Position numbers and translations under genes: made by a program. From the NCBI GenBank assembly GCA_026417115.1, contig JAOADW010000008.1, forward strand, positions 31,227 through 95,226: a DNA stretch of 64,000 nucleotides, written 5' to 3'. The DNA comes from Rhodocyclaceae bacterium. Lineage in GTDB: Bacteria; Pseudomonadota; Gammaproteobacteria; Burkholderiales; Rhodocyclaceae. Positions 1 through 64,000 of this stretch are shown here, one piece after another (the stretch's first letter is position 1; the number at the start of each line of letters is the position of its first letter). The notes below the pieces were generated by a model, which was not told the origin of the DNA, did not search any database, and saw only the letters and a program-made list of their open reading frames with translations.

Positions 1-87
1 GCCTTTCTCTGTGATTGATTTCGTGGGACATACCGGCACGCAATCGCCGCAGGACGTGCATTCGGATTGAATGATCTTCATTGCCAT
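1..87 (-). CDS. 4Fe-4S ferredoxin (FdxN-like), 5' part; runs off the window edge
   Basis: Manual translation MAMKIIQSECTSCGDCVPVCPTKSITEKG with CxxCxxCxxxCP; RBS AGGAG upstream; follows nifT. Confidence 0.85.
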   Translation of the reverse strand, partial: MAMKIIQSECTSCGDCVPVCPTKSITEKG

Positions 88-106
88 GATGAATCTCCTG
101 GTCTGT

Positions 107-328
107 TCATTCCACGCCGTCGATCCTGCGCGCGCGTACCGAAAACGGTAAGCGCGTCGGCGCAGGCTGAGGTTCGATGTAATAGACGCCGCCGTTTTTG
201 AGCCGTATCTCGCCGCCCCATTTCTCTGGCGAGTCGAATTCCAGAAAAACGATGGGATCTTCGATGTCGCGCTTGGGCATATAGAACACATAACCTTCAC
301 TGCCCTTGCGGATCATGATGTTGGCCAT
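107..328 (-). CDS. nifT: NifT/FixU family protein
   Basis: MANIMIRK...YMPKRDIEDPIV...KWGGEIRLKNGG, 73 aa, directly after nifK. Confidence 0.85.
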   Translation of the reverse strand: MANIMIRKGSEGYVFYMPKRDIEDPIVFLEFDSPEKWGGEIRLKNGGVYYIEPQPAPTRLPFSVRARRIDGVE

Positions 329-338
329 GGCTACCACC

Positions 339-1907
339 CTAGCGTATGAGGTCATAGTTGTAGTCAGTCGCAGCCATGTAGCGCGTTTCCTCATCGAGAC
401 GATCGAGCACCGCATTCACAAGCGTCGTTAGGATATACATCGCGCCTTCATAGCCCAACGTCGTCATGCGATGTAGATGATGTCGGTCGAAGATCGGGAA
501 GCCGATGCGAATGAGCGGCACTTCGAATTCTTTCCCCTTGTGCAAAGTGTCGCGCTGGATGTATTTGCCATAGCTGTTGCCGATCAAGAAATCCGGCTTC
601 TCAGTAAAGCACAAACTACGCAAATGCCAGAGATCGGCGCCCGGATAAATCTTGGCCTGCGCGCCATAAGGAGAAGATTCGAGCACCTTCTTCATCGCCT
701 TTTCCCAGCGCTTGCTGCTGTTGTGGCAAACGATGTGCGTCGGCTCGACGCCGAGTTCGAGCAGAAATTTCGTCAGCCCGAGGGTGAAATCCGGATCCCC
801 ATAGAGCGCCATCTTTTTTCCGTGCAGCCAAGCATGGCTATCGGTCATCATGTCGAGCAGGCGACCGCGCTCCTTCGTCAGGGATTCAGGAATCGGCTTA
901 CCGGTGACCTCGGAAATCTTCATCAACCATTCATCGGTCCATTCCACGCCCATCGGAATGTTGAGCTTGGGCACCTCGTGGTTCCACGTGTTTTCGATGA
1001 ATTTCTTTGTTTTGTCGAGGCCAAGGGGTTGGATCAAGAATGTCGTAATCGCATTGGGTGCATCTTTCACTTCTTCGATGGTGGTGCCGCCTGCATACAT
1101 CCGGTAGGTGCCGTCTGCAGGCGTATCCAACACTTCTTCGGGGTCGGACAGCATCGTGAATTCGACCCCCATCTCGCGAAGCATGCGTTTGATCACGCGG
1201 TAATTGCCCAGGTAGGTCTCGAAACCCGGCACGATATTGATCTTGCCATTCTTGCCGGGAGTCTTGCCTTCCATCTCATTGAGCGTGAAATAACGTAAGA
1301 TGCCCTCCTCCATGTTGTCCCAGCCCGTGACGTGGCTGCCGACGAATGACGGAGTGTGCGCGAACGGCACAGGGAAATCCTTGCCGATGTAGCCTTCCTT
1401 CTTCGCGTTATTGATGAATGCATTGAGATCATCGCCAATGACTTCGGCAATACAAGTCGTGCAGACGGCGATCATCTCTGCGCCGTAAAGCTTGGAGGCG
1501 TTCGCCAAGCCCTCATGGATGTTCTTTTGGCCTCCGAATACCGCCGCGTCTTCGGTCATCGAATCCGCGATGAACGCAATGGGCTCTTTGAAGTGGCGAT
1601 TGAAATAAGTACGAAAATAGGCCACGCAACCTTGTGAGCCATGGATATAAACCATGGTTTTATGATAGCCAAGCCCACAAAGCGCAGCGCCGAGCGGCTG
1701 ACAAGCCTTCGCTGGATTGATGGTGAGCGCCTCGCGCTTGAAGTTGAGGTCTTGATATTCCTTCGTGGTCGTCCAAAGGAAAACTTCATCGACCTTCGTC
1801 TTCTCAGGAGCTTCTTCGAACTTTTCGCGTTTCCTCGCGATCATTCCTTTGTAATCGTCGCTGCGGAAAAGCGGATAGCATGGCTTGATGTCTTCGACTA
1901 CTTGCAT
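339..1907 (-). CDS. nifK: Nitrogenase MoFe protein beta chain
   Basis: NPAKACQPLGA, HGSQGCVAYFR, GFPIFDRHHLHR; start set at MQVVEDIK after RBS GAAGGAG. Confidence 0.98.
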   Translation of the reverse strand: MQVVEDIKPCYPLFRSDDYKGMIARKREKFEEAPEKTKVDEVFLWTTTKEYQDLNFKREALTINPAKACQPLGAALCGLGYHKTMVYIHGSQGCVAYFRTYFNRHFKEPIAFIADSMTEDAAVFGGQKNIHEGLANASKLYGAEMIAVCTTCIAEVIGDDLNAFINNAKKEGYIGKDFPVPFAHTPSFVGSHVTGWDNMEEGILRYFTLNEMEGKTPGKNGKINIVPGFETYLGNYRVIKRMLREMGVEFTMLSDPEEVLDTPADGTYRMYAGGTTIEEVKDAPNAITTFLIQPLGLDKTKKFIENTWNHEVPKLNIPMGVEWTDEWLMKISEVTGKPIPESLTKERGRLLDMMTDSHAWLHGKKMALYGDPDFTLGLTKFLLELGVEPTHIVCHNSSKRWEKAMKKVLESSPYGAQAKIYPGADLWHLRSLCFTEKPDFLIGNSYGKYIQRDTLHKGKEFEVPLIRIGFPIFDRHHLHRMTTLGYEGAMYILTTLVNAVLDRLDEETRYMAATDYNYDLIR

Positions 1908-1968
1908 GGCTTTCTCCTTCGCCCGCCTGCTCGTCTGCAGGTCTGGGCAGCGGTTGATGAATGTCCGT

Positions 1969-3444
1969 TTATGCCGCCTTCTTGAGCTCGCTGGCATCGG
2001 TTTGCCTGAGCCAGGGCGGTGTAAGCATCTTCCAACAGGGATTATTCAACGCCATGTCCATATCACGGGCGAAGATGGCGAAGCCATCGTAGCCGTGATA
2101 CGGCCCGGAGTAATCCCAGCTGTGCATCTGACGGAATGGCACACCCATTTTGTGGAAGACATATTTTTCTTTGATGCCTGATCCAATCAAATCGGGTTTT
2201 AGCGCCTTCACGAATTCTTCGAGTTCATAGCCCGTCGCATCGTCATAGATCAGAGTCGCATCACCCATCTCCTTGATCGTGCGGTCATAGTCGTCGTTGT
2301 GCGCGAACTCATAGCCAGTGCCAATGACCTCCATGCCGAGATCTTCATAAGCGCCGACGACGTGACGCGGCCTCAAACCGCCGACGTACAGCATGACTTT
2401 TTTTCCTTGCAATCGCGGTTTGTATTTGGCGATCACGGCATTCATCACGGGCGTGTATTTTTCGATCACACGCTCGGCGCCTTCCTTGATGCGGTCGTCG
2501 AAGAAACTGGCAATTTTGCGGAGAGATTCGGCAATTTTGGTTGGTCCAAAGAAGTTGTATTCGATCCACGGAATGCCGTATTTCTCTTCCATATGACGCG
2601 CGATGTAATTCATCGAGCGATAACAATGCAAGAGATTGAGTTTGACATTCGGCGTGTTTTCGAGCTCGGCGAGTGTGCCGTCGCCCGACCACTGGGCAAC
2701 GACCCTGAGCCCCATCTCCTCCAGCAAAATCCGTGACGCCCAGGCATCGCCACCGATGTTGTAGTCGCCCAGGATGGCGACATCATAGGGCGTCTTTTCG
2801 AAAGCCTGGCCATCGCGGTTGGAAATGATCCAGTCACGTATCGAGTCATTGGCGATGTGGTGCCCCAAGGATTGGGATACGCCGCGGAATCCTTCGCAAC
2901 GCACTGGCACAACGGGTTTGCCGATTTGCGCCGACATTTTTTTCGCCACGGCTTCAATGTCATCACCGATGAGGCCAATCGGACATTCGGACTGAACTGT
3001 GATGCCTTTGTTCAACGGAAACAACATCTCGATTTCTTCGATCAGCTTCGCAAGCTTCTTATCACCGCCGAAGACGATGTCCTTTTCCTGAAAGTCCGAA
3101 GTGAAGTTCATCTCGCTGAACGTATCGACGCCCGTCGTGCCGACATAGTAGTTGCGCCGGCCTGCGCGTGAATACTGGCCGCAGCCGATTGGTCCATGGG
3201 AGATGGAGATCACGTCTTTGATCGGCCCCCAAACGACGCCTTTCGAACCCGCATAGGCACAGCCACGCATCGTCATGACGCCTGGCAACGACTTACGGTT
3301 CGAGGTTATGCACTTTTTCGACGATTCGAGCGTTTTGTCGTTAATCATGATATGTTTAGCGCGATCTTTCCTCGCCTTTTCCGGATAGACCTCGAGGACT
3401 TCTTGGATCAGCGCCTGGGTTTCTTCTCGTGTCAAAGCAGCCAT
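1969..3444 (-). CDS. nifD: Nitrogenase MoFe protein alpha chain
   Basis: [24 protein letters not shown] (FeMoco Cys), RQMHSWDY (FeMoco His). Confidence 0.98.
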
Positions 3445-3455
3445 ATCAGCCTCCT

Positions 3456-4448
<993 letters not shown>

Positions 4449-4452
4449 TCAA

Positions 4453-4465
4453 CAATCCATTGATT
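4453..4465 (-). promoter_or_regulatory. IHF binding site between UAS and nifH promoter
   Basis: AATCAATGGATTG fits WATCAANNNNTTR. Confidence 0.65.
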
Positions 4466-4509
4466 GGAAAGTTTTATTTCTTCACGCCCTTTGCGCACCC
4501 GTTTTCACC

Positions 4510-5346
4510 GTGTGTCGTACTTGCGACAAATCCGCATCACCTCCGACATTGCCGGCATATGCGCGCATGCCGATCAATCGCTGCAACCTGCCGGCCGTCA
4601 TCCTGGGCGGCTTGACATACCAGGAGCATCCGACACCGCTTGTGCTCGACGGTGTCGAGGAGCTGCATCGCGCCTTGTTTGCTCATCTCGACGCCTGCAA
4701 CGAGAGCGAGATGCGTGCGCGCATCTTCATCGCCGGCATGAACGCCCACTTTCGTCTCGACTCCCTTGAGGATGCCGGGCTGGCGAGTGCAACCGGCAAG
4801 CGGGCCAAGGCAGATTGGCGTCGCATCTTGCGTGGCTGGAGTTTCAATCCAGACAGCCGTGAAGGCGCTGTGCTCAAAGGTTGGGTCGAATCCCGTTTCG
4901 GGCTGTTGCCGCGCTTCCACGGCGAACCGCTACGAGACTGCGAGGGTGCTGCATGGCGACGTTATGAAGCGATGCGCGCGGCAGGTCTCTATGGCGCCAA
5001 CGCCCTCGAAGCCCAGCTCGATCTGCTTTACACGTGGTGCCAATACGAATTCCGCCGCCGCCAGCCCAAGACGACCCATTTATTGCTTTATCGGGGCATC
5101 AGCCGCCTTGCCGACCATGAAATATTGGACGAACACCCGAACAGATTGATCGTGCTGCTCAACAATCTCGTTTCCTTTACGGCCTCACGCGATCGCGCCG
5201 GCGAGTTCGGCGACGTCGTCGTTGCCGCCAGGGTACCGATCGCGAAAATTTTTTTTCATTGCGACTTGATCCCTGGCGTGCTTCAGGGCGAAGGCGAGCA
5301 CCTCGTCATCGGCGGCGTTTATGCCATGATGCGCGTCCCATGCTGA
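4510..5346 (+). CDS. draT: NAD+:dinitrogenase reductase ADP-ribosyltransferase (start uncertain)
   Basis: NRCNLP, LRGWSFNPDSREGAVLKGWVESRFGL, LEAQLDLLYTWCQYE, LQGEGEHLVIGG; divergent from nifH. Confidence 0.93.
   Translation: MCRTCDKSASPPTLPAYARMPINRCNLPAVILGGLTYQEHPTPLVLDGVEELHRALFAHLDACNESEMRARIFIAGMNAHFRLDSLEDAGLASATGKRAKADWRRILRGWSFNPDSREGAVLKGWVESRFGLLPRFHGEPLRDCEGAAWRRYEAMRAAGLYGANALEAQLDLLYTWCQYEFRRRQPKTTHLLLYRGISRLADHEILDEHPNRLIVLLNNLVSFTASRDRAGEFGDVVVAARVPIAKIFFHCDLIPGVLQGEGEHLVIGGVYAMMRVPC
4513..4528. promoter_or_regulatory. NifA upstream activator sequence (nifH)
   Basis: TGT-CGTACTTGCG-ACA (TGT-N10-ACA). Confidence 0.85.
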
Positions 5347-5632
5347 GGTGTTTCCTTGCCCCGGAAAAAATCCGCATGGGAAGACAGGAACTTACCTCGG
5401 GACCTCTGCGTCAGTGAGAGCATTGCGTAAGAAGACGACGGCCAAGCAATGCGCTAGGCGCCGTACACACTATAGCTGGCAAATAACGCAAGCCTTTCGT
5501 CGTTGCTTGCCGCCAATCCATTCTGCCAATCCACGCCAACCTCTCTGGTATGGCAAGCAAGTCTTGCGACCGCGCGGCCAAGCGGCCACTCAGACCAAAG
5601 AGCCTACGAGGGATGCCTTTCTTACGCGATTT

Positions 5633-5648
5633 TGTCGCAGAGTCGACA
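5633..5648. promoter_or_regulatory. NifA UAS upstream of the SIR2-like gene
   Basis: TGT-CGCAGAGTCG-ACA. Confidence 0.7.
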
Positions 5649-5689
5649 AATACCGCCGTCGTTTTTCGTAAGAAGCGTCCTAAAGCGCT

Positions 5690-5704
5690 TGGTACGTTTC
5701 TTGC
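5690..5704 (+). promoter_or_regulatory. Sigma54 promoter of the SIR2-like gene
   Basis: TGGTAC-GTTTC-TTGC, about 30 bp before ATG 5736. Confidence 0.7.
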
Positions 5705-5735
5705 GTTCTTTACCGCGCAAGGCGATGTGATTAGC

Positions 5736-6587
5736 ATGTTCTCGAAATTTCCTCCTTCGCTCATTGAAGGCCTGAAGACAGGCCGAATCATTCCCTATCT
5801 AGGCCCAGGCGTGCTGGCCGATGTGCGCGCGCTGGCGGATGGCCGGCCTATGCCGGCCACAAACGAGGAGCTGATCTTGGCCCTGACAGGCGGCAAACCC
5901 TTATCGCCTAAACTGATGCATGAATTTTCGCGCGCCGCCATGCATATCGAATTCAAGCGTGGGCGCACGGCCTTGACGAGATTTCTGGATGCTACCTATG
6001 GCTCCACGGCTTGGACTCGAGCTGCGATTCACGATTGGCTGCAACAGATTTGCCCGCCTTACGTGATCGACATCAACCGTGATGCGCAATTGCTAGAGAG
6101 CTACGCCACACGCCCGCATCTGCTCATCCAGGGCTGCGCCCGTCTAAGCGGGACGGATTATCGTTTCCGCCTGTTTGGCTATGATGGTCAGAAATATGTC
6201 CCACTATCTTCCAACGATGTGCCTGGAGATGTGCCAATACTCTTCAAGCCCATGGGATCGCCGCTTCCACAGCCAAGTTATATTGCATCGGATGCAGACT
6301 ATGTGGATTACATCACTGAATTAATGGGCGGATTCGCGATTCCCTCCTTCGTCAAAAGGTTGCGGCGCGGAAAACAATATCTGTTTTTGGGGATGCGCTT
6401 TCTACGGGATACCGAGCGCATGATCGCGAGGGAGCTCATTTTTGATTCTGCCCAGCCTGCCGGCTGGGCGCTAATCGATGCACCCAGCGAAAAGGAAAAG
6501 CGTTTTCTCGCTACGCTCGGCATTGAAATCATTCTCATGGACTCCGCGGCGTTGATTGATCAGTGCTCGCCTGCAGCGATTCCATGA
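5736..6587 (+). CDS. nif-associated SIR2-like (SIR2_2) domain protein
   Basis: IIPYLGPG, VIDINRD, ILFKPMGSP, YIASDADYVDY, YLFLG are the motif pattern of SIR2_2 proteins found in nif clusters. Confidence 0.75.
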   Translation: MFSKFPPSLIEGLKTGRIIPYLGPGVLADVRALADGRPMPATNEELILALTGGKPLSPKLMHEFSRAAMHIEFKRGRTALTRFLDATYGSTAWTRAAIHDWLQQICPPYVIDINRDAQLLESYATRPHLLIQGCARLSGTDYRFRLFGYDGQKYVPLSSNDVPGDVPILFKPMGSPLPQPSYIASDADYVDYITELMGGFAIPSFVKRLRRGKQYLFLGMRFLRDTERMIARELIFDSAQPAGWALIDAPSEKEKRFLATLGIEIILMDSAALIDQCSPAAIP

Positions 6588-7447
6588 GCTATGAGCGCAT
6601 ACGCTTGTCTTTTACACGCCTCACGAATCGTTGGGTCGAGCCTTTCCAGCCATCGTGGCGGAATGGACGCAAGACCATACAATGCCCCAGCCAGCATGCC
6701 GGCAATGGCTCCCGTCGTGTCAGCATCGCCGCCTCGATTGACGACATCGACGAGGCACTCCTCGAAACCATCGGTATCGAATATGGCTTGGAGGACGGCG
6801 CGCATCGTCTCGACCACCCAGCCGCTTGGATTTTCTAGCCGTTTGATCCGATAGGAAAAAACAGGTTGGGCCGCGACTAAAGGCAAGACGCGCTGGCGGT
6901 AGATCTGCGGCAGCGTCATGCCGAGAATGGCGTCCTGCACGAACAGCGCAAGAAATATCGAGGCTGCATCGGAAACCGGATTGTTATGGGTGATGTGCGC
7001 CTGCGCAATCACAGTTTTTGCCACCGCATCCTCGTCTTGTCCTAGAGTGGCCAACGCAACCGGCAACACGCGCATTGCCGCACCATTGCCTGCGTCATGT
7101 TCTGAAGGCGGCGCGCAGGGCACACCGCTCTGGCGATAGCGCAGGAGATTACGCCGCACGGTGTTGCCGATGTCGATCGGCTTTGCGCGCATCCAGGCAT
7201 CGAAAGCCCGTGCGCAAGTCATGGCATCGACTCGCCCTTGATTCGCGATGATCGCTTCGCCCAACGCCAGCGCCATCGTCGTATCGTCAGTAACCTGGCC
7301 TGGCTTGAGTCTCAGCCAGCCGCCTCCCTTGATGTCACGATGGACTACATACTGCGCGCGGATCTCCTGTGCGGTCATGAACTCGACGGTAGCGCCAAGC
7401 GCATCGCCGATGGCCAAACCCAGATAGGCGGCCGCGGCGCGACGCAT
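6560..7447 (-). CDS. draG: ADP-ribosyl-dinitrogenase reductase glycohydrolase (start may be 7486)
   Basis: GLAIGDALGATVEF, GQVTDDT, GNGAAMR, GGDADTTGAIAG. Confidence 0.93.
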   Translation of the reverse strand: MRRAAAAYLGLAIGDALGATVEFMTAQEIRAQYVVHRDIKGGGWLRLKPGQVTDDTTMALALGEAIIANQGRVDAMTCARAFDAWMRAKPIDIGNTVRRNLLRYRQSGVPCAPPSEHDAGNGAAMRVLPVALATLGQDEDAVAKTVIAQAHITHNNPVSDAASIFLALFVQDAILGMTLPQIYRQRVLPLVAAQPVFSYRIKRLENPSGWVVETMRAVLQAIFDTDGFEECLVDVVNRGGDADTTGAIAGMLAGALYGLASIPPRWLERLDPTIREACKRQAYALIAHGIAAGEH

Positions 7448-7451
7448 GATC

Positions 7452-7814
7452 TCATCGGCTTGGATACTCGACGAGGATGTCTTCATCGCGTACCACCATC
7501 TGGCAGGCCAACCGCCATTCATTGGGCGCGATGTCATCGAGCATCATGCGTTCGATCTCTGCTTGAGTGATCTTTCCCATTTCTTTCAACACCTTGATCT
7601 CGCGCTCGGTAAGCGGATTGGCCAAGGGCTTTTTTCTGGGATCGATGCGTTTGACTTTGACGAGACAGGTGCCACATTCGCCATCACCGCAAGAAAAATC
7701 TATGGGGATATGATGCTCCCGCGCTATCTGCAGGATGCTCTGTTTATGGCTGCCCGCGGGGGCATAAACGGTCTTGTCTTTATGCAAAGGGCTGGAAAAC
7801 GTGATCAAAGGCAT
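7452..7814 (-). CDS. 2Fe-2S ferredoxin resembling Shethna protein II (FeSII)
   Basis: ITFSSPL N-terminus, CGDGECGTC, long helical insert LTEREIKVLKEMGK, WRLACQ. Confidence 0.75.
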   Translation of the reverse strand: MPLITFSSPLHKDKTVYAPAGSHKQSILQIAREHHIPIDFSCGDGECGTCLVKVKRIDPRKKPLANPLTEREIKVLKEMGKITQAEIERMMLDDIAPNEWRLACQMVVRDEDILVEYPSR

Positions 7815-7838
7815 GAAAATCTCCCTCTCAAGCAAAAA

Positions 7839-8415
<577 letters not shown>

Positions 8416-8416
<1 letters not shown>

Positions 8417-10017
8417 TACGCCACCTTTTGCGCCGGCACCTGCGAGGCGAGTTTCCCTGCAGCGTGCATTTCGTGCCAAACGGCCATGCAAGCGGATTCG
8501 ACGGATTCCCAGGGGTGCTCGCCATTCGGCAGGATGCCTGCTGCCTCCAGTCGTTTCCAGGGCTCGTAACCGATTTTTGCGCAAAGCACCACTTCGCAGC
8601 CAGCAAGCGCCTGTATCGTTTTCTCAAGCGTATCTTCGTTTTCTCCGCATGCCGCGCTGCCCACGCAATAAAGATCCGTCTTGCGATGGCCAACAAGCTT
8701 TGCCCCGCTTGCGCTGACCTCATAGACAAGAAACTCGCGTGCATGGCCGAAGTGCTCGGCTACCAAACCATTTTTCGCTGCCACTGCCATAAGCACGGTA
8801 CGGCCAGAAACGTTGTCCGATTTGCTGGGCGAATGATTGACAGGAGCGTGGCCAGAGACCTCTAACTCTGTCGCGCCGGCGTGCAAAAAAGCCGGACGCG
8901 GCTGTCGGTGCAGCGTAATCACGGCCTGCTGGTGCCGGCGGGCGCTGTCATTTTCCTCGGTCGCCTTGCGCTCTGCAGCGATTTTTTCACGCCACGCCAT
9001 GCGTCGCTGGCGCGCTGCGGCCAAGAAATCGTCTGTGATCGTCATCGTCTCGATTTTGTCCAGCGTGAATTCCGATGCGCGATCTTCTCCCAGTAGTCCG
9101 ATTGCATCGGCGCGACATTGTCGACAATGTCGCATCATGGCCATGTTTCCTTCACAGGCATCCTGTAACGCCTTGAGTTCTTCGGGCGTGGGGCTGCGTT
9201 GCCCCATTACGCCGTAATATGTGCCATGTTCTGGCGCTGAAATGAGTGGCATGATATTGTGAAGAAGCGCGCCTTTTTCCTTGATGCATGCGGAAACCGT
9301 CTTCAGATGCTCATCATTGACGCCGGGAATCAACACTGAGTTGACCTTCACGAGGATGCCGCGCGCAATCAGCATTTCCAATCCCTTCTGCTGCTGTTCG
9401 ATGAGAATTTCCGCTGCTGCGCGGCCGCGGATGCGTTTATGTTTCCAGAATATCCAAGGATAAATCTCCGCCCCGATGTCCGCATCGAGACAATTGATCG
9501 TAATCGTCACATGGTCAATATGAAGACGCGCGAGTTCGTCGACATAATGTGGCAAGGCAAGGCCATTGGTCGATAGGCACAATTTGAGGTCTGGCACCCT
9601 TTCCGCAAGCATGCGAAATGTCGCAAAAGTGCGCTCAGGATTGGCCAGAGGATCGCCTGGCCCTGCAATCCCGACGACGGCGAGCTGAGGCATGGCGGCG
9701 GCCACGACGACGGCTTTCTTTACGGCTTGCTCTGGCGTCAAAAGTTCTGACACAACGCCAGGCCGAGATTCGTTTGCACAGTCATATTTACGGTTGCAGT
9801 AGTGACACTGAATGTTGCATGCCGGCGCGACGGCCACGTGCATACGCGCAAAATGATGATGTGCTTTTTCGGAATAACAAGGATGATCCTCGATGCGTCG
9901 GCGAGTTTCATCAGACAAAACCTCACCGCGCGCCGCGGAGGTGCCGCACCCAGAAGCCTGGCAGCCATGAAAGGACACAAGTTGAGCGTGCGCAAAAAAA
10001 GCCACGATATTCTCCAT
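8416..10017 (-). CDS. nifB: FeMo-cofactor biosynthesis radical SAM protein
   Basis: HPC, CNIQCHYCNRKYDC, AGPGDPLAN, CRQCRADA, C-terminal NifX-like domain (HFGHA). Confidence 0.97.
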
Positions 10018-10115
10018 AGGCGAGACCCATTTCGTCTTCCTTTCCTTGCGTATTCCTCATTTCTTCAGAGGACGCCGCACACAGTCAAGGCTGACGAGCA
10101 TTCAGGGACTTATCT

Positions 10116-10187
10116 GCAATGCGCATGCCAAGACAACAACTCATTGATTTACTTGAAGAGGCTAGAGCCGTTGTCGTAAATGCGACA
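10116..10187 (-). promoter_or_regulatory. nifB control region: sigma54 promoter (10116-10130), IHF site (10137-10149), NifA UAS (10172-10187)
   Basis: TGGCAT-GCGCA-TTGC; AATCAATGAGTTG; TGT-CGTAAATGCG-ACA. Confidence 0.85.
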
Positions 10188-10196
10188 GCGCTTCTG

Positions 10197-11720
10197 TCAA
10201 AATTGTTTCACTTCGATGCCGAGGATCTGGATGCGATAGGCGATCTGGCGCGGCGTCATACCCAAAAGGCGCGCGGCCTTTGCCTGCACCCAGCCGGCTT
10301 TTTCAAGGGCGGCGATGATGCGCTCGCGTTCGCTCCCCTCGCCCGTAGGAACCTGAGTCGCCATTCGAACGCTTCGCTCGGCGATCTTGGTAGATGCGGC
10401 CTCCCATCGTGGCCGCCCAATTTCAATGAGGTCTGCTCCGATGACGCCATTCTCGGACAACACCGCCGCGCGCTCCAAACAGTTTTCTAGTTCTCGCACA
10501 TTGCCAGGCCAATGGTAATGCATGAGTCGTCGCATTGCGGCATCCTCGAGCGTCAGAGTACGACCTTGCTGCGCCGCTATGCGTGTAAGCAGATGGCGGG
10601 CAAGATCGGGCACGTCTTCCATGCGCTCCCGCAGCGGGGGCAACTCTATCGTCATAACATTGAGCCGATAATAAAGGTCTTCCCGAAATCGGCCCTCGGC
10701 GACAGCCGTTTCGAGGTCACGATGAGTCGCCGCGATGAGGCGCACGTCCACTTTCAGCGTGCGCATGCCGCCGACGCGTTCGAATTCTCCTTCTTGCAAC
10801 ACACGTAAAAGCTTGGCCTGGAAAGCTGCGGAAATCTCGCCGATTTCATCTAAGAACAAAGTGCCACCGTCAGCAGCTTCAAAACGGCCTTTGCGCGTGG
10901 CGATGGCGCCAGTGAAAGCGCCTTTTTCATGCCCAAAAAGCTCAGACTCGAGAAGATTCTCGGGCAAAGTAGCGCAATTCAAACGCACGTAAGGGCCTCG
11001 CGCGCGCGGCGAGTTGTAATGTATGGCATTGGCCACGAGTTCTTTGCCCGTACCTGTCTCGCCGCGAATCAGGACCGTCGTATTCCATTTCGCCACCATG
11101 CGGATCTGATCGAATACCCTGCGCATGCGGGCCGAACGGCCCACGATGTTGTCGAAGCCATACCTGCCGCGGATGGTGCGCCGTAGTGAGTCGCGTTCGT
11201 CCGTAAGCGAGCGCTTCTCTTCCTCCACCTCGAGCGCCAGGCGCACGCTTTGGCCAATTAAGTTGGCGACCATCGTCACGAAACGCGCGATCTCCGCAAG
11301 ACTGCCTTTCTCACTGCCTTCGGGTTGGACGGCGAGCACACCCACCCGGCGGTTTGCCGCTGAGATCGGCGCAGCGATGAAGGGCAACGCCGGATCATAA
11401 ATGCCCAAGCGGTTCAGAAAGCGCGGGTCGTTGCCGAGACGCTCGACGACGATAGTTTCGCCTGCCTCGAATGCGACGCCGAGCACGCCTTCTCCCGCCT
11501 GATAACGCACTGAAGCGAATGCGGCGTCGTCAAAACCGTGCACGGCTGTGATGGCGAGATCACCCTGGTCCGGCTCGACGACGCAGATGAGGCCTCGCAC
11601 AAAGCCGGCAGCGGCCAGCGCATCGAGCACGTCACGCAGCGTCTGCCGATAATCGAGAGAGCGTGAAAGCACCTCGCTGACACGGTATAGGACATCGATC
11701 GTGATCGGGCAAAGGGACAT
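10197..11720 (-). CDS. nifA: Nif-specific sigma54 activator
   Basis: GAF domain, GETGTGKE, GAFTGA, HTH GWVQAKAARLLGMTPRQIAYRI. Confidence 0.97.
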   Translation of the reverse strand: MSLCPITIDVLYRVSEVLSRSLDYRQTLRDVLDALAAAGFVRGLICVVEPDQGDLAITAVHGFDDAAFASVRYQAGEGVLGVAFEAGETIVVERLGNDPRFLNRLGIYDPALPFIAAPISAANRRVGVLAVQPEGSEKGSLAEIARFVTMVANLIGQSVRLALEVEEEKRSLTDERDSLRRTIRGRYGFDNIVGRSARMRRVFDQIRMVAKWNTTVLIRGETGTGKELVANAIHYNSPRARGPYVRLNCATLPENLLESELFGHEKGAFTGAIATRKGRFEAADGGTLFLDEIGEISAAFQAKLLRVLQEGEFERVGGMRTLKVDVRLIAATHRDLETAVAEGRFREDLYYRLNVMTIELPPLRERMEDVPDLARHLLTRIAAQQGRTLTLEDAAMRRLMHYHWPGNVRELENCLERAAVLSENGVIGADLIEIGRPRWEAASTKIAERSVRMATQVPTGEGSERERIIAALEKAGWVQAKAARLLGMTPRQIAYRIQILGIEVKQF

Positions 11721-11721
11721 A

Positions 11722-13233
11722 TCACGCCCCTCTATGGCTTGCTACGCGCGGCAAGACGACGCGAGCACGACACCCACCCTCGGGAACGCTCTCGAGGAAC
11801 AACGTACCCCCATGGTCGGCAACGATCTGCTGCGCCATGGCTAGCCCGGTACCCGCGTGACGCGGCTTGGTCGAAAAAAATGGCTCGAACACTCTGAGTT
11901 GACAATCGGCCGGTACCCCCGGGCCACGATCTTCGACGATGGCTTCGATGCTGTCCTCGAGTACGCCCGTGGCAACGGTGAGCTCGCGTTTAGCCCACCC
12001 TTTGACATTCATCGCTTCGATGGCGTTGTCGATGAGCGCCTTGAACAACGTCCGCAATCGCACAGGCTGCCCGACGATGGTGGGCAGCACGGCATGGGGT
12101 TTCCAGCTCACGGTAATCCCTGCGACGAGCAGTCGTTGCGTGGACAAATCGAGCACATCACGCAAAACCTCGTTGAGGTTGAGCGTAGAAGGCGCTTCCA
12201 TGGTAGGTGCGGGCACCGCACGCCGCATGAGCTCGATGGTCATTTTGCCCACGGCATGGGCTTCCGCCAGCGCCGCCGTGGCTGGATTCGATTCGCCGCG
12301 TCTTTGCTGCATCGCGAGCACAGAGGCAAGCACGTTGAGCGGCCCTTCGATTTGAAAAATGGCTGCCAACAGGCTTTCACGCAGAGCGCCGATGCGGTTT
12401 TCCTCCGCCATTTGCGCCTGCAGGGCCGCAATGCGGGCTTTTTCCTGCTGGGCGCGTTGATGGGTAATGTCTCGCACGAGGAGCAACAAAAAAAGGCTAT
12501 CGCAACTGCTGAAGAAGGCTTCGGTGCCTTCATCGACGCTTTTGACCCATGCTCCCGTACAGGCAAACCAGCGGACTGGGCGGTTGCCAGGCGGATCGAC
12601 GCGAATTTCGCGTTCGACGAATGCAAGCGCACCATCGCGCGCAGGGCCTAGGCCATGCCCTAGATCCGCACGCACTGCATCGAGAATCAAGGCGGCTGGC
12701 TCGACCATCCCTAGATCGCTCATCAGTTTCTTGTACTCGTGATTGTCGAGCACCACGCAGTCTTCGCCATCGAGAAGCGCAATCGCCAAGGGGGCTGCAT
12801 CGATCACCGATTCGATGAGCGCTTTTTGATTGCTGACCTGGCGCTGAAGGCGGTATTCGAGCGTAATGTCGCGATGGATGCCAAGGTAATAGCCGATCAG
12901 CCCTTTTTCATTTAAGACGGGAGTGATCAATAAGTCGGCCAGGTATTCGACACCGTCCTTGCGCCGATTGACAAGCTGGCCGCGCCAGGGTATGCCAGCC
13001 GTGATCTTTGCCCACATTTCCGCATAAAGCGCTTTGGGAGTGGCTTTCGCGGAAAGCATCGACTGATTCCTGCCTATCGCCTCGGCGGCGGCATATCCCG
13101 TGACCCGCTCGAATGCCGGATTCACATACAGGATGTTGGCTTCGGTGTCCGTGATCGAGATGGCGATGTCCGCTTGTGTCAGCGCTTCGCGGAAAACAGG
13201 CGCGAGGACTTCGAGTTCGGCAACGTTGTTCAT
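11722..13233 (-). CDS. nifL: Nitrogen fixation negative regulator (PAS-PAS-GHKL)
   Basis: AISITD...ILYVN PAS domain, VLDNHEYKKL, kinase-like C-terminus; directly upstream of nifA. Confidence 0.92.
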   Translation of the reverse strand: MNNVAELEVLAPVFREALTQADIAISITDTEANILYVNPAFERVTGYAAAEAIGRNQSMLSAKATPKALYAEMWAKITAGIPWRGQLVNRRKDGVEYLADLLITPVLNEKGLIGYYLGIHRDITLEYRLQRQVSNQKALIESVIDAAPLAIALLDGEDCVVLDNHEYKKLMSDLGMVEPAALILDAVRADLGHGLGPARDGALAFVEREIRVDPPGNRPVRWFACTGAWVKSVDEGTEAFFSSCDSLFLLLLVRDITHQRAQQEKARIAALQAQMAEENRIGALRESLLAAIFQIEGPLNVLASVLAMQQRRGESNPATAALAEAHAVGKMTIELMRRAVPAPTMEAPSTLNLNEVLRDVLDLSTQRLLVAGITVSWKPHAVLPTIVGQPVRLRTLFKALIDNAIEAMNVKGWAKRELTVATGVLEDSIEAIVEDRGPGVPADCQLRVFEPFFSTKPRHAGTGLAMAQQIVADHGGTLFLESVPEGGCRARVVLPRVASHRGA

Positions 13234-13270
13234 CGTTTGCAGGGAAATTCATTGCGACGCGTCAGACCCT

Positions 13271-13285
13271 GCACGAACCATGCCA
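13271..13285 (-). promoter_or_regulatory. Probable sigma54 promoter of nifLA
   Basis: TGGCAT-GGTTC-GTGC. Confidence 0.6.
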
Positions 13286-13345
13286 CCGGCTGGCTGCTCG
13301 CGAGGCGCTTTCTTCCCCCCGCGATTGTCGCGTTTGATGCAGTTT

Positions 13346-13361
13346 TGTCGCATTTACGACA
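13346..13361. promoter_or_regulatory. NifA UAS in the nifL/rnf divergent region
   Basis: TGT-CGCATTTACG-ACA. Confidence 0.8.
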
Positions 13362-13498
13362 AACGAAAACAAAGGCTCCGTCGGGAACCTCTCCGGCATT
13401 TCGCGTAAGGTCGCTCCTATTTTTGCTGCGTAAAGCCTTTGCGCCATTCACGGGCAGAGGCACGTCATTCATGCACTTTTTCAGTGCAAGCAAGGGCA

Positions 13499-13513
13499 TG
13501 GCATGAAACATGC
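13499..13513 (+). promoter_or_regulatory. Sigma54 promoter of the rnf operon
   Basis: TGGCAT-GAAAC-ATGC, about 25 bp before rnfA. Confidence 0.7.
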
Positions 13514-13536
13514 ACGCAGGCCCCTGAGGTTTCGAA

Positions 13537-14118
13537 ATGAGCGAATATGCAATCCTTCTCGTCACCACGGCGTTGGTCAATAACGTCGTGCTGGTCAAGT
13601 TTCTTGGGCTATGCCCGTTCATGGGCGTATCCAAGAGTCTCGAGGGGGCTCTCGGCATGGGGCTGGCAACCACCTTCGTGATCACGCTGGCCTCGGCCGC
13701 GACGTGGATGCTCGAACATTGGTTATTGGCGCCATTCGACCTCCACTTTCTACGCCTCCTGACCTTCATTCTCGTCATCGCCGCCACGGTGCAGTTCGTC
13801 GAGATGGTCGTGAAAAAAAGTGCGCCCGCGCTCTACCAAACGCTTGGGATTTACTTGCCACTCATCACCACGAATTGCGCGGTGCTCGGCGTTGCCCTGC
13901 TCAACGTCATGGAAAAAGCGACCTTCACTAAAAGCCTCGTCGCGGGTTTCGGCTCGGCGCTGGGTTTTACCCTCGTCCTCCTCATGTTCGCCGGCATGCG
14001 TGAGCGTCTCGCGCTTGCCCAGATACCCGCTGCTTTCGCCGGAGCGCCGATCGGTTTTGTATTAGCGAGCCTACTGTCTTTGGCTTTCATGGGGTTTTCT
14101 GGGCTGAACTTCCGATGA
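13537..14118 (+). CDS. rnfA: Rnf complex subunit A
   Basis: [30 protein letters not shown]. Confidence 0.95.
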
Positions 14119-14663
14119 TCGTCGCCATTGTCTCCCTCACGTTGCTGGGTCTTGCGCTGGGTTTTGCTCTCGGTTTTGCGGCAAAGCGATTCGCCGTCGC
14201 CCAAGACGCCGGACTCGCAGCAATCGAAGCGCTGATGCCCGGCACCAACTGTGGTCAATGCGGCTATGCCGGCTGTGCAGGCGCAGCAGCGGCCATTGCA
14301 CGCGCGGAAGCGCCGCCCACTATCTGCCCCCCAGGTGGAAAGGCTCTCGTAGAGGCGCTCGCCAAACGGCTCGGGTTCTCCGTCGATGTCGCATCGCTGA
14401 CCGAGCCGGATCCGAAAATCGCCAGCGTCGACGAAGAGATCTGTATCGGTTGCTGCCGCTGTCTGAAGGTCTGCCCCACCGATGCGATCATCGGCGCGCC
14501 CAAGCAGATTCACAATGTCTTGCGAGAAGCCTGCACAGGCTGCGCCCAATGTCTGGACCGCTGTCCAACCGAAGCCATCAAGATGACGCCGATCCCCCTC
14601 ACGCTTCAGCACTGGGTTTGGCCCAAACCGGTACTGAACGGAACCCTCGGAGTAATGTCATGA
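14115..14663 (+). CDS. rnfB: Rnf complex subunit B
   Basis: [13 protein letters not shown], two 4Fe-4S motifs. Confidence 0.95.
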
Positions 14664-16153
14664 GGGCGCGTGCCTTTTTCGCACGCGACAAGGTCCCCTG
14701 GGGCGTGCACCCCCACGATCACAAACGCCCGGCCGCCGATGTGGCCACGCGCACTCTCCCCTTGCCCGAGCGACTCTACGTGCCCCTCCAGCAACACATT
14801 GGCGCGCCTGCCCGGCCGGTGGTCATGGCCGGCAAGAAGGTCTACAAGGGACAGCTGATCGCCGAAGCTCAGGGCCCGACATCAGCCGCCGTGCATGCCC
14901 CAACCTCGGGTAGAGTGCATGCGATCGGGGAAATCACCGCGCCCCATCCTTCTGGCCTTGCGATGACCGCCATCATCATCGAAAGCGATGGCGAGGACGA
15001 ATGGATCGACTCTTCCCCGTGTCGGGATCCCTTCGCACTGCCTCCAGAAGAAATCGCCACGCGCATTGCTGCCGCCGGCATCGTCGGGCTGGGCGGCGCC
15101 ACTTTTCCGGCGGCCTTGAAGCTGGCAAGCGCCCACAAAGCCAAAATCCATACGCTGATCCTCAATGGGTGCGAGTGCGAGCCTTATCTTTCTTGCGATG
15201 ATCGGCTCATGCGCGATGCGGCAGACGAGATCGTGGCGGGCATCCGTCTGATGATGCGCGCGACAGGCGCCCAACAAGCCCTGATTGGTATCGAGGAAAA
15301 CAAGCCCGAAGCCATTGCAGCCATGCGTGCAGCCACACACCATTCACCCGCAGTGGAAGTGCGCGTGGTGCCCGCTCGGTACCCAATGGGTTCCGAAAAG
15401 CATCTATTTTCTATGTTGATGGGCAGGGAAATCCCCGCCGATTGCCGCACCACCGATCTGGGCGCGCTCGTTCACAACGTGGGCACCGCCCATGCGGTTT
15501 ATCAAGCCATTTGCGCCGGACACCCGCTCGTCGAACGATTGCTCACCGTCCATGGAGCCGCCGTTGCCCATCCCGGCAATCTCTGGGTCCCCATTGGCGC
15601 TTTGGTGTCGGACGTTTTCGCATTCGCCGGCTTGCTTGGCGAGCCAGCTCGCCTTGTGATGGGGGGGCCGATGATGGGAGTTCAGCTCCCGCACATGCAG
15701 GTGCCAGTGATCAAGGGGACGAGTGGTCTTCTTGCGCTATCTGCCGAAGAAATCGGCTCAACCTCGCCTTCCTCCTGCATTCGATGTGCATCATGCGTGC
15801 GTGCCTGTCCTGTGGGGCTTCTTCCTCTCGAAATGGCCGCGCGCATCAAGGCAGGGAAACTCACGGCGGCCGTCGACTTCGGTCTCAAGGATTGTCTTGC
15901 GTGCGGCTGCTGTACTTTCGTCTGTCCTGCCCACATCCCGCTCGTGCATTACTTCTTGCACGCCAAAAACGAACTCGCTGCCCGCGCGCGCACCGAACTC
16001 CGGCTCGAGGCAACGAAACGCCTCGCGGCAGCCCGAAAGGAACGATTGGAGCGTGAAGCGAAAGAAAAAGCAGAAGCTGCGGCGAGGCGGAAGGCTGAGC
16101 GGATGGCGCAAAAAGCCGCCCTCCATCGAAGCAGTGAAGAGGCAACAGTATGA
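14660..16153 (+). CDS. rnfC: Rnf complex subunit C
   Basis: [30 protein letters not shown]; ATGA overlap with rnfB. Confidence 0.95.
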
Positions 16154-17220
16154 GCACTGACTGGCTAGCCTCCACCCCGATTGCCTCCCCCCATGTCCAT
16201 GCCGGCTCCAGCGTTTCTGCCGTCATGATCAAAGTCATGTTGGCATTGACGCCCGCCACCGTGCATGCTTTTTGGCTGTATGGTTGGCCAGCCATCTTCC
16301 TTTGGTTCGCCACGGTATTCGCCGCCATTGCTGGAGAGGCATTCTGCTTGCGCATGATGCGACGACGCGCATTGCCGGTCCTAAAGGATGGCTCAGCGAT
16401 GCTGACAGGGTGGTTATTGGCTCTCTCGCTGCCACCGTGGGCGCCGCTTTGGCTTGGCCTCGTGGGGGGGCTCTTTGCCACCATCGTTGCCAAACAGGTC
16501 TTTGGCGGAATTGGGCAAAATCTCTTCAACCCGGCGATGGCGGCCAGGGTTGCCTTGTTGATTTCATTTCCTGTGCCGATGACCCAATGGCTCGATCCTC
16601 TGCCAATGGGATCACCCGTCGCACCTGATTTGGTGCGAAGCATCCAAATCGCGCTAGGGAGCAATAACGAGCTCGATGCCATCGCCAGCGCCTCCTTGCT
16701 CGGCCATGCGAAAACCGAGCTTGCCCGGGGTATCGATCTCACGCAGATACGGCTGCCAGCATTCGGCCCTCGCGGGGAGCATGCAGGCAGCCTTGGCGAA
16801 GCATCGATTGGGCTTCTTGCCGCCGGTGGCCTTGCTTTGCTCCTAATGCGCGTCATTTCATGGCACATTCCCGTCGCAATGTTACTGGGCGCCATTCTCC
16901 CTGCCGCAATCGGCCACGCGCTGGATCCCAGCCGTCATCTGCCCCCCATCGTGCATCTGCTGTCCGGCGGATTGATCCTCGGCGCCTTTTTCATCGCCAC
17001 GGACTATGTCACATCTCCCTCGACACGGCTCGGTCAATTCATTTTCGGCTTGGGATGTGGTGTGTTGACTTGGTTGATTCGTACCTATGGGGGCTATCCC
17101 GAAGGCGTCGCCTTCGCCGTCTTGTTGATGAATGCCCTCACGCCAGCGATCGATCGGTGGGTACGTCCGCGCATTTACGGACGCGATCGTCGCGGCCATC
17201 CGCTCGAGTTAGGAAAATGA
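16150..17220 (+). CDS. rnfD: Rnf complex subunit D
   Basis: SPH, KQVFGGIGQNLFNPA, FFIATDYVTSP. Confidence 0.95.
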   Translation: MSTDWLASTPIASPHVHAGSSVSAVMIKVMLALTPATVHAFWLYGWPAIFLWFATVFAAIAGEAFCLRMMRRRALPVLKDGSAMLTGWLLALSLPPWAPLWLGLVGGLFATIVAKQVFGGIGQNLFNPAMAARVALLISFPVPMTQWLDPLPMGSPVAPDLVRSIQIALGSNNELDAIASASLLGHAKTELARGIDLTQIRLPAFGPRGEHAGSLGEASIGLLAAGGLALLLMRVISWHIPVAMLLGAILPAAIGHALDPSRHLPPIVHLLSGGLILGAFFIATDYVTSPSTRLGQFIFGLGCGVLTWLIRTYGGYPEGVAFAVLLMNALTPAIDRWVRPRIYGRDRRGHPLELGK

Positions 17221-17834
17221 TGACGCTCAACTTGGAAATCTGGCGTGACAAGCTCATTTATCAGGGGCTCTCGCTGGGACTGGTAGCGATGCTCTGCGGT
17301 TCCGCCTTGGTCATGGGTAATCAACTGACTCGCGAAGCCATCCGCCAGGCGGAAGCAGAAGATCTTGCTGCTTCGTTGGCGCAAGTTCTTCCTGCAGGAT
17401 TTGCCGAGAACGACCTTCTGGCGGATAGCGTGCATATCTCGGCCAACCACTCCCCCCCCGTTACTGTCTATCGCGCACGAAAGGCTGGCCTCGTCACCGC
17501 TGCTGTTTTTCAGACGAGCGCCCGAGGCTATGCAGGCGAGATCCTCGTGTTGATCGGCGTCGACCGGGAGGGTCGGCTCACCGGCGCGCGCGTGCTCAAA
17601 CATACCGAAACGCCGGGTCTGGGCGACAAGATCGAGATCGGCAAGTCAAAGTGGATTCTTTCGTTTACGGGCAAGTCTCTCGTCAATCCACCAGCGGCAC
17701 GCTGGGCGGTGAAAAAAGACGGTGGCGATTTCGATCAATTCGCGGGCGCGACGATCACGCCACGCGCCGTCGTAGCCGCCGTCAAAAATGGGCTCGAATT
17801 CTTCGCCACCCATCGCGAGGAGATCCTGCGATGA
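17217..17834 (+). CDS. rnfG: Rnf complex subunit G
   Basis: ETPGLG, FDQFAGATITP (FMN-Thr motif). Confidence 0.93.
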   Translation: MMTLNLEIWRDKLIYQGLSLGLVAMLCGSALVMGNQLTREAIRQAEAEDLAASLAQVLPAGFAENDLLADSVHISANHSPPVTVYRARKAGLVTAAVFQTSARGYAGEILVLIGVDREGRLTGARVLKHTETPGLGDKIEIGKSKWILSFTGKSLVNPPAARWAVKKDGGDFDQFAGATITPRAVVAAVKNGLEFFATHREEILR

Positions 17835-18505
17835 GGGTACGAGAAACGCTCAGAAATGGCCTCTGGGACAACAACGTCGTCTTCGGCCAGCTCCTTGCCT
17901 TATGTCCGGTGCTCGCCGTCACCACCTCGGGCACCAATGGACTTGGCATGGGGCTCGCCTCGACGGCCGTGCTCATCGCCTCGAATACGCTGATTGCCCT
18001 GCTGCGGCGTTTCATCAGCCCCACCGTGCGCATTCCGGTTTTCGTCATCGTCATCGCGACTCTCGTGACTCTTGTCGATCTCACGCTCAACGCGTGGCTC
18101 CATGAACTGCATAAGGTTCTCGGCCTTTTCATCGCCTTGATCGTGGTGAACTGCGCGATTCTTGGGCGCGCAGAAGCATTCGCCTCGAAAGCAACGGTTG
18201 GTCAGGCCGCGCTCGATGGGCTCGCAATGGGCATCGGCTTCACGATGGCGCTCACCCTCATCGGCCTCGTGCGCGAATTTTTCGGTGCAGGTACTTTGTT
18301 TGCCCAGGCAAGCATACTGCTGGGGCCACACTTTGCCTTTCTTGAAATGCGATTGAGCGAGGCTTTTGAGGGGGTATTGATGATGATTTTGCCGCCCGGA
18401 GGATTTTTGGCGCTCGGCTTGCTCCTCGCTGCTAAACAGGCCTATCAAGAAAGACATGCGCGAGCAAGGCCGGAGCCTCTGCATCCTGTCGTCAAGGAGG
18501 CCTGA
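17831..18505 (+). CDS. rnfE: Rnf complex subunit E
   Basis: LALCPVLAVT, LIVVNCAILGRAE, LPPGGF. Confidence 0.95.
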   Translation: MRVRETLRNGLWDNNVVFGQLLALCPVLAVTTSGTNGLGMGLASTAVLIASNTLIALLRRFISPTVRIPVFVIVIATLVTLVDLTLNAWLHELHKVLGLFIALIVVNCAILGRAEAFASKATVGQAALDGLAMGIGFTMALTLIGLVREFFGAGTLFAQASILLGPHFAFLEMRLSEAFEGVLMMILPPGGFLALGLLLAAKQAYQERHARARPEPLHPVVKEA

Positions 18506-18789
18506 TGCTCGTCAGCGTTGCCTATTCCGAGCCTGCTGGCCAAATCTGGCTTCACCTGGAGGTGCCCGAAGGAGCAGTGGTTCGCGACGCCATCGAGCGT
18601 TCCGGCATCCTGCAGCAATTTCCCTGGATCGATCTCGCTACCCAAAAAGTCGGCATTTTCGGCCGACTGGTCAAATTGGACACCCCCTTACGGCCCGGCG
18701 ATCGGGTCGAAATCTATCGCCCGATCCGCTGCGATCCGCAAACCGTGCCCCGACGCGAGGGTTCTCTTGCCGAACACGAGGCGCCCTAA
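18505..18789 (+). CDS. rnfH: RnfH ubiquitin-like protein
   Basis: KVGIFG, GDRVEIYRPI. Confidence 0.92.
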   Translation: MLVSVAYSEPAGQIWLHLEVPEGAVVRDAIERSGILQQFPWIDLATQKVGIFGRLVKLDTPLRPGDRVEIYRPIRCDPQTVPRREGSLAEHEAP

Positions 18790-18910
18790 GCGTTCCCTCC
18801 CTCCTCAAAATATGGTAAATTGGCATTAGGCCATCAGGCTGGGTGGGAGCGATACCGCATAGACGGCGGCTGTTCCTCCCGGCCACCGCGACCGCGCTTG
18901 AGCAATGCGA

Positions 18911-18936
18911 GGCCCGACGACACCGTCGGGCTTTTT
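18911..18936 (+). terminator. Intrinsic terminator downstream of the rnf operon
   Basis: GCCCGACG-ACAC-CGTCGGGC followed by TTTTT. Confidence 0.85.
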
Positions 18937-19036
18937 CATTTCTCGCTTCGGTAAATAACGCTTCGACACGCCGCCTGCTCCATCGGGTGCGTGTGTGAGA
19001 GGTTATGGCTTCTTTTCGACTCTTTCGCCCTTGGTG

Positions 19037-22000
19037 ATGTCCTTGCTCGTTCTCCCCCCCCTGCCCAAAGCGGGCCAGCGTCTCGACCTTTCTCCTTTGC
19101 CGCCTTCTGCCGATGCTCTGGCGATCAGCGAGTTGGCGCGGCGGCACAAGCCCGTGGTCGTGATCACCGCCACGACGCTCGACGCGCAGCGGCTGGTCGA
19201 AGAAACCGCGTGGTTTGCTCCTGAGCTCTCGGTGCACTGGTTCCCCGATTGGGAAACCTTGCCTTATGACCATTTTTCGCCGCACCAGGACCTCGTGTCC
19301 GAGCGCCTCGCAACGCTTTATGCGTTGCTCCAAGGCCGTTGTGACCTCCTGATCACAGCGGCTACCACCGCTGCAATGCAGATTGCGCCGCAGGCTTATC
19401 TCGCCGGCCATACGTTTTTCATGAAACGAGGCGAGCGTCTCGATCTTGCCGCCCTGCGAGAACAGCTCACCATCGCCGGCTATCAGTATGTGACGCAAGT
19501 CGTCGCCGCTGGGGAATATGCGATACGAGGGGGCCTGATCGACCTCTTTCCGATGGGTTCACCGCTGCCTTACCGCATTGAGCTCTTCGACCAAGAGATC
19601 GAATCGCTGCGCAGTTTCGATCCGGATACGCAACGTACGCTCTACCCCGTCGAAGAAATCCGCCTTTTGCCCGCCCGCGAGTTTCCCACACATGAAGGCG
19701 GCCGCACGACCTTTCGCCGACGTTTTCGCGAGGCGTTTGAAGGCGATGCATCGCGCATCCCTCTTTATCGCGACGTTTCCAATGGCGTGATGCCGGGCGG
19801 CATCGAATACTACCTTCCGCTCTTTTTCGACAGTACCGCTACCCTATTCGATTATCTGCCGCCCCATGCAGTCTTGTTCTTGCAGGGAGAAATCGCCGAA
19901 GCCTTGTCGTCTTTTTGGCGGGAACTCAAGGAGCGCCATCGCCTGCTCGCCGGCGATCGGATGCGGCCACTCTTGCCGCCTGACGCCCTCTATCTGAGTG
20001 AAGAGAACTTTTTCCTGCGTTGCCGCGCATTTGCCCAGATTCGGCACACCACACGCCCATCCGTGAGCTCCTCTTATTCCTTGCCCCCCGTCGCCGTCGA
20101 TCGCAAGGCGCCATCGCCGCTGTCGGCACTGCAAGCCTTCCTCGGCCAATTTCCCGGACGAGTACTCATCGTCGCGGAATCGCCAGGACGTCGTGCGACC
20201 CTGAGCGAATATTTTGCCGAGCATGGGCTGATCGCGCCCAGCGTGCCTGACTTCGGCGCCTTTCTTTCCGAGCACATGCCGCTTGCGCTCACGCATGGGC
20301 CCATTTCCGGTGGCTTCATGCTTGCGGAACTTGCGCTCGTCACCGAAAACGAGCTTTTTGTCGCCACCGCGCGGCCTCGCCACCGGCGCGCCGCGACGCG
20401 CGCCAATCTCGACAATTGGATTCGCGATCTTTCCGAATTGAAGATCGGCGATCCTGTCGTGCACGAAACGCATGGCATCGGACGCTATCTCGGCTTGGCG
20501 CGCATGGATCTCGGCGGCGGCGAAACCGAGTTTCTCACGCTTGAATATGCCGACGAGGCGAAACTCTATGTGCCTGTCGCCCAATTGTCGGCGATCTCAC
20601 GCTACGCCGCCGTCGATCAGGAGGCCGTAGAGCTCTCCCGATTGGGAAGCGGCCAGTGGGAAAAGGCGCGCCAGAAAGCTGCCCTGCAGGCGCGCGACGT
20701 GGCCGCGGAGTTGCTCGACCTCTACGCCAAGCGCGCCGCACGTCAAGGCCATCGCTTCACTCTCAAACTCCATGATCTCGAGGCCTTCGCCGCTGGCTTT
20801 GGTTTCGAAGAAACGCCTGATCAGCTCGCCGCCATCAAGGCAGTGATCGATGACATGACCTCGGGCAAACCCATGGATCGGCTCGTTTGTGGCGACGTCG
20901 GCTTTGGCAAGACCGAGGTCGCCTTGCGCGCCGCTTTCGTCGCTGTCGCAGACGGCCGCCAAGTCGCCCTCTTGTGTCCGACGACTTTGCTCGCCGAACA
21001 GCATTTCCAAACCTTTTCCGACCGTTTTGCCGACTGGCCCGTCAGGGTCGCGGAGCTTTCCCGCTTCAAATCGAAAAAAGAACAAGCGGCATTGTTGCAA
21101 CAACTGGCCGAAGGCAAAGTCGACATCGTGATCGGCACCCACCGCCTCTTGCAATCCGATGTTAAATTCAAGAATCTTGGCCTCGTGATCATCGACGAGG
21201 AACATCGTTTTGGCGTGCGCCAGAAAGAAGCGTTGAAGGCCTTGCGCGCCGAGGTCGATGTGCTGACGCTGACGGCCACGCCGATCCCGCGCACCTTATC
21301 GCTCTCCCTCGAAGGCTTACGCGACATCTCAGTGATCGCTACCCCGCCGGAAAAACGGCTCGCGATCAAGACGTTCGTGCATCCGTGGTCGAACGCCCTC
21401 GTGCGCGAAGCCTGCTTGCGCGAGTTCAAACGAGGCGGTCAAGTCTATTTTCTCTACAACGATGTCGCCACCATCGAAAACATGCGGGCGCGGCTGGAAA
21501 AGCTTCTGCCCGAAGCGAAAATCGTCGTCGGCCACGGCCAATTGCCGGAACGCGAGCTCGAACGCGTGATGCGAGAATTCACGCAGCAGAAACACAACCT
21601 TTTACTGTGTTCGACGATCATCGAAACCGGCATCGACAATCCTCATGCCAATACCATCATCATTCATCGCGCCGACAAATTCGGGCTGGCGCAGCTGCAT
21701 CAACTGCGGGGGCGCGTAGGGCGCTCGCATCACCAGGCCTATGCTTATCTCTTCACGGACGAAGACGCGAAGCCATCGCCGCAAGCCCAACGTCGGCTCG
21801 AAGCCATCCAAGCGATGGAGGAGCTCGGCGCAGGCTTCTACCTCGCGATGCACGACCTCGAAATCCGCGGCGCAGGCGAAGTGCTCGGAGAAAAACAGTC
21901 CGGCGACATTCACGAAGTGGGTTTCGCACTCTATACCCGCATGCTGGATGCTGCAATTCGCGCCATCAAGGAAGGCAAGACGCCGCCCGATGGCCGTCAT

Positions 22001-22456
22001 CCCTTGGCGGTGATCACCGAAATCGACCTGGGTTTCCCCGCGCTGTTGCCAGACGCCTACTGCCCTGACGTCAACGAGCGGCTGACCCTCTACAAGCGCC
22101 TCTCAGATGCAGAAAACGAAGATGCGTTGCGACTCTTGCAAGAGGAACTGATCGATCGTTTCGGCGCGTTGCCCTCCCAAGCCGAGGCATTGATGCAGAC
22201 CCACCGCCTGCGCCTGCGCGTGCAGCCGCTCGGCGTGAAGAAGCTGTCGGCCAATGCCGAGTCGATCCAACTCGTGTTCGCCCAGGACACTGCGGTCGAT
22301 CCCACGCAGGTGATCGCCTTGCTGCAAAAAGATCGCCATCTCAAATTGGCCGGGGCCGACAAGCTCGTCTGGAAAAAAAGGACGGCGACGCTGCCCGAGC
22401 GCGTGATGGCCATTTGCACGTTGCTCGATCAACTGGGAAGCAAAAATCGCCTATGA
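19037..22456 (+). CDS. mfd: Transcription-repair coupling factor
   Basis: FPDWETLPYD, GDVGFGKT, DEEH, QLRGRVGR, TRCF C-terminal domain. Confidence 0.97.
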   Translation: MSLLVLPPLPKAGQRLDLSPLPPSADALAISELARRHKPVVVITATTLDAQRLVEETAWFAPELSVHWFPDWETLPYDHFSPHQDLVSERLATLYALLQGRCDLLITAATTAAMQIAPQAYLAGHTFFMKRGERLDLAALREQLTIAGYQYVTQVVAAGEYAIRGGLIDLFPMGSPLPYRIELFDQEIESLRSFDPDTQRTLYPVEEIRLLPAREFPTHEGGRTTFRRRFREAFEGDASRIPLYRDVSNGVMPGGIEYYLPLFFDSTATLFDYLPPHAVLFLQGEIAEALSSFWRELKERHRLLAGDRMRPLLPPDALYLSEENFFLRCRAFAQIRHTTRPSVSSSYSLPPVAVDRKAPSPLSALQAFLGQFPGRVLIVAESPGRRATLSEYFAEHGLIAPSVPDFGAFLSEHMPLALTHGPISGGFMLAELALVTENELFVATARPRHRRAATRANLDNWIRDLSELKIGDPVVHETHGIGRYLGLARMDLGGGETEFLTLEYADEAKLYVPVAQLSAISRYAAVDQEAVELSRLGSGQWEKARQKAALQARDVAAELLDLYAKRAARQGHRFTLKLHDLEAFAAGFGFEETPDQLAAIKAVIDDMTSGKPMDRLVCGDVGFGKTEVALRAAFVAVADGRQVALLCPTTLLAEQHFQTFSDRFADWPVRVAELSRFKSKKEQAALLQQLAEGKVDIVIGTHRLLQSDVKFKNLGLVIIDEEHRFGVRQKEALKALRAEVDVLTLTATPIPRTLSLSLEGLRDISVIATPPEKRLAIKTFVHPWSNALVREACLREFKRGGQVYFLYNDVATIENMRARLEKLLPEAKIVVGHGQLPERELERVMREFTQQKHNLLLCSTIIETGIDNPHANTIIIHRADKFGLAQLHQLRGRVGRSHHQAYAYLFTDEDAKPSPQAQRRLEAIQAMEELGAGFYLAMHDLEIRGAGEVLGEKQSGDIHEVGFALYTRMLDAAIRAIKEGKTPPDGRHPLAVITEIDLGFPALLPDAYCPDVNERLTLYKRLSDAENEDALRLLQEELIDRFGALPSQAEALMQTHRLRLRVQPLGVKKLSANAESIQLVFAQDTAVDPTQVIALLQKDRHLKLAGADKLVWKKRTATLPERVMAICTLLDQLGSKNRL

Positions 22457-22481
22457 TCTCGTTAAACACCTTACCGTAGCG

Positions 22482-23558
22482 ATGCCGATGCAACAGACAG
22501 AAAACCTCAATATCGAAGCGTTCGACGACATGCCGACGCCCGAGGAGATCCACGCGCGCGTCCCCATGACCGAAGCCGCGGAAAGAACCGTACTTTCCGG
22601 TCGGCGCGCCATCGAAGCGATCCTCGATCGACGCGATCCCCGGCTCTTCGTGATCGTCGGCCCCTGCTCGATCCATGATCCTGTCGCGGGCCTCGATTAT
22701 GCCCAGCGTTTGAAAGCCCTGGCCGATGAAGTGGCCGATACGCTCCTCATCGTCATGCGGGTCTATTTTGAAAAGCCACGCACCTCAACGGGCTGGAAGG
22801 GTTTCATCAACGACCCCTATATGGACGATTCCTTCCACATCGAGGAAGGCATGCAAAAGGCGCGCGAGTTCCTACGCTCGGTCAATGAGCTCGGACTCCC
22901 CGCGGCAACCGAAGCGCTCGATCCGATCGCCCCTCAATACCTGGGTGATCTCATCAGCTGGACCGCAATCGGCGCACGCACTTCGGAATCACAAACCCAT
23001 CGCGAGATGGCTTCCGGGCTCTCCACGCCGGTCGGCTTCAAGAATGGCACCGACGGCTCCGTCGATACCGCGATCAACGCCATCCTTTCGGCCTCTCGTC
23101 CGCACAGCTTTCTGGGCATCAACATGCAAGGCAAAAGCTCGATCGTGCGCACGCGTGGCAACCGCTATGGCCACCTCGTGCTCAGAGGCGGCGGCGGTCG
23201 TCCAAACTATGACACCGTTTCTGTGACCATCGCCGAGGAGGCGCTTTCCAAAGCGGGGCTGGCTCAAAACATTGTCATCGATTGTTCGCATGCCAACAGC
23301 TATAAAAAGCCAGAATTACAGCCGCTCGTGATGCATGATGTCGTCAATCAGATTCGACTTGGCAACCGTTCGATCGTGGGTCTCATGATCGAAAGCTTTA
23401 TCGAAGGCGGCAACCAGCCCATCCCCGACGATCCCGCTCAGCTCAAGTATGGTTGCTCGGTCACCGACCCCTGCGTCGACTGGCCCACGACCGTGCGCAT
23501 GATGCACGAGGCTTATGAAATCCTGCGCGGCCCCTTGGCAGGAAGGAAGGTGTTATGA
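22482..23558 (+). CDS. 3-deoxy-7-phosphoheptulonate (DAHP) synthase class I
   Basis: GPCSIHD, KPRT, IGARTSESQ, DCSHANS; the aroF/G/H paralog cannot be assigned. Confidence 0.95.
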   Translation: MPMQQTENLNIEAFDDMPTPEEIHARVPMTEAAERTVLSGRRAIEAILDRRDPRLFVIVGPCSIHDPVAGLDYAQRLKALADEVADTLLIVMRVYFEKPRTSTGWKGFINDPYMDDSFHIEEGMQKAREFLRSVNELGLPAATEALDPIAPQYLGDLISWTAIGARTSESQTHREMASGLSTPVGFKNGTDGSVDTAINAILSASRPHSFLGINMQGKSSIVRTRGNRYGHLVLRGGGGRPNYDTVSVTIAEEALSKAGLAQNIVIDCSHANSYKKPELQPLVMHDVVNQIRLGNRSIVGLMIESFIEGGNQPIPDDPAQLKYGCSVTDPCVDWPTTVRMMHEAYEILRGPLAGRKVL

Positions 23559-24781
23559 CGCTGATCAAGCCTTTCCGCGGGCTCAGGCCAGCGCCCGGAC
23601 GCGCTGCCGACGTGATTGCGCCCCCTTACGACGTGGTCTCCTATGCGGAAGCCAAGAGCCGTGCTGCAGGCCGCCCTTGGTCTTTCTTACATGTCTCGCG
23701 GCCGGAAATCGATCTCCCCGAAGGAGTCGATCCCTACGCTCCAGACGTCTATGCAAAGGCCGCCGAAAACCTTGGACGCATGATTGCGCATGGCGTTTTA
23801 CGCCGAGACGAGGCGCCGAGCTATTACGCCTACCGCCTGACGATGGGAGATCATACGCAAACGGGTCTCGTCGTCACCGCCTCCCTGGCCGCGTATGAGA
23901 CGGGCCGCATCAAGCGGCATGAGTTTACGCGGCCCGACAAGGAAGACGACCGTGTTCGTCAGATCGAGGCGACCAATGCGCAAACGGGGCCGGTGTTACT
24001 CGCCTATCCACGGGACGCCGAAGCCGACAATCTCATTGCCGCGCTCGCCACGGGAAAAGCAGATGCCGACGTCACTGCCGAGGATGGTGTCCGACACGAA
24101 CTCTGGCATTGTCATGACCCCACCCTCATCTCTGCGATCACACGCCGTTTCGAGGACATCCCAGCGCTTTACATCGCCGATGGGCACCATCGCTCGGCAG
24201 CAGCCGCGCGCGTCGGAGCCAAACGCCGTCGTCCTGGCTGCGAACAATCCTCCGACTATTTTCTCGCCGTCGTCTTTCCTCACCATGCATTGCGGATCAT
24301 GGATTACAACCGGGTCGTCAAAGACCTCAATGGTCTTTCCACCCAGGAATTCCTGTCCCGCTTGCAGGAAAAGTTCAGCGTCGAGGCCAGCGCATCCCCC
24401 GTCAAGCCAGGCGCCCACGGCGAATTTGGCCTTTATCTCGCTGGCCAATGGTATCGGCTGCGCCTTGCTCCGCGTTATTTCAGCACGGATCCGGTCGCCG
24501 GACTCGACGTTTCCCTGCTCTCCCAGCACATCCTGGAACCCATCCTAGGGATCATCGATCTGCGCCGCGACCAACGCATCGATTTCGTCGGCGGCATTCG
24601 GGGCCTTATGGAGCTCGAACGCCGGGTAGACAGCGGTGAAATGGCCGCCGCATTCGCACTCTATCCGACGAGCATGGAAGAGTTGATGCGGGTAGCCGAC
24701 TCCGGCCGCGTGATGCCCCCCAAATCGACCTGGTTCGAGCCGAAGCTAGCGGATGGCTTGGTTTCGCACGTGCTCGACTGA
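23555..24781 (+). CDS. DUF1015 family protein
   Basis: PPYDV, IADGHHR, MPPKSTWFEPKL. Confidence 0.9.
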   Translation: MTLIKPFRGLRPAPGRAADVIAPPYDVVSYAEAKSRAAGRPWSFLHVSRPEIDLPEGVDPYAPDVYAKAAENLGRMIAHGVLRRDEAPSYYAYRLTMGDHTQTGLVVTASLAAYETGRIKRHEFTRPDKEDDRVRQIEATNAQTGPVLLAYPRDAEADNLIAALATGKADADVTAEDGVRHELWHCHDPTLISAITRRFEDIPALYIADGHHRSAAAARVGAKRRRPGCEQSSDYFLAVVFPHHALRIMDYNRVVKDLNGLSTQEFLSRLQEKFSVEASASPVKPGAHGEFGLYLAGQWYRLRLAPRYFSTDPVAGLDVSLLSQHILEPILGIIDLRRDQRIDFVGGIRGLMELERRVDSGEMAAAFALYPTSMEELMRVADSGRVMPPKSTWFEPKLADGLVSHVLD

Positions 24782-24935
24782 GCCCATGATACGCGGGTGA
24801 GGCAGGCTGTCTCGGAGACTTTTACGCGGCGCTCGTTCGCTTTCTTGCCGAAACCCGAGTAATGCCTTGGTTGCGGCCGCGCGCATTCCACGCCGCGCGC
24901 GGCATTTCGCAGGTACCAGCAAGGCGAAAACCCAA

Positions 24936-25436
24936 TCAAGCCAGCGCTTTCAGCGCAGCCTCATAATCGGGCTCGTCGGCGATCTCGGGCACCATTTGCG
25001 TATGACGCACGATGTCGTTCTCATCGAGGACGACGACGGCGCGCGCCGTCAGCCCCGCCAGTGGTCCATCGGCAATCTTCACGCCCCAAGCCGACATGAA
25101 TTCAGGATGACGGAAAGTGGAAAGATGGGTGACGTTGTTCAGCCCCTCGGTTGCGCAAAAACGCCCAGCCGCGAAGGGAAGATCTGCGGAGATGACGAGA
25201 ACGACGGTATTGGCGAGTTTCGCCGCATATTCGTTGAACTTACGCGTCGAGGTCGCACAGGTAGGCGTATCGAGGCTTGGCACGATATTGAGGACTTTTC
25301 GTTTGCCAGCGAAATCGGCGAGCGTGACATCGGCCAGTTGCCCATTCGTGAGCACGAAAGCCGGCGCCTTTGCGCCGACACTGGGAAAAATGCCTTCGAC
25401 GCGACAAGGATTGCCACGCAGAGTAATGGTGATCAT
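24936..25436 (-). CDS. tpx: Thiol peroxidase
   Basis: [19 protein letters not shown]. Confidence 0.95.
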
Positions 25437-25448
25437 GTCTGGTTTCTC

Positions 25449-26234
25449 CTAAGAAAAGGGATTGATAAATGTGGCAAGCCGCGGCAGCACCGACAACGCG
25501 TTTGCAGAAGTAGCGGCGCAGAAATCGGTGAGCGGTTCGCCCCGTAATTTTGCCAAGGTTTCCGCAATGGGCAAGAGATCGGCTGGCTCGGTGCGTTTAT
25601 GCGTCCTCCACGCAGGGGGGATATCGGGAGCATCCGTCTCGAGAACGATCGCATCCCGGGGCAGCGCTTTGGCGAGCGCGCGCAGTTTCTGCGCCCGCTC
25701 GTGGGTCACAGCGCCGCCCAACCCCAGTTTGAAGCCCAAGCGAGTGAATTCCCGTGCTTGCTCGAGGCTGCCGTTGAACGCATGCGCAATGCCCCCGGGC
25801 GGCTGGATGCGACGCAGCTCATGCAGAATGGGATCAATCGCCCGCCGCACATGGAGCAAAACGGGCAAAGACAGCTCGCGCGCTATAGACAGTTGGGCGC
25901 GAAAGTAATAAAGCTGGCGCTCGTCATCTCGCGGCGACACATGGCGGTCGAGCCCGATTTCCCCGACGGCGACAGCAGGCTCGCGCATGAGCGTTGCGCG
26001 CAAGACGTCGAGATCTTCGGGCAGGGCCTGATCGACATACATCGGGTGGATGCCATAGGCAGGTGCACAACCCGCATAGTCGCGGCAAATGCTCGCCACG
26101 GCGCCAAAATTGGCGCGCTCGATCGCGGGCACAACGATCGCGACTATGCCGGCAGATTCCGCGCAGCGCATGAGATCGTCTCGATCCGCATCGAATTCGC
26201 GCGCGTCGAGATGACAATGGGTATCGATCAGCAT
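25449..26234 (-). CDS. TatD family hydrolase
   Basis: IDTHCHL, GEIGLD, LETDAP. Confidence 0.93.
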   Translation of the reverse strand: MLIDTHCHLDAREFDADRDDLMRCAESAGIVAIVVPAIERANFGAVASICRDYAGCAPAYGIHPMYVDQALPEDLDVLRATLMREPAVAVGEIGLDRHVSPRDDERQLYYFRAQLSIARELSLPVLLHVRRAIDPILHELRRIQPPGGIAHAFNGSLEQAREFTRLGFKLGLGGAVTHERAQKLRALAKALPRDAIVLETDAPDIPPAWRTHKRTEPADLLPIAETLAKLRGEPLTDFCAATSANALSVLPRLATFINPFS

Positions 26235-26304
26235 ACGCCCCCCGCCTCTTCAAGGCCGAATCCAGCCTTCGCGCTCTCGCCGCAGCGGAGAAGAAACGCC
26301 GCGA

Positions 26305-26499
26305 TCAGCCGACTTCGTCGATCCAGGCCTGCTGGATGGCCTCGAGCTTTTTCTCGCCACAACGCTTTTCGTCTTCTTCGAAGCCAGGCAAAGCCATCAC
26401 CCAGCGCATCAAATCGACGAAATTGACGGTGCGGGGATCGACATCGGGATAGCGCTCGGCCAACTGGATGGCGATTTCGAGCGAATCGGTCCATTTCAT
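26305..26499 (-). CDS. iscX: Fe-S assembly protein IscX
   Basis: [10 protein letters not shown]...EKKLEAIQQAWIDE. Confidence 0.93.
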   Translation of the reverse strand: MKWTDSLEIAIQLAERYPDVDPRTVNFVDLMRWVMALPGFEEDEKRCGEKKLEAIQQAWIDEVG

Positions 26500-26843
26500 T
26501 TGCGCGTCCCCCCTTCTTTGACCATGTTGATCGTGTATTTGGGAATCTCGATCGTCAGCGGCATATCCGCGACGATTGCCTGACATGACAAGCGTGAAAC
26601 GGGGGTCAGCCCCCATGCCTTGTCGAGCATGTCTTCTTCCACCTCGTCCGGAGGTTCGAGGGATTCATAGCCCTCTCGCACGATCACATGACAGGTCGTA
26701 CAAGCACAGGACATTTCACAGGCATGCTCGATTTCGATGCCATTCTCCAGAAGCGCCTCACAAATGGATTTGCCCGGCTCGGCCTCGATGACAGCACCGT
26801 GGGGACAAAGTTCTTGATGAGGCAACACGATGATGCGGGTCAT
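26496..26843 (-). CDS. fdx: ISC 2Fe-2S ferredoxin
   Basis: [19 protein letters not shown]. Confidence 0.95.
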
Positions 26844-28708
26844 GTCGTGATCTCTGCAATGTTCTTGCCCGCAAGCGCGCGCTGAATGCTTTGATTCATG
26901 CGCCGCGCAGCGAAGTCAACCGTAGCGTCGGAAAGCGCCTTCATGGCCTTGTCGATGGCGGCGCGGTCATCGCCCAGCATCACGGCCTGCAATTTCGCGA
27001 TGCATGCTTCGATCTTTTCCCGTTCCTCTGCGGATAGCAAATGCGCATCCTCCTTGAGGGCGGAATTGACAGCCTCCACGAGCCGCTGCGCTTCCACCTG
27101 AGCTTCCCGCAAGGCGCGACGGAAGGCATCTTCGGTCGCATGGAGGAAGCTATCCTTGAGCATCGCCGCGATTTCGTCATCGCTCAGGCCATACGAGGGC
27201 TTCACCTCGATTTTTGCTTCCCGTCCGGTCGTCTGCTCGCGCGCGCTCACCGTCAATAGACCATCGGCATCGACTTGGAACGTCACGCGGATGCGTGCAG
27301 CACCCGCGACCATCGGCGGGATGCCGCGCAGCTCGAAACGCGCGAGGCTGCGACAATCGGAGACGAGCTCGCGCTCTCCCTGGACGACATGAATCGCCAT
27401 CGCCGTTTGACCATCTTTGAAGGTCGTGAAATCCTGTGCGCGAGCAATGGGAATCGTCGAGTTGCGCGGAATGATCTTTTCCACCAATCCCCCCATCGTC
27501 TCAATGCCTAAGGAGAGAGGAATCACGTCGAGCAACAGCCAATCATCGCCGGCCGCGCGGTTGCCCGCCAGCAGATTGGCCTGGATCGCGGCGCCCAAAG
27601 CAACGACCTTGTCGGGATCCAGATTATTGAGCGGCTCTTGACCAAAGAACTGCGCCACCGCCTGCTGGATTTGGGGCATGCGCGTCGCCCCTCCGACCAT
27701 CACCACGCCCTTGATTTCGCTGGGCGACAAGCCAGCGTCACGCAATGCCCTGCGCGTGGGCGTCAAAGTTCTCTGTACGAGATTGCGTGTGATCTCGGTA
27801 AACGTGGCCGAAGTGAGTTTCAGATCGACGAATTCACCCGTCGAAAGTCTCGCCGTGATGGGCGCCTCCGGATTGAAGGTGAGAAACTCTTTGGCCTCCT
27901 TGGCGCGCATCAGGAGAAGCTGAGCATCTTCGTCGGAAAGCGGTGATAGGCGCGCCTGTTCCAATACCCAGCAAAAGATGCGCCGATCGAAATCATCCCC
28001 CCCCAACGCGGAATCGCCGCCGGTCGCCAACACCTGAAATACGCCTTTGGTCAATTTCAGGATCGAAATATCGAAGGTTCCCCCGCCGAGGTCGAAGACG
28101 GCATAGACGCCCTCCGCGGCGTTATCGAGGCCGTAGGCAATCGCAGCCGCCGTAGGCTCGTTCAAGAGGCGCAGCACATGCAAACCTGCAAGTCTCGCCG
28201 CGTCCTTGGTCGCCTGTCGCTGAGCATCATCGAAATAGGCAGGCACGGTGATGACGGCGCCCGTCAGGCTGCCCCCCAAGGCTGCTTCGGCGCGATCGCG
28301 CAGCGTTTTCAGAATCTCGGCAGAGACTTCGACGGGGCTCTTGACACCCTGACGCGTGCGGATCTTGACCATGCCCGGCGCATCCTCGAAGTCATAAGGC
28401 AGCGCCTCGAGATGGGCGATGTCCTTCAAGCCGCGGCCCATGAAACGTTTGACCGAGACGATCGTGTTTTTCGCATCGTGCGCCTGATGAGCGAGCGCCG
28501 GATATCCCACTTCAATCGCGCCATCGGGGCAATATCGCACGACTGACGGCAGCAAAGGTCGCCCTTGCTCGTCGTTGAGCACGACCGCCATCCCGCTGCG
28601 AACGGTCGCCACGAGTGAATTGGTCGTGCCTAGGTCGATGCCTACCGCGAGCCGGTGCTGATGCGGGGCCGTAGATTGTCCTGGTTCGGCGATTTGCAAA
28701 AGCGCCAT
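26840..28708 (-). CDS. hscA: Fe-S chaperone HscA
   Basis: [19 protein letters not shown], Hsp70 fold within the isc operon. Confidence 0.97.
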
Positions 28709-28723
28709 GATGAATTCCCTCTT

Positions 28724-29266
28724 CTATCCCTCGATCTCGGCAATCGCCGCATCGATTTCGTGCTTCAGTTTTTCTTCGAACATCAACCGGCGTATCAGCT
28801 GGGCCGCCGTCTCGTAGCGTCCGTCGTCGATGGCTTGGACAAGCTCCCCGTGATGCCGCCCGATCTCGCCACGCACGCTGCGGTATAAGTCTTCCAAGCG
28901 GGTCAGGTCGCCTTTAGCGCGCGCCTCTTCGACCGCTTCGCGCGCCTCCATCTGCGCCGCCAGGAATTCCATTGGCATTGCGGTATGAGTGTCCAAGCGC
29001 GCATCATGGCCCGCGAGATGCAAGAGATAAATGGCGCGCCTAAGCGGATCCTTGAGCGTTGCATAGGCCTCATTGACGCGCGCAGCCCACTCCATGGCGC
29101 GGCGTTGGGCCTCAGCCGTAAGGTGAGCATGTTTGTCGGGATGGGCGCGCGCAATCAAGGCTTCATAGCGCCGCGCAAGCTCGGCGCCATCGAGCGCCTG
29201 CTGGCGCGGCAGTCCAAAAAGCGAGAAATGATCGCCCGTGGCGCTGAAAAGATCGTTATCCGTCAT
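28724..29266 (-). CDS. hscB: Co-chaperone HscB
   Basis: J-domain HPD motif, NEAYATLKDPLRRA. Confidence 0.93.
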   Translation of the reverse strand: MTDNDLFSATGDHFSLFGLPRQQALDGAELARRYEALIARAHPDKHAHLTAEAQRRAMEWAARVNEAYATLKDPLRRAIYLLHLAGHDARLDTHTAMPMEFLAAQMEAREAVEEARAKGDLTRLEDLYRSVRGEIGRHHGELVQAIDDGRYETAAQLIRRLMFEEKLKHEIDAAIAEIEG

Positions 29267-29592
29267 CAAACCGTGAAGGATTCGCCGCAACCGCAGGTCT
29301 CTCGCACATTGGGATTGTTGAATTTGAACCCTTCGTTGAGGCCTTCGCGCGTATAGTCGAGTTCCGTCCCATCGAGATAAGGCAGGCTTTTCGGATCGAT
29401 GACGATCTTGATGCCATGGCTTTCGAAAACCACGTCATCGGGCTCATAAGCATCGGCAAACTCGAGCTTATAGGCCATGCCGGAACAGCCCGACGTCTTG
29501 ACGCCGAGGCGAATGCCGATGCCTTTGCCACGTTTGGCGAGAAACGCGGCCACATGACGCGCCGCGGCCTCCGACAGCGTAATGCCTCTCAT
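29266..29592 (-). CDS. iscA: Fe-S assembly protein IscA
   Basis: SGCSG, CGCGESF. Confidence 0.95.
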
Positions 29593-29975
29593 AGCAGCCC
29601 CTTCTTCTTTTTGTAATCCGCCACCGCCGCCTTGATCGCATCCTCGGCGAGGATCGAACAGTGGATTTTCACTGGCGGCAGCGCCAACTCCTCGGCGATC
29701 TGCGTGTTCTTGATCTGCAAAGCCTCCTCGAGCGTCTTGCCCTTGACCCATTCCGTCACCAACGAGGACGACGCGATCGCCGAACCACAGCCATAGGTCT
29801 TGAATTTGGCGTCTTCGATGACGCCTTCTTTGTTGACCTTGATCTGTAGCTTCATGACGTCGCCACAGGCAGGGGCGCCGACCATGCCGGTACCCACGTC
29901 CTCCTCGTCTTTCGCGAAGGAACCGACGTTGCGAGGGTTCTCGTAATGATCGATGACTTTGGCGCTATAGGACAT
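29589..29975 (-). CDS. iscU: Fe-S scaffold IscU
   Basis: [25 protein letters not shown]. Confidence 0.97.
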
Positions 29976-29987
29976 GATGACCTCCAA

Positions 29988-31202
29988 TCAGTGAGCCGCC
30001 CATTGGACGGTGGACAAATCGATGCCTTCTTTGTACATCTCCCAGAGCGGGGAAAGATCGCGTAACCTCGCGATCTTTTCCTTGAGCAGTTTGACCGTAT
30101 AGTCGATTTCCTCCTCGGTCGTGAAACGGCCGAGCGTGAAGCGGATCGAGCTATGGGCGAGTTCGTCGGAACGCCCTAGCGCGCGCAGGACATAGGAAGG
30201 TTCGAGGGATGCCGAAGTGCAAGCCGAACCCGACGATACTGCGATGTCCTTCAACGCCATGATCAACGACTCGCCCTCGACATAGGCAAAACTGACGTTG
30301 AGATTGTGTGGCACTCGCTGTTCGAGGTCTCCATTGATATAGGTTTCCTCGATTTCCCGCACGCCTGCGAGCAAGCGGTCGCGCAACATGCGAATGCGCT
30401 CGTTTTCAGTCGCCATTTCCTCCCGCGCGATGCGGAAGGCTTCGCCCATGCCGACGATCTGGTGCGTCGGTAAAGTCCCGGAACGCAGGCCGCGCTCGTG
30501 TCCCCCGCCATGCATCTGAGGCTCCAGCCGCACCCTCGGCTTGCGGCGCACGAAGAGCGCGCCAATGCCTTTTGGCCCATAGGTTTTGTGCGCGGAAAAA
30601 GACATCAAATCGACCTTGAGTTCCGCGAGATCGATGGGCATCTTACCCGTCGCCTGTGCGGCGTCTACGTGAAAGATCGTGCCATTGGCGCGGCAGATTT
30701 CTCCCAGTTCGGCAATCGGCTGGATCACGCCAATCTCGTTATTGACCGCCATCACGGAGGCCACGACCGTATCCTTACGCAACGCGCGCTTGAATGTCTC
30801 GATATTGATGAGACCATTCTCCTCTGGCATCAGATAGGTGGCCTCAAAGCCTTGGCGCTCGAGCTCCTTGACGGTGTCGAGCACCGCCTTGTGCTCGGTG
30901 GCGACCGTCAAGATGTGCTTGCCTTTCGTAGCCGCATAGAAATGCGCAGCGCCCTTGATCGCCAGATTATTGGATTCGGTGGCGCCAGAGGTCCAGATGA
31001 TTTCCTTCGGATCGCAATGGACGAGCAAGGCCACCTGTTCGCGCGCCTCCTCGACGGCTTTCTCGGCCTCCCAGCCGAAAACATGCGAACGTGAAGCGGG
31101 ATTGCCAAATTTCTCGGTGAGATAAGGCAGCATCTTCTCGACCACCCGAGGATCGACAGGGGTCGTCGCCGAATAGTCGAGGTAGATGGGCAATTTCAAC
31201 AT
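29988..31202 (-). CDS. iscS: Cysteine desulfurase IscS
   Basis: [33 protein letters not shown]. Confidence 0.97.
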
Positions 31203-31216
31203 GGAATTTCTCCTGA

Positions 31217-32380
31217 TCATGCAGCCATGGCCGTCATGGCGCGCAAATGAGAAAGGGTTTCTGCGAGCGCCTGCAAAAATTCGGCGATGTCGGCCTCCGC
31301 CTGGTGCGCGCCCAGACTCACTCGCACGGCGCCGCGCGCCAGCGCCGGCGCCACCCCCATCGCCAACAACACATGCGATGCCTGGGTCTGAGCCGAAGAA
31401 CACGCTGCACCGCTTCCCAGAGCAAACCCTCGACGCGCGAGCCTTTCCACGAGCGTCTCGCCATCGATGCCGGCAAACGTGAAAAAACTTGTATTCGGCA
31501 AGCGCAACGCCTGTTGCGCAAAGATCGTCGCACCCAGCGCGGCAAGCCCCGCTTCAAGCTGTTCGCGCAAGCGGGCAAGGCGCTGCGCCGTCTCCTTGAG
31601 TCGGACGCTCGCCAATTCACAAGCAGCGCCGAAGCCAACCAAGGCAGGCACATTTTCGGTTCCCGAGCGTAGGCCGCGCTCCTGCCCCCCGCCATCGATG
31701 AGCGGCAACAACTCGACGCATTTATCGACGATCAGCGCACCTGCGCCTTTCGGGCCGCCGATTTTGTGCGCGGAAAGGCTCATCGCATGGACGCCCGCAG
31801 CATTGAGCCGGCGAAAATCGAGAGGCAGCTTACCCAACGCCTGCACGGCATCGGTGTGAAACCAGGCGCCGCTTTCATGCGCGAGAAGCGCGAGCGTTTC
31901 GACTTCTTGGATCGTGCCCGTCTCGTTGTTGGCAGCCATCAGGGAAATCAAGGTGGGCTGCTCGCCGAGCATCGCAAGAAAGTCTTCTTTGAGCACCCGC
32001 CCTTCGCCATCGACAGAGATTTGCCGCACCCGCCAACCTTGCCGGCCCAAGGCAGCCGCAGCCCGCCAAACGGAAGGATGCTCAATGGCGCTATGGGCGA
32101 TCAATCCTGGCCTCGTTGCGCTGGCCGCTCCTTTCAAGAACAGATTGTTGGCTTCCGAACCGCCGCTCGTGAAAATCACTTCCGTCGGATGGGCGCCGAC
32201 CGCCGCGGCCACCTGTTCGCGCGCCTTATCCAAGGCCCGGCGCGCTTGCCGTCCCCACGCGTGCCGGCTCGAAGGATTGCCATAACGGTCCGTCAAAAAG
32301 GGCATCATCGCCTCTAATACTGTCGGCTCCAGCGGCGTCGTCGCATTGTGGTCGAGATAAACGGCGGCCATGGCGACCAT
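31217..32380 (-). CDS. Second class I cysteine desulfurase
   Basis: [27 protein letters not shown]. Confidence 0.9.
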
Positions 32381-32865
32381 CAGGCAGTGGCATGCACCGA
32401 GAGGCGCTTGTTCTTGCGGCTCTCGGGCAATGCTTGCAACGCAACCTCGGCACAGCGCGTGTCTTGCTGCTCGCGCACGAGATCCGCGAGCGTCACAGAA
32501 TTCAAATATTCATACATGCGCTGATTGAGCGTCATCCACAGGTTATGGGTCATGCAGGGACGCTCCTCTTGGCAATTGCCGCGCCCCCCACAATTCGTAG
32601 CGTCGAGCGGCTCATCGACGGCGCGAATGATGTCGGCCACCGAAACCTCTTCAAGCGCCTTGGCGACCGTATAGCCTCCCCCTGGGCCACGGGTGCTCGC
32701 CACCAACTTGTTGCGCCGGAGTTTGCCGAAAAGCTGCTCGAGATAGGAAAGGGAAATTTTCTGCCGCTCGGCTATCCCCGCCAGGGTCACCGGGCCTGCA
32801 TGCTGACGCAGCGCCACATCGATCATCGCGGTTACTGCGAATCGTCCTTTGGTCGTCAATCTCAT
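32380..32865 (-). CDS. iscR: Fe-S cluster regulator IscR
   Basis: MRLTTKGRFAV, RGPGGGY, three Cys plus THNLW. Confidence 0.96.
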   Translation of the reverse strand: MRLTTKGRFAVTAMIDVALRQHAGPVTLAGIAERQKISLSYLEQLFGKLRRNKLVASTRGPGGGYTVAKALEEVSVADIIRAVDEPLDATNCGGRGNCQEERPCMTHNLWMTLNQRMYEYLNSVTLADLVREQQDTRCAEVALQALPESRKNKRLSVHATA

Positions 32866-32938
32866 CGCTCACCTCGTTTGCGCGTCTTTTGATCGCCGTG
32901 TTTATCGGCTTGCTCACAAGATAGTATTCCTTACCTTT

Positions 32939-33691
32939 TTAGTCAACTATCTTCGACAAATAATTGGGATCGAATTTGTCCGCCATCGCCAGATCATCTT
33001 CCAGCTTCACGCCACAGCGCTCGATCGTCTTCAGCAACGCAGCGATGCGTCGATCGGTTTCCACGGCATGGTCCAGCAATCCATGGATCGCCATCGCGAT
33101 GGGGTCCGACGCATCCCGCGTCACCGCATACGCGGAAAAACCCAGCGTTTCCGCCTTTTCTTGCCGTTCCTGCTCACGCCCGGGCTCGATGATGCGCGCT
33201 GGGACACCCACGGCCGTTGCGCCTGGCGGCACATCGCGCACGACGACGGCGTTGGAACCGATCTTGGCGCCTTGCCCAATCGTGATGGGCCCCAGAATTT
33301 TGGCGCCAGCGCCGATGACCACCCCCCGCTCGACCGTCGGATGTCGCTTTCCCTTGTTCCAGGAAGTGCCACCTAACGTCACGCCATGGTAGAGCGTGCA
33401 ATCGTCGCCGATTTCGGCGGTTTCCCCGATGACCACGCCCATGCCATGGTCGATGAACACCCGGCGTCCGATCCTCGCCCCCGGGTGGATCTCGATGCCG
33501 GTGAGCCAGCGGGAAAAATGCGAAAGGCTACGCGCCAGCCAGCGTAGGCCAACGCCCCAAAGCGCGTGAGCGCATCGATGCAGCCAAAGCGCATGAACGC
33601 CTGGATAGCAGGTCACGACCTCCCATGTGCTGCGTGCGGCGGGATCGCGCTCGAATACGCAGCGAATATCTTCTCGCAGACGTGCCAACAT
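32939..33691 (-). CDS. cysE: Serine O-acetyltransferase
   Basis: [24 protein letters not shown]. Confidence 0.95.
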
Positions 33692-33768
33692 CACATTAGC
33701 CTTATATCGTTTGTGGGTATTGTATGATTCCCGATCAGAATGGTCAAATAAAGCCACCCCCACGAGAA

Positions 33769-34572
33769 TCAAGTCGAATGATCGAAATCGCCCCGGGATG
33801 TCCGCGCGAGCGTAGCTATCAGGCCACGCAAGATGTTGACCTCGTTTTTTTCGAGACGAGCGCGTGCGAACAGGCGCCGCAGACGCAACATCAGGCGGCC
33901 TGGCCGCTGCGGATCCAAAAAACCACAGGTGATCGCGGCAGACTCGATCTCTGCGAGCAATCCTTCGATTTCATCGTGGCGAGCCGGAATATCGGCTGCG
34001 CATGACTGCGGCGCGGCGGGCAGTTCGCTGAGCGCAAGCCGCATTTCGTAACACATCACTTGCACGGCAGCAGCGAGATTCAGTGAAGAATAGGCCGGAT
34101 TGGCTGGAATCATCGCCCAGCGACCACATATCGCGAGCTCTTCGTTGCTCAATCCTGTCGTTTCGTTACCGAAGACCAGCGCCACGTCGCCATGGCGACA
34201 GAGCTGCGCCATTTCCGCCGCTGCTTCGCGCGCCCACAGCGGCGGCGTGGCGAGCTCTCGGCTGCGCGCGGTCAACGCCAAGGCGCCATAGCAGCCGCGC
34301 AAGGCATCGGCCAGGGTCGCCACTCTGACCGCCGCCTCGAGGATGTCGCCCGCATTGGAGGCCATGGCTTCGGCTTGGGGATCGGGCAAGGGCGGGCCTT
34401 GCACCAGGATCAGGCGCGTAAACCCCATCGTTTTCATTGCGCGCGCTGTTGCGCCGATATTGCCAGGATGGGAGGGACGACACAGCACGACGCGCACGGC
34501 GGAAAGGCGGGAAGATCCGAGGCTCGGTTTAGAATCTCGGCTTTCGATTTCTTGGGCTGCTCGCCTCATCAT
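33769..34572 (-). CDS. trmJ: tRNA C32/U32 2'-O-methyltransferase, TrmJ family (start uncertain)
   Basis: [33 protein letters not shown]. Confidence 0.9.
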
Positions 34573-34576
34573 CGCC

Positions 34577-35380
34577 ATGCATCCAATGCTTAACATCGCC
34601 GTCAAGGCCGCGCGGCGCGCCGGTCAGATCATCGCACGCGCAAGCCTCGACCTCGATCAAATCAAAGTCGGCGTCAAGCAAAAAAGCGACTTCGTCACCG
34701 GCGTCGACGAGGCAGCGGAAGCCGCCATCCTCGACCTCGTGCGCGAAGTCTATCCGACCCACGCCATCCTCGCCGAGGAAACTGGCGCCAACACCGTGAC
34801 GGGCGCCGAATATCAATGGATCATTGATCCGCTCGATGGTACAACCAATTTCATCCATGGTTTTCCGCAATATGCGGTCTCGATCGCCATCGCCCACAAA
34901 GGCGTCCTCACCCACGCAGTGGTCTTCGATCCGAATCGTAATGAACTCTTTACAGCCACCCGGGGCGCGGGGGCTTACCTCAATGATAAGCGCATACGCG
35001 TCAGCAAACGCGCCAAGCTGGAAGAAGCGTTGATCGGAACGGGTTTCCCCTACCGGTCGTTCGATCACGCCGATGCTTATCTCGCGATTTTCAAAGAAAT
35101 CACGCGCCGCACCGCGGGCGTACGTCGCCCGGGCGCCGCTTCGCTCGACCTCGCGTGGCTAGCCTGTGGCCGGATCGACGGATTTTGGGAGTTTGGCCTC
35201 TCGCCGTGGGACATGGCGGCAGGCGCGCTTTTGATCCAAGAGGCTGGCGGCCTGGTCAGTGATCTCGCTGGAGAAGGCGACTATCTGGCGTCTGGCAACA
35301 TCGTCGCAGGCGCGCCCAAAATCTTCGCTCAGCTGCTTCAAATCATCCAGCCGCACTGCACGCCCTCCCTTGCGCGTTGA
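34577..35380 (+). CDS. suhB: Inositol monophosphatase family protein SuhB
   Basis: [31 protein letters not shown]. Confidence 0.95.
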
Positions 35381-35403
35381 GCGCCATCCGCGAAAAGGCA
35401 GCG

Positions 35404-35431
35404 TTGACAGAATCGGATTCCTTGCTAGAAT
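35404..35431 (+). promoter_or_regulatory. Sigma70 promoter of the tRNA-Gly/tRNA-Cys pair
   Basis: TTGACA-N16-TAGAAT, 13 bp before the tRNA. Confidence 0.85.
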
Positions 35432-35444
35432 GCAAGCTTTCGCT

Positions 35445-35520
35445 GCGGGAGTAGCTCAGTTGGTAGAGCGCAACCTTGCCAAGGTTGAGGTCGCGAGTTC
35501 GAGACTCGTCTCCCGCTCCA
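35445..35520 (+). tRNA. tRNA-Gly(GCC)
   Basis: GCGGGAGTAGCTCAG...CTTGCCAAGG...GTTCGAG...CCCGCTCCA, 76 nt. Confidence 0.98.
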
Positions 35521-35528
35521 GTTTTTGT

Positions 35529-35556
35529 GGGGAAAGCGCGCCGCTTTCCCCTTTTT
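35529..35556 (+). terminator. Terminator-like hairpin between the two tRNAs
   Basis: GGGGAAAGCG-CGC-CGCTTTCCCC-TTTTT. Confidence 0.7.
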
Positions 35557-35584
35557 GCTGAATCCCCGCGTCCTTCTCACGCGT

Positions 35585-35658
35585 GGCGCGATGGCAGAGT
35601 GGTTATGCAGCGGCCTGCAAAGCCGTGGACGTCGGTTCGATTCCGGCTCGCGCCTCCA
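35585..35658 (+). tRNA. tRNA-Cys(GCA)
   Basis: GGCGCGATGGCAGAGTGG...CTGCAAA...GTTCGATT...CGCCTCCA, 74 nt. Confidence 0.97.
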
Positions 35659-35663
35659 CCCCA

Positions 35664-36848
35664 TCACGTTTCATGCTTCGCCAAAGTCTCCATGACCAAG
35701 GCAAGCCAATAGCGAATGCCGCTCTCAATGATCTCGTCATTGAAATCATAGTGCGGGCTATGCAGCAAACAGCCGCCGGCGCCCGGCCCATTGCCCAGCC
35801 AGACATAGCATCCCGGAACTTCGCGCGCTAGATAGGCGAAATCCTCCGCCCCCATACTCGGCTTTACGCCCGTAACGAGTCGATCATCGCCCAAAGCCTG
35901 GCGCACGGCATTTCTGGCGAGAGCTGCCGCCCCCCGATCATTGACAGTCGGCGGATAACCGCGCTGATAAGACCATTCGATGCTGACACGATAGGCCTCA
36001 GCGAGGCCGGCTAAGATGCGCCCCATTGCCGCCTCGAAAGCATCTTGGTGCTCCGGGCGAAACGTTCGCACCGTTCCCCCCAAAACCGCCATCTCGGGCA
36101 AGACGTTGTCGGCATGGCCGGCAGAAAACCGGGTCACGCTGATCACCGCAGCATCCAAAGGATCGATCTCTCGGCTTCGGATGTTATGGAGCGCTTGTAT
36201 GAGCGCTGCGCCAGCCAAAATGGTATCCGTTCCCTGATGCGGCATCGCCGCATGGGCGCCACGCCCACGGAGCACGATTTCGAAGCGATCGGCGCCAGCC
36301 ATCACGGGCCCCTCGATCACGGCGATCGATCCCGCAGACAATCCTGGCCAATTGTGCAGGCCAAAAACGTATTGCATCGGAAAACGTGCGAAAAGACCCT
36401 CTTCGACCATCTTTTTGCCACCGCCTTCGTGCTCTTCGGCAGGCTGAAAAATCAAATAAACCGTGCCGTCGAAAGCGTTCTGGCGCGCAAGGTGCACGAG
36501 GGCTTCGGCTGCGCCGACGAGCATCGCCGTGTGGCCATCATGACCGCAGGCATGCATGCGTCCGGGCACTTGCGAACGATGGGGGAAATCATTGAGTTCC
36601 ATGAGCGGCAAAGCGTCCATGTCGGCGCGTAAGCCGATCGCCCGACTGCTCGTGCCGGCGCGCACGACGCCGACGACACCAGTTTTGGCCATACCCGTAT
36701 GCGTCTCGATGCCGAGCGCACGTAAACGCTCAGCGACGATCGCCGAGGTACGCCGCTCTTCGAAAGCAAGCTCGGGATGGGCATGAAGATCGCGGCGCAG
36801 CTGGCGCGTACGCGCAACGATGTCGGGCAAAATGGCGGCGAATTCCAT
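35664..36848 (-). CDS. M20D amidohydrolase (hippurate hydrolase-like)
   Basis: HAHPELAFEE, RADMDAL, MHACGHDGH, FQPAEE. Confidence 0.92.
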   Translation of the reverse strand: MEFAAILPDIVARTRQLRRDLHAHPELAFEERRTSAIVAERLRALGIETHTGMAKTGVVGVVRAGTSSRAIGLRADMDALPLMELNDFPHRSQVPGRMHACGHDGHTAMLVGAAEALVHLARQNAFDGTVYLIFQPAEEHEGGGKKMVEEGLFARFPMQYVFGLHNWPGLSAGSIAVIEGPVMAGADRFEIVLRGRGAHAAMPHQGTDTILAGAALIQALHNIRSREIDPLDAAVISVTRFSAGHADNVLPEMAVLGGTVRTFRPEHQDAFEAAMGRILAGLAEAYRVSIEWSYQRGYPPTVNDRGAAALARNAVRQALGDDRLVTGVKPSMGAEDFAYLAREVPGCYVWLGNGPGAGGCLLHSPHYDFNDEIIESGIRYWLALVMETLAKHET

Positions 36849-36914
36849 GGTTGCTTTCGTTCCCTCACGTGACGAACTCGAACTTTAACATCGCCTGCCG
36901 AATAAAATCGAGAC

Positions 36915-38378
36915 ATGGCCGAACCCATCCTACTCCTCGAACGGCTACGCGCCCTCGAAAGCCAATACGCCCATCTGTCTCCCCCGCTGATGGAGCGGGC
37001 CGGAGAAGCCGCCGCCCAACAAGTCGAACGATTGGTCGGAGCTACGAAACGCATGATCCTTGTTCTGGCTGGGCCAGGAAACAACGGTGGCGATGCTTTT
37101 GTCATGGCACGCCACCTTCTTGCAAAAAACTACACTCCGTATGTGATGTTCGTTGGCGAGCCAGATCGTCTTCCTCCCGACGCGCGCAGAGCCTACTCCG
37201 CATGGAGAGAACTCGGCGGCGAATGCCATGCCCGCTGGCCAGACTGTGAACCAGCGCTCATCGTCGACGGGCTTTTCGGCATTGGACTTTCCCGCCCGAT
37301 CGTCGGGATTTATGCAGAATGGATTGAAAACGCCAATGCGAGCCGAAGTCCAATGCTTGCTCTCGACGTACCCAGTGGACTCGACGCCGAACGGGGGCGC
37401 ACGACTGGGCCGGCGATCGTGGCCCGTCATACCCTGACCTTCATCGCGCACAAACCCGGGCTTCTCACCGGCGATGGTCCCGACCACTGCGGAGAGATCA
37501 CGCTGGCATCTTTGGGCGTCCCTGTCGATCACGCCGATGGCGCCCTTGTCGAACCCTCTCTGTTTTCCCCCCATCTGCGCCCTCGTCGGCGCAACACCCA
37601 CAAAGGCGATTTTGGCAGCGCCGCCATCATCGGCGGGGCAACTGGCATGACCGGCGCAGCGCTACTCGCCGGGCGTGCCGCTCTCATGCTCGGCGCTGGC
37701 CGAGTCTATGTTGGCCTCCTGGAACGACAAGCCGTAGATTCCCTGCAGCCGGAGCTGATGCTGCGACAGCCCTTCGATGCGCTCGAGCATGCAACGGTCA
37801 TCGCCATTGGCCCAGGCCTCGGTCGCACCCTATCCGCGCATGAGCCGCTGCTCGCAGCCATCGACGCGCCGAAGCCGCTGATCTTGGACGCCGACGCCTT
37901 GTTTCTTGTGGCCGAAAGCCCATTGCTCGCGCGCAGGCTCCATGCCCGCGCCGCGCCAACCATACTGACGCCGCATCCCGGTGAAGCAGCGCGGCTTTTA
38001 GACACCACGAGCGCCCTGATACAAGACAACCGTCTTTCGGCCGCCCTCGAACTCGCGCGACGCTTTCGCGCCACCGTCATCCTCAAAGGATGCGGCAGCA
38101 TCATCGCCGTCCCAGAGGGACATTGGTATATCAACGCCAGCGGTCACCCTGGACTCGCCACGGCTGGCACGGGCGACGTGCTCACGGGCATGATTTCGGC
38201 ATTGCTCGCACAAGGATGGCCGCCGCTTGCCGCCTCTCTCGCAGCCACCCATCTCCATGGTCTGGCAGCAGAAAGGCTCGCCCACGAAGGCATCGGCCCC
38301 ATCGGGCTCACGGCGCAAGAGTTGATCCCCATGGCGCGGCAAATCTTCAACGGTTGGATCGATCGCTTTGGCTGTTGA
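36915..38378 (+). CDS. nnr: Bifunctional NAD(P)HX epimerase/dehydratase
   Basis: GPGNNGGD, DGLFGIG, HKGDFG, TPHPGE, AGTGDVL. Confidence 0.93.
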   Translation: MAEPILLLERLRALESQYAHLSPPLMERAGEAAAQQVERLVGATKRMILVLAGPGNNGGDAFVMARHLLAKNYTPYVMFVGEPDRLPPDARRAYSAWRELGGECHARWPDCEPALIVDGLFGIGLSRPIVGIYAEWIENANASRSPMLALDVPSGLDAERGRTTGPAIVARHTLTFIAHKPGLLTGDGPDHCGEITLASLGVPVDHADGALVEPSLFSPHLRPRRRNTHKGDFGSAAIIGGATGMTGAALLAGRAALMLGAGRVYVGLLERQAVDSLQPELMLRQPFDALEHATVIAIGPGLGRTLSAHEPLLAAIDAPKPLILDADALFLVAESPLLARRLHARAAPTILTPHPGEAARLLDTTSALIQDNRLSAALELARRFRATVILKGCGSIIAVPEGHWYINASGHPGLATAGTGDVLTGMISALLAQGWPPLAASLAATHLHGLAAERLAHEGIGPIGLTAQELIPMARQIFNGWIDRFGC

Positions 38379-39234
38379 AACACGCCCCCTGCGCGGCATC
38401 CTGATGATGCTCGCCGCCGTCCTTTGCTTCGCGCTTCTCGATGCGACTGCCAAGCATTTGTCACAAAAATTTCCCGTCCCGATGCTCGTGTGGGCGCGCT
38501 ATACCTTTCACCTCTTGCTGATGTTGCTTTTTCTGGCGCCCACCCTGCGATGGAAACTCATCGCCACGCAGCGCCCTTTCCTCCAAATCGTGCGAGCAAC
38601 CATGTTGGTGTGCGTCACTGGCTTCGCGATGGCGGCTTTTCGCCTTCTGCCGCTTGCTGAGACGACAGCCTTGCTGTTCATCACCCCCTTGATCGTCGCT
38701 CTCCTCGCTGGCCCCTTTCTCGGTGAGCAGGTCACGCGACGGCAGTGGCTCGCGTCCCTCACGGGATTTGCCGGTGCATTACTCATCGCCCGCCCAAGCG
38801 GCGCCCTCAATCTCACCGGCATCATCTTCGTCCTTGCGGCCGCTCTCTGCTACAGCATCTATCAAATCCAGACGCGGCAATTGACCCCCACCGAGAACAC
38901 CTTCACCATGCTTTTCTATACGGCCCTCGTGGGGGCCTTTGTGATGACTGTTGGCGCTCCTCTTTACTGGTCTGGCCCCTGGCCGAATTTGCCAGAAGCC
39001 CTCCTCATCGCTTCCCTCGGGATCTTTGGCGGTACGGGCCATTTCCTCCTGATTTCGGCTTTTCGACATGCGCCGGCGACCACGCTCTCCCCGCTCCTCT
39101 ATGTTCAGCTCATCTGGGCGACCCTCCTCGGCTGGTTGCTTTTCGGAGACTGGCCGGATCCCATCAGCCTGGTCGGCATGCTCTTGATTGCTGCAGCCAG
39201 CGCAAGCATCGCCACAAACCGTCGCACGGCTTAG
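38368..39234 (+). CDS. DMT/EamA family transporter
   Basis: About 10 hydrophobic helices with EamA repeat pattern. Confidence 0.85.
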   Translation: MAVETRPLRGILMMLAAVLCFALLDATAKHLSQKFPVPMLVWARYTFHLLLMLLFLAPTLRWKLIATQRPFLQIVRATMLVCVTGFAMAAFRLLPLAETTALLFITPLIVALLAGPFLGEQVTRRQWLASLTGFAGALLIARPSGALNLTGIIFVLAAALCYSIYQIQTRQLTPTENTFTMLFYTALVGAFVMTVGAPLYWSGPWPNLPEALLIASLGIFGGTGHFLLISAFRHAPATTLSPLLYVQLIWATLLGWLLFGDWPDPISLVGMLLIAAASASIATNRRTA

Positions 39235-39243
39235 AATCGCGCC

Positions 39244-40095
39244 ATGGATGATTTCCCCCTTCCCCTTGCGCGAGAAATCGAATGCAATGTGCTCGCCGCC
39301 CTGGCAGAAGACATCGGCAGCGGCGATCTGACGGCCTTGCTTGCCCCAGGAGGACGCACCTCGACCGGCATCGTCACCTGCCGCGAGCAAGCCATCCTCT
39401 GTGGCACCGCATGGTTCAACGCTTGCTTCAAACGCCTGGATCCGGCTGCCAACATCCACTGGCTGAAAAAAGATGGAGATCTCGTGAAAGCCAACGAGAT
39501 CATCTGCGAAATCGCCGCCGACACCCGGGCCTTGCTTACCGCAGAACGTAGTGCATTGAATTTTTTGCAGCTTCTCTCCGGCGTGGCGACAACGACGCGC
39601 CGCTATGTCGAAGCCATTGCTGGCACGCACGCCAAAATCGTAGACACGCGCAAAACTCTGCCTGGGCTTCGCCTCGCACAGAAATACGCCGTGAGATGCG
39701 GAGGTGGCATCAATCATCGTTTGGGTCTTTACGATGGCATTCTGATCAAGGAAAACCACATCCTCGCGTGCGGCGGCATCAAGCAAGCACTCGCGCGTGC
39801 GCGCGCGATCGCGCGAGCGGGCGTATTCATCGAGATCGAAGTGGAAACGCTTGCAGAACTCGAAGAGGCACTGGCTGCAGGGGCCACGATGATCTTGCTC
39901 GACAACATGAGTCTTCACGAAATGCAAGAAGCCGTTCGCCTGAACGCTCGCCGCGCCGAGCTCGAAGCCTCCGGCGGCGTAAGCCTGACTACCGTGCGTG
40001 CGATCGCAGAAACCGGCATCGACCGCATCTCGATCGGCGCTTTGACGAAAGACGTGCGCGCCATCGACCTATCGCTACGGCACAGCGAAGAATAA
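39244..40095 (+). CDS. nadC: Quinolinate phosphoribosyltransferase
   Basis: DTRKTLPG, NHRLGLYD, LIKENH, EASGG. Confidence 0.96.
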   Translation: MDDFPLPLAREIECNVLAALAEDIGSGDLTALLAPGGRTSTGIVTCREQAILCGTAWFNACFKRLDPAANIHWLKKDGDLVKANEIICEIAADTRALLTAERSALNFLQLLSGVATTTRRYVEAIAGTHAKIVDTRKTLPGLRLAQKYAVRCGGGINHRLGLYDGILIKENHILACGGIKQALARARAIARAGVFIEIEVETLAELEEALAAGATMILLDNMSLHEMQEAVRLNARRAELEASGGVSLTTVRAIAETGIDRISIGALTKDVRAIDLSLRHSEE

Positions 40096-40107
40096 AAAGC
40101 CGCACTC

Positions 40108-40116
40108 TGTTAGAAT
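40108..40116 (+). promoter_or_regulatory. Possible extended -10 promoter for the repeat/tRNA-Ser transcript
   Basis: TGT-TAGAAT (TGn plus -10); no good -35. Confidence 0.45.
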
Positions 40117-40160
40117 CTCTGCTGGCGAGACATCGCACCGGGAGCCAAGAAGGAGACCCC

Positions 40161-40464
40161 AGCGTGTTCGCTGCGCTTCAATTTCAGCGGAAGAGCCAGG
40201 TGGGTGGTCTAAGCCGCACGCCTGGACAACGCGCTTCTCACGAAGCGCGTTGCGGCGAAGGCTAACGTGAGCGACAGCGAACGTTATGCCGAAGCCAAAG
40301 CGTGTTCGCTGCGCTTCAATTTCAGCGGAAGAGCCAGGTGAGTGGTCTAAGCCGCACGCCTGGACAACGCGCTTCTCACGAAGCGCGTTGCGGCGAAGGC
40401 TAACGTGAGCGACAGCGAACGTTATGCCGAAGCCAAAGCGTGTTCGCTGCGCTTCAATTTCAGC
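40161..40464 (+). repeat. 138-bp tandem repeat: two full units (40161-40298, 40299-40436) plus the start of a third that leads into tRNA-Ser
   Basis: Units are identical apart from G/A at 40203/40341; each is leader + tRNA-Ser 5' half + 71-nt palindromic insert. Confidence 0.97.
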
Positions 40465-40555
40465 GGAGAGGTGGGTGAGTGGTCTAAGCCGCACGCCTGG
40501 AAAGCGTGTTCAGGGTAACCCCCTGACGCGGGTTCGAATCCCGCCCTCTCCGCCA
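40465..40555 (+). tRNA. tRNA-Ser(GGA)
   Basis: GGAGAGG...CACGC-CTGGAAA-GCGTG, long variable arm, GGTTCGAATCC, CTCTCCGCCA; 91 nt. Confidence 0.96.
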
Positions 40556-40603
40556 GCTTCATTTCTTCTCGATGCGGACTCGGTGCATCGGTCAAACGAG
40601 CGT

Positions 40604-41749
40604 TTATCTGACCAGCGCCCAGTCGCCGTTCTTGATCTCGAGCATGCGGAAAGCGGAGAGATCGAGCCCCATGTGGTCGGTTGGCGACATATTGACGACG
40701 CCGCCCGTTCCGATATAGCCACGCGTCGCTTCGATCGCATCGCGCACTTTCGCTTTGTCCGTCGTGCCTGCTCGTTTGATGGCATCGACAGCGATCATGA
40801 GGCCGTCATAGGCATGCCCCCCGAAGGTAGAAACATCGGTTTTCCAACGCTCATTGAAGGCCTTCTTATACGCCATCGCCACGGCTTTCTGCGGATCTTT
40901 GTCATCGAGCTTGTCCGCCACCAATAAGGCTGCGGCTGGCAGACGCACGCCCTCCGCCGCCGGACCAGCAAGCTTGATGAATTCTTCCGACGCTACGCCA
41001 TGAGCATGATAGATCGGCAGCGTAATACCCAACTGCTTGGCGTTTTTTGTCGCAATCGCCGGCCCTTGACCAAGGCCAAAGATGAAGATTGCCTGCACCC
41101 CTTCCGTGTTTTTGATCTTGGTTAGCTGTGGCGTCATATCAGTATCCTTGGGGCCATAGGTTTCGTTGGCGACGAGCGTAATGCCATACTTGGGGGCGAC
41201 GGCTTCTGTTTCCTTCTTGCCCGATTGGCCAAAGCCACTGGTTTCGGAAAGCAGCGCCACCTTGCTGATTCCGCGTTTCTTCATGTCTTCGAAAACCTTC
41301 TCTGCAGCCATGCGATCGGTATGCGGTGTCTTGAACACCCATTTCTTGACCGGCTCGATGATCACCACCGCCCCCGCCAATGAGATGAAAGGCACGCCCG
41401 CTTTTTCTACCAGCGGCACCATCGCCATGGTCGAGCCTGTCGTCGTTCCTCCGACGATCAGATCGACCTTGTCATCCTCGATCAAACGCTTTGCAAAAGC
41501 GTTGGCTTTGCTTGCATCCGAGCCATCGTCATAATGGATGAGCTGCAATGGACGACCCAGCACCCCTCCTTTTTTGTTGATTTCCTCGATATACATCTCG
41601 AGGGTCTTCAGCTCTGGGTCACCGAGAAACGCGGCTGGTCCTGTCACCGATAGCACGGAGCCAATCTTGATCGGCTCTGCCGCAAATACCAAACTCGCAT
41701 AAAAAGCGGCTATCAATCCGCCCCACAGTCGCTTCAAAATGTTTTTCAT
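40604..41749 (-). CDS. LIV-family ABC substrate-binding protein (probably aromatic acid)
   Basis: Signal peptide, IKIGSVLSVTGPAAFLG, GGVLGRPL; last gene of the paa operon. Confidence 0.88.
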   Translation of the reverse strand: MKNILKRLWGGLIAAFYASLVFAAEPIKIGSVLSVTGPAAFLGDPELKTLEMYIEEINKKGGVLGRPLQLIHYDDGSDASKANAFAKRLIEDDKVDLIVGGTTTGSTMAMVPLVEKAGVPFISLAGAVVIIEPVKKWVFKTPHTDRMAAEKVFEDMKKRGISKVALLSETSGFGQSGKKETEAVAPKYGITLVANETYGPKDTDMTPQLTKIKNTEGVQAIFIFGLGQGPAIATKNAKQLGITLPIYHAHGVASEEFIKLAGPAAEGVRLPAAALLVADKLDDKDPQKAVAMAYKKAFNERWKTDVSTFGGHAYDGLMIAVDAIKRAGTTDKAKVRDAIEATRGYIGTGGVVNMSPTDHMGLDLSAFRMLEIKNGDWALVR

Positions 41750-41776
41750 GCTCTCTCTCCTCCTTGGGTGTAAAAA

Positions 41777-42985
41777 TCAGACTCGTTCGACGATGAGGGC
41801 AATCCCCTGGCCTACGCCAATACACATCGTGCACAAAGCAAAGCGCCCTTGACGTCGTCGTAATTCATAAATGGCTGTCGTCGCCAGCCGCGCCCCGCTC
41901 ATGCCAAGTGGATGTCCAAGCGCGATGGCTCCTCCATTAGGATTGACATGCTCTGCGTCATCCGGCAAGCCGAGTTGCCTCAAAACCGCCAACGCCTGCG
42001 CGGCAAAAGCTTCATTGAGCTCGATGACATCCATCTCGCCAAGTGAAAGGCCGAGCCGCGCAAGCAGTTTTTGTGTGGCAGGCACAGGGCCAATGCCCAT
42101 GATGCGCGGAGCTACACCCGCTACTGCGCAACCGACGATGCGAGCAAGCGGGTTCAAGCAATGCCGTCGCACTGCCTCTTCCGACGCGAGCAGCAACGCA
42201 CAGGCGCCATCATTGACGCCAGACGCGTTGCCCGCGGTGACCGTGCCATCGGGACGAACGACGCCTTTAAGCTTAGCCAAGGCTTCTAAGGTCGTTTCCG
42301 GCCGTGGGTGTTCGTCTGCCTGCACAAGGCGCGTCTCGCCTTTTTTTTGGGCTACGGCAACGCTGATGCGTTCTTCAGCGAAGCGCCCGGCAGCCTCTGC
42401 AGCCGCATAACGCTGCTGGCTCCGCCAGGCGAAGGCATCCTGGTCTGCACGGGCGATACCGAATTCGGCCGCGACGTTTTCCGCCGTCTCCGGCATGGAA
42501 TCGGCACCATAAAGGGCTAGCATGCGCGGGTTGATGAAACGCCAACCAATCGTCGTGTCGAAAATTTGTGCCTCGCGTGAAAAGGCCGTTTCCGCCTTGG
42601 CGAGCACGAAAGGCGCACGCGACATGCTTTCCACCCCGCCGGCGATGACGAGATCCGCCTCTCCTGCGCCTATGCTTCTGGACGCCATGGCCACTGCATC
42701 AAGGCCAGAACCGCAAAGCCGATTGATCGTCGTGCCAGGCACCGTCGTAGGCAATCCAGCCAGCAAAGCAGCCATGCGCGCGACATTGCGGTTGTCCTCG
42801 CCGGCTTGATTGGCGCAGCCAAAGATGACGTCGTCGATGGCTTGCCTATCGAGATCCGGGTAACGTTCGATCAGCGCGGCGATCGACAGCGCAGCAAGAT
42901 CGTCCGGACGCACCGTAGACAGCGCCCCACCATACCGGCCGATCGGCGTGCGTAAGGCGCCACAAACATAAACTGGACGCATCAT
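41777..42985 (-). CDS. paaJ: 3-oxoadipyl-CoA thiolase (PaaJ/PcaF family)
   Basis: NRLCGSGL, NEAFAAQ, GHPLG, CIGVGQG. Confidence 0.88.
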   Translation of the reverse strand: MMRPVYVCGALRTPIGRYGGALSTVRPDDLAALSIAALIERYPDLDRQAIDDVIFGCANQAGEDNRNVARMAALLAGLPTTVPGTTINRLCGSGLDAVAMASRSIGAGEADLVIAGGVESMSRAPFVLAKAETAFSREAQIFDTTIGWRFINPRMLALYGADSMPETAENVAAEFGIARADQDAFAWRSQQRYAAAEAAGRFAEERISVAVAQKKGETRLVQADEHPRPETTLEALAKLKGVVRPDGTVTAGNASGVNDGACALLLASEEAVRRHCLNPLARIVGCAVAGVAPRIMGIGPVPATQKLLARLGLSLGEMDVIELNEAFAAQALAVLRQLGLPDDAEHVNPNGGAIALGHPLGMSGARLATTAIYELRRRQGRFALCTMCIGVGQGIALIVERV

Positions 42986-44307
42986 CGCTCCTTCGGTCGC
43001 TCATCGATCACGCGCTTGGCCTTGCCCACGAGCGTGCGTGGCAAGGTGTCGAAATCCATGATCGTGACCTGTGTAGTGACCCCGACCATGCTCTTGATTC
43101 TCTGTTGCAGCTCCTCAGCCGCCTGACGGCGTAGCTCAGGAGAAAAATTGCCGGTCAATTCTGGCCGAAGTTCGCAGCGGACTTCGAGGGTATCGAGATG
43201 ACCTTCCCGTCGAACGACCAGCTGGTAATTCCCGCAAAAGCGCGCATCCCGTAGGATCTGCTCTTCGATTTGCGTCGGGAAAACATTGACGCCCCGGATG
43301 ATCAGCATATCGTCGGTGCGGCCGGTAATCTTGGCCATACGCCGGAAAGAGCGCGCAGTCGGCGGCAAAAGTCGAGTCAAATCACGCGTGCGGTAGCGGA
43401 TGACGGGCATCGCTTCCTTGGTGAGCGAGGTAAAGACCAGCTCCCCTTCCTCGCCATCGGGCAAAACCTCGCCAGTCTCCGGATCGATGATTTCTGGGTA
43501 AAAATGATCTTCCCAAATCACGGGCCCATCTTTACTCTCGATACACTCGCAGGCCACGCCCGGGCCGATCACTTCGGATAAGCCATAAATATCGATGGCA
43601 TCGATGGCGAGTTTGCTTTCGATCTCTGCACGCATTCCCTCGCCCCAGGGCTCTGCGCCAAAAATGCCGATCTTGAGCGAGGTTTTGCGAGGATCGATGC
43701 CCTGTTTTTCGAATTCTTCGGCGATCACCAACATGTACGAGGGGGTCACCATGATGATGTCGGGCTCGAAATCACGAATGAGCTGCACCTGCTTTTCGGT
43801 TTGCCCGCCAGACATCGGCACCACTAAGCAGCCTAGACGCTCGGCGCCATAATGAGCGCCAAGCCCCCCTGTAAATAGCCCATAGCCATAAGCGACATGC
43901 ACCGTATCGCCAGGCCTTCCGCCCGCTGCACGTATCGAGCGGGCAACAACGTCGGCCCAGGTATCGATGTCTTTCTTCGTATACCCGACCACTGTGGGCT
44001 TGCCCGTAGTGCCAGAAGAAGCATGGACCCGCGCAAGTTTTTGACGTGGGTAAGCAAACATGCCGAATGGATAATTCTCGCGCAGATCCTGTTTGGTCGT
44101 GAAAGGGAATTTCGAGAGATCGGATAGCGTCTTCAGATCGTCAGGATGGACGCCCGTGGCATCGAATTTCTTGCGATAGTGCGGTACGTTTTCATAAGCA
44201 TGACGCAATGTCCATTTCAGGCGCTCGAGCTGCAATGCAGCGATTTCGTCGCGGCTTGCTTTTTCGATGGGCTCGAGCTCATGGGGTGCAGGGCGTTTAG
44301 CGGTCAT
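42982..44307 (-). CDS. paaK: Phenylacetate-CoA ligase
   Basis: HASSGTTGKP, YGYGLFTGGLGAHYGAE, YGLSE, RYRTRD. Confidence 0.95.
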   Translation of the reverse strand: MTAKRPAPHELEPIEKASRDEIAALQLERLKWTLRHAYENVPHYRKKFDATGVHPDDLKTLSDLSKFPFTTKQDLRENYPFGMFAYPRQKLARVHASSGTTGKPTVVGYTKKDIDTWADVVARSIRAAGGRPGDTVHVAYGYGLFTGGLGAHYGAERLGCLVVPMSGGQTEKQVQLIRDFEPDIIMVTPSYMLVIAEEFEKQGIDPRKTSLKIGIFGAEPWGEGMRAEIESKLAIDAIDIYGLSEVIGPGVACECIESKDGPVIWEDHFYPEIIDPETGEVLPDGEEGELVFTSLTKEAMPVIRYRTRDLTRLLPPTARSFRRMAKITGRTDDMLIIRGVNVFPTQIEEQILRDARFCGNYQLVVRREGHLDTLEVRCELRPELTGNFSPELRRQAAEELQQRIKSMVGVTTQVTIMDFDTLPRTLVGKAKRVIDERPKER

Positions 44308-44309
44308 CG

Positions 44310-44798
44310 TCAGTCTCCTCTCTCTTCCGATCCTTGGGCGGCGGTGATGTCTGCGATCACCTCGCCGCTGATGCGATACGATTTGCCTCTAAACAGCGCG
44401 ATGATCTTGCCGTTTCGGTTTCGCACGGTGACGTCATAGACGCCGGTACGCCCGGATAACGAGCGTTCCACGGCCTCTGCCTCCAAGATGTCGCCGATTT
44501 TTGCGGGCGCCAAGAAGTCGATATGACATGCCGAAGCCACCGTGTTTTTGTTGTAACTATTGCATGCATAAGCAAATGCCGAATCCGCCAAAGTGAAAAT
44601 CAAACCCCCGTGACATACATGATGGCCATTGACCATGTCTGCACGCACGGTCATCACCAAGCGGGCATAACCTGGACGCACTGCAACGATGCGGATGCCA
44701 AGCAGCTGGCTAGCCGCATCCTTGGGCCACATCGCACGCGCCACTTCTTCGGCGAGCCGTTCGGCTTCATGGCTTGCATGGAGAGTTTTCTCACTCAT
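44310..44798 (-). CDS. paaI: Phenylacetyl-CoA thioesterase (hotdog fold)
   Basis: [25 protein letters not shown]. Confidence 0.93.
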
Positions 44799-46302
44799 GA
44801 CATTTTTTCCTTGCCTCACACCGCTGCAATAGCCAGGGCGAGATCCGATATCTTTCTTCGCCATACACTTCGGCGAGATGGCGCAAGGCCATGACTACCC
44901 TGTCTAAGCCGAGCGCATCTGCCCAAGCCAGTGGGCCAAGCGGATAATTGAGACCAAGTTTCATCGCATGATCGAGGTCGGCAGCACTGCATACCCCTTG
45001 ATTGACTGCATCTGCCGCCTCATTGATCAACATCGCCACCGTCCGTAAAACGATCAAAGCAGGAACGTCGGCTATGCGTACGACACGATAGCCCGCTGCT
45101 TGCAACAAACCGATTGCCTCCTTTGCGGCGGCTTCGGAGCATCGTTCGGCGCATGCGATGGCAAGCGTGCCGGCCTCTGCGTAATCGAGCGCAAGATCGA
45201 CCACGATGGCATTGCCACACTCCATTTCTGCCGCACGGCGGGTGGCAGTACGGCCATCCGAAAGGTAGAGCGCAGCGTCCCCGACGGTCGCGAGACGGCC
45301 ATCGGGATGCGCACTTGCGCAGCACACGCGCAAGCGCGTCGAAATCGCCTGAGCCGCCTTGCTTTCCCCATGGATGGTGAAGTTTTCCGGCTTAGGTTCG
45401 GGCGGTGCCCAATTCGGCGTCATGGGTAAGGCGCCCGCACGGTAGTCGTAAAAGCCTCGTCCACTCTTGCGGCCCAAGAAGCCTGCCGCGACGAGCTCTG
45501 CCTGTACTGGAGAAGGTCGATAACGCGCATCATGGAAAAACGCTTGCCAAATCGATCGCGTCACCGCGAAATTGACGTCCTGGCCGATCAAATCCATCAA
45601 TTCGCAAGGGCCCATGCGAAAGCCGCCTGCCTCCCTGATCACTGCGTCGAGTGTGGCAGGGGTGCAGGCCTTCTCGCTCAGGAGTCGCAACGCTTCTCCA
45701 TAAAAAGGCCGCGCCGCGCGATTGACGATGAAACCTGGACTAGAAGCAGCATGGACGGGTTTCTTTCCCCACGCTTTGGCAGTCTCGTAGAGTGTTTGCG
45801 CAGTCGCGGAGGAAGTCGCCAAGCCACTGACGATTTCGACCAAGGCCATCACCGGCGCCGGGTTGAAGAAATGCATGCCCGCAAGCCGTTCTGGACGTTC
45901 GAGCGCGGCGCCGATCGCGGTCACCGAGAAAGACGACGTATTGGTCGCAAGCAAGCAGCTGGGCTGTATCAGTCGCTCCAGCTCGCGCAATAACGCTTGT
46001 TTGGCTTCTAGGTCCTCGACGATTGCTTCGATGACGAGATCGGCCGCAGCCAAGTCAGCCAGCGATTGGACGACGTTGATCCGCTGCATCACCTCGTGCG
46101 CCTGCGCGGACGAGAGTTTGCCTTTTTCCACCAAGCGCCCCAGTTGTTCGCGGATCAAGTTCACCGCTTTCAGGGCGGCCTCCCCAGACTGGTCATATAA
46201 CCATACGGGGTGGCCGGCCACAGCTGCGACTTGAGCGATGCCAGCTCCCATGGTTCCCGCCCCGACGACGGCCACTCGAGCGGATGGGCTAAGCGCCGCC
46301 AT
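44791..46302 (-). CDS. paaH: 3-hydroxyadipyl-CoA dehydrogenase
   Basis: [19 protein letters not shown], duplicated C-terminal domain. Confidence 0.92.
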
Positions 46303-46305
46303 CGG

Positions 46306-47106
46306 TCATGCTCCACGAAAAAGCGGCGGCCGCTTGGCCAAGAATGCACTCACCCCCTCGGCATAATCGGCGCTAGCGCCGAGCTCACGCATGAAAGTAG
46401 CTTCCATTGACAGCTGCTGCTCGAGGGTGTGGGTCGCTGCGTTGTGCATGGCTTGGCGCATGCGGCGGTAGGCCAACGTCGGTCCTGCCGCCAATTGCTG
46501 CGCGACCGCTTCGACTCGCCATGGAAATTCATCGTCCTCCACGCATTGCCAGATCATCCCCCACTCCGCTGCCTTTTCGGCCGATAGCTTCTCCGCCAAC
46601 AAAGCAAGCCCCATGGCGCGCGCTAGACCAATGCGCTGCGGCAAAAACCAAGTGGCGCCGGTATCGGGAATCAGGCCAACCTTCGCAAACGCAAGCAAGA
46701 AATAAGCTGACTTGGCAGCGATCGCGATGTCGCAGGCGAGCGCAAGGCTCACACCGGCTCCGGCAGCCACGCCATTGACGGCGGCTATGGTAGGCACTCG
46801 TAAATTGGCAAGCCGCATGACCAAAGGTTTGTAGTCGTTTTCGACGGTATCGCCGAGATTGGGAGCCTGGCCCTGCGCCAATTGCACGCCGCGGTCAGCG
46901 AGATCCTGCCCTGCGCAGAAGGCCCGCCCCGCTCCGGTAATGACCAGGACACGCACCGATTCATCGGCTTGTACCCCGTCGAGTGCAGCGCGTAATTCGG
47001 CATGCATCGTCGCCGTGAAACTGTTGAGTTTTTCAGGCCGAGCGAGCGTGATGAAGGCCATTCCGCCCCGATTTTCAAACCGTATTTCTCGGTAATCCAT
47101 CATCAA
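46306..47106 (-). CDS. paaG: 1,2-epoxyphenylacetyl-CoA isomerase
   Basis: FCAGQDL, NGVAAGAG, GLIPDTG (catalytic Asp), crotonase fold within the paa operon. Confidence 0.9.
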   Translation of the reverse strand: MMMDYREIRFENRGGMAFITLARPEKLNSFTATMHAELRAALDGVQADESVRVLVITGAGRAFCAGQDLADRGVQLAQGQAPNLGDTVENDYKPLVMRLANLRVPTIAAVNGVAAGAGVSLALACDIAIAAKSAYFLLAFAKVGLIPDTGATWFLPQRIGLARAMGLALLAEKLSAEKAAEWGMIWQCVEDDEFPWRVEAVAQQLAAGPTLAYRRMRQAMHNAATHTLEQQLSMEATFMRELGASADYAEGVSAFLAKRPPLFRGA

Positions 47107-48782
47107 CCCCCCGGAGCAATGTGGTAACGCCGCTGTACGACTCGAAAACGGTTCGCGACGAAGGCCGCGTCGCAGTAGGCTGCATTGGCAGCCGGATTGC
47201 CGCCCGTGCCATGGAAATCGGAAAAAGCCGCGGATTGATTGACATAGACGCCATTGGTGAGATTGATCGAGAGCGCGACTTTGGCGCGGAAGCTCGCTTC
47301 GATCATTGCGTCAATCACCGTCTCACGCGTCGAATAGAGGCTAGCGGTGAGTGCGCCACGTGTGGCGACGATGTGTTCAGCACGCTTGATCGCGGCATCC
47401 GTATCGGAAACACGAATGATGAAGCTGATCGGCCCGAAGCGCTCTTCCATATAGGCCATTTCGTCTTCGGCTTCGCAGGCCACAATCACGGGTGTGCGTA
47501 CTTCCGCCTGAGGATACGCAGGATTTTCCAATTTGCGCGGCGAAAGCACGACGCGCCCTAAGCGGCCCGAGGCGGCTTCCTCGATGCGCGCAAGCGTCGC
47601 TGGCGATTGGATCGCCCCTAAAACCGCGTGCGCGACTTCGGGCTTCTCCAGCAACTTATCGACGGCCGCCGCGAGATCGGTGCACACTTCCTCGTATCGC
47701 TTCATACCGAGATTGGTCTGGATGCCGCCTGCAGGCACAAGAATCGCTTGCGAAGTGGTGCACATCTGTCCCGAATACAACGCGAGCGTAAAAGCCAAGT
47801 TTCGCAGCATGCCGTCATAATCATCGGTCGAATCTATGACGATCACATTGACGCCGGCAAGTTCGGCATAAACCTGCGCTTGCCGGCAATGCTCGATGAG
47901 CCAATTTCCGAATGCAGGTCCGCCCGTGAAGTCGATCGACTTCACCGCCTCATGGGTGACCAGGCGCTGTGTCGTTTCAGGACGATCCACGACGCACAAG
48001 GAGACGAGATTGGGATCCAAACCGTTTTCCAACAGCACTTCGCGCATCGTTTTGACCGTGATGGCCACCGGCAAAATGGCGTTTTCATGAGGTTTGAGGA
48101 TCACGGGATTACCCGTCGCCAGCGCAGCGAACAGGCCTGGGTAAGTGTTCCAGGTGGGGAAGGTGGAGCAGCCAAGCACGACTGCGACGCCACGGCCGAC
48201 GATTTCGAAATGTTTCTTCATCAAAAGGGGAGGATTTTTGCCTTGTGGCTTTTCCCATGTGGCAACAGCCGGAATAGCGCTCATCTCGCGATACGCCCAG
48301 GCCACCGCTTCCAGCCCGCGATCCTGGGCATGAGGTCCCCCCGCTTGAAACGCCATCATCCAGCCTTGCCCCGTCGTCATCATGACGGCATGGGCGATTT
48401 CGAAGCTCTGGCGATTCAGTCGAGAGAGCATCTCGAGGCAGATTCCGACACGGCCGGCTGGGCCAATCGTCTGCCAGCTGCGCATTGCTCGTTCCGCAGC
48501 GACGATCAAAGAATCGACCTCACAACAGGGATACTCCGTGCCAAGGGGAACACCGTAAGGGGATCGCTCGTTGCCGACCCAGCCGACCACGCCAGGCTGA
48601 TCGAGCTCGAAACGTCGGCCCAAGTGGGCCTCATAGGCGCGTTTGCCCTCTTCTGCGGCGCTTTCACCGTAGAACTTAGGGCTTGGCATCTCAGGGTATG
48701 GCGTCCAATAACCCCGCGTATGGATGGCCGCAAGCGCCGCGTCCAGGGTCTGCCGGTGTTTTTCGAACAATGGGTGTGACAT
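47103..48782 (-). CDS. paaN: PaaN-type aldehyde dehydrogenase (no MaoC domain)
   Basis: GGPHAQDRGLEA, CSTFPTWN, LYSGQMCT, FSDFHGTGGNPA. Confidence 0.88.
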   Translation of the reverse strand: MSHPLFEKHRQTLDAALAAIHTRGYWTPYPEMPSPKFYGESAAEEGKRAYEAHLGRRFELDQPGVVGWVGNERSPYGVPLGTEYPCCEVDSLIVAAERAMRSWQTIGPAGRVGICLEMLSRLNRQSFEIAHAVMMTTGQGWMMAFQAGGPHAQDRGLEAVAWAYREMSAIPAVATWEKPQGKNPPLLMKKHFEIVGRGVAVVLGCSTFPTWNTYPGLFAALATGNPVILKPHENAILPVAITVKTMREVLLENGLDPNLVSLCVVDRPETTQRLVTHEAVKSIDFTGGPAFGNWLIEHCRQAQVYAELAGVNVIVIDSTDDYDGMLRNLAFTLALYSGQMCTTSQAILVPAGGIQTNLGMKRYEEVCTDLAAAVDKLLEKPEVAHAVLGAIQSPATLARIEEAASGRLGRVVLSPRKLENPAYPQAEVRTPVIVACEAEDEMAYMEERFGPISFIIRVSDTDAAIKRAEHIVATRGALTASLYSTRETVIDAMIEASFRAKVALSINLTNGVYVNQSAAFSDFHGTGGNPAANAAYCDAAFVANRFRVVQRRYHIAPGG

Positions 48783-48813
48783 GAAGAAGCTCCTCAGGCA
48801 AGGCTTGATCTAA

Positions 48814-48858
48814 ACATTACACACAATAAAAACTGGTGTCAATATTCGGTATCACTTT
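48814..48858 (-). promoter_or_regulatory. Sigma70 promoter of the paaN operon with an overlapping PaaX-type site
   Basis: Minus strand TTGACA-N17-TAATGT; half-site GTATCA at 48849-48854. Confidence 0.65.
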
Positions 48859-48998
48859 ATTATGCACATAGTCGACTCACCATATAGCTCATAACATGTT
48901 ACGCAATAAATAATCATTTATAAACAAAGCGATATTTATCGATCTTGAGGTGATTTTTCAAATTTTCTAACGAGAGTGCCGCACCTGTCTTACCGTTT

Positions 48999-49041
48999 AG
49001 ATACTAGTTTTGTTGACTTTCAAATTTTTTTGTATCATGAT
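48999..49041 (+). promoter_or_regulatory. PaaX-type bipartite operator spanning the promoter of the diiron gene
   Basis: AGATAC-N27-GTATCA (48999-49037), compare E. coli PaaX TGATTC-N27-GAATCA; TTGACT-N17-CATGAT overlaps it. Confidence 0.7.
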
Positions 49042-49086
49042 TACCCTATACCGAGCTAGATCACCCACCACAAGGAGGAGCCTACG

Positions 49087-50115
49087 ATGTCACAGACCAA
49101 GGAACGTCTCGCAGACAAGATGGAATTTCCGCCCGAAACCCAGCAGCCCAATGTCTTTCCACTCTCCTGGCACACCCAGACGCGCAAGCTGCAAGAGGTC
49201 TGGGAGGCCGCTTTACGTGAAAACTGGGATCCCGAAAAACTACCCTGGGACACCCTCGATGTCGAAAGCTATTCCTGGGAAGAGCGCGAAGCCATCGGGT
49301 ATTGGTGGACGCTCTTGTCCGTCTTCGATGCTTCCGCCCCCCCTGTGTTCGCGCAGGCCCTCATCAAAACCTATGAGGTACACGAGGAAGACCCTGCTCG
49401 CAAGTGCTTCTTCTCGGTCACGCGAGATGAGCAAAACCATGAAATCATGTGCGGGCTTGCGATCAGAAAGATGCTCGGGCATCCCGATCCCTTGACTTAT
49501 CAGCCCAAGACAGACCTGGGCCGGCGCCTGCAAAAAAATGCCAAATGGCTATACTACAATGGGGGTCGTTATTGGAACGGCTACAAACAGGCAGTTCCCA
49601 AGTATTCGCTAGCGGTTTTGTTCAGCTCCTTTTTGATGGGGGAAATCGCCGCGGCGACGATCTTCAAGCAGATGTACGAAAACACGCGCGAGGCCGTATT
49701 CAAAGAAGGCTTCCGCCACATCGGACGTGATGAAGGCCGTCACATGGCGATCTGCATGGCCGTGATGGAGCGCGATTACCCGAAACTCGCCACGGAAGAC
49801 AAGGCGCTCGTCACCAAGCAGATCCGCGCTGGCTATCTTTTCCTCTCTGCCGTCTTGTTCGAGCCACCGATGGATTTCTGGGATCTTCCGGCCGATTTCA
49901 TTCCCAATCAGCGCGAAGCCGAGGAAGTCGCGCGTGGCGCCGGTTTTGGCATCCCGACCTATGAAGCGAAATTGCAAAACTGGCGGCAGGCGATGCTGAA
50001 CATGAAGGGCGTGCTCGACCGCTATGGCATAGCTTTCCCGGCGATTCCTGAAGTCGGCATTACCGGCGAAGAAATCACCGAGGTCGACATGGCCGACATT
50101 ATTCCCGTTTTTTGA
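49087..50115 (+). CDS. Uncharacterised ferritin-like diiron-carboxylate protein (candidate oxygenase)
   Basis: D81, E115xxH118, E186, E216xxH219 ligand pattern; strong RBS AGGAGG. Confidence 0.8.
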   Translation: MSQTKERLADKMEFPPETQQPNVFPLSWHTQTRKLQEVWEAALRENWDPEKLPWDTLDVESYSWEEREAIGYWWTLLSVFDASAPPVFAQALIKTYEVHEEDPARKCFFSVTRDEQNHEIMCGLAIRKMLGHPDPLTYQPKTDLGRRLQKNAKWLYYNGGRYWNGYKQAVPKYSLAVLFSSFLMGEIAAATIFKQMYENTREAVFKEGFRHIGRDEGRHMAICMAVMERDYPKLATEDKALVTKQIRAGYLFLSAVLFEPPMDFWDLPADFIPNQREAEEVARGAGFGIPTYEAKLQNWRQAMLNMKGVLDRYGIAFPAIPEVGITGEEITEVDMADIIPVF

Positions 50116-50126
50116 GCGCAGCCATC

Positions 50127-51176
50127 ATGTCCAGAATCATCTTGCATCCATCGGGCAAAGCCGTCGAGTGCGGGGCAGGCGACACCGTGCTGATGGCCTT
50201 GGAGAAAGCGGGGTATGCCTTGCCCAACAATTGTCGCGCAGGAGCTTGCGGCGAATGCAAGGTCAAAGTGCTTGCCGGCCAGTTCGATCAGGGCATGGTT
50301 CTGGACATGGCGCTTTCGACCGAGGAAAGACGACAAGGCTATGGGCTGATGTGTATGGCGAAGCCCCTGTCCGAGGAACTGACGATCGAATGGGGGACCG
50401 AAGACGCACGGCCCAAACTGTTTCCACCCCACGAGAACATGCTCTTTGTCGTCATCGACAAGCGCGCTGTGGCTGCGCGTGTCGTCGAATTACGCTTACG
50501 CCCCGTTGGCCCGCCGATGCGTTATTGGCCTGGACAATATGTGATGTTTGGCAATGCCGAAGCCGGCGCGCCGCTCCGCGCCTATTCGATTGCCAATGCG
50601 CCTCGTCCGGACGGCGAGATCGTGCTGCATGTCGCTCGCGTCGAGAATGGTCAAACCAGCGTGTGGATTCACGATCACCTCGAGATCGGCGCCACCGTGA
50701 AAATTTCCGGCCCTTACGGAACCTTCATCGGCGACCCGACGGTCGAGACGCCCGTGCTGTGTTTGGCAGCCGGAACGGGTTTGGCGCCAATCCTTGCCCT
50801 TGCCGAAGCGGCGTTGCGCCGAGGTTTCCGTAAGCCGGTCATGATCTTGATCTCCGCGCGTACGCGCGCCGATGTCTATGGCGTAGGCATGCTTTCCTGG
50901 TGGCGCACCAAACACCGTCTATTCGACTACCGCATCACTCTCACACGCGAGCAGGCCGAAGGATATCTTTTCGGACGCATCGATGCGGTGTTGCCACCAT
51001 TGATGCCAGACCTCTCACGGCATTCAGTCTTCGTGGCGGGCAGTCCTGCATTCGTCGAAACCTGCGTCGACCTCGTCAAAAGATTGGGAGCCGTAGAGCA
51101 GGCGATCCATACCGAAAGCTTTTATGCCCAACAAAAACCGGTGATCGCCGATCCCTCTCACCTACTCGCGTGCTAA
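50127..51176 (+). CDS. 2Fe-2S/FAD/NAD(P)H oxygenase reductase
   Basis: CRAGACGEC...LMC, RAYSIA, GPYG, AAGTGLAP. Confidence 0.9.
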   Translation: MSRIILHPSGKAVECGAGDTVLMALEKAGYALPNNCRAGACGECKVKVLAGQFDQGMVLDMALSTEERRQGYGLMCMAKPLSEELTIEWGTEDARPKLFPPHENMLFVVIDKRAVAARVVELRLRPVGPPMRYWPGQYVMFGNAEAGAPLRAYSIANAPRPDGEIVLHVARVENGQTSVWIHDHLEIGATVKISGPYGTFIGDPTVETPVLCLAAGTGLAPILALAEAALRRGFRKPVMILISARTRADVYGVGMLSWWRTKHRLFDYRITLTREQAEGYLFGRIDAVLPPLMPDLSRHSVFVAGSPAFVETCVDLVKRLGAVEQAIHTESFYAQQKPVIADPSHLLAC

Positions 51177-52189
51177 CTTTTCCGATTAAGGGGTATGATG
51201 CGCGCCTCTTCACAACCCAGCTTCCTCTGCCCGTGTTTGCCCTGCTTTCGCGTCGCATCGACGATTTCCGCCGGCAGACGCGGATTCGCACCACATCCCT
51301 GATCGTCACGCTCTTTGGCGATGTGGTCGTTCCGCATGGTGGGCGCATCTGGCTGGGCAGCCTGATCACGCTCCTGGCCCCTTTAGGCATTTCCGAACGC
51401 CTCGTGAGAACATCCGTGTTCCGCCTGACCCAGGAGGGGTGGCTTTCCGCGCAACCGCACGGCCGACGCGCCAACTATGAACTGACATCGGCCGGCCGGC
51501 GCCGATTCGATGAAGCATCACGCCATATTTATGCTTCCCATGCGCCGCAGTGGGACCGCCGTTGGCGCCTTTTGCTCGTCGTCGGCGAGCTCACGGTACA
51601 AGAGCGCGATGCGCTCCGACACGCCCTGTTCTGGCAGGGCTTCGGCCGCCTCGATGCCGCCACTTTCATTCATCCGAGCGCAGATCTCTCGGCCGCTTTC
51701 GACGCCCTTGTCGCCGAAGGACTCGCTGCGCTGCCTGGCAAACTAGCTCCGCTCATCGCGGCGGAATCGCATTTCGAATTTTCCGCTGGAAGCCGTGAGC
51801 TCGTCCGCCGCGCCTGGGATCTCAGCACACTTGCCACGGACTATACGGCCTTCGTCGCAGCCTACCTGCCGATCCTCGCAGAGCTCCGGCGACATCGCGG
51901 ACACGAACTCGCACCGCAAGAGGCATTCTTGTTGCGCTTATTGCTCATCCACGACTATCGACGGCTCTTGCTGCGTGACCCGGAGCTGCCGGATGTGTTG
52001 CTTCCGCAGGACTGGCCGGGCCAGCAAGCCCGCTTGCTGACGCGTGAGCTCTATCGTCGACTCTTTCCCACTTCTGAGCGTCATCTTGCAGAGCACTTGC
52101 GCCTAGCCGACGGTAGCTTCCCGCCGTTGGTTCCTGATTTGCCGCCCCGTTTTCCTGAAGATGACCCTTTGGCGATGATTTCGCTCTGA
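51170..52189 (+). CDS. paaX: Phenylacetate regulon repressor PaaX (start uncertain)
   Basis: SLIVTLFGD, ERLVRTSVFRL, LFWQGFG, HDYRRLLLRDPELP..LLP.DWPG. Confidence 0.92.
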   Translation: MLTFPIKGYDARLFTTQLPLPVFALLSRRIDDFRRQTRIRTTSLIVTLFGDVVVPHGGRIWLGSLITLLAPLGISERLVRTSVFRLTQEGWLSAQPHGRRANYELTSAGRRRFDEASRHIYASHAPQWDRRWRLLLVVGELTVQERDALRHALFWQGFGRLDAATFIHPSADLSAAFDALVAEGLAALPGKLAPLIAAESHFEFSAGSRELVRRAWDLSTLATDYTAFVAAYLPILAELRRHRGHELAPQEAFLLRLLLIHDYRRLLLRDPELPDVLLPQDWPGQQARLLTRELYRRLFPTSERHLAEHLRLADGSFPPLVPDLPPRFPEDDPLAMISL

Positions 52190-52209
52190 ATCGACACTAG
52201 AATGCAACG

Positions 52210-52995
52210 ATGAACGAGGAGACCGACGGCAAACACGGGGTCCAATCGCTCGAAATTGGCATCGCGCTGCTGCGCGCAATGGTCCAACAAGGGCAACGCG
52301 CGATGATGCTCAAGGACATCGCTGCTGCAGCAGGCATGTCAGCGCCGAAAGCTCATCGCTATCTCGTCAGCCTCGTACGCACGGGCCTCGTCGAGCAAGA
52401 TCCGGTCACCTCCCGCTACGATCTCGGCCCCTTCGCGCTTACCTTAGGCCTCGTAGCAATCGATCGTTTGGATCGCATACGGCACGGGCTTTCTGCGATC
52501 GCGGCTCTGCGTGACGAAATCAACGAAACCACGGCACTCGCCGTATGGAGCGAAAATGGCCCGGTAATCGTACGCTGGGAGCGGCCCCGGCGCCCCATCA
52601 CCGTCAATGTCGTAACCGGCACCGCGCTCGATTTGCTCACCTCTGCTTCGGGGCAAGTCTTTGCTGCTTGGCTTCCCCGTGAAGTCACTGCTGCACGCAT
52701 CGACCAAGAATTGGCGAGCATGCGCCACCCCACTCTCAAAAATCGAGAAGATGTAGAGCGACTGCTCGAGACAGTGCGGCAGGCAGGTTACGCACACGTC
52801 TCCGACTACCACTTGGTGCCTGGTGTCGAAGCCGTCGCCGCCCCGGTATTCAATTTCAAGCACGAAATCACGCTGGCCATGCTCGTCGTCGGCGTCAAGG
52901 GAATGTTCGACACCCGTCCCGATGGCCCCGTCGTCATCGCTTTGAAACGCGCCGCTACGAGGCTTTCCGAGCGCCTCGGCCACTGCCAAGCCTGA
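52210..52995 (+). CDS. IclR family transcriptional regulator
   Basis: GVQSLE, HTH AHRYLVSL, SASGQVF, AVAAPVF. Confidence 0.92.
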   Translation: MNEETDGKHGVQSLEIGIALLRAMVQQGQRAMMLKDIAAAAGMSAPKAHRYLVSLVRTGLVEQDPVTSRYDLGPFALTLGLVAIDRLDRIRHGLSAIAALRDEINETTALAVWSENGPVIVRWERPRRPITVNVVTGTALDLLTSASGQVFAAWLPREVTAARIDQELASMRHPTLKNREDVERLLETVRQAGYAHVSDYHLVPGVEAVAAPVFNFKHEITLAMLVVGVKGMFDTRPDGPVVIALKRAATRLSERLGHCQA

Positions 52996-53121
52996 TTTCC
53001 ACAACCTTCTGGACCCGCTTTGCGGGGCCAGCGTCACGCTTATCCCCTCACGCAGCACGGGTAACCCGCACCCCAGGACTTATGCGCCTGCACTCATTCC
53101 CTTTTTTCCTCGATCTCTATT

Positions 53122-53195
53122 TATTACATGCACTCAGAACAATAAAAAAAATTTGTATCACTTTTCTTGACAGCGTTTGTTACGCATTACAGAAT
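53122..53195 (+). promoter_or_regulatory. Promoter of the ABC/catabolic operon with an upstream PaaX-like site
   Basis: TTGACA(53167)-N17-CAGAAT; TATTAC-N27-GTATCA (53122-53160). Confidence 0.6.
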
Positions 53196-53493
53196 CAATT
53201 CTGTCTTTGTAAATCCGATCATCAGGCCACATGTCTATACGCGCTGAAACATGGCCTCCCTCCGGGACGGGAATTCGCCCCAGGCGCTTTCTTGCTGCGG
53301 CTCCTATGCCGCTGCGCGTCTGCGAGCGTATCCCGCAACTCCAGTCTCGTGTTCAGGACCTCCCTACCCTGGGGCAGCGCCAGATCCGGCGATCGTGGCG
53401 CTGGCGCTCGACCCCGATTCCTAACCCACAAACCAAAGCATTCGCTTTCCGGCCGATCCTCCAAGGTCGCAGGGAACGCTCACGCGGAGTCTG

Positions 53494-54372
53494 GTGATGC
53501 TTGCGCAATTTCTGCAATTTCTTTTTTCTGGGATCACGGTGGGAGCCACATATGCTCTCGCCGCGCTGGGATTCACGCTGATCTACAACGCAAGTCAAGT
53601 GATCAACTTCGCCCAGGGAGAATTCATCATGCTGGGCGGTATGCTGACGGTCTTTTTCCTCGCTTCCGGCCTTCCTCTGCCATTTGCAGTGATTTTGGCG
53701 ATCGTGCTGCCCGCGATAGTTGGCCTGCTCATCGAAAAATTTGCCATCGAACCCGCCAAAGGCGCCGAGACGGTGAGCTTGATCATCATCACCATCGGCG
53801 CTGCGCTCGTCATTCGCGGCCTCATCCAAGTCTGGCTGGGCAAAGGCACGCATGCATTACCGCCTTTTTCTGGCAACGAGCCCATCCATGTCCTGGGCGC
53901 CACGCTTCTCCCTCAAAGTTTATGGGTGCTCGGCGTCTCAGCCCTCGTCATGGTCGCTTTGTGGTTCTTCTTCAACCGCACTCTCTTCGGCAAAGCCATG
54001 CTGGCCACTTCCTACAACCGCCTGGCAGCCGATTTGGTCGGCATCGATACGAAACACGTGCTCACCGTGAGCTTTGCGCTCTCCGGCGCACTCGGCGCCT
54101 TGGGCGGCATACTGATCGCGCCGATCACATTTACTTCCTATGACGTCGGTATCATGCTAGGCCTCAAAGGGTTCGTTGCCGCAGTAGTCGGCGGACTAGG
54201 CAATGGGTTGGGCGCGGTCGTCGGGGGGCTTCTTGTGGGCATCATCGAGGCGCTCGCAGCCGGCTACCTCTCCTCGGCTTACAAAGATGCCGTGCCTTTT
54301 CTCCTGATCTTGTTGATCCTTTTCTTCATGCCGCGCGGCTTGTTCGGCGCAAAAGTCACGGAGCGGGTTTGA
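53494..54372 (+). CDS. LivH-like ABC permease
   Basis: YALAALGFTLIY, INFAQGE, GLKGFVAAVVGG. Confidence 0.92.
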   Translation: MMLAQFLQFLFSGITVGATYALAALGFTLIYNASQVINFAQGEFIMLGGMLTVFFLASGLPLPFAVILAIVLPAIVGLLIEKFAIEPAKGAETVSLIIITIGAALVIRGLIQVWLGKGTHALPPFSGNEPIHVLGATLLPQSLWVLGVSALVMVALWFFFNRTLFGKAMLATSYNRLAADLVGIDTKHVLTVSFALSGALGALGGILIAPITFTSYDVGIMLGLKGFVAAVVGGLGNGLGAVVGGLLVGIIEALAAGYLSSAYKDAVPFLLILLILFFMPRGLFGAKVTERV

Positions 54373-54373
54373 G

Positions 54374-55318
54374 ATGATTGCGTTCTTTCGACGCCGCCAT
54401 GGCGGTCTCGTGATCGTAGCCCTCATACTGGCCTTGCTGCCGCTTTTTTTCCAAAACGCTTATCACTATGACCTCGCGATTCGCATCGCCATCAATGCCG
54501 TGATCGTCCTTGGACTCAATCTCCTCATTGGTTTTGCAGGCCAAATCAGTCTTGGGCACGCCGGTTTCCTAGGCATCGGCGCCTATGCCTCGGCAATCTT
54601 GCCTAGCCATTATGGCTGGCCTCCCTTGCTTGCGATGATGGCCGGCGCGACTTGTGCAGCGCTTTTGGCGGCGCTCGTCGCGCGACCGATCTTCCGCCTC
54701 AAAGGCCACTATTTGGCGATGGCCACACTTGGTCTTGGCGTCATTCTCGCCATCGCTTTCAAAAACGAAGCCTCACTCACCGGCGGTCCGGATGGGATGG
54801 CCGTGGTCCCGCTTTCCCTGTTCGGATACGAACTCAGCGGCGAGAAGAAATGGTATGCGCTGATGGCGGTCTTACTCTTGTTCAGCCTCTGGGCATCGAC
54901 GAATTTGATCGATTCGCCATTCGGGCGAGCGCTGCGGGCGCTCCATGGATCAGAAGTCGCTGCACAAGTGGCCGGTGTGCACATCGTGCGCTATAAGGTG
55001 GCAATCTTCGTTCTCTCCGCAGTCTTCGCCAGTCTGATGGGCAGTTTGACGGCCCATTACGTGGGTTTCGTCACGCCCAACGTCGCCGATTTCCTACACT
55101 CGATCGAGCTCGTGACGATGGTCGTCGTGGGCGGAATGGCATCGGTCTATGGTTCCTTGGTCGGGGCCGCTCTATTGACCGCCCTCCCGCAGGCGCTCGC
55201 TCGCTTCGAGGGTTGGGAAACTGTCGCTTTCGGCGCCATCCTCATGCTCTTCATGATCTTCCTGCCGCGCGGCATCGTGCCCACCCTCGCCGCCCGCTTC
55301 GAAAAGGGGAAAGAGTAA
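54374..55318 (+). CDS. LivM-like ABC permease
   Basis: GFAGQISLGHA, YLAMATL, TGGPDG, PRGI. Confidence 0.92.
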   Translation: MIAFFRRRHGGLVIVALILALLPLFFQNAYHYDLAIRIAINAVIVLGLNLLIGFAGQISLGHAGFLGIGAYASAILPSHYGWPPLLAMMAGATCAALLAALVARPIFRLKGHYLAMATLGLGVILAIAFKNEASLTGGPDGMAVVPLSLFGYELSGEKKWYALMAVLLLFSLWASTNLIDSPFGRALRALHGSEVAAQVAGVHIVRYKVAIFVLSAVFASLMGSLTAHYVGFVTPNVADFLHSIELVTMVVVGGMASVYGSLVGAALLTALPQALARFEGWETVAFGAILMLFMIFLPRGIVPTLAARFEKGKE

Positions 55319-56082
55319 TGGCCGCCTTACTCGAGGTCGATGCCCTCTCGATCCAATTTGGCGGCGTGAAAGCCGTACAAGACGTCAGTTTTTCGGTGCC
55401 TGCCGGCGCCATCTATGCCGTGATCGGTCCCAACGGCGCCGGTAAAACCACCTTGTTCAACTTGATCACCGGCCTTTATACGCCGACAAGTGGAGAAATT
55501 CGCCTCGAGGGGCAAGCGATCCAGGGTAAGCCTCCCCACGAGCTCGCACGGCTAGGCATGGCCAGGACGTTTCAAAATTTACAAATCTGCCTCAACATGA
55601 CGGCGCTTGAAAACGTCATGGTCGGCGCTCACCTCCGATTGGACCGCAATCTCATCAAGGCGGCTCTCCGTTGGCCCGCTCTTTCACGGCGTGAGCGCGA
55701 ACTCAGGCAAGAAGCCGCCGAATGCATGGCCTATGCAGGGCTCGAGGACTTTCTCGAGGCTCGAGCTGACGCCATGCCGTATGGCGCGCTCAAGCGATTG
55801 GAAATCGCGCGAGCGCTCGCCGCAAAACCTCGCCTCTTGTTTCTCGATGAACCGGCTGCCGGCCTAAATCCCAAAGAGACCCAAGAAGTCGCAGAACTCG
55901 TACGCAAAATTGCCACGCATGGCGTTACCGTCGTTTTGATCGAGCATGACATGAAGATGGTCATGTCATTGGCAGACCGCATTCTCGTGCTCGACTATGG
56001 AAAGAAGCTTGCTGAGGGCTCCGCCGCCGAAGTGCGCGCCAATCCTGACGTAATTGCCGCCTATCTCGGCGCTCACGCTTGA
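55318..56082 (+). CDS. LivG-like ABC ATPase
   Basis: GPNGAGKTT, ARTFQN, LDEPAAG, IEHDM. Confidence 0.93.
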   Translation: MAALLEVDALSIQFGGVKAVQDVSFSVPAGAIYAVIGPNGAGKTTLFNLITGLYTPTSGEIRLEGQAIQGKPPHELARLGMARTFQNLQICLNMTALENVMVGAHLRLDRNLIKAALRWPALSRRERELRQEAAECMAYAGLEDFLEARADAMPYGALKRLEIARALAAKPRLLFLDEPAAGLNPKETQEVAELVRKIATHGVTVVLIEHDMKMVMSLADRILVLDYGKKLAEGSAAEVRANPDVIAAYLGAHA

Positions 56083-56092
56083 GGACACCATC

Positions 56093-57406
56093 ATGATGGA
56101 AGCTCTTGACGTCATTTCCTCGGAGCATCGCAACTTGTGGCGCATCGCCACGGCTCTCGACCAGGCAGCCAATCAAATCGTGGTGGGCGAAGAAATCGAC
56201 GAAGCTTTTTTCGAAGCCGTATTCGATTACCTCGAGCACTTCATCGACCGATTTCATCATCCGAAGGAAGATGATTATCTGTTTGCTCGCTTGCGTATGC
56301 GCCACCACGACATCTCCCCCATTCTCGACCGGCTGCAGAGTGAGCACCGAGCCGGCCCCAACGATCTACGGCGACTGCGGAGCTTGTCCCATGCCTGGCG
56401 TGAGCGGCGCATCGATGGTTCTGAATTTGCAACCGCGCTGAAAAATCATGCCCAGCAGCTACGCCTTCACATCCGCTGTGAGGAGAAAGACGTCCTTCCG
56501 GCAGCGCGCGGCGCTTTGCGTCCGGAAGATTGGCACGCCATCGACAAGGCCTTTCTCGATCATGAGGATCCTCTGTTCGGCCGCGCCGCGCAAGAGAGAT
56601 TCCGAGCGCTGTTCCACCGCTTGGCGCACCTCGCTCCCGAATCGATCGGACTGGGTGCGCATGAAGCGTCCCTTTCTTCCCAGACCGACCAAGCATTCAT
56701 GCCAGCGCTTCTGCAAGTACGCGCCCTGCAAAATCGTTACGGACGCTTACTGGCGCTCAAAGGCATCGATCTAGAGCTCTACAGCGGCGAACTCGTGGCC
56801 TTGATCGGCGCCAATGGGGCTGGCAAAACGACCTTTCTGCGTGCGCTCTCGGGAGTGATTCCTGCGGAAGGATCAATCGTCTTCGATGGCGAAGAGATTT
56901 CCCGCTTACCTGCTGCCGCACGCGTGATGCGAGGAATCTGCCATGTACCGGAAGGCCGACAAGTTTTCGCGCCGCTCTCGGTCCAAGACAACCTGCTTCT
57001 CGGCGCTTACCGACAGCCCCGCCAGCGCGCCGCGGGAGACCTCGAGCGAGTCTATGCACTTTTCCCGATCCTGGCGGAAAAACGCCACCAGGCTGCCGGC
57101 TCTCTCTCAGGCGGGCAGCAGCAAATGCTTGCAATCGGTCGCGCGCTCATGGGACGCCCTCGGCTCCTCCTGCTCGATGAACCCTCGATGGGGTTGGCTC
57201 CCTTGCTCGTCGAGGAAGTCTTCAACGTGATCCAAACGCTCAAGACGCAAGGCATCACGATTCTGCTCGTCGAGCAAAATGCTCACGCCGCACTGGCCCT
57301 TGCAGATCGCGGCTACGTGCTGACTACGGGCCGCATTGCGCTTACCGGCAGCGGCCAAGCGTTGCTGAAGAACGAAGAAGTACGCGCCGCCTATCTCGGC
57401 ATGTAA
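56093..57406 (+). CDS. Hemerythrin-domain / LivF-like ABC ATPase fusion
   Basis: N-terminal SEH, HHPKEDDYLF, SEH, HIRCEEKDVLP; C-terminal GANGAGKTT, LSGGQQQM, LDEPSMGL in one frame. Confidence 0.9.
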   Translation: MMEALDVISSEHRNLWRIATALDQAANQIVVGEEIDEAFFEAVFDYLEHFIDRFHHPKEDDYLFARLRMRHHDISPILDRLQSEHRAGPNDLRRLRSLSHAWRERRIDGSEFATALKNHAQQLRLHIRCEEKDVLPAARGALRPEDWHAIDKAFLDHEDPLFGRAAQERFRALFHRLAHLAPESIGLGAHEASLSSQTDQAFMPALLQVRALQNRYGRLLALKGIDLELYSGELVALIGANGAGKTTFLRALSGVIPAEGSIVFDGEEISRLPAAARVMRGICHVPEGRQVFAPLSVQDNLLLGAYRQPRQRAAGDLERVYALFPILAEKRHQAAGSLSGGQQQMLAIGRALMGRPRLLLLDEPSMGLAPLLVEEVFNVIQTLKTQGITILLVEQNAHAALALADRGYVLTTGRIALTGSGQALLKNEEVRAAYLGM

Positions 57407-57425
57407 TCAAGAAAGGACGACGTTC

Positions 57426-58406
57426 ATGGCTTCGACGAATCATACCGCTGCAAAACCCTTTGCATCGACCGCCGACCAGGAAGAAAAAAACATCTCATTT
57501 ACCCAGCTTTCCGAGCATTGTTGGGCCTATACCGCCGAAGGCGATCCCAATACCGGCGTGATCATCACCGATCATGCCGTGCTCATCTGCGATACGCTCG
57601 CCACGCCTGTGATGGCCCAGAGGCTGATCGCAGAGATCCGTAAGATCACGACGGCGCCGATCAAGTACGCCGTGCTCTCCCATTACCATGCGGTTCGCGT
57701 GCTCGGCGCCTCCGCCTATCGACACGAAGGACTGCAGGAAATCATCGCCAGCCGCGGCACTTATGAATTGATCCACGAGCGCGGCGCCGCAGATATGCAG
57801 TCGGAATACGAACGCTTCCCGCGTCTGTTTCGCAATTTCGAATCCATACCAGGTCTGACCTGGCCTACGCTCGTCTTCGACGGTGCCGTCACTTTGTTCA
57901 TGGATGATCTCGAAGTGCAAATCTTTCACCCTGGCGCCGGACACACCAAAGGAGACACAGTCGTCTGGGTTCCCCGTGAAAAAGTGCTGTTCTCAGGCGA
58001 CCTCGTCGAATACGGCGCGGCTTGTTATGCCGGTGATGCCCATCTTGCCGCATGGCCTGCCACTCTCGACAAGCTTGGCCAGCTCGGCGCAGAAAAAATG
58101 GTGCCTGGTAGAGGAGCAGCCCTGACATCGGCAGCCGACGTCGCTGCCGCGCTTGCCTATACGCGCGATTTCGTGACGACCTTGTTCCAATGTGCAAAAG
58201 AGGCGGTCGCAGAAGGTATGACGCTGAAACAAGCCATGCTCCATACGCGTCGCGCAATGGATCCGAAATTCGCACATGTCTTCATCTATGAGCACTGTTT
58301 GCCATTCGATGTCACGCGCGCCTATGAAGAAGCATCTGGCATCGAGCATCCTCGCATCTGGACCGCGGCCCGTGACAAAGAAATGTGGCAAGCGCTACAA
58401 GACTGA
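57426..58406 (+). CDS. MBL-fold metallo-hydrolase
   Basis: LSHYHAVR, GHTKGD, FSGD. Confidence 0.85.
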   Translation: MASTNHTAAKPFASTADQEEKNISFTQLSEHCWAYTAEGDPNTGVIITDHAVLICDTLATPVMAQRLIAEIRKITTAPIKYAVLSHYHAVRVLGASAYRHEGLQEIIASRGTYELIHERGAADMQSEYERFPRLFRNFESIPGLTWPTLVFDGAVTLFMDDLEVQIFHPGAGHTKGDTVVWVPREKVLFSGDLVEYGAACYAGDAHLAAWPATLDKLGQLGAEKMVPGRGAALTSAADVAAALAYTRDFVTTLFQCAKEAVAEGMTLKQAMLHTRRAMDPKFAHVFIYEHCLPFDVTRAYEEASGIEHPRIWTAARDKEMWQALQD

Positions 58407-58416
58407 AGGAGGAGAA

Positions 58417-60090
58417 ATGCTTTCGACTTATCGCTATCCCAAATACGACTACCTACCCCCTCCTGAACTCACCTCCAAGAGCCAACGGCGATATCCTCTC
58501 GTCGTCGTCGGCGCAGGCCCTGTCGGGCTTTGCGCCGCCATCGACCTCGCCTTGCAGGGCTTGCCCGTGCTCTTGCTCGATGAAGACGACACGGTCTCGG
58601 TCGGCTCGCGCGGGGTATGTTATGCGAAACGCACTTTGGAAATCCTCGACCGCCTGGGCGTGGGCGATGCCGTGGTGAGCAAGGGCGTTTCCTGGAACAT
58701 CGGGCGCACCTTTTATCGCAACGAAGAGGTCTACCACTTCAACCTCTTGCCGCAGCCCGACCACAAACGGCCAGGAATGATCAATCTCCAGCAGTATTAC
58801 CTTGAGGAGTACCTGATTGCGCGCGCACGCCAATTCACGCACCTCGACATCCGCTTCAAGAATCGTGTCGTCTTTATCGATCCTCGCCCCGACGGCGTCT
58901 TGCTACACGTCGAAACGCCCGACGGCGCCTATAGCCTCGAAGCGGATTGGGTAATCGCCGCCGATGGAGCAAAAAGCAGCATTCGCAAGATGATGAACCT
59001 CGACGTGGAAGGCAAGGTCTTTCTCGATCGCTTTTTGATCGCCGACGTGGTCATGAAGGCTGATTTCCCCGCCGAGCGCTGGTTTTGGTTCGACCCTCCC
59101 TTTCACCCCGGCCAATCGGTGCTCTTGCATCGTCAAGCCGATAATGTCTGGCGCATCGACTTCCAGCTCGGCTGGCAAGCCGATCCCGAAGAAGAAAAGA
59201 AGCCCGAGAAAGTGATCCCACGCATTCGCGCGATGCTAGGCGACGAACGGGAATTCGAACTCGAATGGGTGAGCGTCTACACCTTCCAATGCCGTCGTAT
59301 GTCGAAGTTTCGACATGGACGTGTCCTTTTCGTTGGCGATGCCGCCCACCAGGTGTCGCCCTTTGGCGCACGCGGCGCGAATTCCGGCATCCAGGACACT
59401 GACAATCTCTGCTGGAAACTCAAACTCGTAATCGATGGCAAGGCGCCGGATCGGTTGCTCGACAGCTATTCGGATGAGCGCATCTTCGCCGCCGATGAAA
59501 ACATCATGAATTCGACGCGATCGACGGACTTCATTACGCCCAAGAGCCGCACTTCCCTGACTTTTCGCAATGCGGTGCTGACGCTGGCGCGTCATCATCC
59601 ATTTGCGCGCGCGCTGGTGAACTCCGGCCGCTTATCGGTGCCTGCTTTTCTCGTCGCCTCGACGTTGAATACGCCCGACCAAGAATCATTCGCAGGCGAG
59701 ATGATTCCAGGCGCGCCCATGGACGATGCTCCCCTGAAAGTCGATGGCAAGCCCGCCTGGCTCCTCGACCAGGTTGGCAACCGTTTTGTCGTCTTGCATT
59801 ACGCCGCCGATCCACAACAAATCGATGCAACCATGCGGCATGAAATCCAGCAACTCGCTCTGGATGCCATACCCATCGAAGTCCTGCTCGTCACACCGGC
59901 TGCCAGCGGGACCGCCCACGGCCTGCGCGTGCTCGAAGACTATAGCGGACGTTATGCCGAGCGCTATGACGCTCGTCCAGGTACGACCTATCTCATCCGT
60001 CCCGACCAGCACGTCGCCGCCCGCTGGCGTGCATTTGATGCCGCAAGCATACGCGCGGCGACAATGCGCGCAACCGCAAATCTTTCCTAG
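58417..60090 (+). CDS. FAD-dependent aromatic hydroxylase (MhaA/MhpA-like)
   Basis: GAGPVG, ADGAKS, GDAAH, GANSGIQD, IRPDQHV. Confidence 0.88.
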   Translation: MLSTYRYPKYDYLPPPELTSKSQRRYPLVVVGAGPVGLCAAIDLALQGLPVLLLDEDDTVSVGSRGVCYAKRTLEILDRLGVGDAVVSKGVSWNIGRTFYRNEEVYHFNLLPQPDHKRPGMINLQQYYLEEYLIARARQFTHLDIRFKNRVVFIDPRPDGVLLHVETPDGAYSLEADWVIAADGAKSSIRKMMNLDVEGKVFLDRFLIADVVMKADFPAERWFWFDPPFHPGQSVLLHRQADNVWRIDFQLGWQADPEEEKKPEKVIPRIRAMLGDEREFELEWVSVYTFQCRRMSKFRHGRVLFVGDAAHQVSPFGARGANSGIQDTDNLCWKLKLVIDGKAPDRLLDSYSDERIFAADENIMNSTRSTDFITPKSRTSLTFRNAVLTLARHHPFARALVNSGRLSVPAFLVASTLNTPDQESFAGEMIPGAPMDDAPLKVDGKPAWLLDQVGNRFVVLHYAADPQQIDATMRHEIQQLALDAIPIEVLLVTPAASGTAHGLRVLEDYSGRYAERYDARPGTTYLIRPDQHVAARWRAFDAASIRAATMRATANLS

Positions 60091-60102
60091 GAGGATGCTT
60101 CC

Positions 60103-60330
60103 ATGTCTTTGATTCTGTCGCCTAATTTTCACGAGCCAGGCAGGCATTTTTTTCGAGCTTATGGTCCTGGCGACGAGTTTTATGAGGCGCTGATCGAAAT
60201 GCACCGCGATCTATCCGATGAGCAAAGCGCCCTCGTCAATGCCCGTTTGATTCTTTTACTGGCCAACCACATCGGCGATTTGTCTGTGCTGCGCGACGCC
60301 CTGCGAATCGCCCGCGAAGGAGTTTTCTGA
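60103..60330 (+). CDS. DUF2783 small protein (probable hydroxylase coupling subunit)
   Basis: DEFYEALIEMHRDLS...NARLILLLANHIGD. Confidence 0.85.
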   Translation: MSLILSPNFHEPGRHFFRAYGPGDEFYEALIEMHRDLSDEQSALVNARLILLLANHIGDLSVLRDALRIAREGVF

Positions 60331-60869
60331 TGTTGATCCAAAAGATTCACCACGTCGCTTATCGCTGCAGGGATGCCAAGGAAACTGTCGAATGGTATGA
60401 AAAGCACCTCGGTATGCGCCTCATTCTCGCAATCGCCGAAGATGCCGTCCCTTCGACCAAGGAACCCGATCCCTATATGCACGTATTTCTCGACGCCGGC
60501 AGCGGCAATGTCCTTGCATTCTTCGAGCTGCCGACCAAGCCGCCAATGGGACGCGATCCCAATACACCCGCATGGACCCAGCACATTGCCTTCGAGGTAG
60601 CCTCTCTGGATGTCTTGCGCGCCACCAAAGCAAACCTCGAAGCAGCAGGGATCGAGGTGCTAGGGCCCGTAGACCATACGCTCTTTCAGTCGATCTATTT
60701 CTTCGACCCCAATGGCCATCGCATCGAACTCGCCGCCAACACGGCCACCCCCGAGATGTATGAAAAACTCGACGCCGTCAAATATGCGATGATTGAAGAA
60801 TGGTCGCAGACGAAGCGCGCGCCACGCCATGCAGCGTGGTTGCATGAGAAAGAATTCACGAAAGCATGA
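60330..60869 (+). CDS. VOC/glyoxalase-family protein (candidate homogentisate dioxygenase)
   Basis: IHHVAYRC, YMHVF, QHIAF, SIYFFDPNGHRIEL. Confidence 0.82.
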   Translation: MLIQKIHHVAYRCRDAKETVEWYEKHLGMRLILAIAEDAVPSTKEPDPYMHVFLDAGSGNVLAFFELPTKPPMGRDPNTPAWTQHIAFEVASLDVLRATKANLEAAGIEVLGPVDHTLFQSIYFFDPNGHRIELAANTATPEMYEKLDAVKYAMIEEWSQTKRAPRHAAWLHEKEFTKA

Positions 60870-61882
60870 AGCTCGCCACGCTCAAAGAAGGCGGCCGAGA
60901 CGGGACACTCGTCGTCGTCAGCCGCGATCTTTCTTGCTGCCAAGCTGTCCCGCAGATCGCTCGCACGCTCCAAGCTGCGCTCGACGATTGGGACGCCGTG
61001 GCGCCCAGGCTCGCGGAAGTCTATGAAGCGCTGAACCAAGGAGCAGCCCCACACGCTCGCCCATTCGATGAGCGTCAGTGCCATTCCCCTCTACCGCGGG
61101 CCTACCAATGGGCCGATGGCTCGTCATACGTCAATCATGTCGAGCTCGTCAGGCGCGCCCGCGGCGCGGAGCTGCCGCCCGACTTTTGGACGGATCCGTT
61201 GATGTACCAAGGAGGCTCCGACAGCTTTGTCGGCCCTCATGACCCCATATGGGCTGCCTCGGAAGAGTGGGGCATCGACTTCGAGGCCGAAGTGGCGGTG
61301 GTTACCGGCGATTTACCGATTGGCGCCTCGCTTGAGCAATGTGCGGCGGCGATCCGCCTGATCATGCTCGCGAATGACGTTTCGTTGCGCAACCTGATCC
61401 CCAAGGAACTCGCCAAGGGGTTTGGCTTTTTTCAGTCCAAGCCTGCCTCGGCCTTTTCACCCCTTGCCCTCACGCCTGACGAACTAGGCGATGACTGGCG
61501 CGACGGCAAGGTCCATCGCCCGCTGACGATCCATTTGAACGGCCGTCTTTTCGGCCGTCCCCAGGCGGGCGTCGATATGGTTTTCAATTTTCCTCGCCTC
61601 ATCCAGCACATCACCCTCACGCGTGAAATCGAAGCCGGCTCCATCATCGGCTCCGGCACCGTCTCGAACAAGCAAGGCGGGCTGTATGGGTCCACCATCG
61701 AGCATGGCGGCGTGGGTTATGCGTGCATTGCCGAGCGCCGGATGTACGAAACAATCGAGACCGGCGCTGCCCAAACGCCTTTTCTGCGTTTCGGCGACAC
61801 GGTGCGTATCGAGATGTTCGACCGGCAGGGGAAAACCTTGTTCGGGGCCATCGAGCAGCGTGTCGAAAGGGTCGGTTCATGA
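60866..61882 (+). CDS. Fumarylacetoacetate hydrolase family protein
   Basis: MYQGGSD, IDFEAE, NDVSLR, GSGTVSN. Confidence 0.9.
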   Translation: MKLATLKEGGRDGTLVVVSRDLSCCQAVPQIARTLQAALDDWDAVAPRLAEVYEALNQGAAPHARPFDERQCHSPLPRAYQWADGSSYVNHVELVRRARGAELPPDFWTDPLMYQGGSDSFVGPHDPIWAASEEWGIDFEAEVAVVTGDLPIGASLEQCAAAIRLIMLANDVSLRNLIPKELAKGFGFFQSKPASAFSPLALTPDELGDDWRDGKVHRPLTIHLNGRLFGRPQAGVDMVFNFPRLIQHITLTREIEAGSIIGSGTVSNKQGGLYGSTIEHGGVGYACIAERRMYETIETGAAQTPFLRFGDTVRIEMFDRQGKTLFGAIEQRVERVGS

Positions 61883-62520
61883 AGCTCTATACCTATTTCC
61901 GCAGCTCGGCCGCCTACCGCGTCCGCATCGCGTTGAATCTCAAAGGATTGCCTTATGAAGCCGTCCCCATCCATTTGAAGCGAAGCGAGGAAAATACCCC
62001 GTCCTACCGCGCCATTAGTCCGCTCGGCACCGTTCCCGCCTTGATCACCGATCAAGGCCACACGATCACCCAGTCGTTGGCGATCCTCGAATATCTCGAA
62101 GAAATCTATCCCCATCCGCCACTTTTGCCCATTACGCCGCACGAACGGGCTCGCGTGCGGGCCATTGCCCTCACCATCGCATGTGACATTCACCCCCTCA
62201 ACAACTTGAGGGTGCTCGACTACTTGCAAAAAAACCTGGGCGCGAGCGAAGAAGAAAAGCTGACATGGTATCGTCATTGGGTAACGGAAGGGCTCACGGC
62301 CGTGGAAGCCCTGCTTGCCGGCCATCCAGACACAGGCCCTTTCTGTCATGGAACGACGCCGACGCTTGCCGACTGTTGCCTCGTGCCTCAGGTATTCAAT
62401 GCTCGCCGCTTTGGCTGCCCGCTTGACGACATGCCGACGATTCGCGCCATCGTAGAATATTGCCAAAACCTCCCTGCGTTCATCTTGGCCGCACCCGAGA
62501 ACCAACCCGACGCCGAATGA
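61879..62520 (+). CDS. maiA: Maleylacetoacetate isomerase
   Basis: YFRSSAAYRVRIAL, CDIHPLNNLRV, LADCCLVPQ. Confidence 0.92.
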   Translation: MKLYTYFRSSAAYRVRIALNLKGLPYEAVPIHLKRSEENTPSYRAISPLGTVPALITDQGHTITQSLAILEYLEEIYPHPPLLPITPHERARVRAIALTIACDIHPLNNLRVLDYLQKNLGASEEEKLTWYRHWVTEGLTAVEALLAGHPDTGPFCHGTTPTLADCCLVPQVFNARRFGCPLDDMPTIRAIVEYCQNLPAFILAAPENQPDAE

Positions 62521-63617
62521 CCATGCCAGACCTCTTCACCCCTCTAAAAATCGGACGCTTGACCTTGCCTAACCGCATCGTCATGGCGCCCATGACGCGC
62601 AATCGCGCCCCCGAAACCATCGCCAACGCCCTGATGGCCGAATACTACGCACAACGGGCGAGCGCAGGCCTGATCATTTCGGAAGGCAGCCAGATTTCTC
62701 CGACGGCCGTGGGTTACCCCGCCACACCGGGCATCCATTCGCCTGAACAAATCGCTGGCTGGCGACTCGTGACCGATGCCGTGCATGCAAAAGGGGGGCG
62801 GATCTTCCTGCAGCTCTGGCATTGTGGCCGCATTTCACACCCTGATTTGATTGCTGGCGCACAGCCCGTTTCCTCTTCGGCGGTCAAACCGCAGACCAAA
62901 GTCATTACCTGGCAAGGCCCAAAGGATGCGGTGACTCCCCATGCTCTGAGCCGGGAGGAAATCGCCACGATCGTCGCAGACTATGCCCAGGCAGCCAAAA
63001 ATGCGCTCGCCGCCGGCTTCGATGGCGTGGAAATCCATGCAGCGAATGGTTATTTGATCGACCAATTCCTCCGCGATGGCGTCAATCGGCGCAACGATGA
63101 ATATGGCGGCTCCGTGGCCAATCGCTGTCGCTTTCTCTTGCAGGTTACCCAGGCCGTCGTCGATGCCGTTGGCGCCGATCGAGTCGGCGTCCGGCTCTCT
63201 CCGTGGCAACCATTCAACGACATGGCCGATTCCAATCCCCAGGCGCTTTTCTGCCATGCCGTCGAGGCGCTCAACCCATTTGGTCTTGCTTACCTGCACA
63301 TCACCGAGATGGGCCGGGAAAACCCGGGCGCTGCAGGCCCAGATTTCGATCCGATGGAGTTCCGCCGGCGCTGGAAGGGCCTATTGATCACCAACGCGGG
63401 TTACGCCAAAGCGCGCGCCCAGGCTGCCTTGGCGTCAGGCCTTGCGGATGCCATCGCCTTCGGCGTCCCCTTCATCGCCAACCCCGATCTCGTCGAGCGT
63501 TTCCGGGGCAATCACCCTCTCAATGCAGCCGATCCCCGTACCTTCTATACCGGTGGGGCACGAGGTTACCTCGACTATCCCACCTTGAATCACGGCGAAG
63601 ATCGGGCCGATCGTTAG
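62517..63617 (+). CDS. Old yellow enzyme alkene reductase (NemA-like)
   Basis: MAPMTR, YYAQRA, EIHAANGYL, FYTGG..GY.DYP. Confidence 0.92.
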   Translation: MTMPDLFTPLKIGRLTLPNRIVMAPMTRNRAPETIANALMAEYYAQRASAGLIISEGSQISPTAVGYPATPGIHSPEQIAGWRLVTDAVHAKGGRIFLQLWHCGRISHPDLIAGAQPVSSSAVKPQTKVITWQGPKDAVTPHALSREEIATIVADYAQAAKNALAAGFDGVEIHAANGYLIDQFLRDGVNRRNDEYGGSVANRCRFLLQVTQAVVDAVGADRVGVRLSPWQPFNDMADSNPQALFCHAVEALNPFGLAYLHITEMGRENPGAAGPDFDPMEFRRRWKGLLITNAGYAKARAQAALASGLADAIAFGVPFIANPDLVERFRGNHPLNAADPRTFYTGGARGYLDYPTLNHGEDRADR

Positions 63618-63641
63618 CGTAAGCTTCAAGCGCGGCACTGG

Positions 63642-64000
63642 CTAAAACAAAAAGCGACGCAGGCTTTGCGCGACAAGGCCGAGCCATTCATGCGCCGTCA
63701 GCGCCGCCCAAAAAGCGGCCGAAGCGCTCGGTAACCAATCATGCAGGGCGCTCTCGGCGCCACCGCGGCTGAAGTAGCCCGTCGGCGCTGGCATCACCTC
63801 GAAGCCGACAGCCTCAAACTCATTGACGGCGCGGCGCATATGGACGGCATGGGTCACCAAGACGATGCGGCGAATACCCAGCGGCATGAGGATGGCGGCG
63901 CTATTTTTTGCGTTATCCCTCGTGTCTAGCGCCTGATCCTCGATCCACTGGGGCCTGAGGCCAAAATCTTCCTGCAACGCTGCCGCCATCGTTTGCGCCT
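63642..64000 (-). CDS. YdcF/DUF218 family protein, 3' part
   Basis: EDQALDTRDNA, LVTHAVHMRRA, HEWLG; runs off the window edge. Confidence 0.85.
   Translation of the reverse strand, partial: AQTMAAALQEDFGLRPQWIEDQALDTRDNAKNSAAILMPLGIRRIVLVTHAVHMRRAVNEFEAVGFEVMPAPTGYFSRGGAESALHDWLPSASAAFWAALTAHEWLGLVAQSLRRFLF

Follow-up and report, generated by a model that had tools for sequence, protein, structure and literature searches.

Arrangement of the locus

The window, a stretch of 64,000 nucleotides from a Rhodocyclaceae bacterium (contig JAOADW010000008.1), contains two adjacent genes, here called DII and RED, placed between a divergent paaN and a co-directional paaX. DII (49087–50115, + strand) encodes a 342-amino-acid protein described by its open reading frame, profile searches, an alignment of homologues and an AlphaFold model as a class II ferritin-like (R2-fold) diiron protein, the predicted catalytic subunit. 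RED (50127–51176, + strand) encodes a [2Fe-2S]-FAD-NAD(P)H reductase of 349 amino acids, assigned from its open reading frame and domain profiles, with an N-terminal ferredoxin domain (Fer2, residues 6–80) joined to FAD_binding_6 and NAD_binding_1 domains. The paaX repressor gene lies downstream of RED (51197–52189, + strand; TIGR02277 above cut-off).

The leftward operon has the order paaN-G-H-I-K-J-SBP. It begins with paaN, an aldehyde dehydrogenase of the PaaN_2 type (47103–48782, − strand; TIGR02288 above cut-off), and paaG, the epoxide/oxepin-CoA isomerase (46306–47103, − strand; TIGR02280 above cut-off), continues with paaH, paaI, paaK and paaJ (41777–46302, − strand; profile matches), and has as its final gene an ABC substrate-binding protein (SBP; 40604–41749, − strand; profile match). 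NCBIfam cut-offs are reached by paaK, G, N, I and X, paaH falls just below its own (663.9 against 669.4 bits), paaJ scores above the cut-off of the PcaF thiolase model, and the alternative oxepin-CoA hydrolase model has no match above cut-off among the window proteins. In several relatives paaABCDE follows next after SBP, at the point where the window operon ends. To the right of paaX, livH/M/G and a hemerythrin–livF fusion (53494–57406, + strand; profile matches and neighbourhood comparison) are likely to serve arylacetate uptake, and are followed by a homogentisate-type block with an MBL hydrolase, an FAD monooxygenase and its small partner ORF, a VOC protein, an FAA hydrolase and maiA (57426–62520, + strand).

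A PaaX-type operator, GATACT-N25-TGTATC, is found upstream of DII at 49000–49036, one of only two sites of this type in the whole source genome. It overlaps a predicted promoter (TTGACT at 49013–49018, a 17-nucleotide spacer, CATGAT at 49036–49041). A weaker second site read from the sequence, ATTACA-N26-GGTATC (48816–48853), lies ahead of paaN, and loci homologous to the window also have a second site at a comparable distance.

A preliminary description of this DNA had recognized a paa cluster with the ligase, PaaG, N, H, J, I and X and without paaABCDE, and, between paaN and paaX and behind a PaaX-type operator, a diiron-ligand protein with a reductase whose 2Fe-2S domain is N-terminal, unlike that of PaaE. 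The profile matches agree with this list, both reading frames are confirmed, and the operator and domain order are as described. The genome-wide check for paaABC was likewise negative in the source assembly (2.27 Mb, 62 contigs, 87% complete): profile searches gave zero matches to PF05138 and PF06243, tblastn gave none to paaA, B, C or D, and BoxB was not found in the same 87%-complete sequence. Other contigs carry paaF, a second paaK and a crotonase conserved in related clusters.

The DII protein and its family

The residues D81, E115/H118, C122, E186 and E216/H219 of DII are invariant in 31 close homologues. D81, E115, H118, E186, E216 and H219 are the putative metal ligands, the identity of the metal being likewise predicted. 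C122 falls at the position of the radical Tyr of class I ribonucleotide reductase R2, which we take to lie four residues past the His of the first ExxH. The Cys noted in the preliminary description for the window protein is shared by 75 of 86 rows, and Tyr is not among the five commonest residues.

The AlphaFold model of DII (mean pLDDT 90) predicts a class II ferritin-like fold. The structural comparison that the preliminary description had called for ranks R2lox (Z 19.3), an aldehyde-deformylating-oxidase entry (19.2) and human R2 (18.7) highest for this model, followed by MMOH (16.3), the PaaAC chain 3pvr_B (15.2), AurF (14.9) and BoxB (14.3); all are only 9–14% identical and none is close, and Foldseek concurs. 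The best profile match is of the R2lox/R2 type (E 1e-5), the Pfam-level matches are to AurF and rubrerythrin solely, both weak and below cut-off, and phmmer of the window protein against the PDB returned nothing significant. The absence of a PaaA or BoxB signature was upheld, with no match to PF05138, TIGR02156 or TIGR03225. Judged by its sequence, DII is a separate family which no named family matches, and is not a member of the PaaA, BoxB or AurF families. From the ligand residues and the model, DII would be a class II ferritin-like fold housing a carboxylate-bridged di-metal site, and RED its NAD(P)H reductase. A complex prediction of DII with CoA, two Fe and RED scored 0.01 and is given no weight here.

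Conservation of DII is striking: it has 842 homologues, the best 120 of which share 75–90% identity, and more distant full-length relatives range from 59% down to 25%. Named carriers belong to the Beta-, Alpha- and Gammaproteobacteria, Sulfurospirillum and Bacteriovorax-type organisms, and a relative is encoded in 518 stretches of a one-genome-per-species collection.

Association with paa genes

Among the 80 nearest loci, RED adjoins DII in every case, and paaG and paaN are each present in 67. Genome-wide association was followed in two samples. The first comprises 221 genomes of the source's own family (220 of them at least 92% complete, plus G000), with DII in 43, paaA in 48 and paaG in 90 (87 above cut-off). 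The second, tallied by hand, comprises 118 genomes of the order to which G308 belongs, with DII in 43 (one of which holds only the 56%-identical clade), paaA in 44 and paaG in 53. All 43 DII genomes of each sample contain paaG, giving 86 of 86 when pooled, and DII is found in none of the 131 paaG-less genomes of the first. In four paaA-less genomes of the second sample DII lies 8–21 kb from paaG, and in two more it is inside the cluster. An order-wide sample was too dilute, with DII in 6 of 301 genomes.

DII was expected from the preliminary description to be mutually exclusive with paaABCDE. This is rejected: paaA occurs in 28 of the 50 DII genomes checked genome-wide among the nearest loci, in 25 of 43 in the first sample and in 36 of 43 in the second, often within one cluster, so that across both samples 61 of 86 DII genomes have paaA and the other 25 do not. 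Among the 28, paaA frequently lies in the operon of DII, at the opposite end, and in locus L063 it is directly divergent from DII. DII and paaA are independent among the paaG genomes of the first sample (both 25, DII only 18, paaA only 22, neither 25; Fisher p 0.30); the corresponding counts in the second are 36, 7, 8 and 2. DII is nevertheless the sole oxygenase of many complete paa clusters.

The premise that paaG requires an epoxidase does not suffice by itself: of the 47 paaG genomes of the first sample that have no DII, 25 have no paaA either. The paaG clusters of these 25 genomes are of a different, patchy type (19 of the 25 mapped). In a post hoc split among genomes that are not independent by kinship, BoxB is present in 16 of the 25 and in 1 of the 18 DII-only genomes, and a true PaaH, taken as one that scores higher than the gap separating 472 from 539 bits, is kept in 3 of the 25 (missing in 22) as against 14 of the 18. 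Where paaG and paaH occur together, paaA or DII is present in 56 of 59 genomes; among those with DII 14 of 38 lack paaA, versus 3 of 21 among those without DII (p 0.08, kin not being independent). Of the proposed non-orthologous replacement, linkage, co-occurrence and operators sustain a distinct family tied to paa, but not the word replacement, since paaABCDE often coexists with it. DII-RED should rather be read as a redundant isoenzyme, often the only one left.

Natural absence of paaABCDE

Three genomes (G451, G498 and G535) have the order paaK-TetR-paaJ where four others (G422, G441, G410 and G471) have paaK-paaABCDE-TetR-paaJ. The whole arrangement in the three, paaY-N / G-H-I-K-TetR-J-SBP, equals the operon of the four minus exactly paaABCDE, and DII-RED is retained elsewhere in the genome (two mapped). 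Similarly, the complete chromosome of G314 (locus L019) reads SBP-paaF-crotonase where loci L234–L236 read SBP-paaABCDE-paaF-crotonase, and keeps DII-RED. Dechloromonas denitrificans (L051) is a further isolate in which paaABCDE is missing. On a quick tree of DII (101 rows, of which 15 carry no label), the distribution of paaA requires 17 changes, and strong branches impose at least six of them. The tree is unrooted for the purpose of separating loss from gain, and loss is inferred from the synteny. Redundancy between DII and PaaABCDE would permit such loss.

Operators and regulon

Sites with at most one mismatch to GATACA-N25-27-TGTATC, which we take to be the PaaX operator form, are found upstream of DII in 70 of the 80 loci, against 0.05 in shuffled sequences. 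DII-RED pairs surrounded only by housekeeping genes have ACCGACCGGTCGGT-like boxes instead; these are present in 12 of 20 family loci, the shuffled value being 0.15. For E. coli PaaX the operator form is given as TGATTC-N27-GAATCA in PMC9493321. The PaaR-type sequence near DII is the operator sequence tested in Burkholderia cenocepacia for the TetR-type repressor PaaR, which is released by phenylacetyl-CoA (PMC2770484, PMC9493321).

A PaaR-type site lies just upstream of DII in all five genomes scanned, two of which, G441 and G410, have no other such site; six of seven matching paa operons have a site with one or two mismatches between paaN and paaG. The evidence from these sites is positional, because genome-wide counts of the 14-mer (1–6) are no higher than those of a control pattern (0–7). 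In a looser scan run without a shuffle control, all 18 loci that have no core paa enzyme gave an operator match (12 PaaR-type and 6 PaaX-type, one doubtful). DII-RED tracks the predicted sites of two unrelated repressors, PaaX and PaaR, the strongest sign of its membership of the phenylacetyl-CoA regulon. A search for cis-regulatory families in the window and four DII-family loci gave no match.

Sister clades

Clade II, with 53–57% identity to DII (Variovorax loci L132 and L133; loci L253 and L254), sits in separate operons together with MaoC, crotonase, thiolase, a PaaK-like CoA ligase, a reductase and, except in L132, PaaN. A PaaR box is present in L253 and L254.

None of 81 loci of an actinobacterial clade (approximately 50% identity) contains an adjacent reductase or a paa gene. 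The neighbours btuFCD, NicO and CobS/U of this clade had suggested a link to B12, which was rejected as the riboswitches lie on the opposite strand: of six cobalamin riboswitches in 17 loci, five serve a divergent transporter and one is downstream. An upstream motif with PaaX-like spacing, RTKACR-N25-YGTMAY, was drawn by eye from the same redundant loci on which it was then scored; 44 of 77 have it, and shuffled sequences give 1.4. An Embleya paa operon has no such motif at its promoter, and the two PaaX homologues known from actinobacteria in the literature consulted act in other pathways; for these reasons the motif was discounted as support for a regulon.

Proposed function and alternatives

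PaaABCDE is regarded as the sole bacterial entry to aerobic phenylacetate breakdown, with paaA and paaC as pathway markers (PMC13186573). That 2026 survey notes configurations without an epoxidase, and its text, supplements aside, does not contain the words ‘ferritin’, ‘diiron’ or ‘alternative’. Growth without paaABCD is documented in a 2015 study (PMC4453571): S. selenatireducens CUZ grows aerobically on phenylacetate at 20% O2 with a doubling time of 29.7 h, and D. chlorophilus NSS does so at 10% O2 only. Neither has paaABCD, PAA proteins are highest on phenylacetate with O2, and phenylacetyl-CoA builds up in CUZ. The authors postulate a yet-unidentified epoxidase, and preferred a homogentisate-type cluster that is important under the same conditions (PMC4453571). 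Their Fig. S1C gives the order paaK-livKHMGF-paaX-paaE-hyp-paaZ-F-G-H-J, and in Table S1 one locus tag is missing between ‘paaE’ and paaZ (CUZ_04216 / NSS_00036180). The order paaX-‘paaE’-hyp-paaZ parallels paaX-RED-DII-paaN of the window, and this gene order suggests that ‘paaE’ may be RED and ‘hyp’ may be DII. No named Sedimenticola or Dechloromarinus carrier is among the DII matches listed. Full-text literature, with subscription journals and most supplements outside its coverage, yielded no description of the DII family, and likewise no phenylacetate growth data for named paaA-less isolates.

DII-RED is probably an isofunctional two-component, O2-dependent phenylacetyl-CoA ring 1,2-epoxidase, separate from PaaABCDE and BoxB and redundant with PaaABCDE more than replacing it. 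In favour of this reading are the linkage to RED, paaG and paaN, the strict co-occurrence with paaG, the operators, the natural absences of paaABCDE, the repeated changes of paaA on the DII tree, the split in PaaH and BoxB among paaA-less genomes, the operons of clade II, the growth of CUZ and NSS, and BoxB as precedent. PaaK would make phenylacetyl-CoA, which would lift the repression of DII-RED by PaaX or PaaR. RED would pass electrons from NAD(P)H through FAD and the [2Fe-2S] cluster to the di-metal site of DII, and the reduced site would activate O2 and add oxygen across C1–C2 of the ring, after which PaaG, the ring hydrolase and PaaN, J, F and H would complete the pathway. Most carriers would hold DII-RED beside PaaABCDE as an isoenzyme, perhaps for other O2 or cofactor conditions. 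A wider reading, judged somewhat less likely than not, is that DII represents a third family of ring epoxidases for aromatic CoA esters, of independent evolutionary origin (one R2-like subunit, with Cys for the radical Tyr), is the missing enzyme of CUZ and NSS, and is kept beside PaaABCDE in denitrifiers and microaerophiles as a condition-specific (e.g. low-O2) isoenzyme, with sister clades acting on other arylacetyl-CoAs in Proteobacteria and Actinobacteria.

The main alternative is that DII-RED is a ring hydroxylase, converting phenylacetyl-CoA to 2- or 3-hydroxyphenylacetyl-CoA, which a thioesterase and an MhaAB-like FAD monooxygenase would pass to the homogentisate route. A homogentisate-type block adjoins DII here, as it does in most alphaproteobacterial loci, its 558-amino-acid flavoprotein and small ORF resemble MhaAB in size (PMC3053370), and a cluster found important on phenylacetate with O2 is of this type (PMC4453571). 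However, the monooxygenase is adjacent in just 2 of the 80 nearest loci. Of 20 DII genomes tested, 11 encode it above cut-off and nine lack it. Moreover, 8 of 15 paaA-less DII genomes are without it, including the single-contig G480 and G435, whereas all 86 DII genomes have paaG; a hydroxylase is therefore considered unlikely. Oxidation of the benzylic carbon, giving mandeloyl-CoA or phenylglyoxylate to feed benzoate pathways, would suit an enzyme class in which hydroxylation of C–H bonds is well established, but BoxB is present in only 1 of 18 paaA-less DII genomes and it would not explain why paaG, N, H and J are kept, making this reading highly improbable.

If DII-RED were instead an epoxidase of ring-substituted or heteroaryl acetyl-CoAs, poor on phenylacetyl-CoA and widening the range of the lower paa pathway, this would account for the 61 of 86 genomes that have kept it together with paaABCDE; the separate operons of clade II and the slow growth of CUZ on phenylacetate with O2 (29.7 h) with accumulation of phenylacetyl-CoA (PMC4453571) would also fit. 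The operators of DII are of phenylacetyl-CoA-responsive types, however, and paaA-less clusters retain PaaK above cut-off, so that little probability is given to this reading. An accessory, protective role, either reductive deoxygenation of the toxic epoxide or removal of peroxide during ring oxidation, accords with the coexistence of DII and paaABCDE in most carriers, with their directly divergent arrangement in L063 and with the weak rubrerythrin match; PaaABCE itself deoxygenates the epoxide, as Teufel reportedly found in 2012. Yet at least 25 genomes keep DII and the whole lower pathway without PaaA as a source of epoxide, and the protective role is thought very unlikely. Both the substituted-substrate and the protective readings fit the paaA-less complete clusters less well.

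Several observations were counted against the epoxidase reading: the non-exclusivity of DII and paaA, and the 25 paaG genomes with neither oxygenase; a fold nearer to R2lox and R2 than to the PaaAC chain or BoxB, and a site where V111 leaves no lysine bridge; the homogentisate-type block beside most alphaproteobacterial DII genes; and an actinobacterial clade without reductase or paa genes.

If DII-RED does the job of PaaABCDE, hundreds of species have been mis-scored as lacking the pathway (518 stretches carry a relative), and the question left by the 2015 study (PMC4453571) would gain a named candidate gene. It would also provide a two-protein arene epoxidase that is easier to express than a complex of four to five subunits. 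Two unrelated epoxidases in one regulon would be a direct test case for specialization in O2 affinity, the Km of PaaABCE for O2 being 3 uM.

Comparison with known systems

DII-RED resembles the phenylacetyl-CoA 1,2-epoxidase PaaABC(D)E (pdb 3PVR/3PW1) in pathway position, regulon and FAD/[2Fe-2S] reductase, and the model suggests that both have a ferritin-like fold with a diiron site (chain 3pvr_B, Z 15.2). DII differs from PaaA in matching neither PF05138 nor TIGR02156, and the hhalign probability is 1%, against a PaaA alignment of low diversity. The PaaA ligands E42, E72, H75, D126, E155 and H158 correspond to the order D/E/H/E/E/H in DII, where Asp is first and the third carboxylate is Glu. 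The Lys68 bridge of PaaA, described with the ligand positions in PMC4498308, is not present in DII, which has V111 at the equivalent position. DII is one subunit whereas PaaABCDE has several, and genes for PaaB, C and D were not found in the 87%-complete source genome. PaaE is ferredoxin-last, whereas RED is ferredoxin-first, the order of MmoC and BenC.

The benzoyl-CoA 2,3-epoxidase BoxAB (pdb 3PER) similarly combines one diiron subunit with a reductase and acts on an aromatic CoA ester; BoxB, a monomeric diiron aroyl-CoA epoxidase (PMC4498308), is the precedent for DII. The predicted fold aligns with Z 14.3, but DII has no TIGR03225 match and is shorter (342 against approximately 470 amino acids), BoxA has two [4Fe-4S] clusters, unlike RED, and BoxB does not accept phenylacetyl-CoA.

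The arylamine N-oxygenases AurF and CmlI are represented by a weak PF11583 match (22.6 bits, below the cut-off of 29.6) and Z 14.9. This weak match is the origin of the database names ‘AurF’ and ‘diiron oxygenase’ for DII relatives. The third His ligand of AurF/CmlI, presumably four residues ahead of the second ExxH, is replaced by I/V at column 212 of DII, and no arylamine pathway context surrounds DII.

R2lox and R2 are nearest to DII in modelled structure (Z 19.3 and 18.7) and in profile, yet share 11–13% identity with it. The first ligand of class Ia R2 is Asp, as in DII, but the radical Tyr of R2 is Cys in DII. The Tyr–Val ether cross-link pair of R2lox has no equivalent, as A84 and S181 occupy these places by sequence spacing. 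Finally, DII is set apart from both R2lox and R2 by its dedicated reductase and its paa context.

Relatives of the diiron protein

A sister clade of DII, the 342-aa diiron protein of the candidate ring epoxidase pair, lies within a self-contained operon (loci L132, L133, L253 and L254) that encodes MaoC, a crotonase, an OB-fold protein, a thiolase, PaaN, a CoA ligase and a reductase. In Variovorax these genes are followed by those for an FAD-linked oxidase and an indolepyruvate oxidoreductase. The operon possibly represents a second arylacetyl-CoA pathway. At the actinobacterial loci (L134–L214) no reductase was found adjoining the DII homologue; an inverted repeat, RTKACR-N25-YGTMAY, is conserved in 44 of 77, positioned 260 bp upstream of the homologue.

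Genes in and around the paa loci

A further crotonase, that of cluster 17 (e.g. L074:456–1238; C34:32475–33251 in the genome from which the window derives), is conserved across 29 paa loci. With oxepin_alt it did not reach the model's cut-off. It could act alongside PaaN as the ring hydrolase. The window also encodes a hemerythrin–LivF fusion protein of ~438 aa (56054–57406), LivF being the ATPase of the ABC transporter. The fusion is present again in about 49 of the loci compared and could link arylacetate uptake to O2 sensing. The window paa operon ends directly after a tRNA-Ser(GGA), which is preceded by two tandem units of 138 bp, each of which includes a degenerate copy of the 5′ portion of this tRNA (40162–40555 in all).

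paaG in genomes with neither oxygenase

Of 19 mapped genomes with neither paaA nor DII, 7 have paaG flanked by genes for a flavodoxin and for a PaaA_PaaC-family protein of 264 aa whose first ExxH is replaced by EKxxH (L105:8112–9557; likewise L091, L095–L098 and L104). This group adjoins sucCD, and several genomes of this type carry a second copy. BoxB and paaG occur together in 16 of the 25 genomes of the family that have paaG and neither oxygenase, and in one contig (G539:C108, L228) boxB lies near paaG-paaH. PMC9007349 lists the 3,4-dehydroadipyl-CoA isomerase of the box pathway as unknown; this isomerase may be PaaG.
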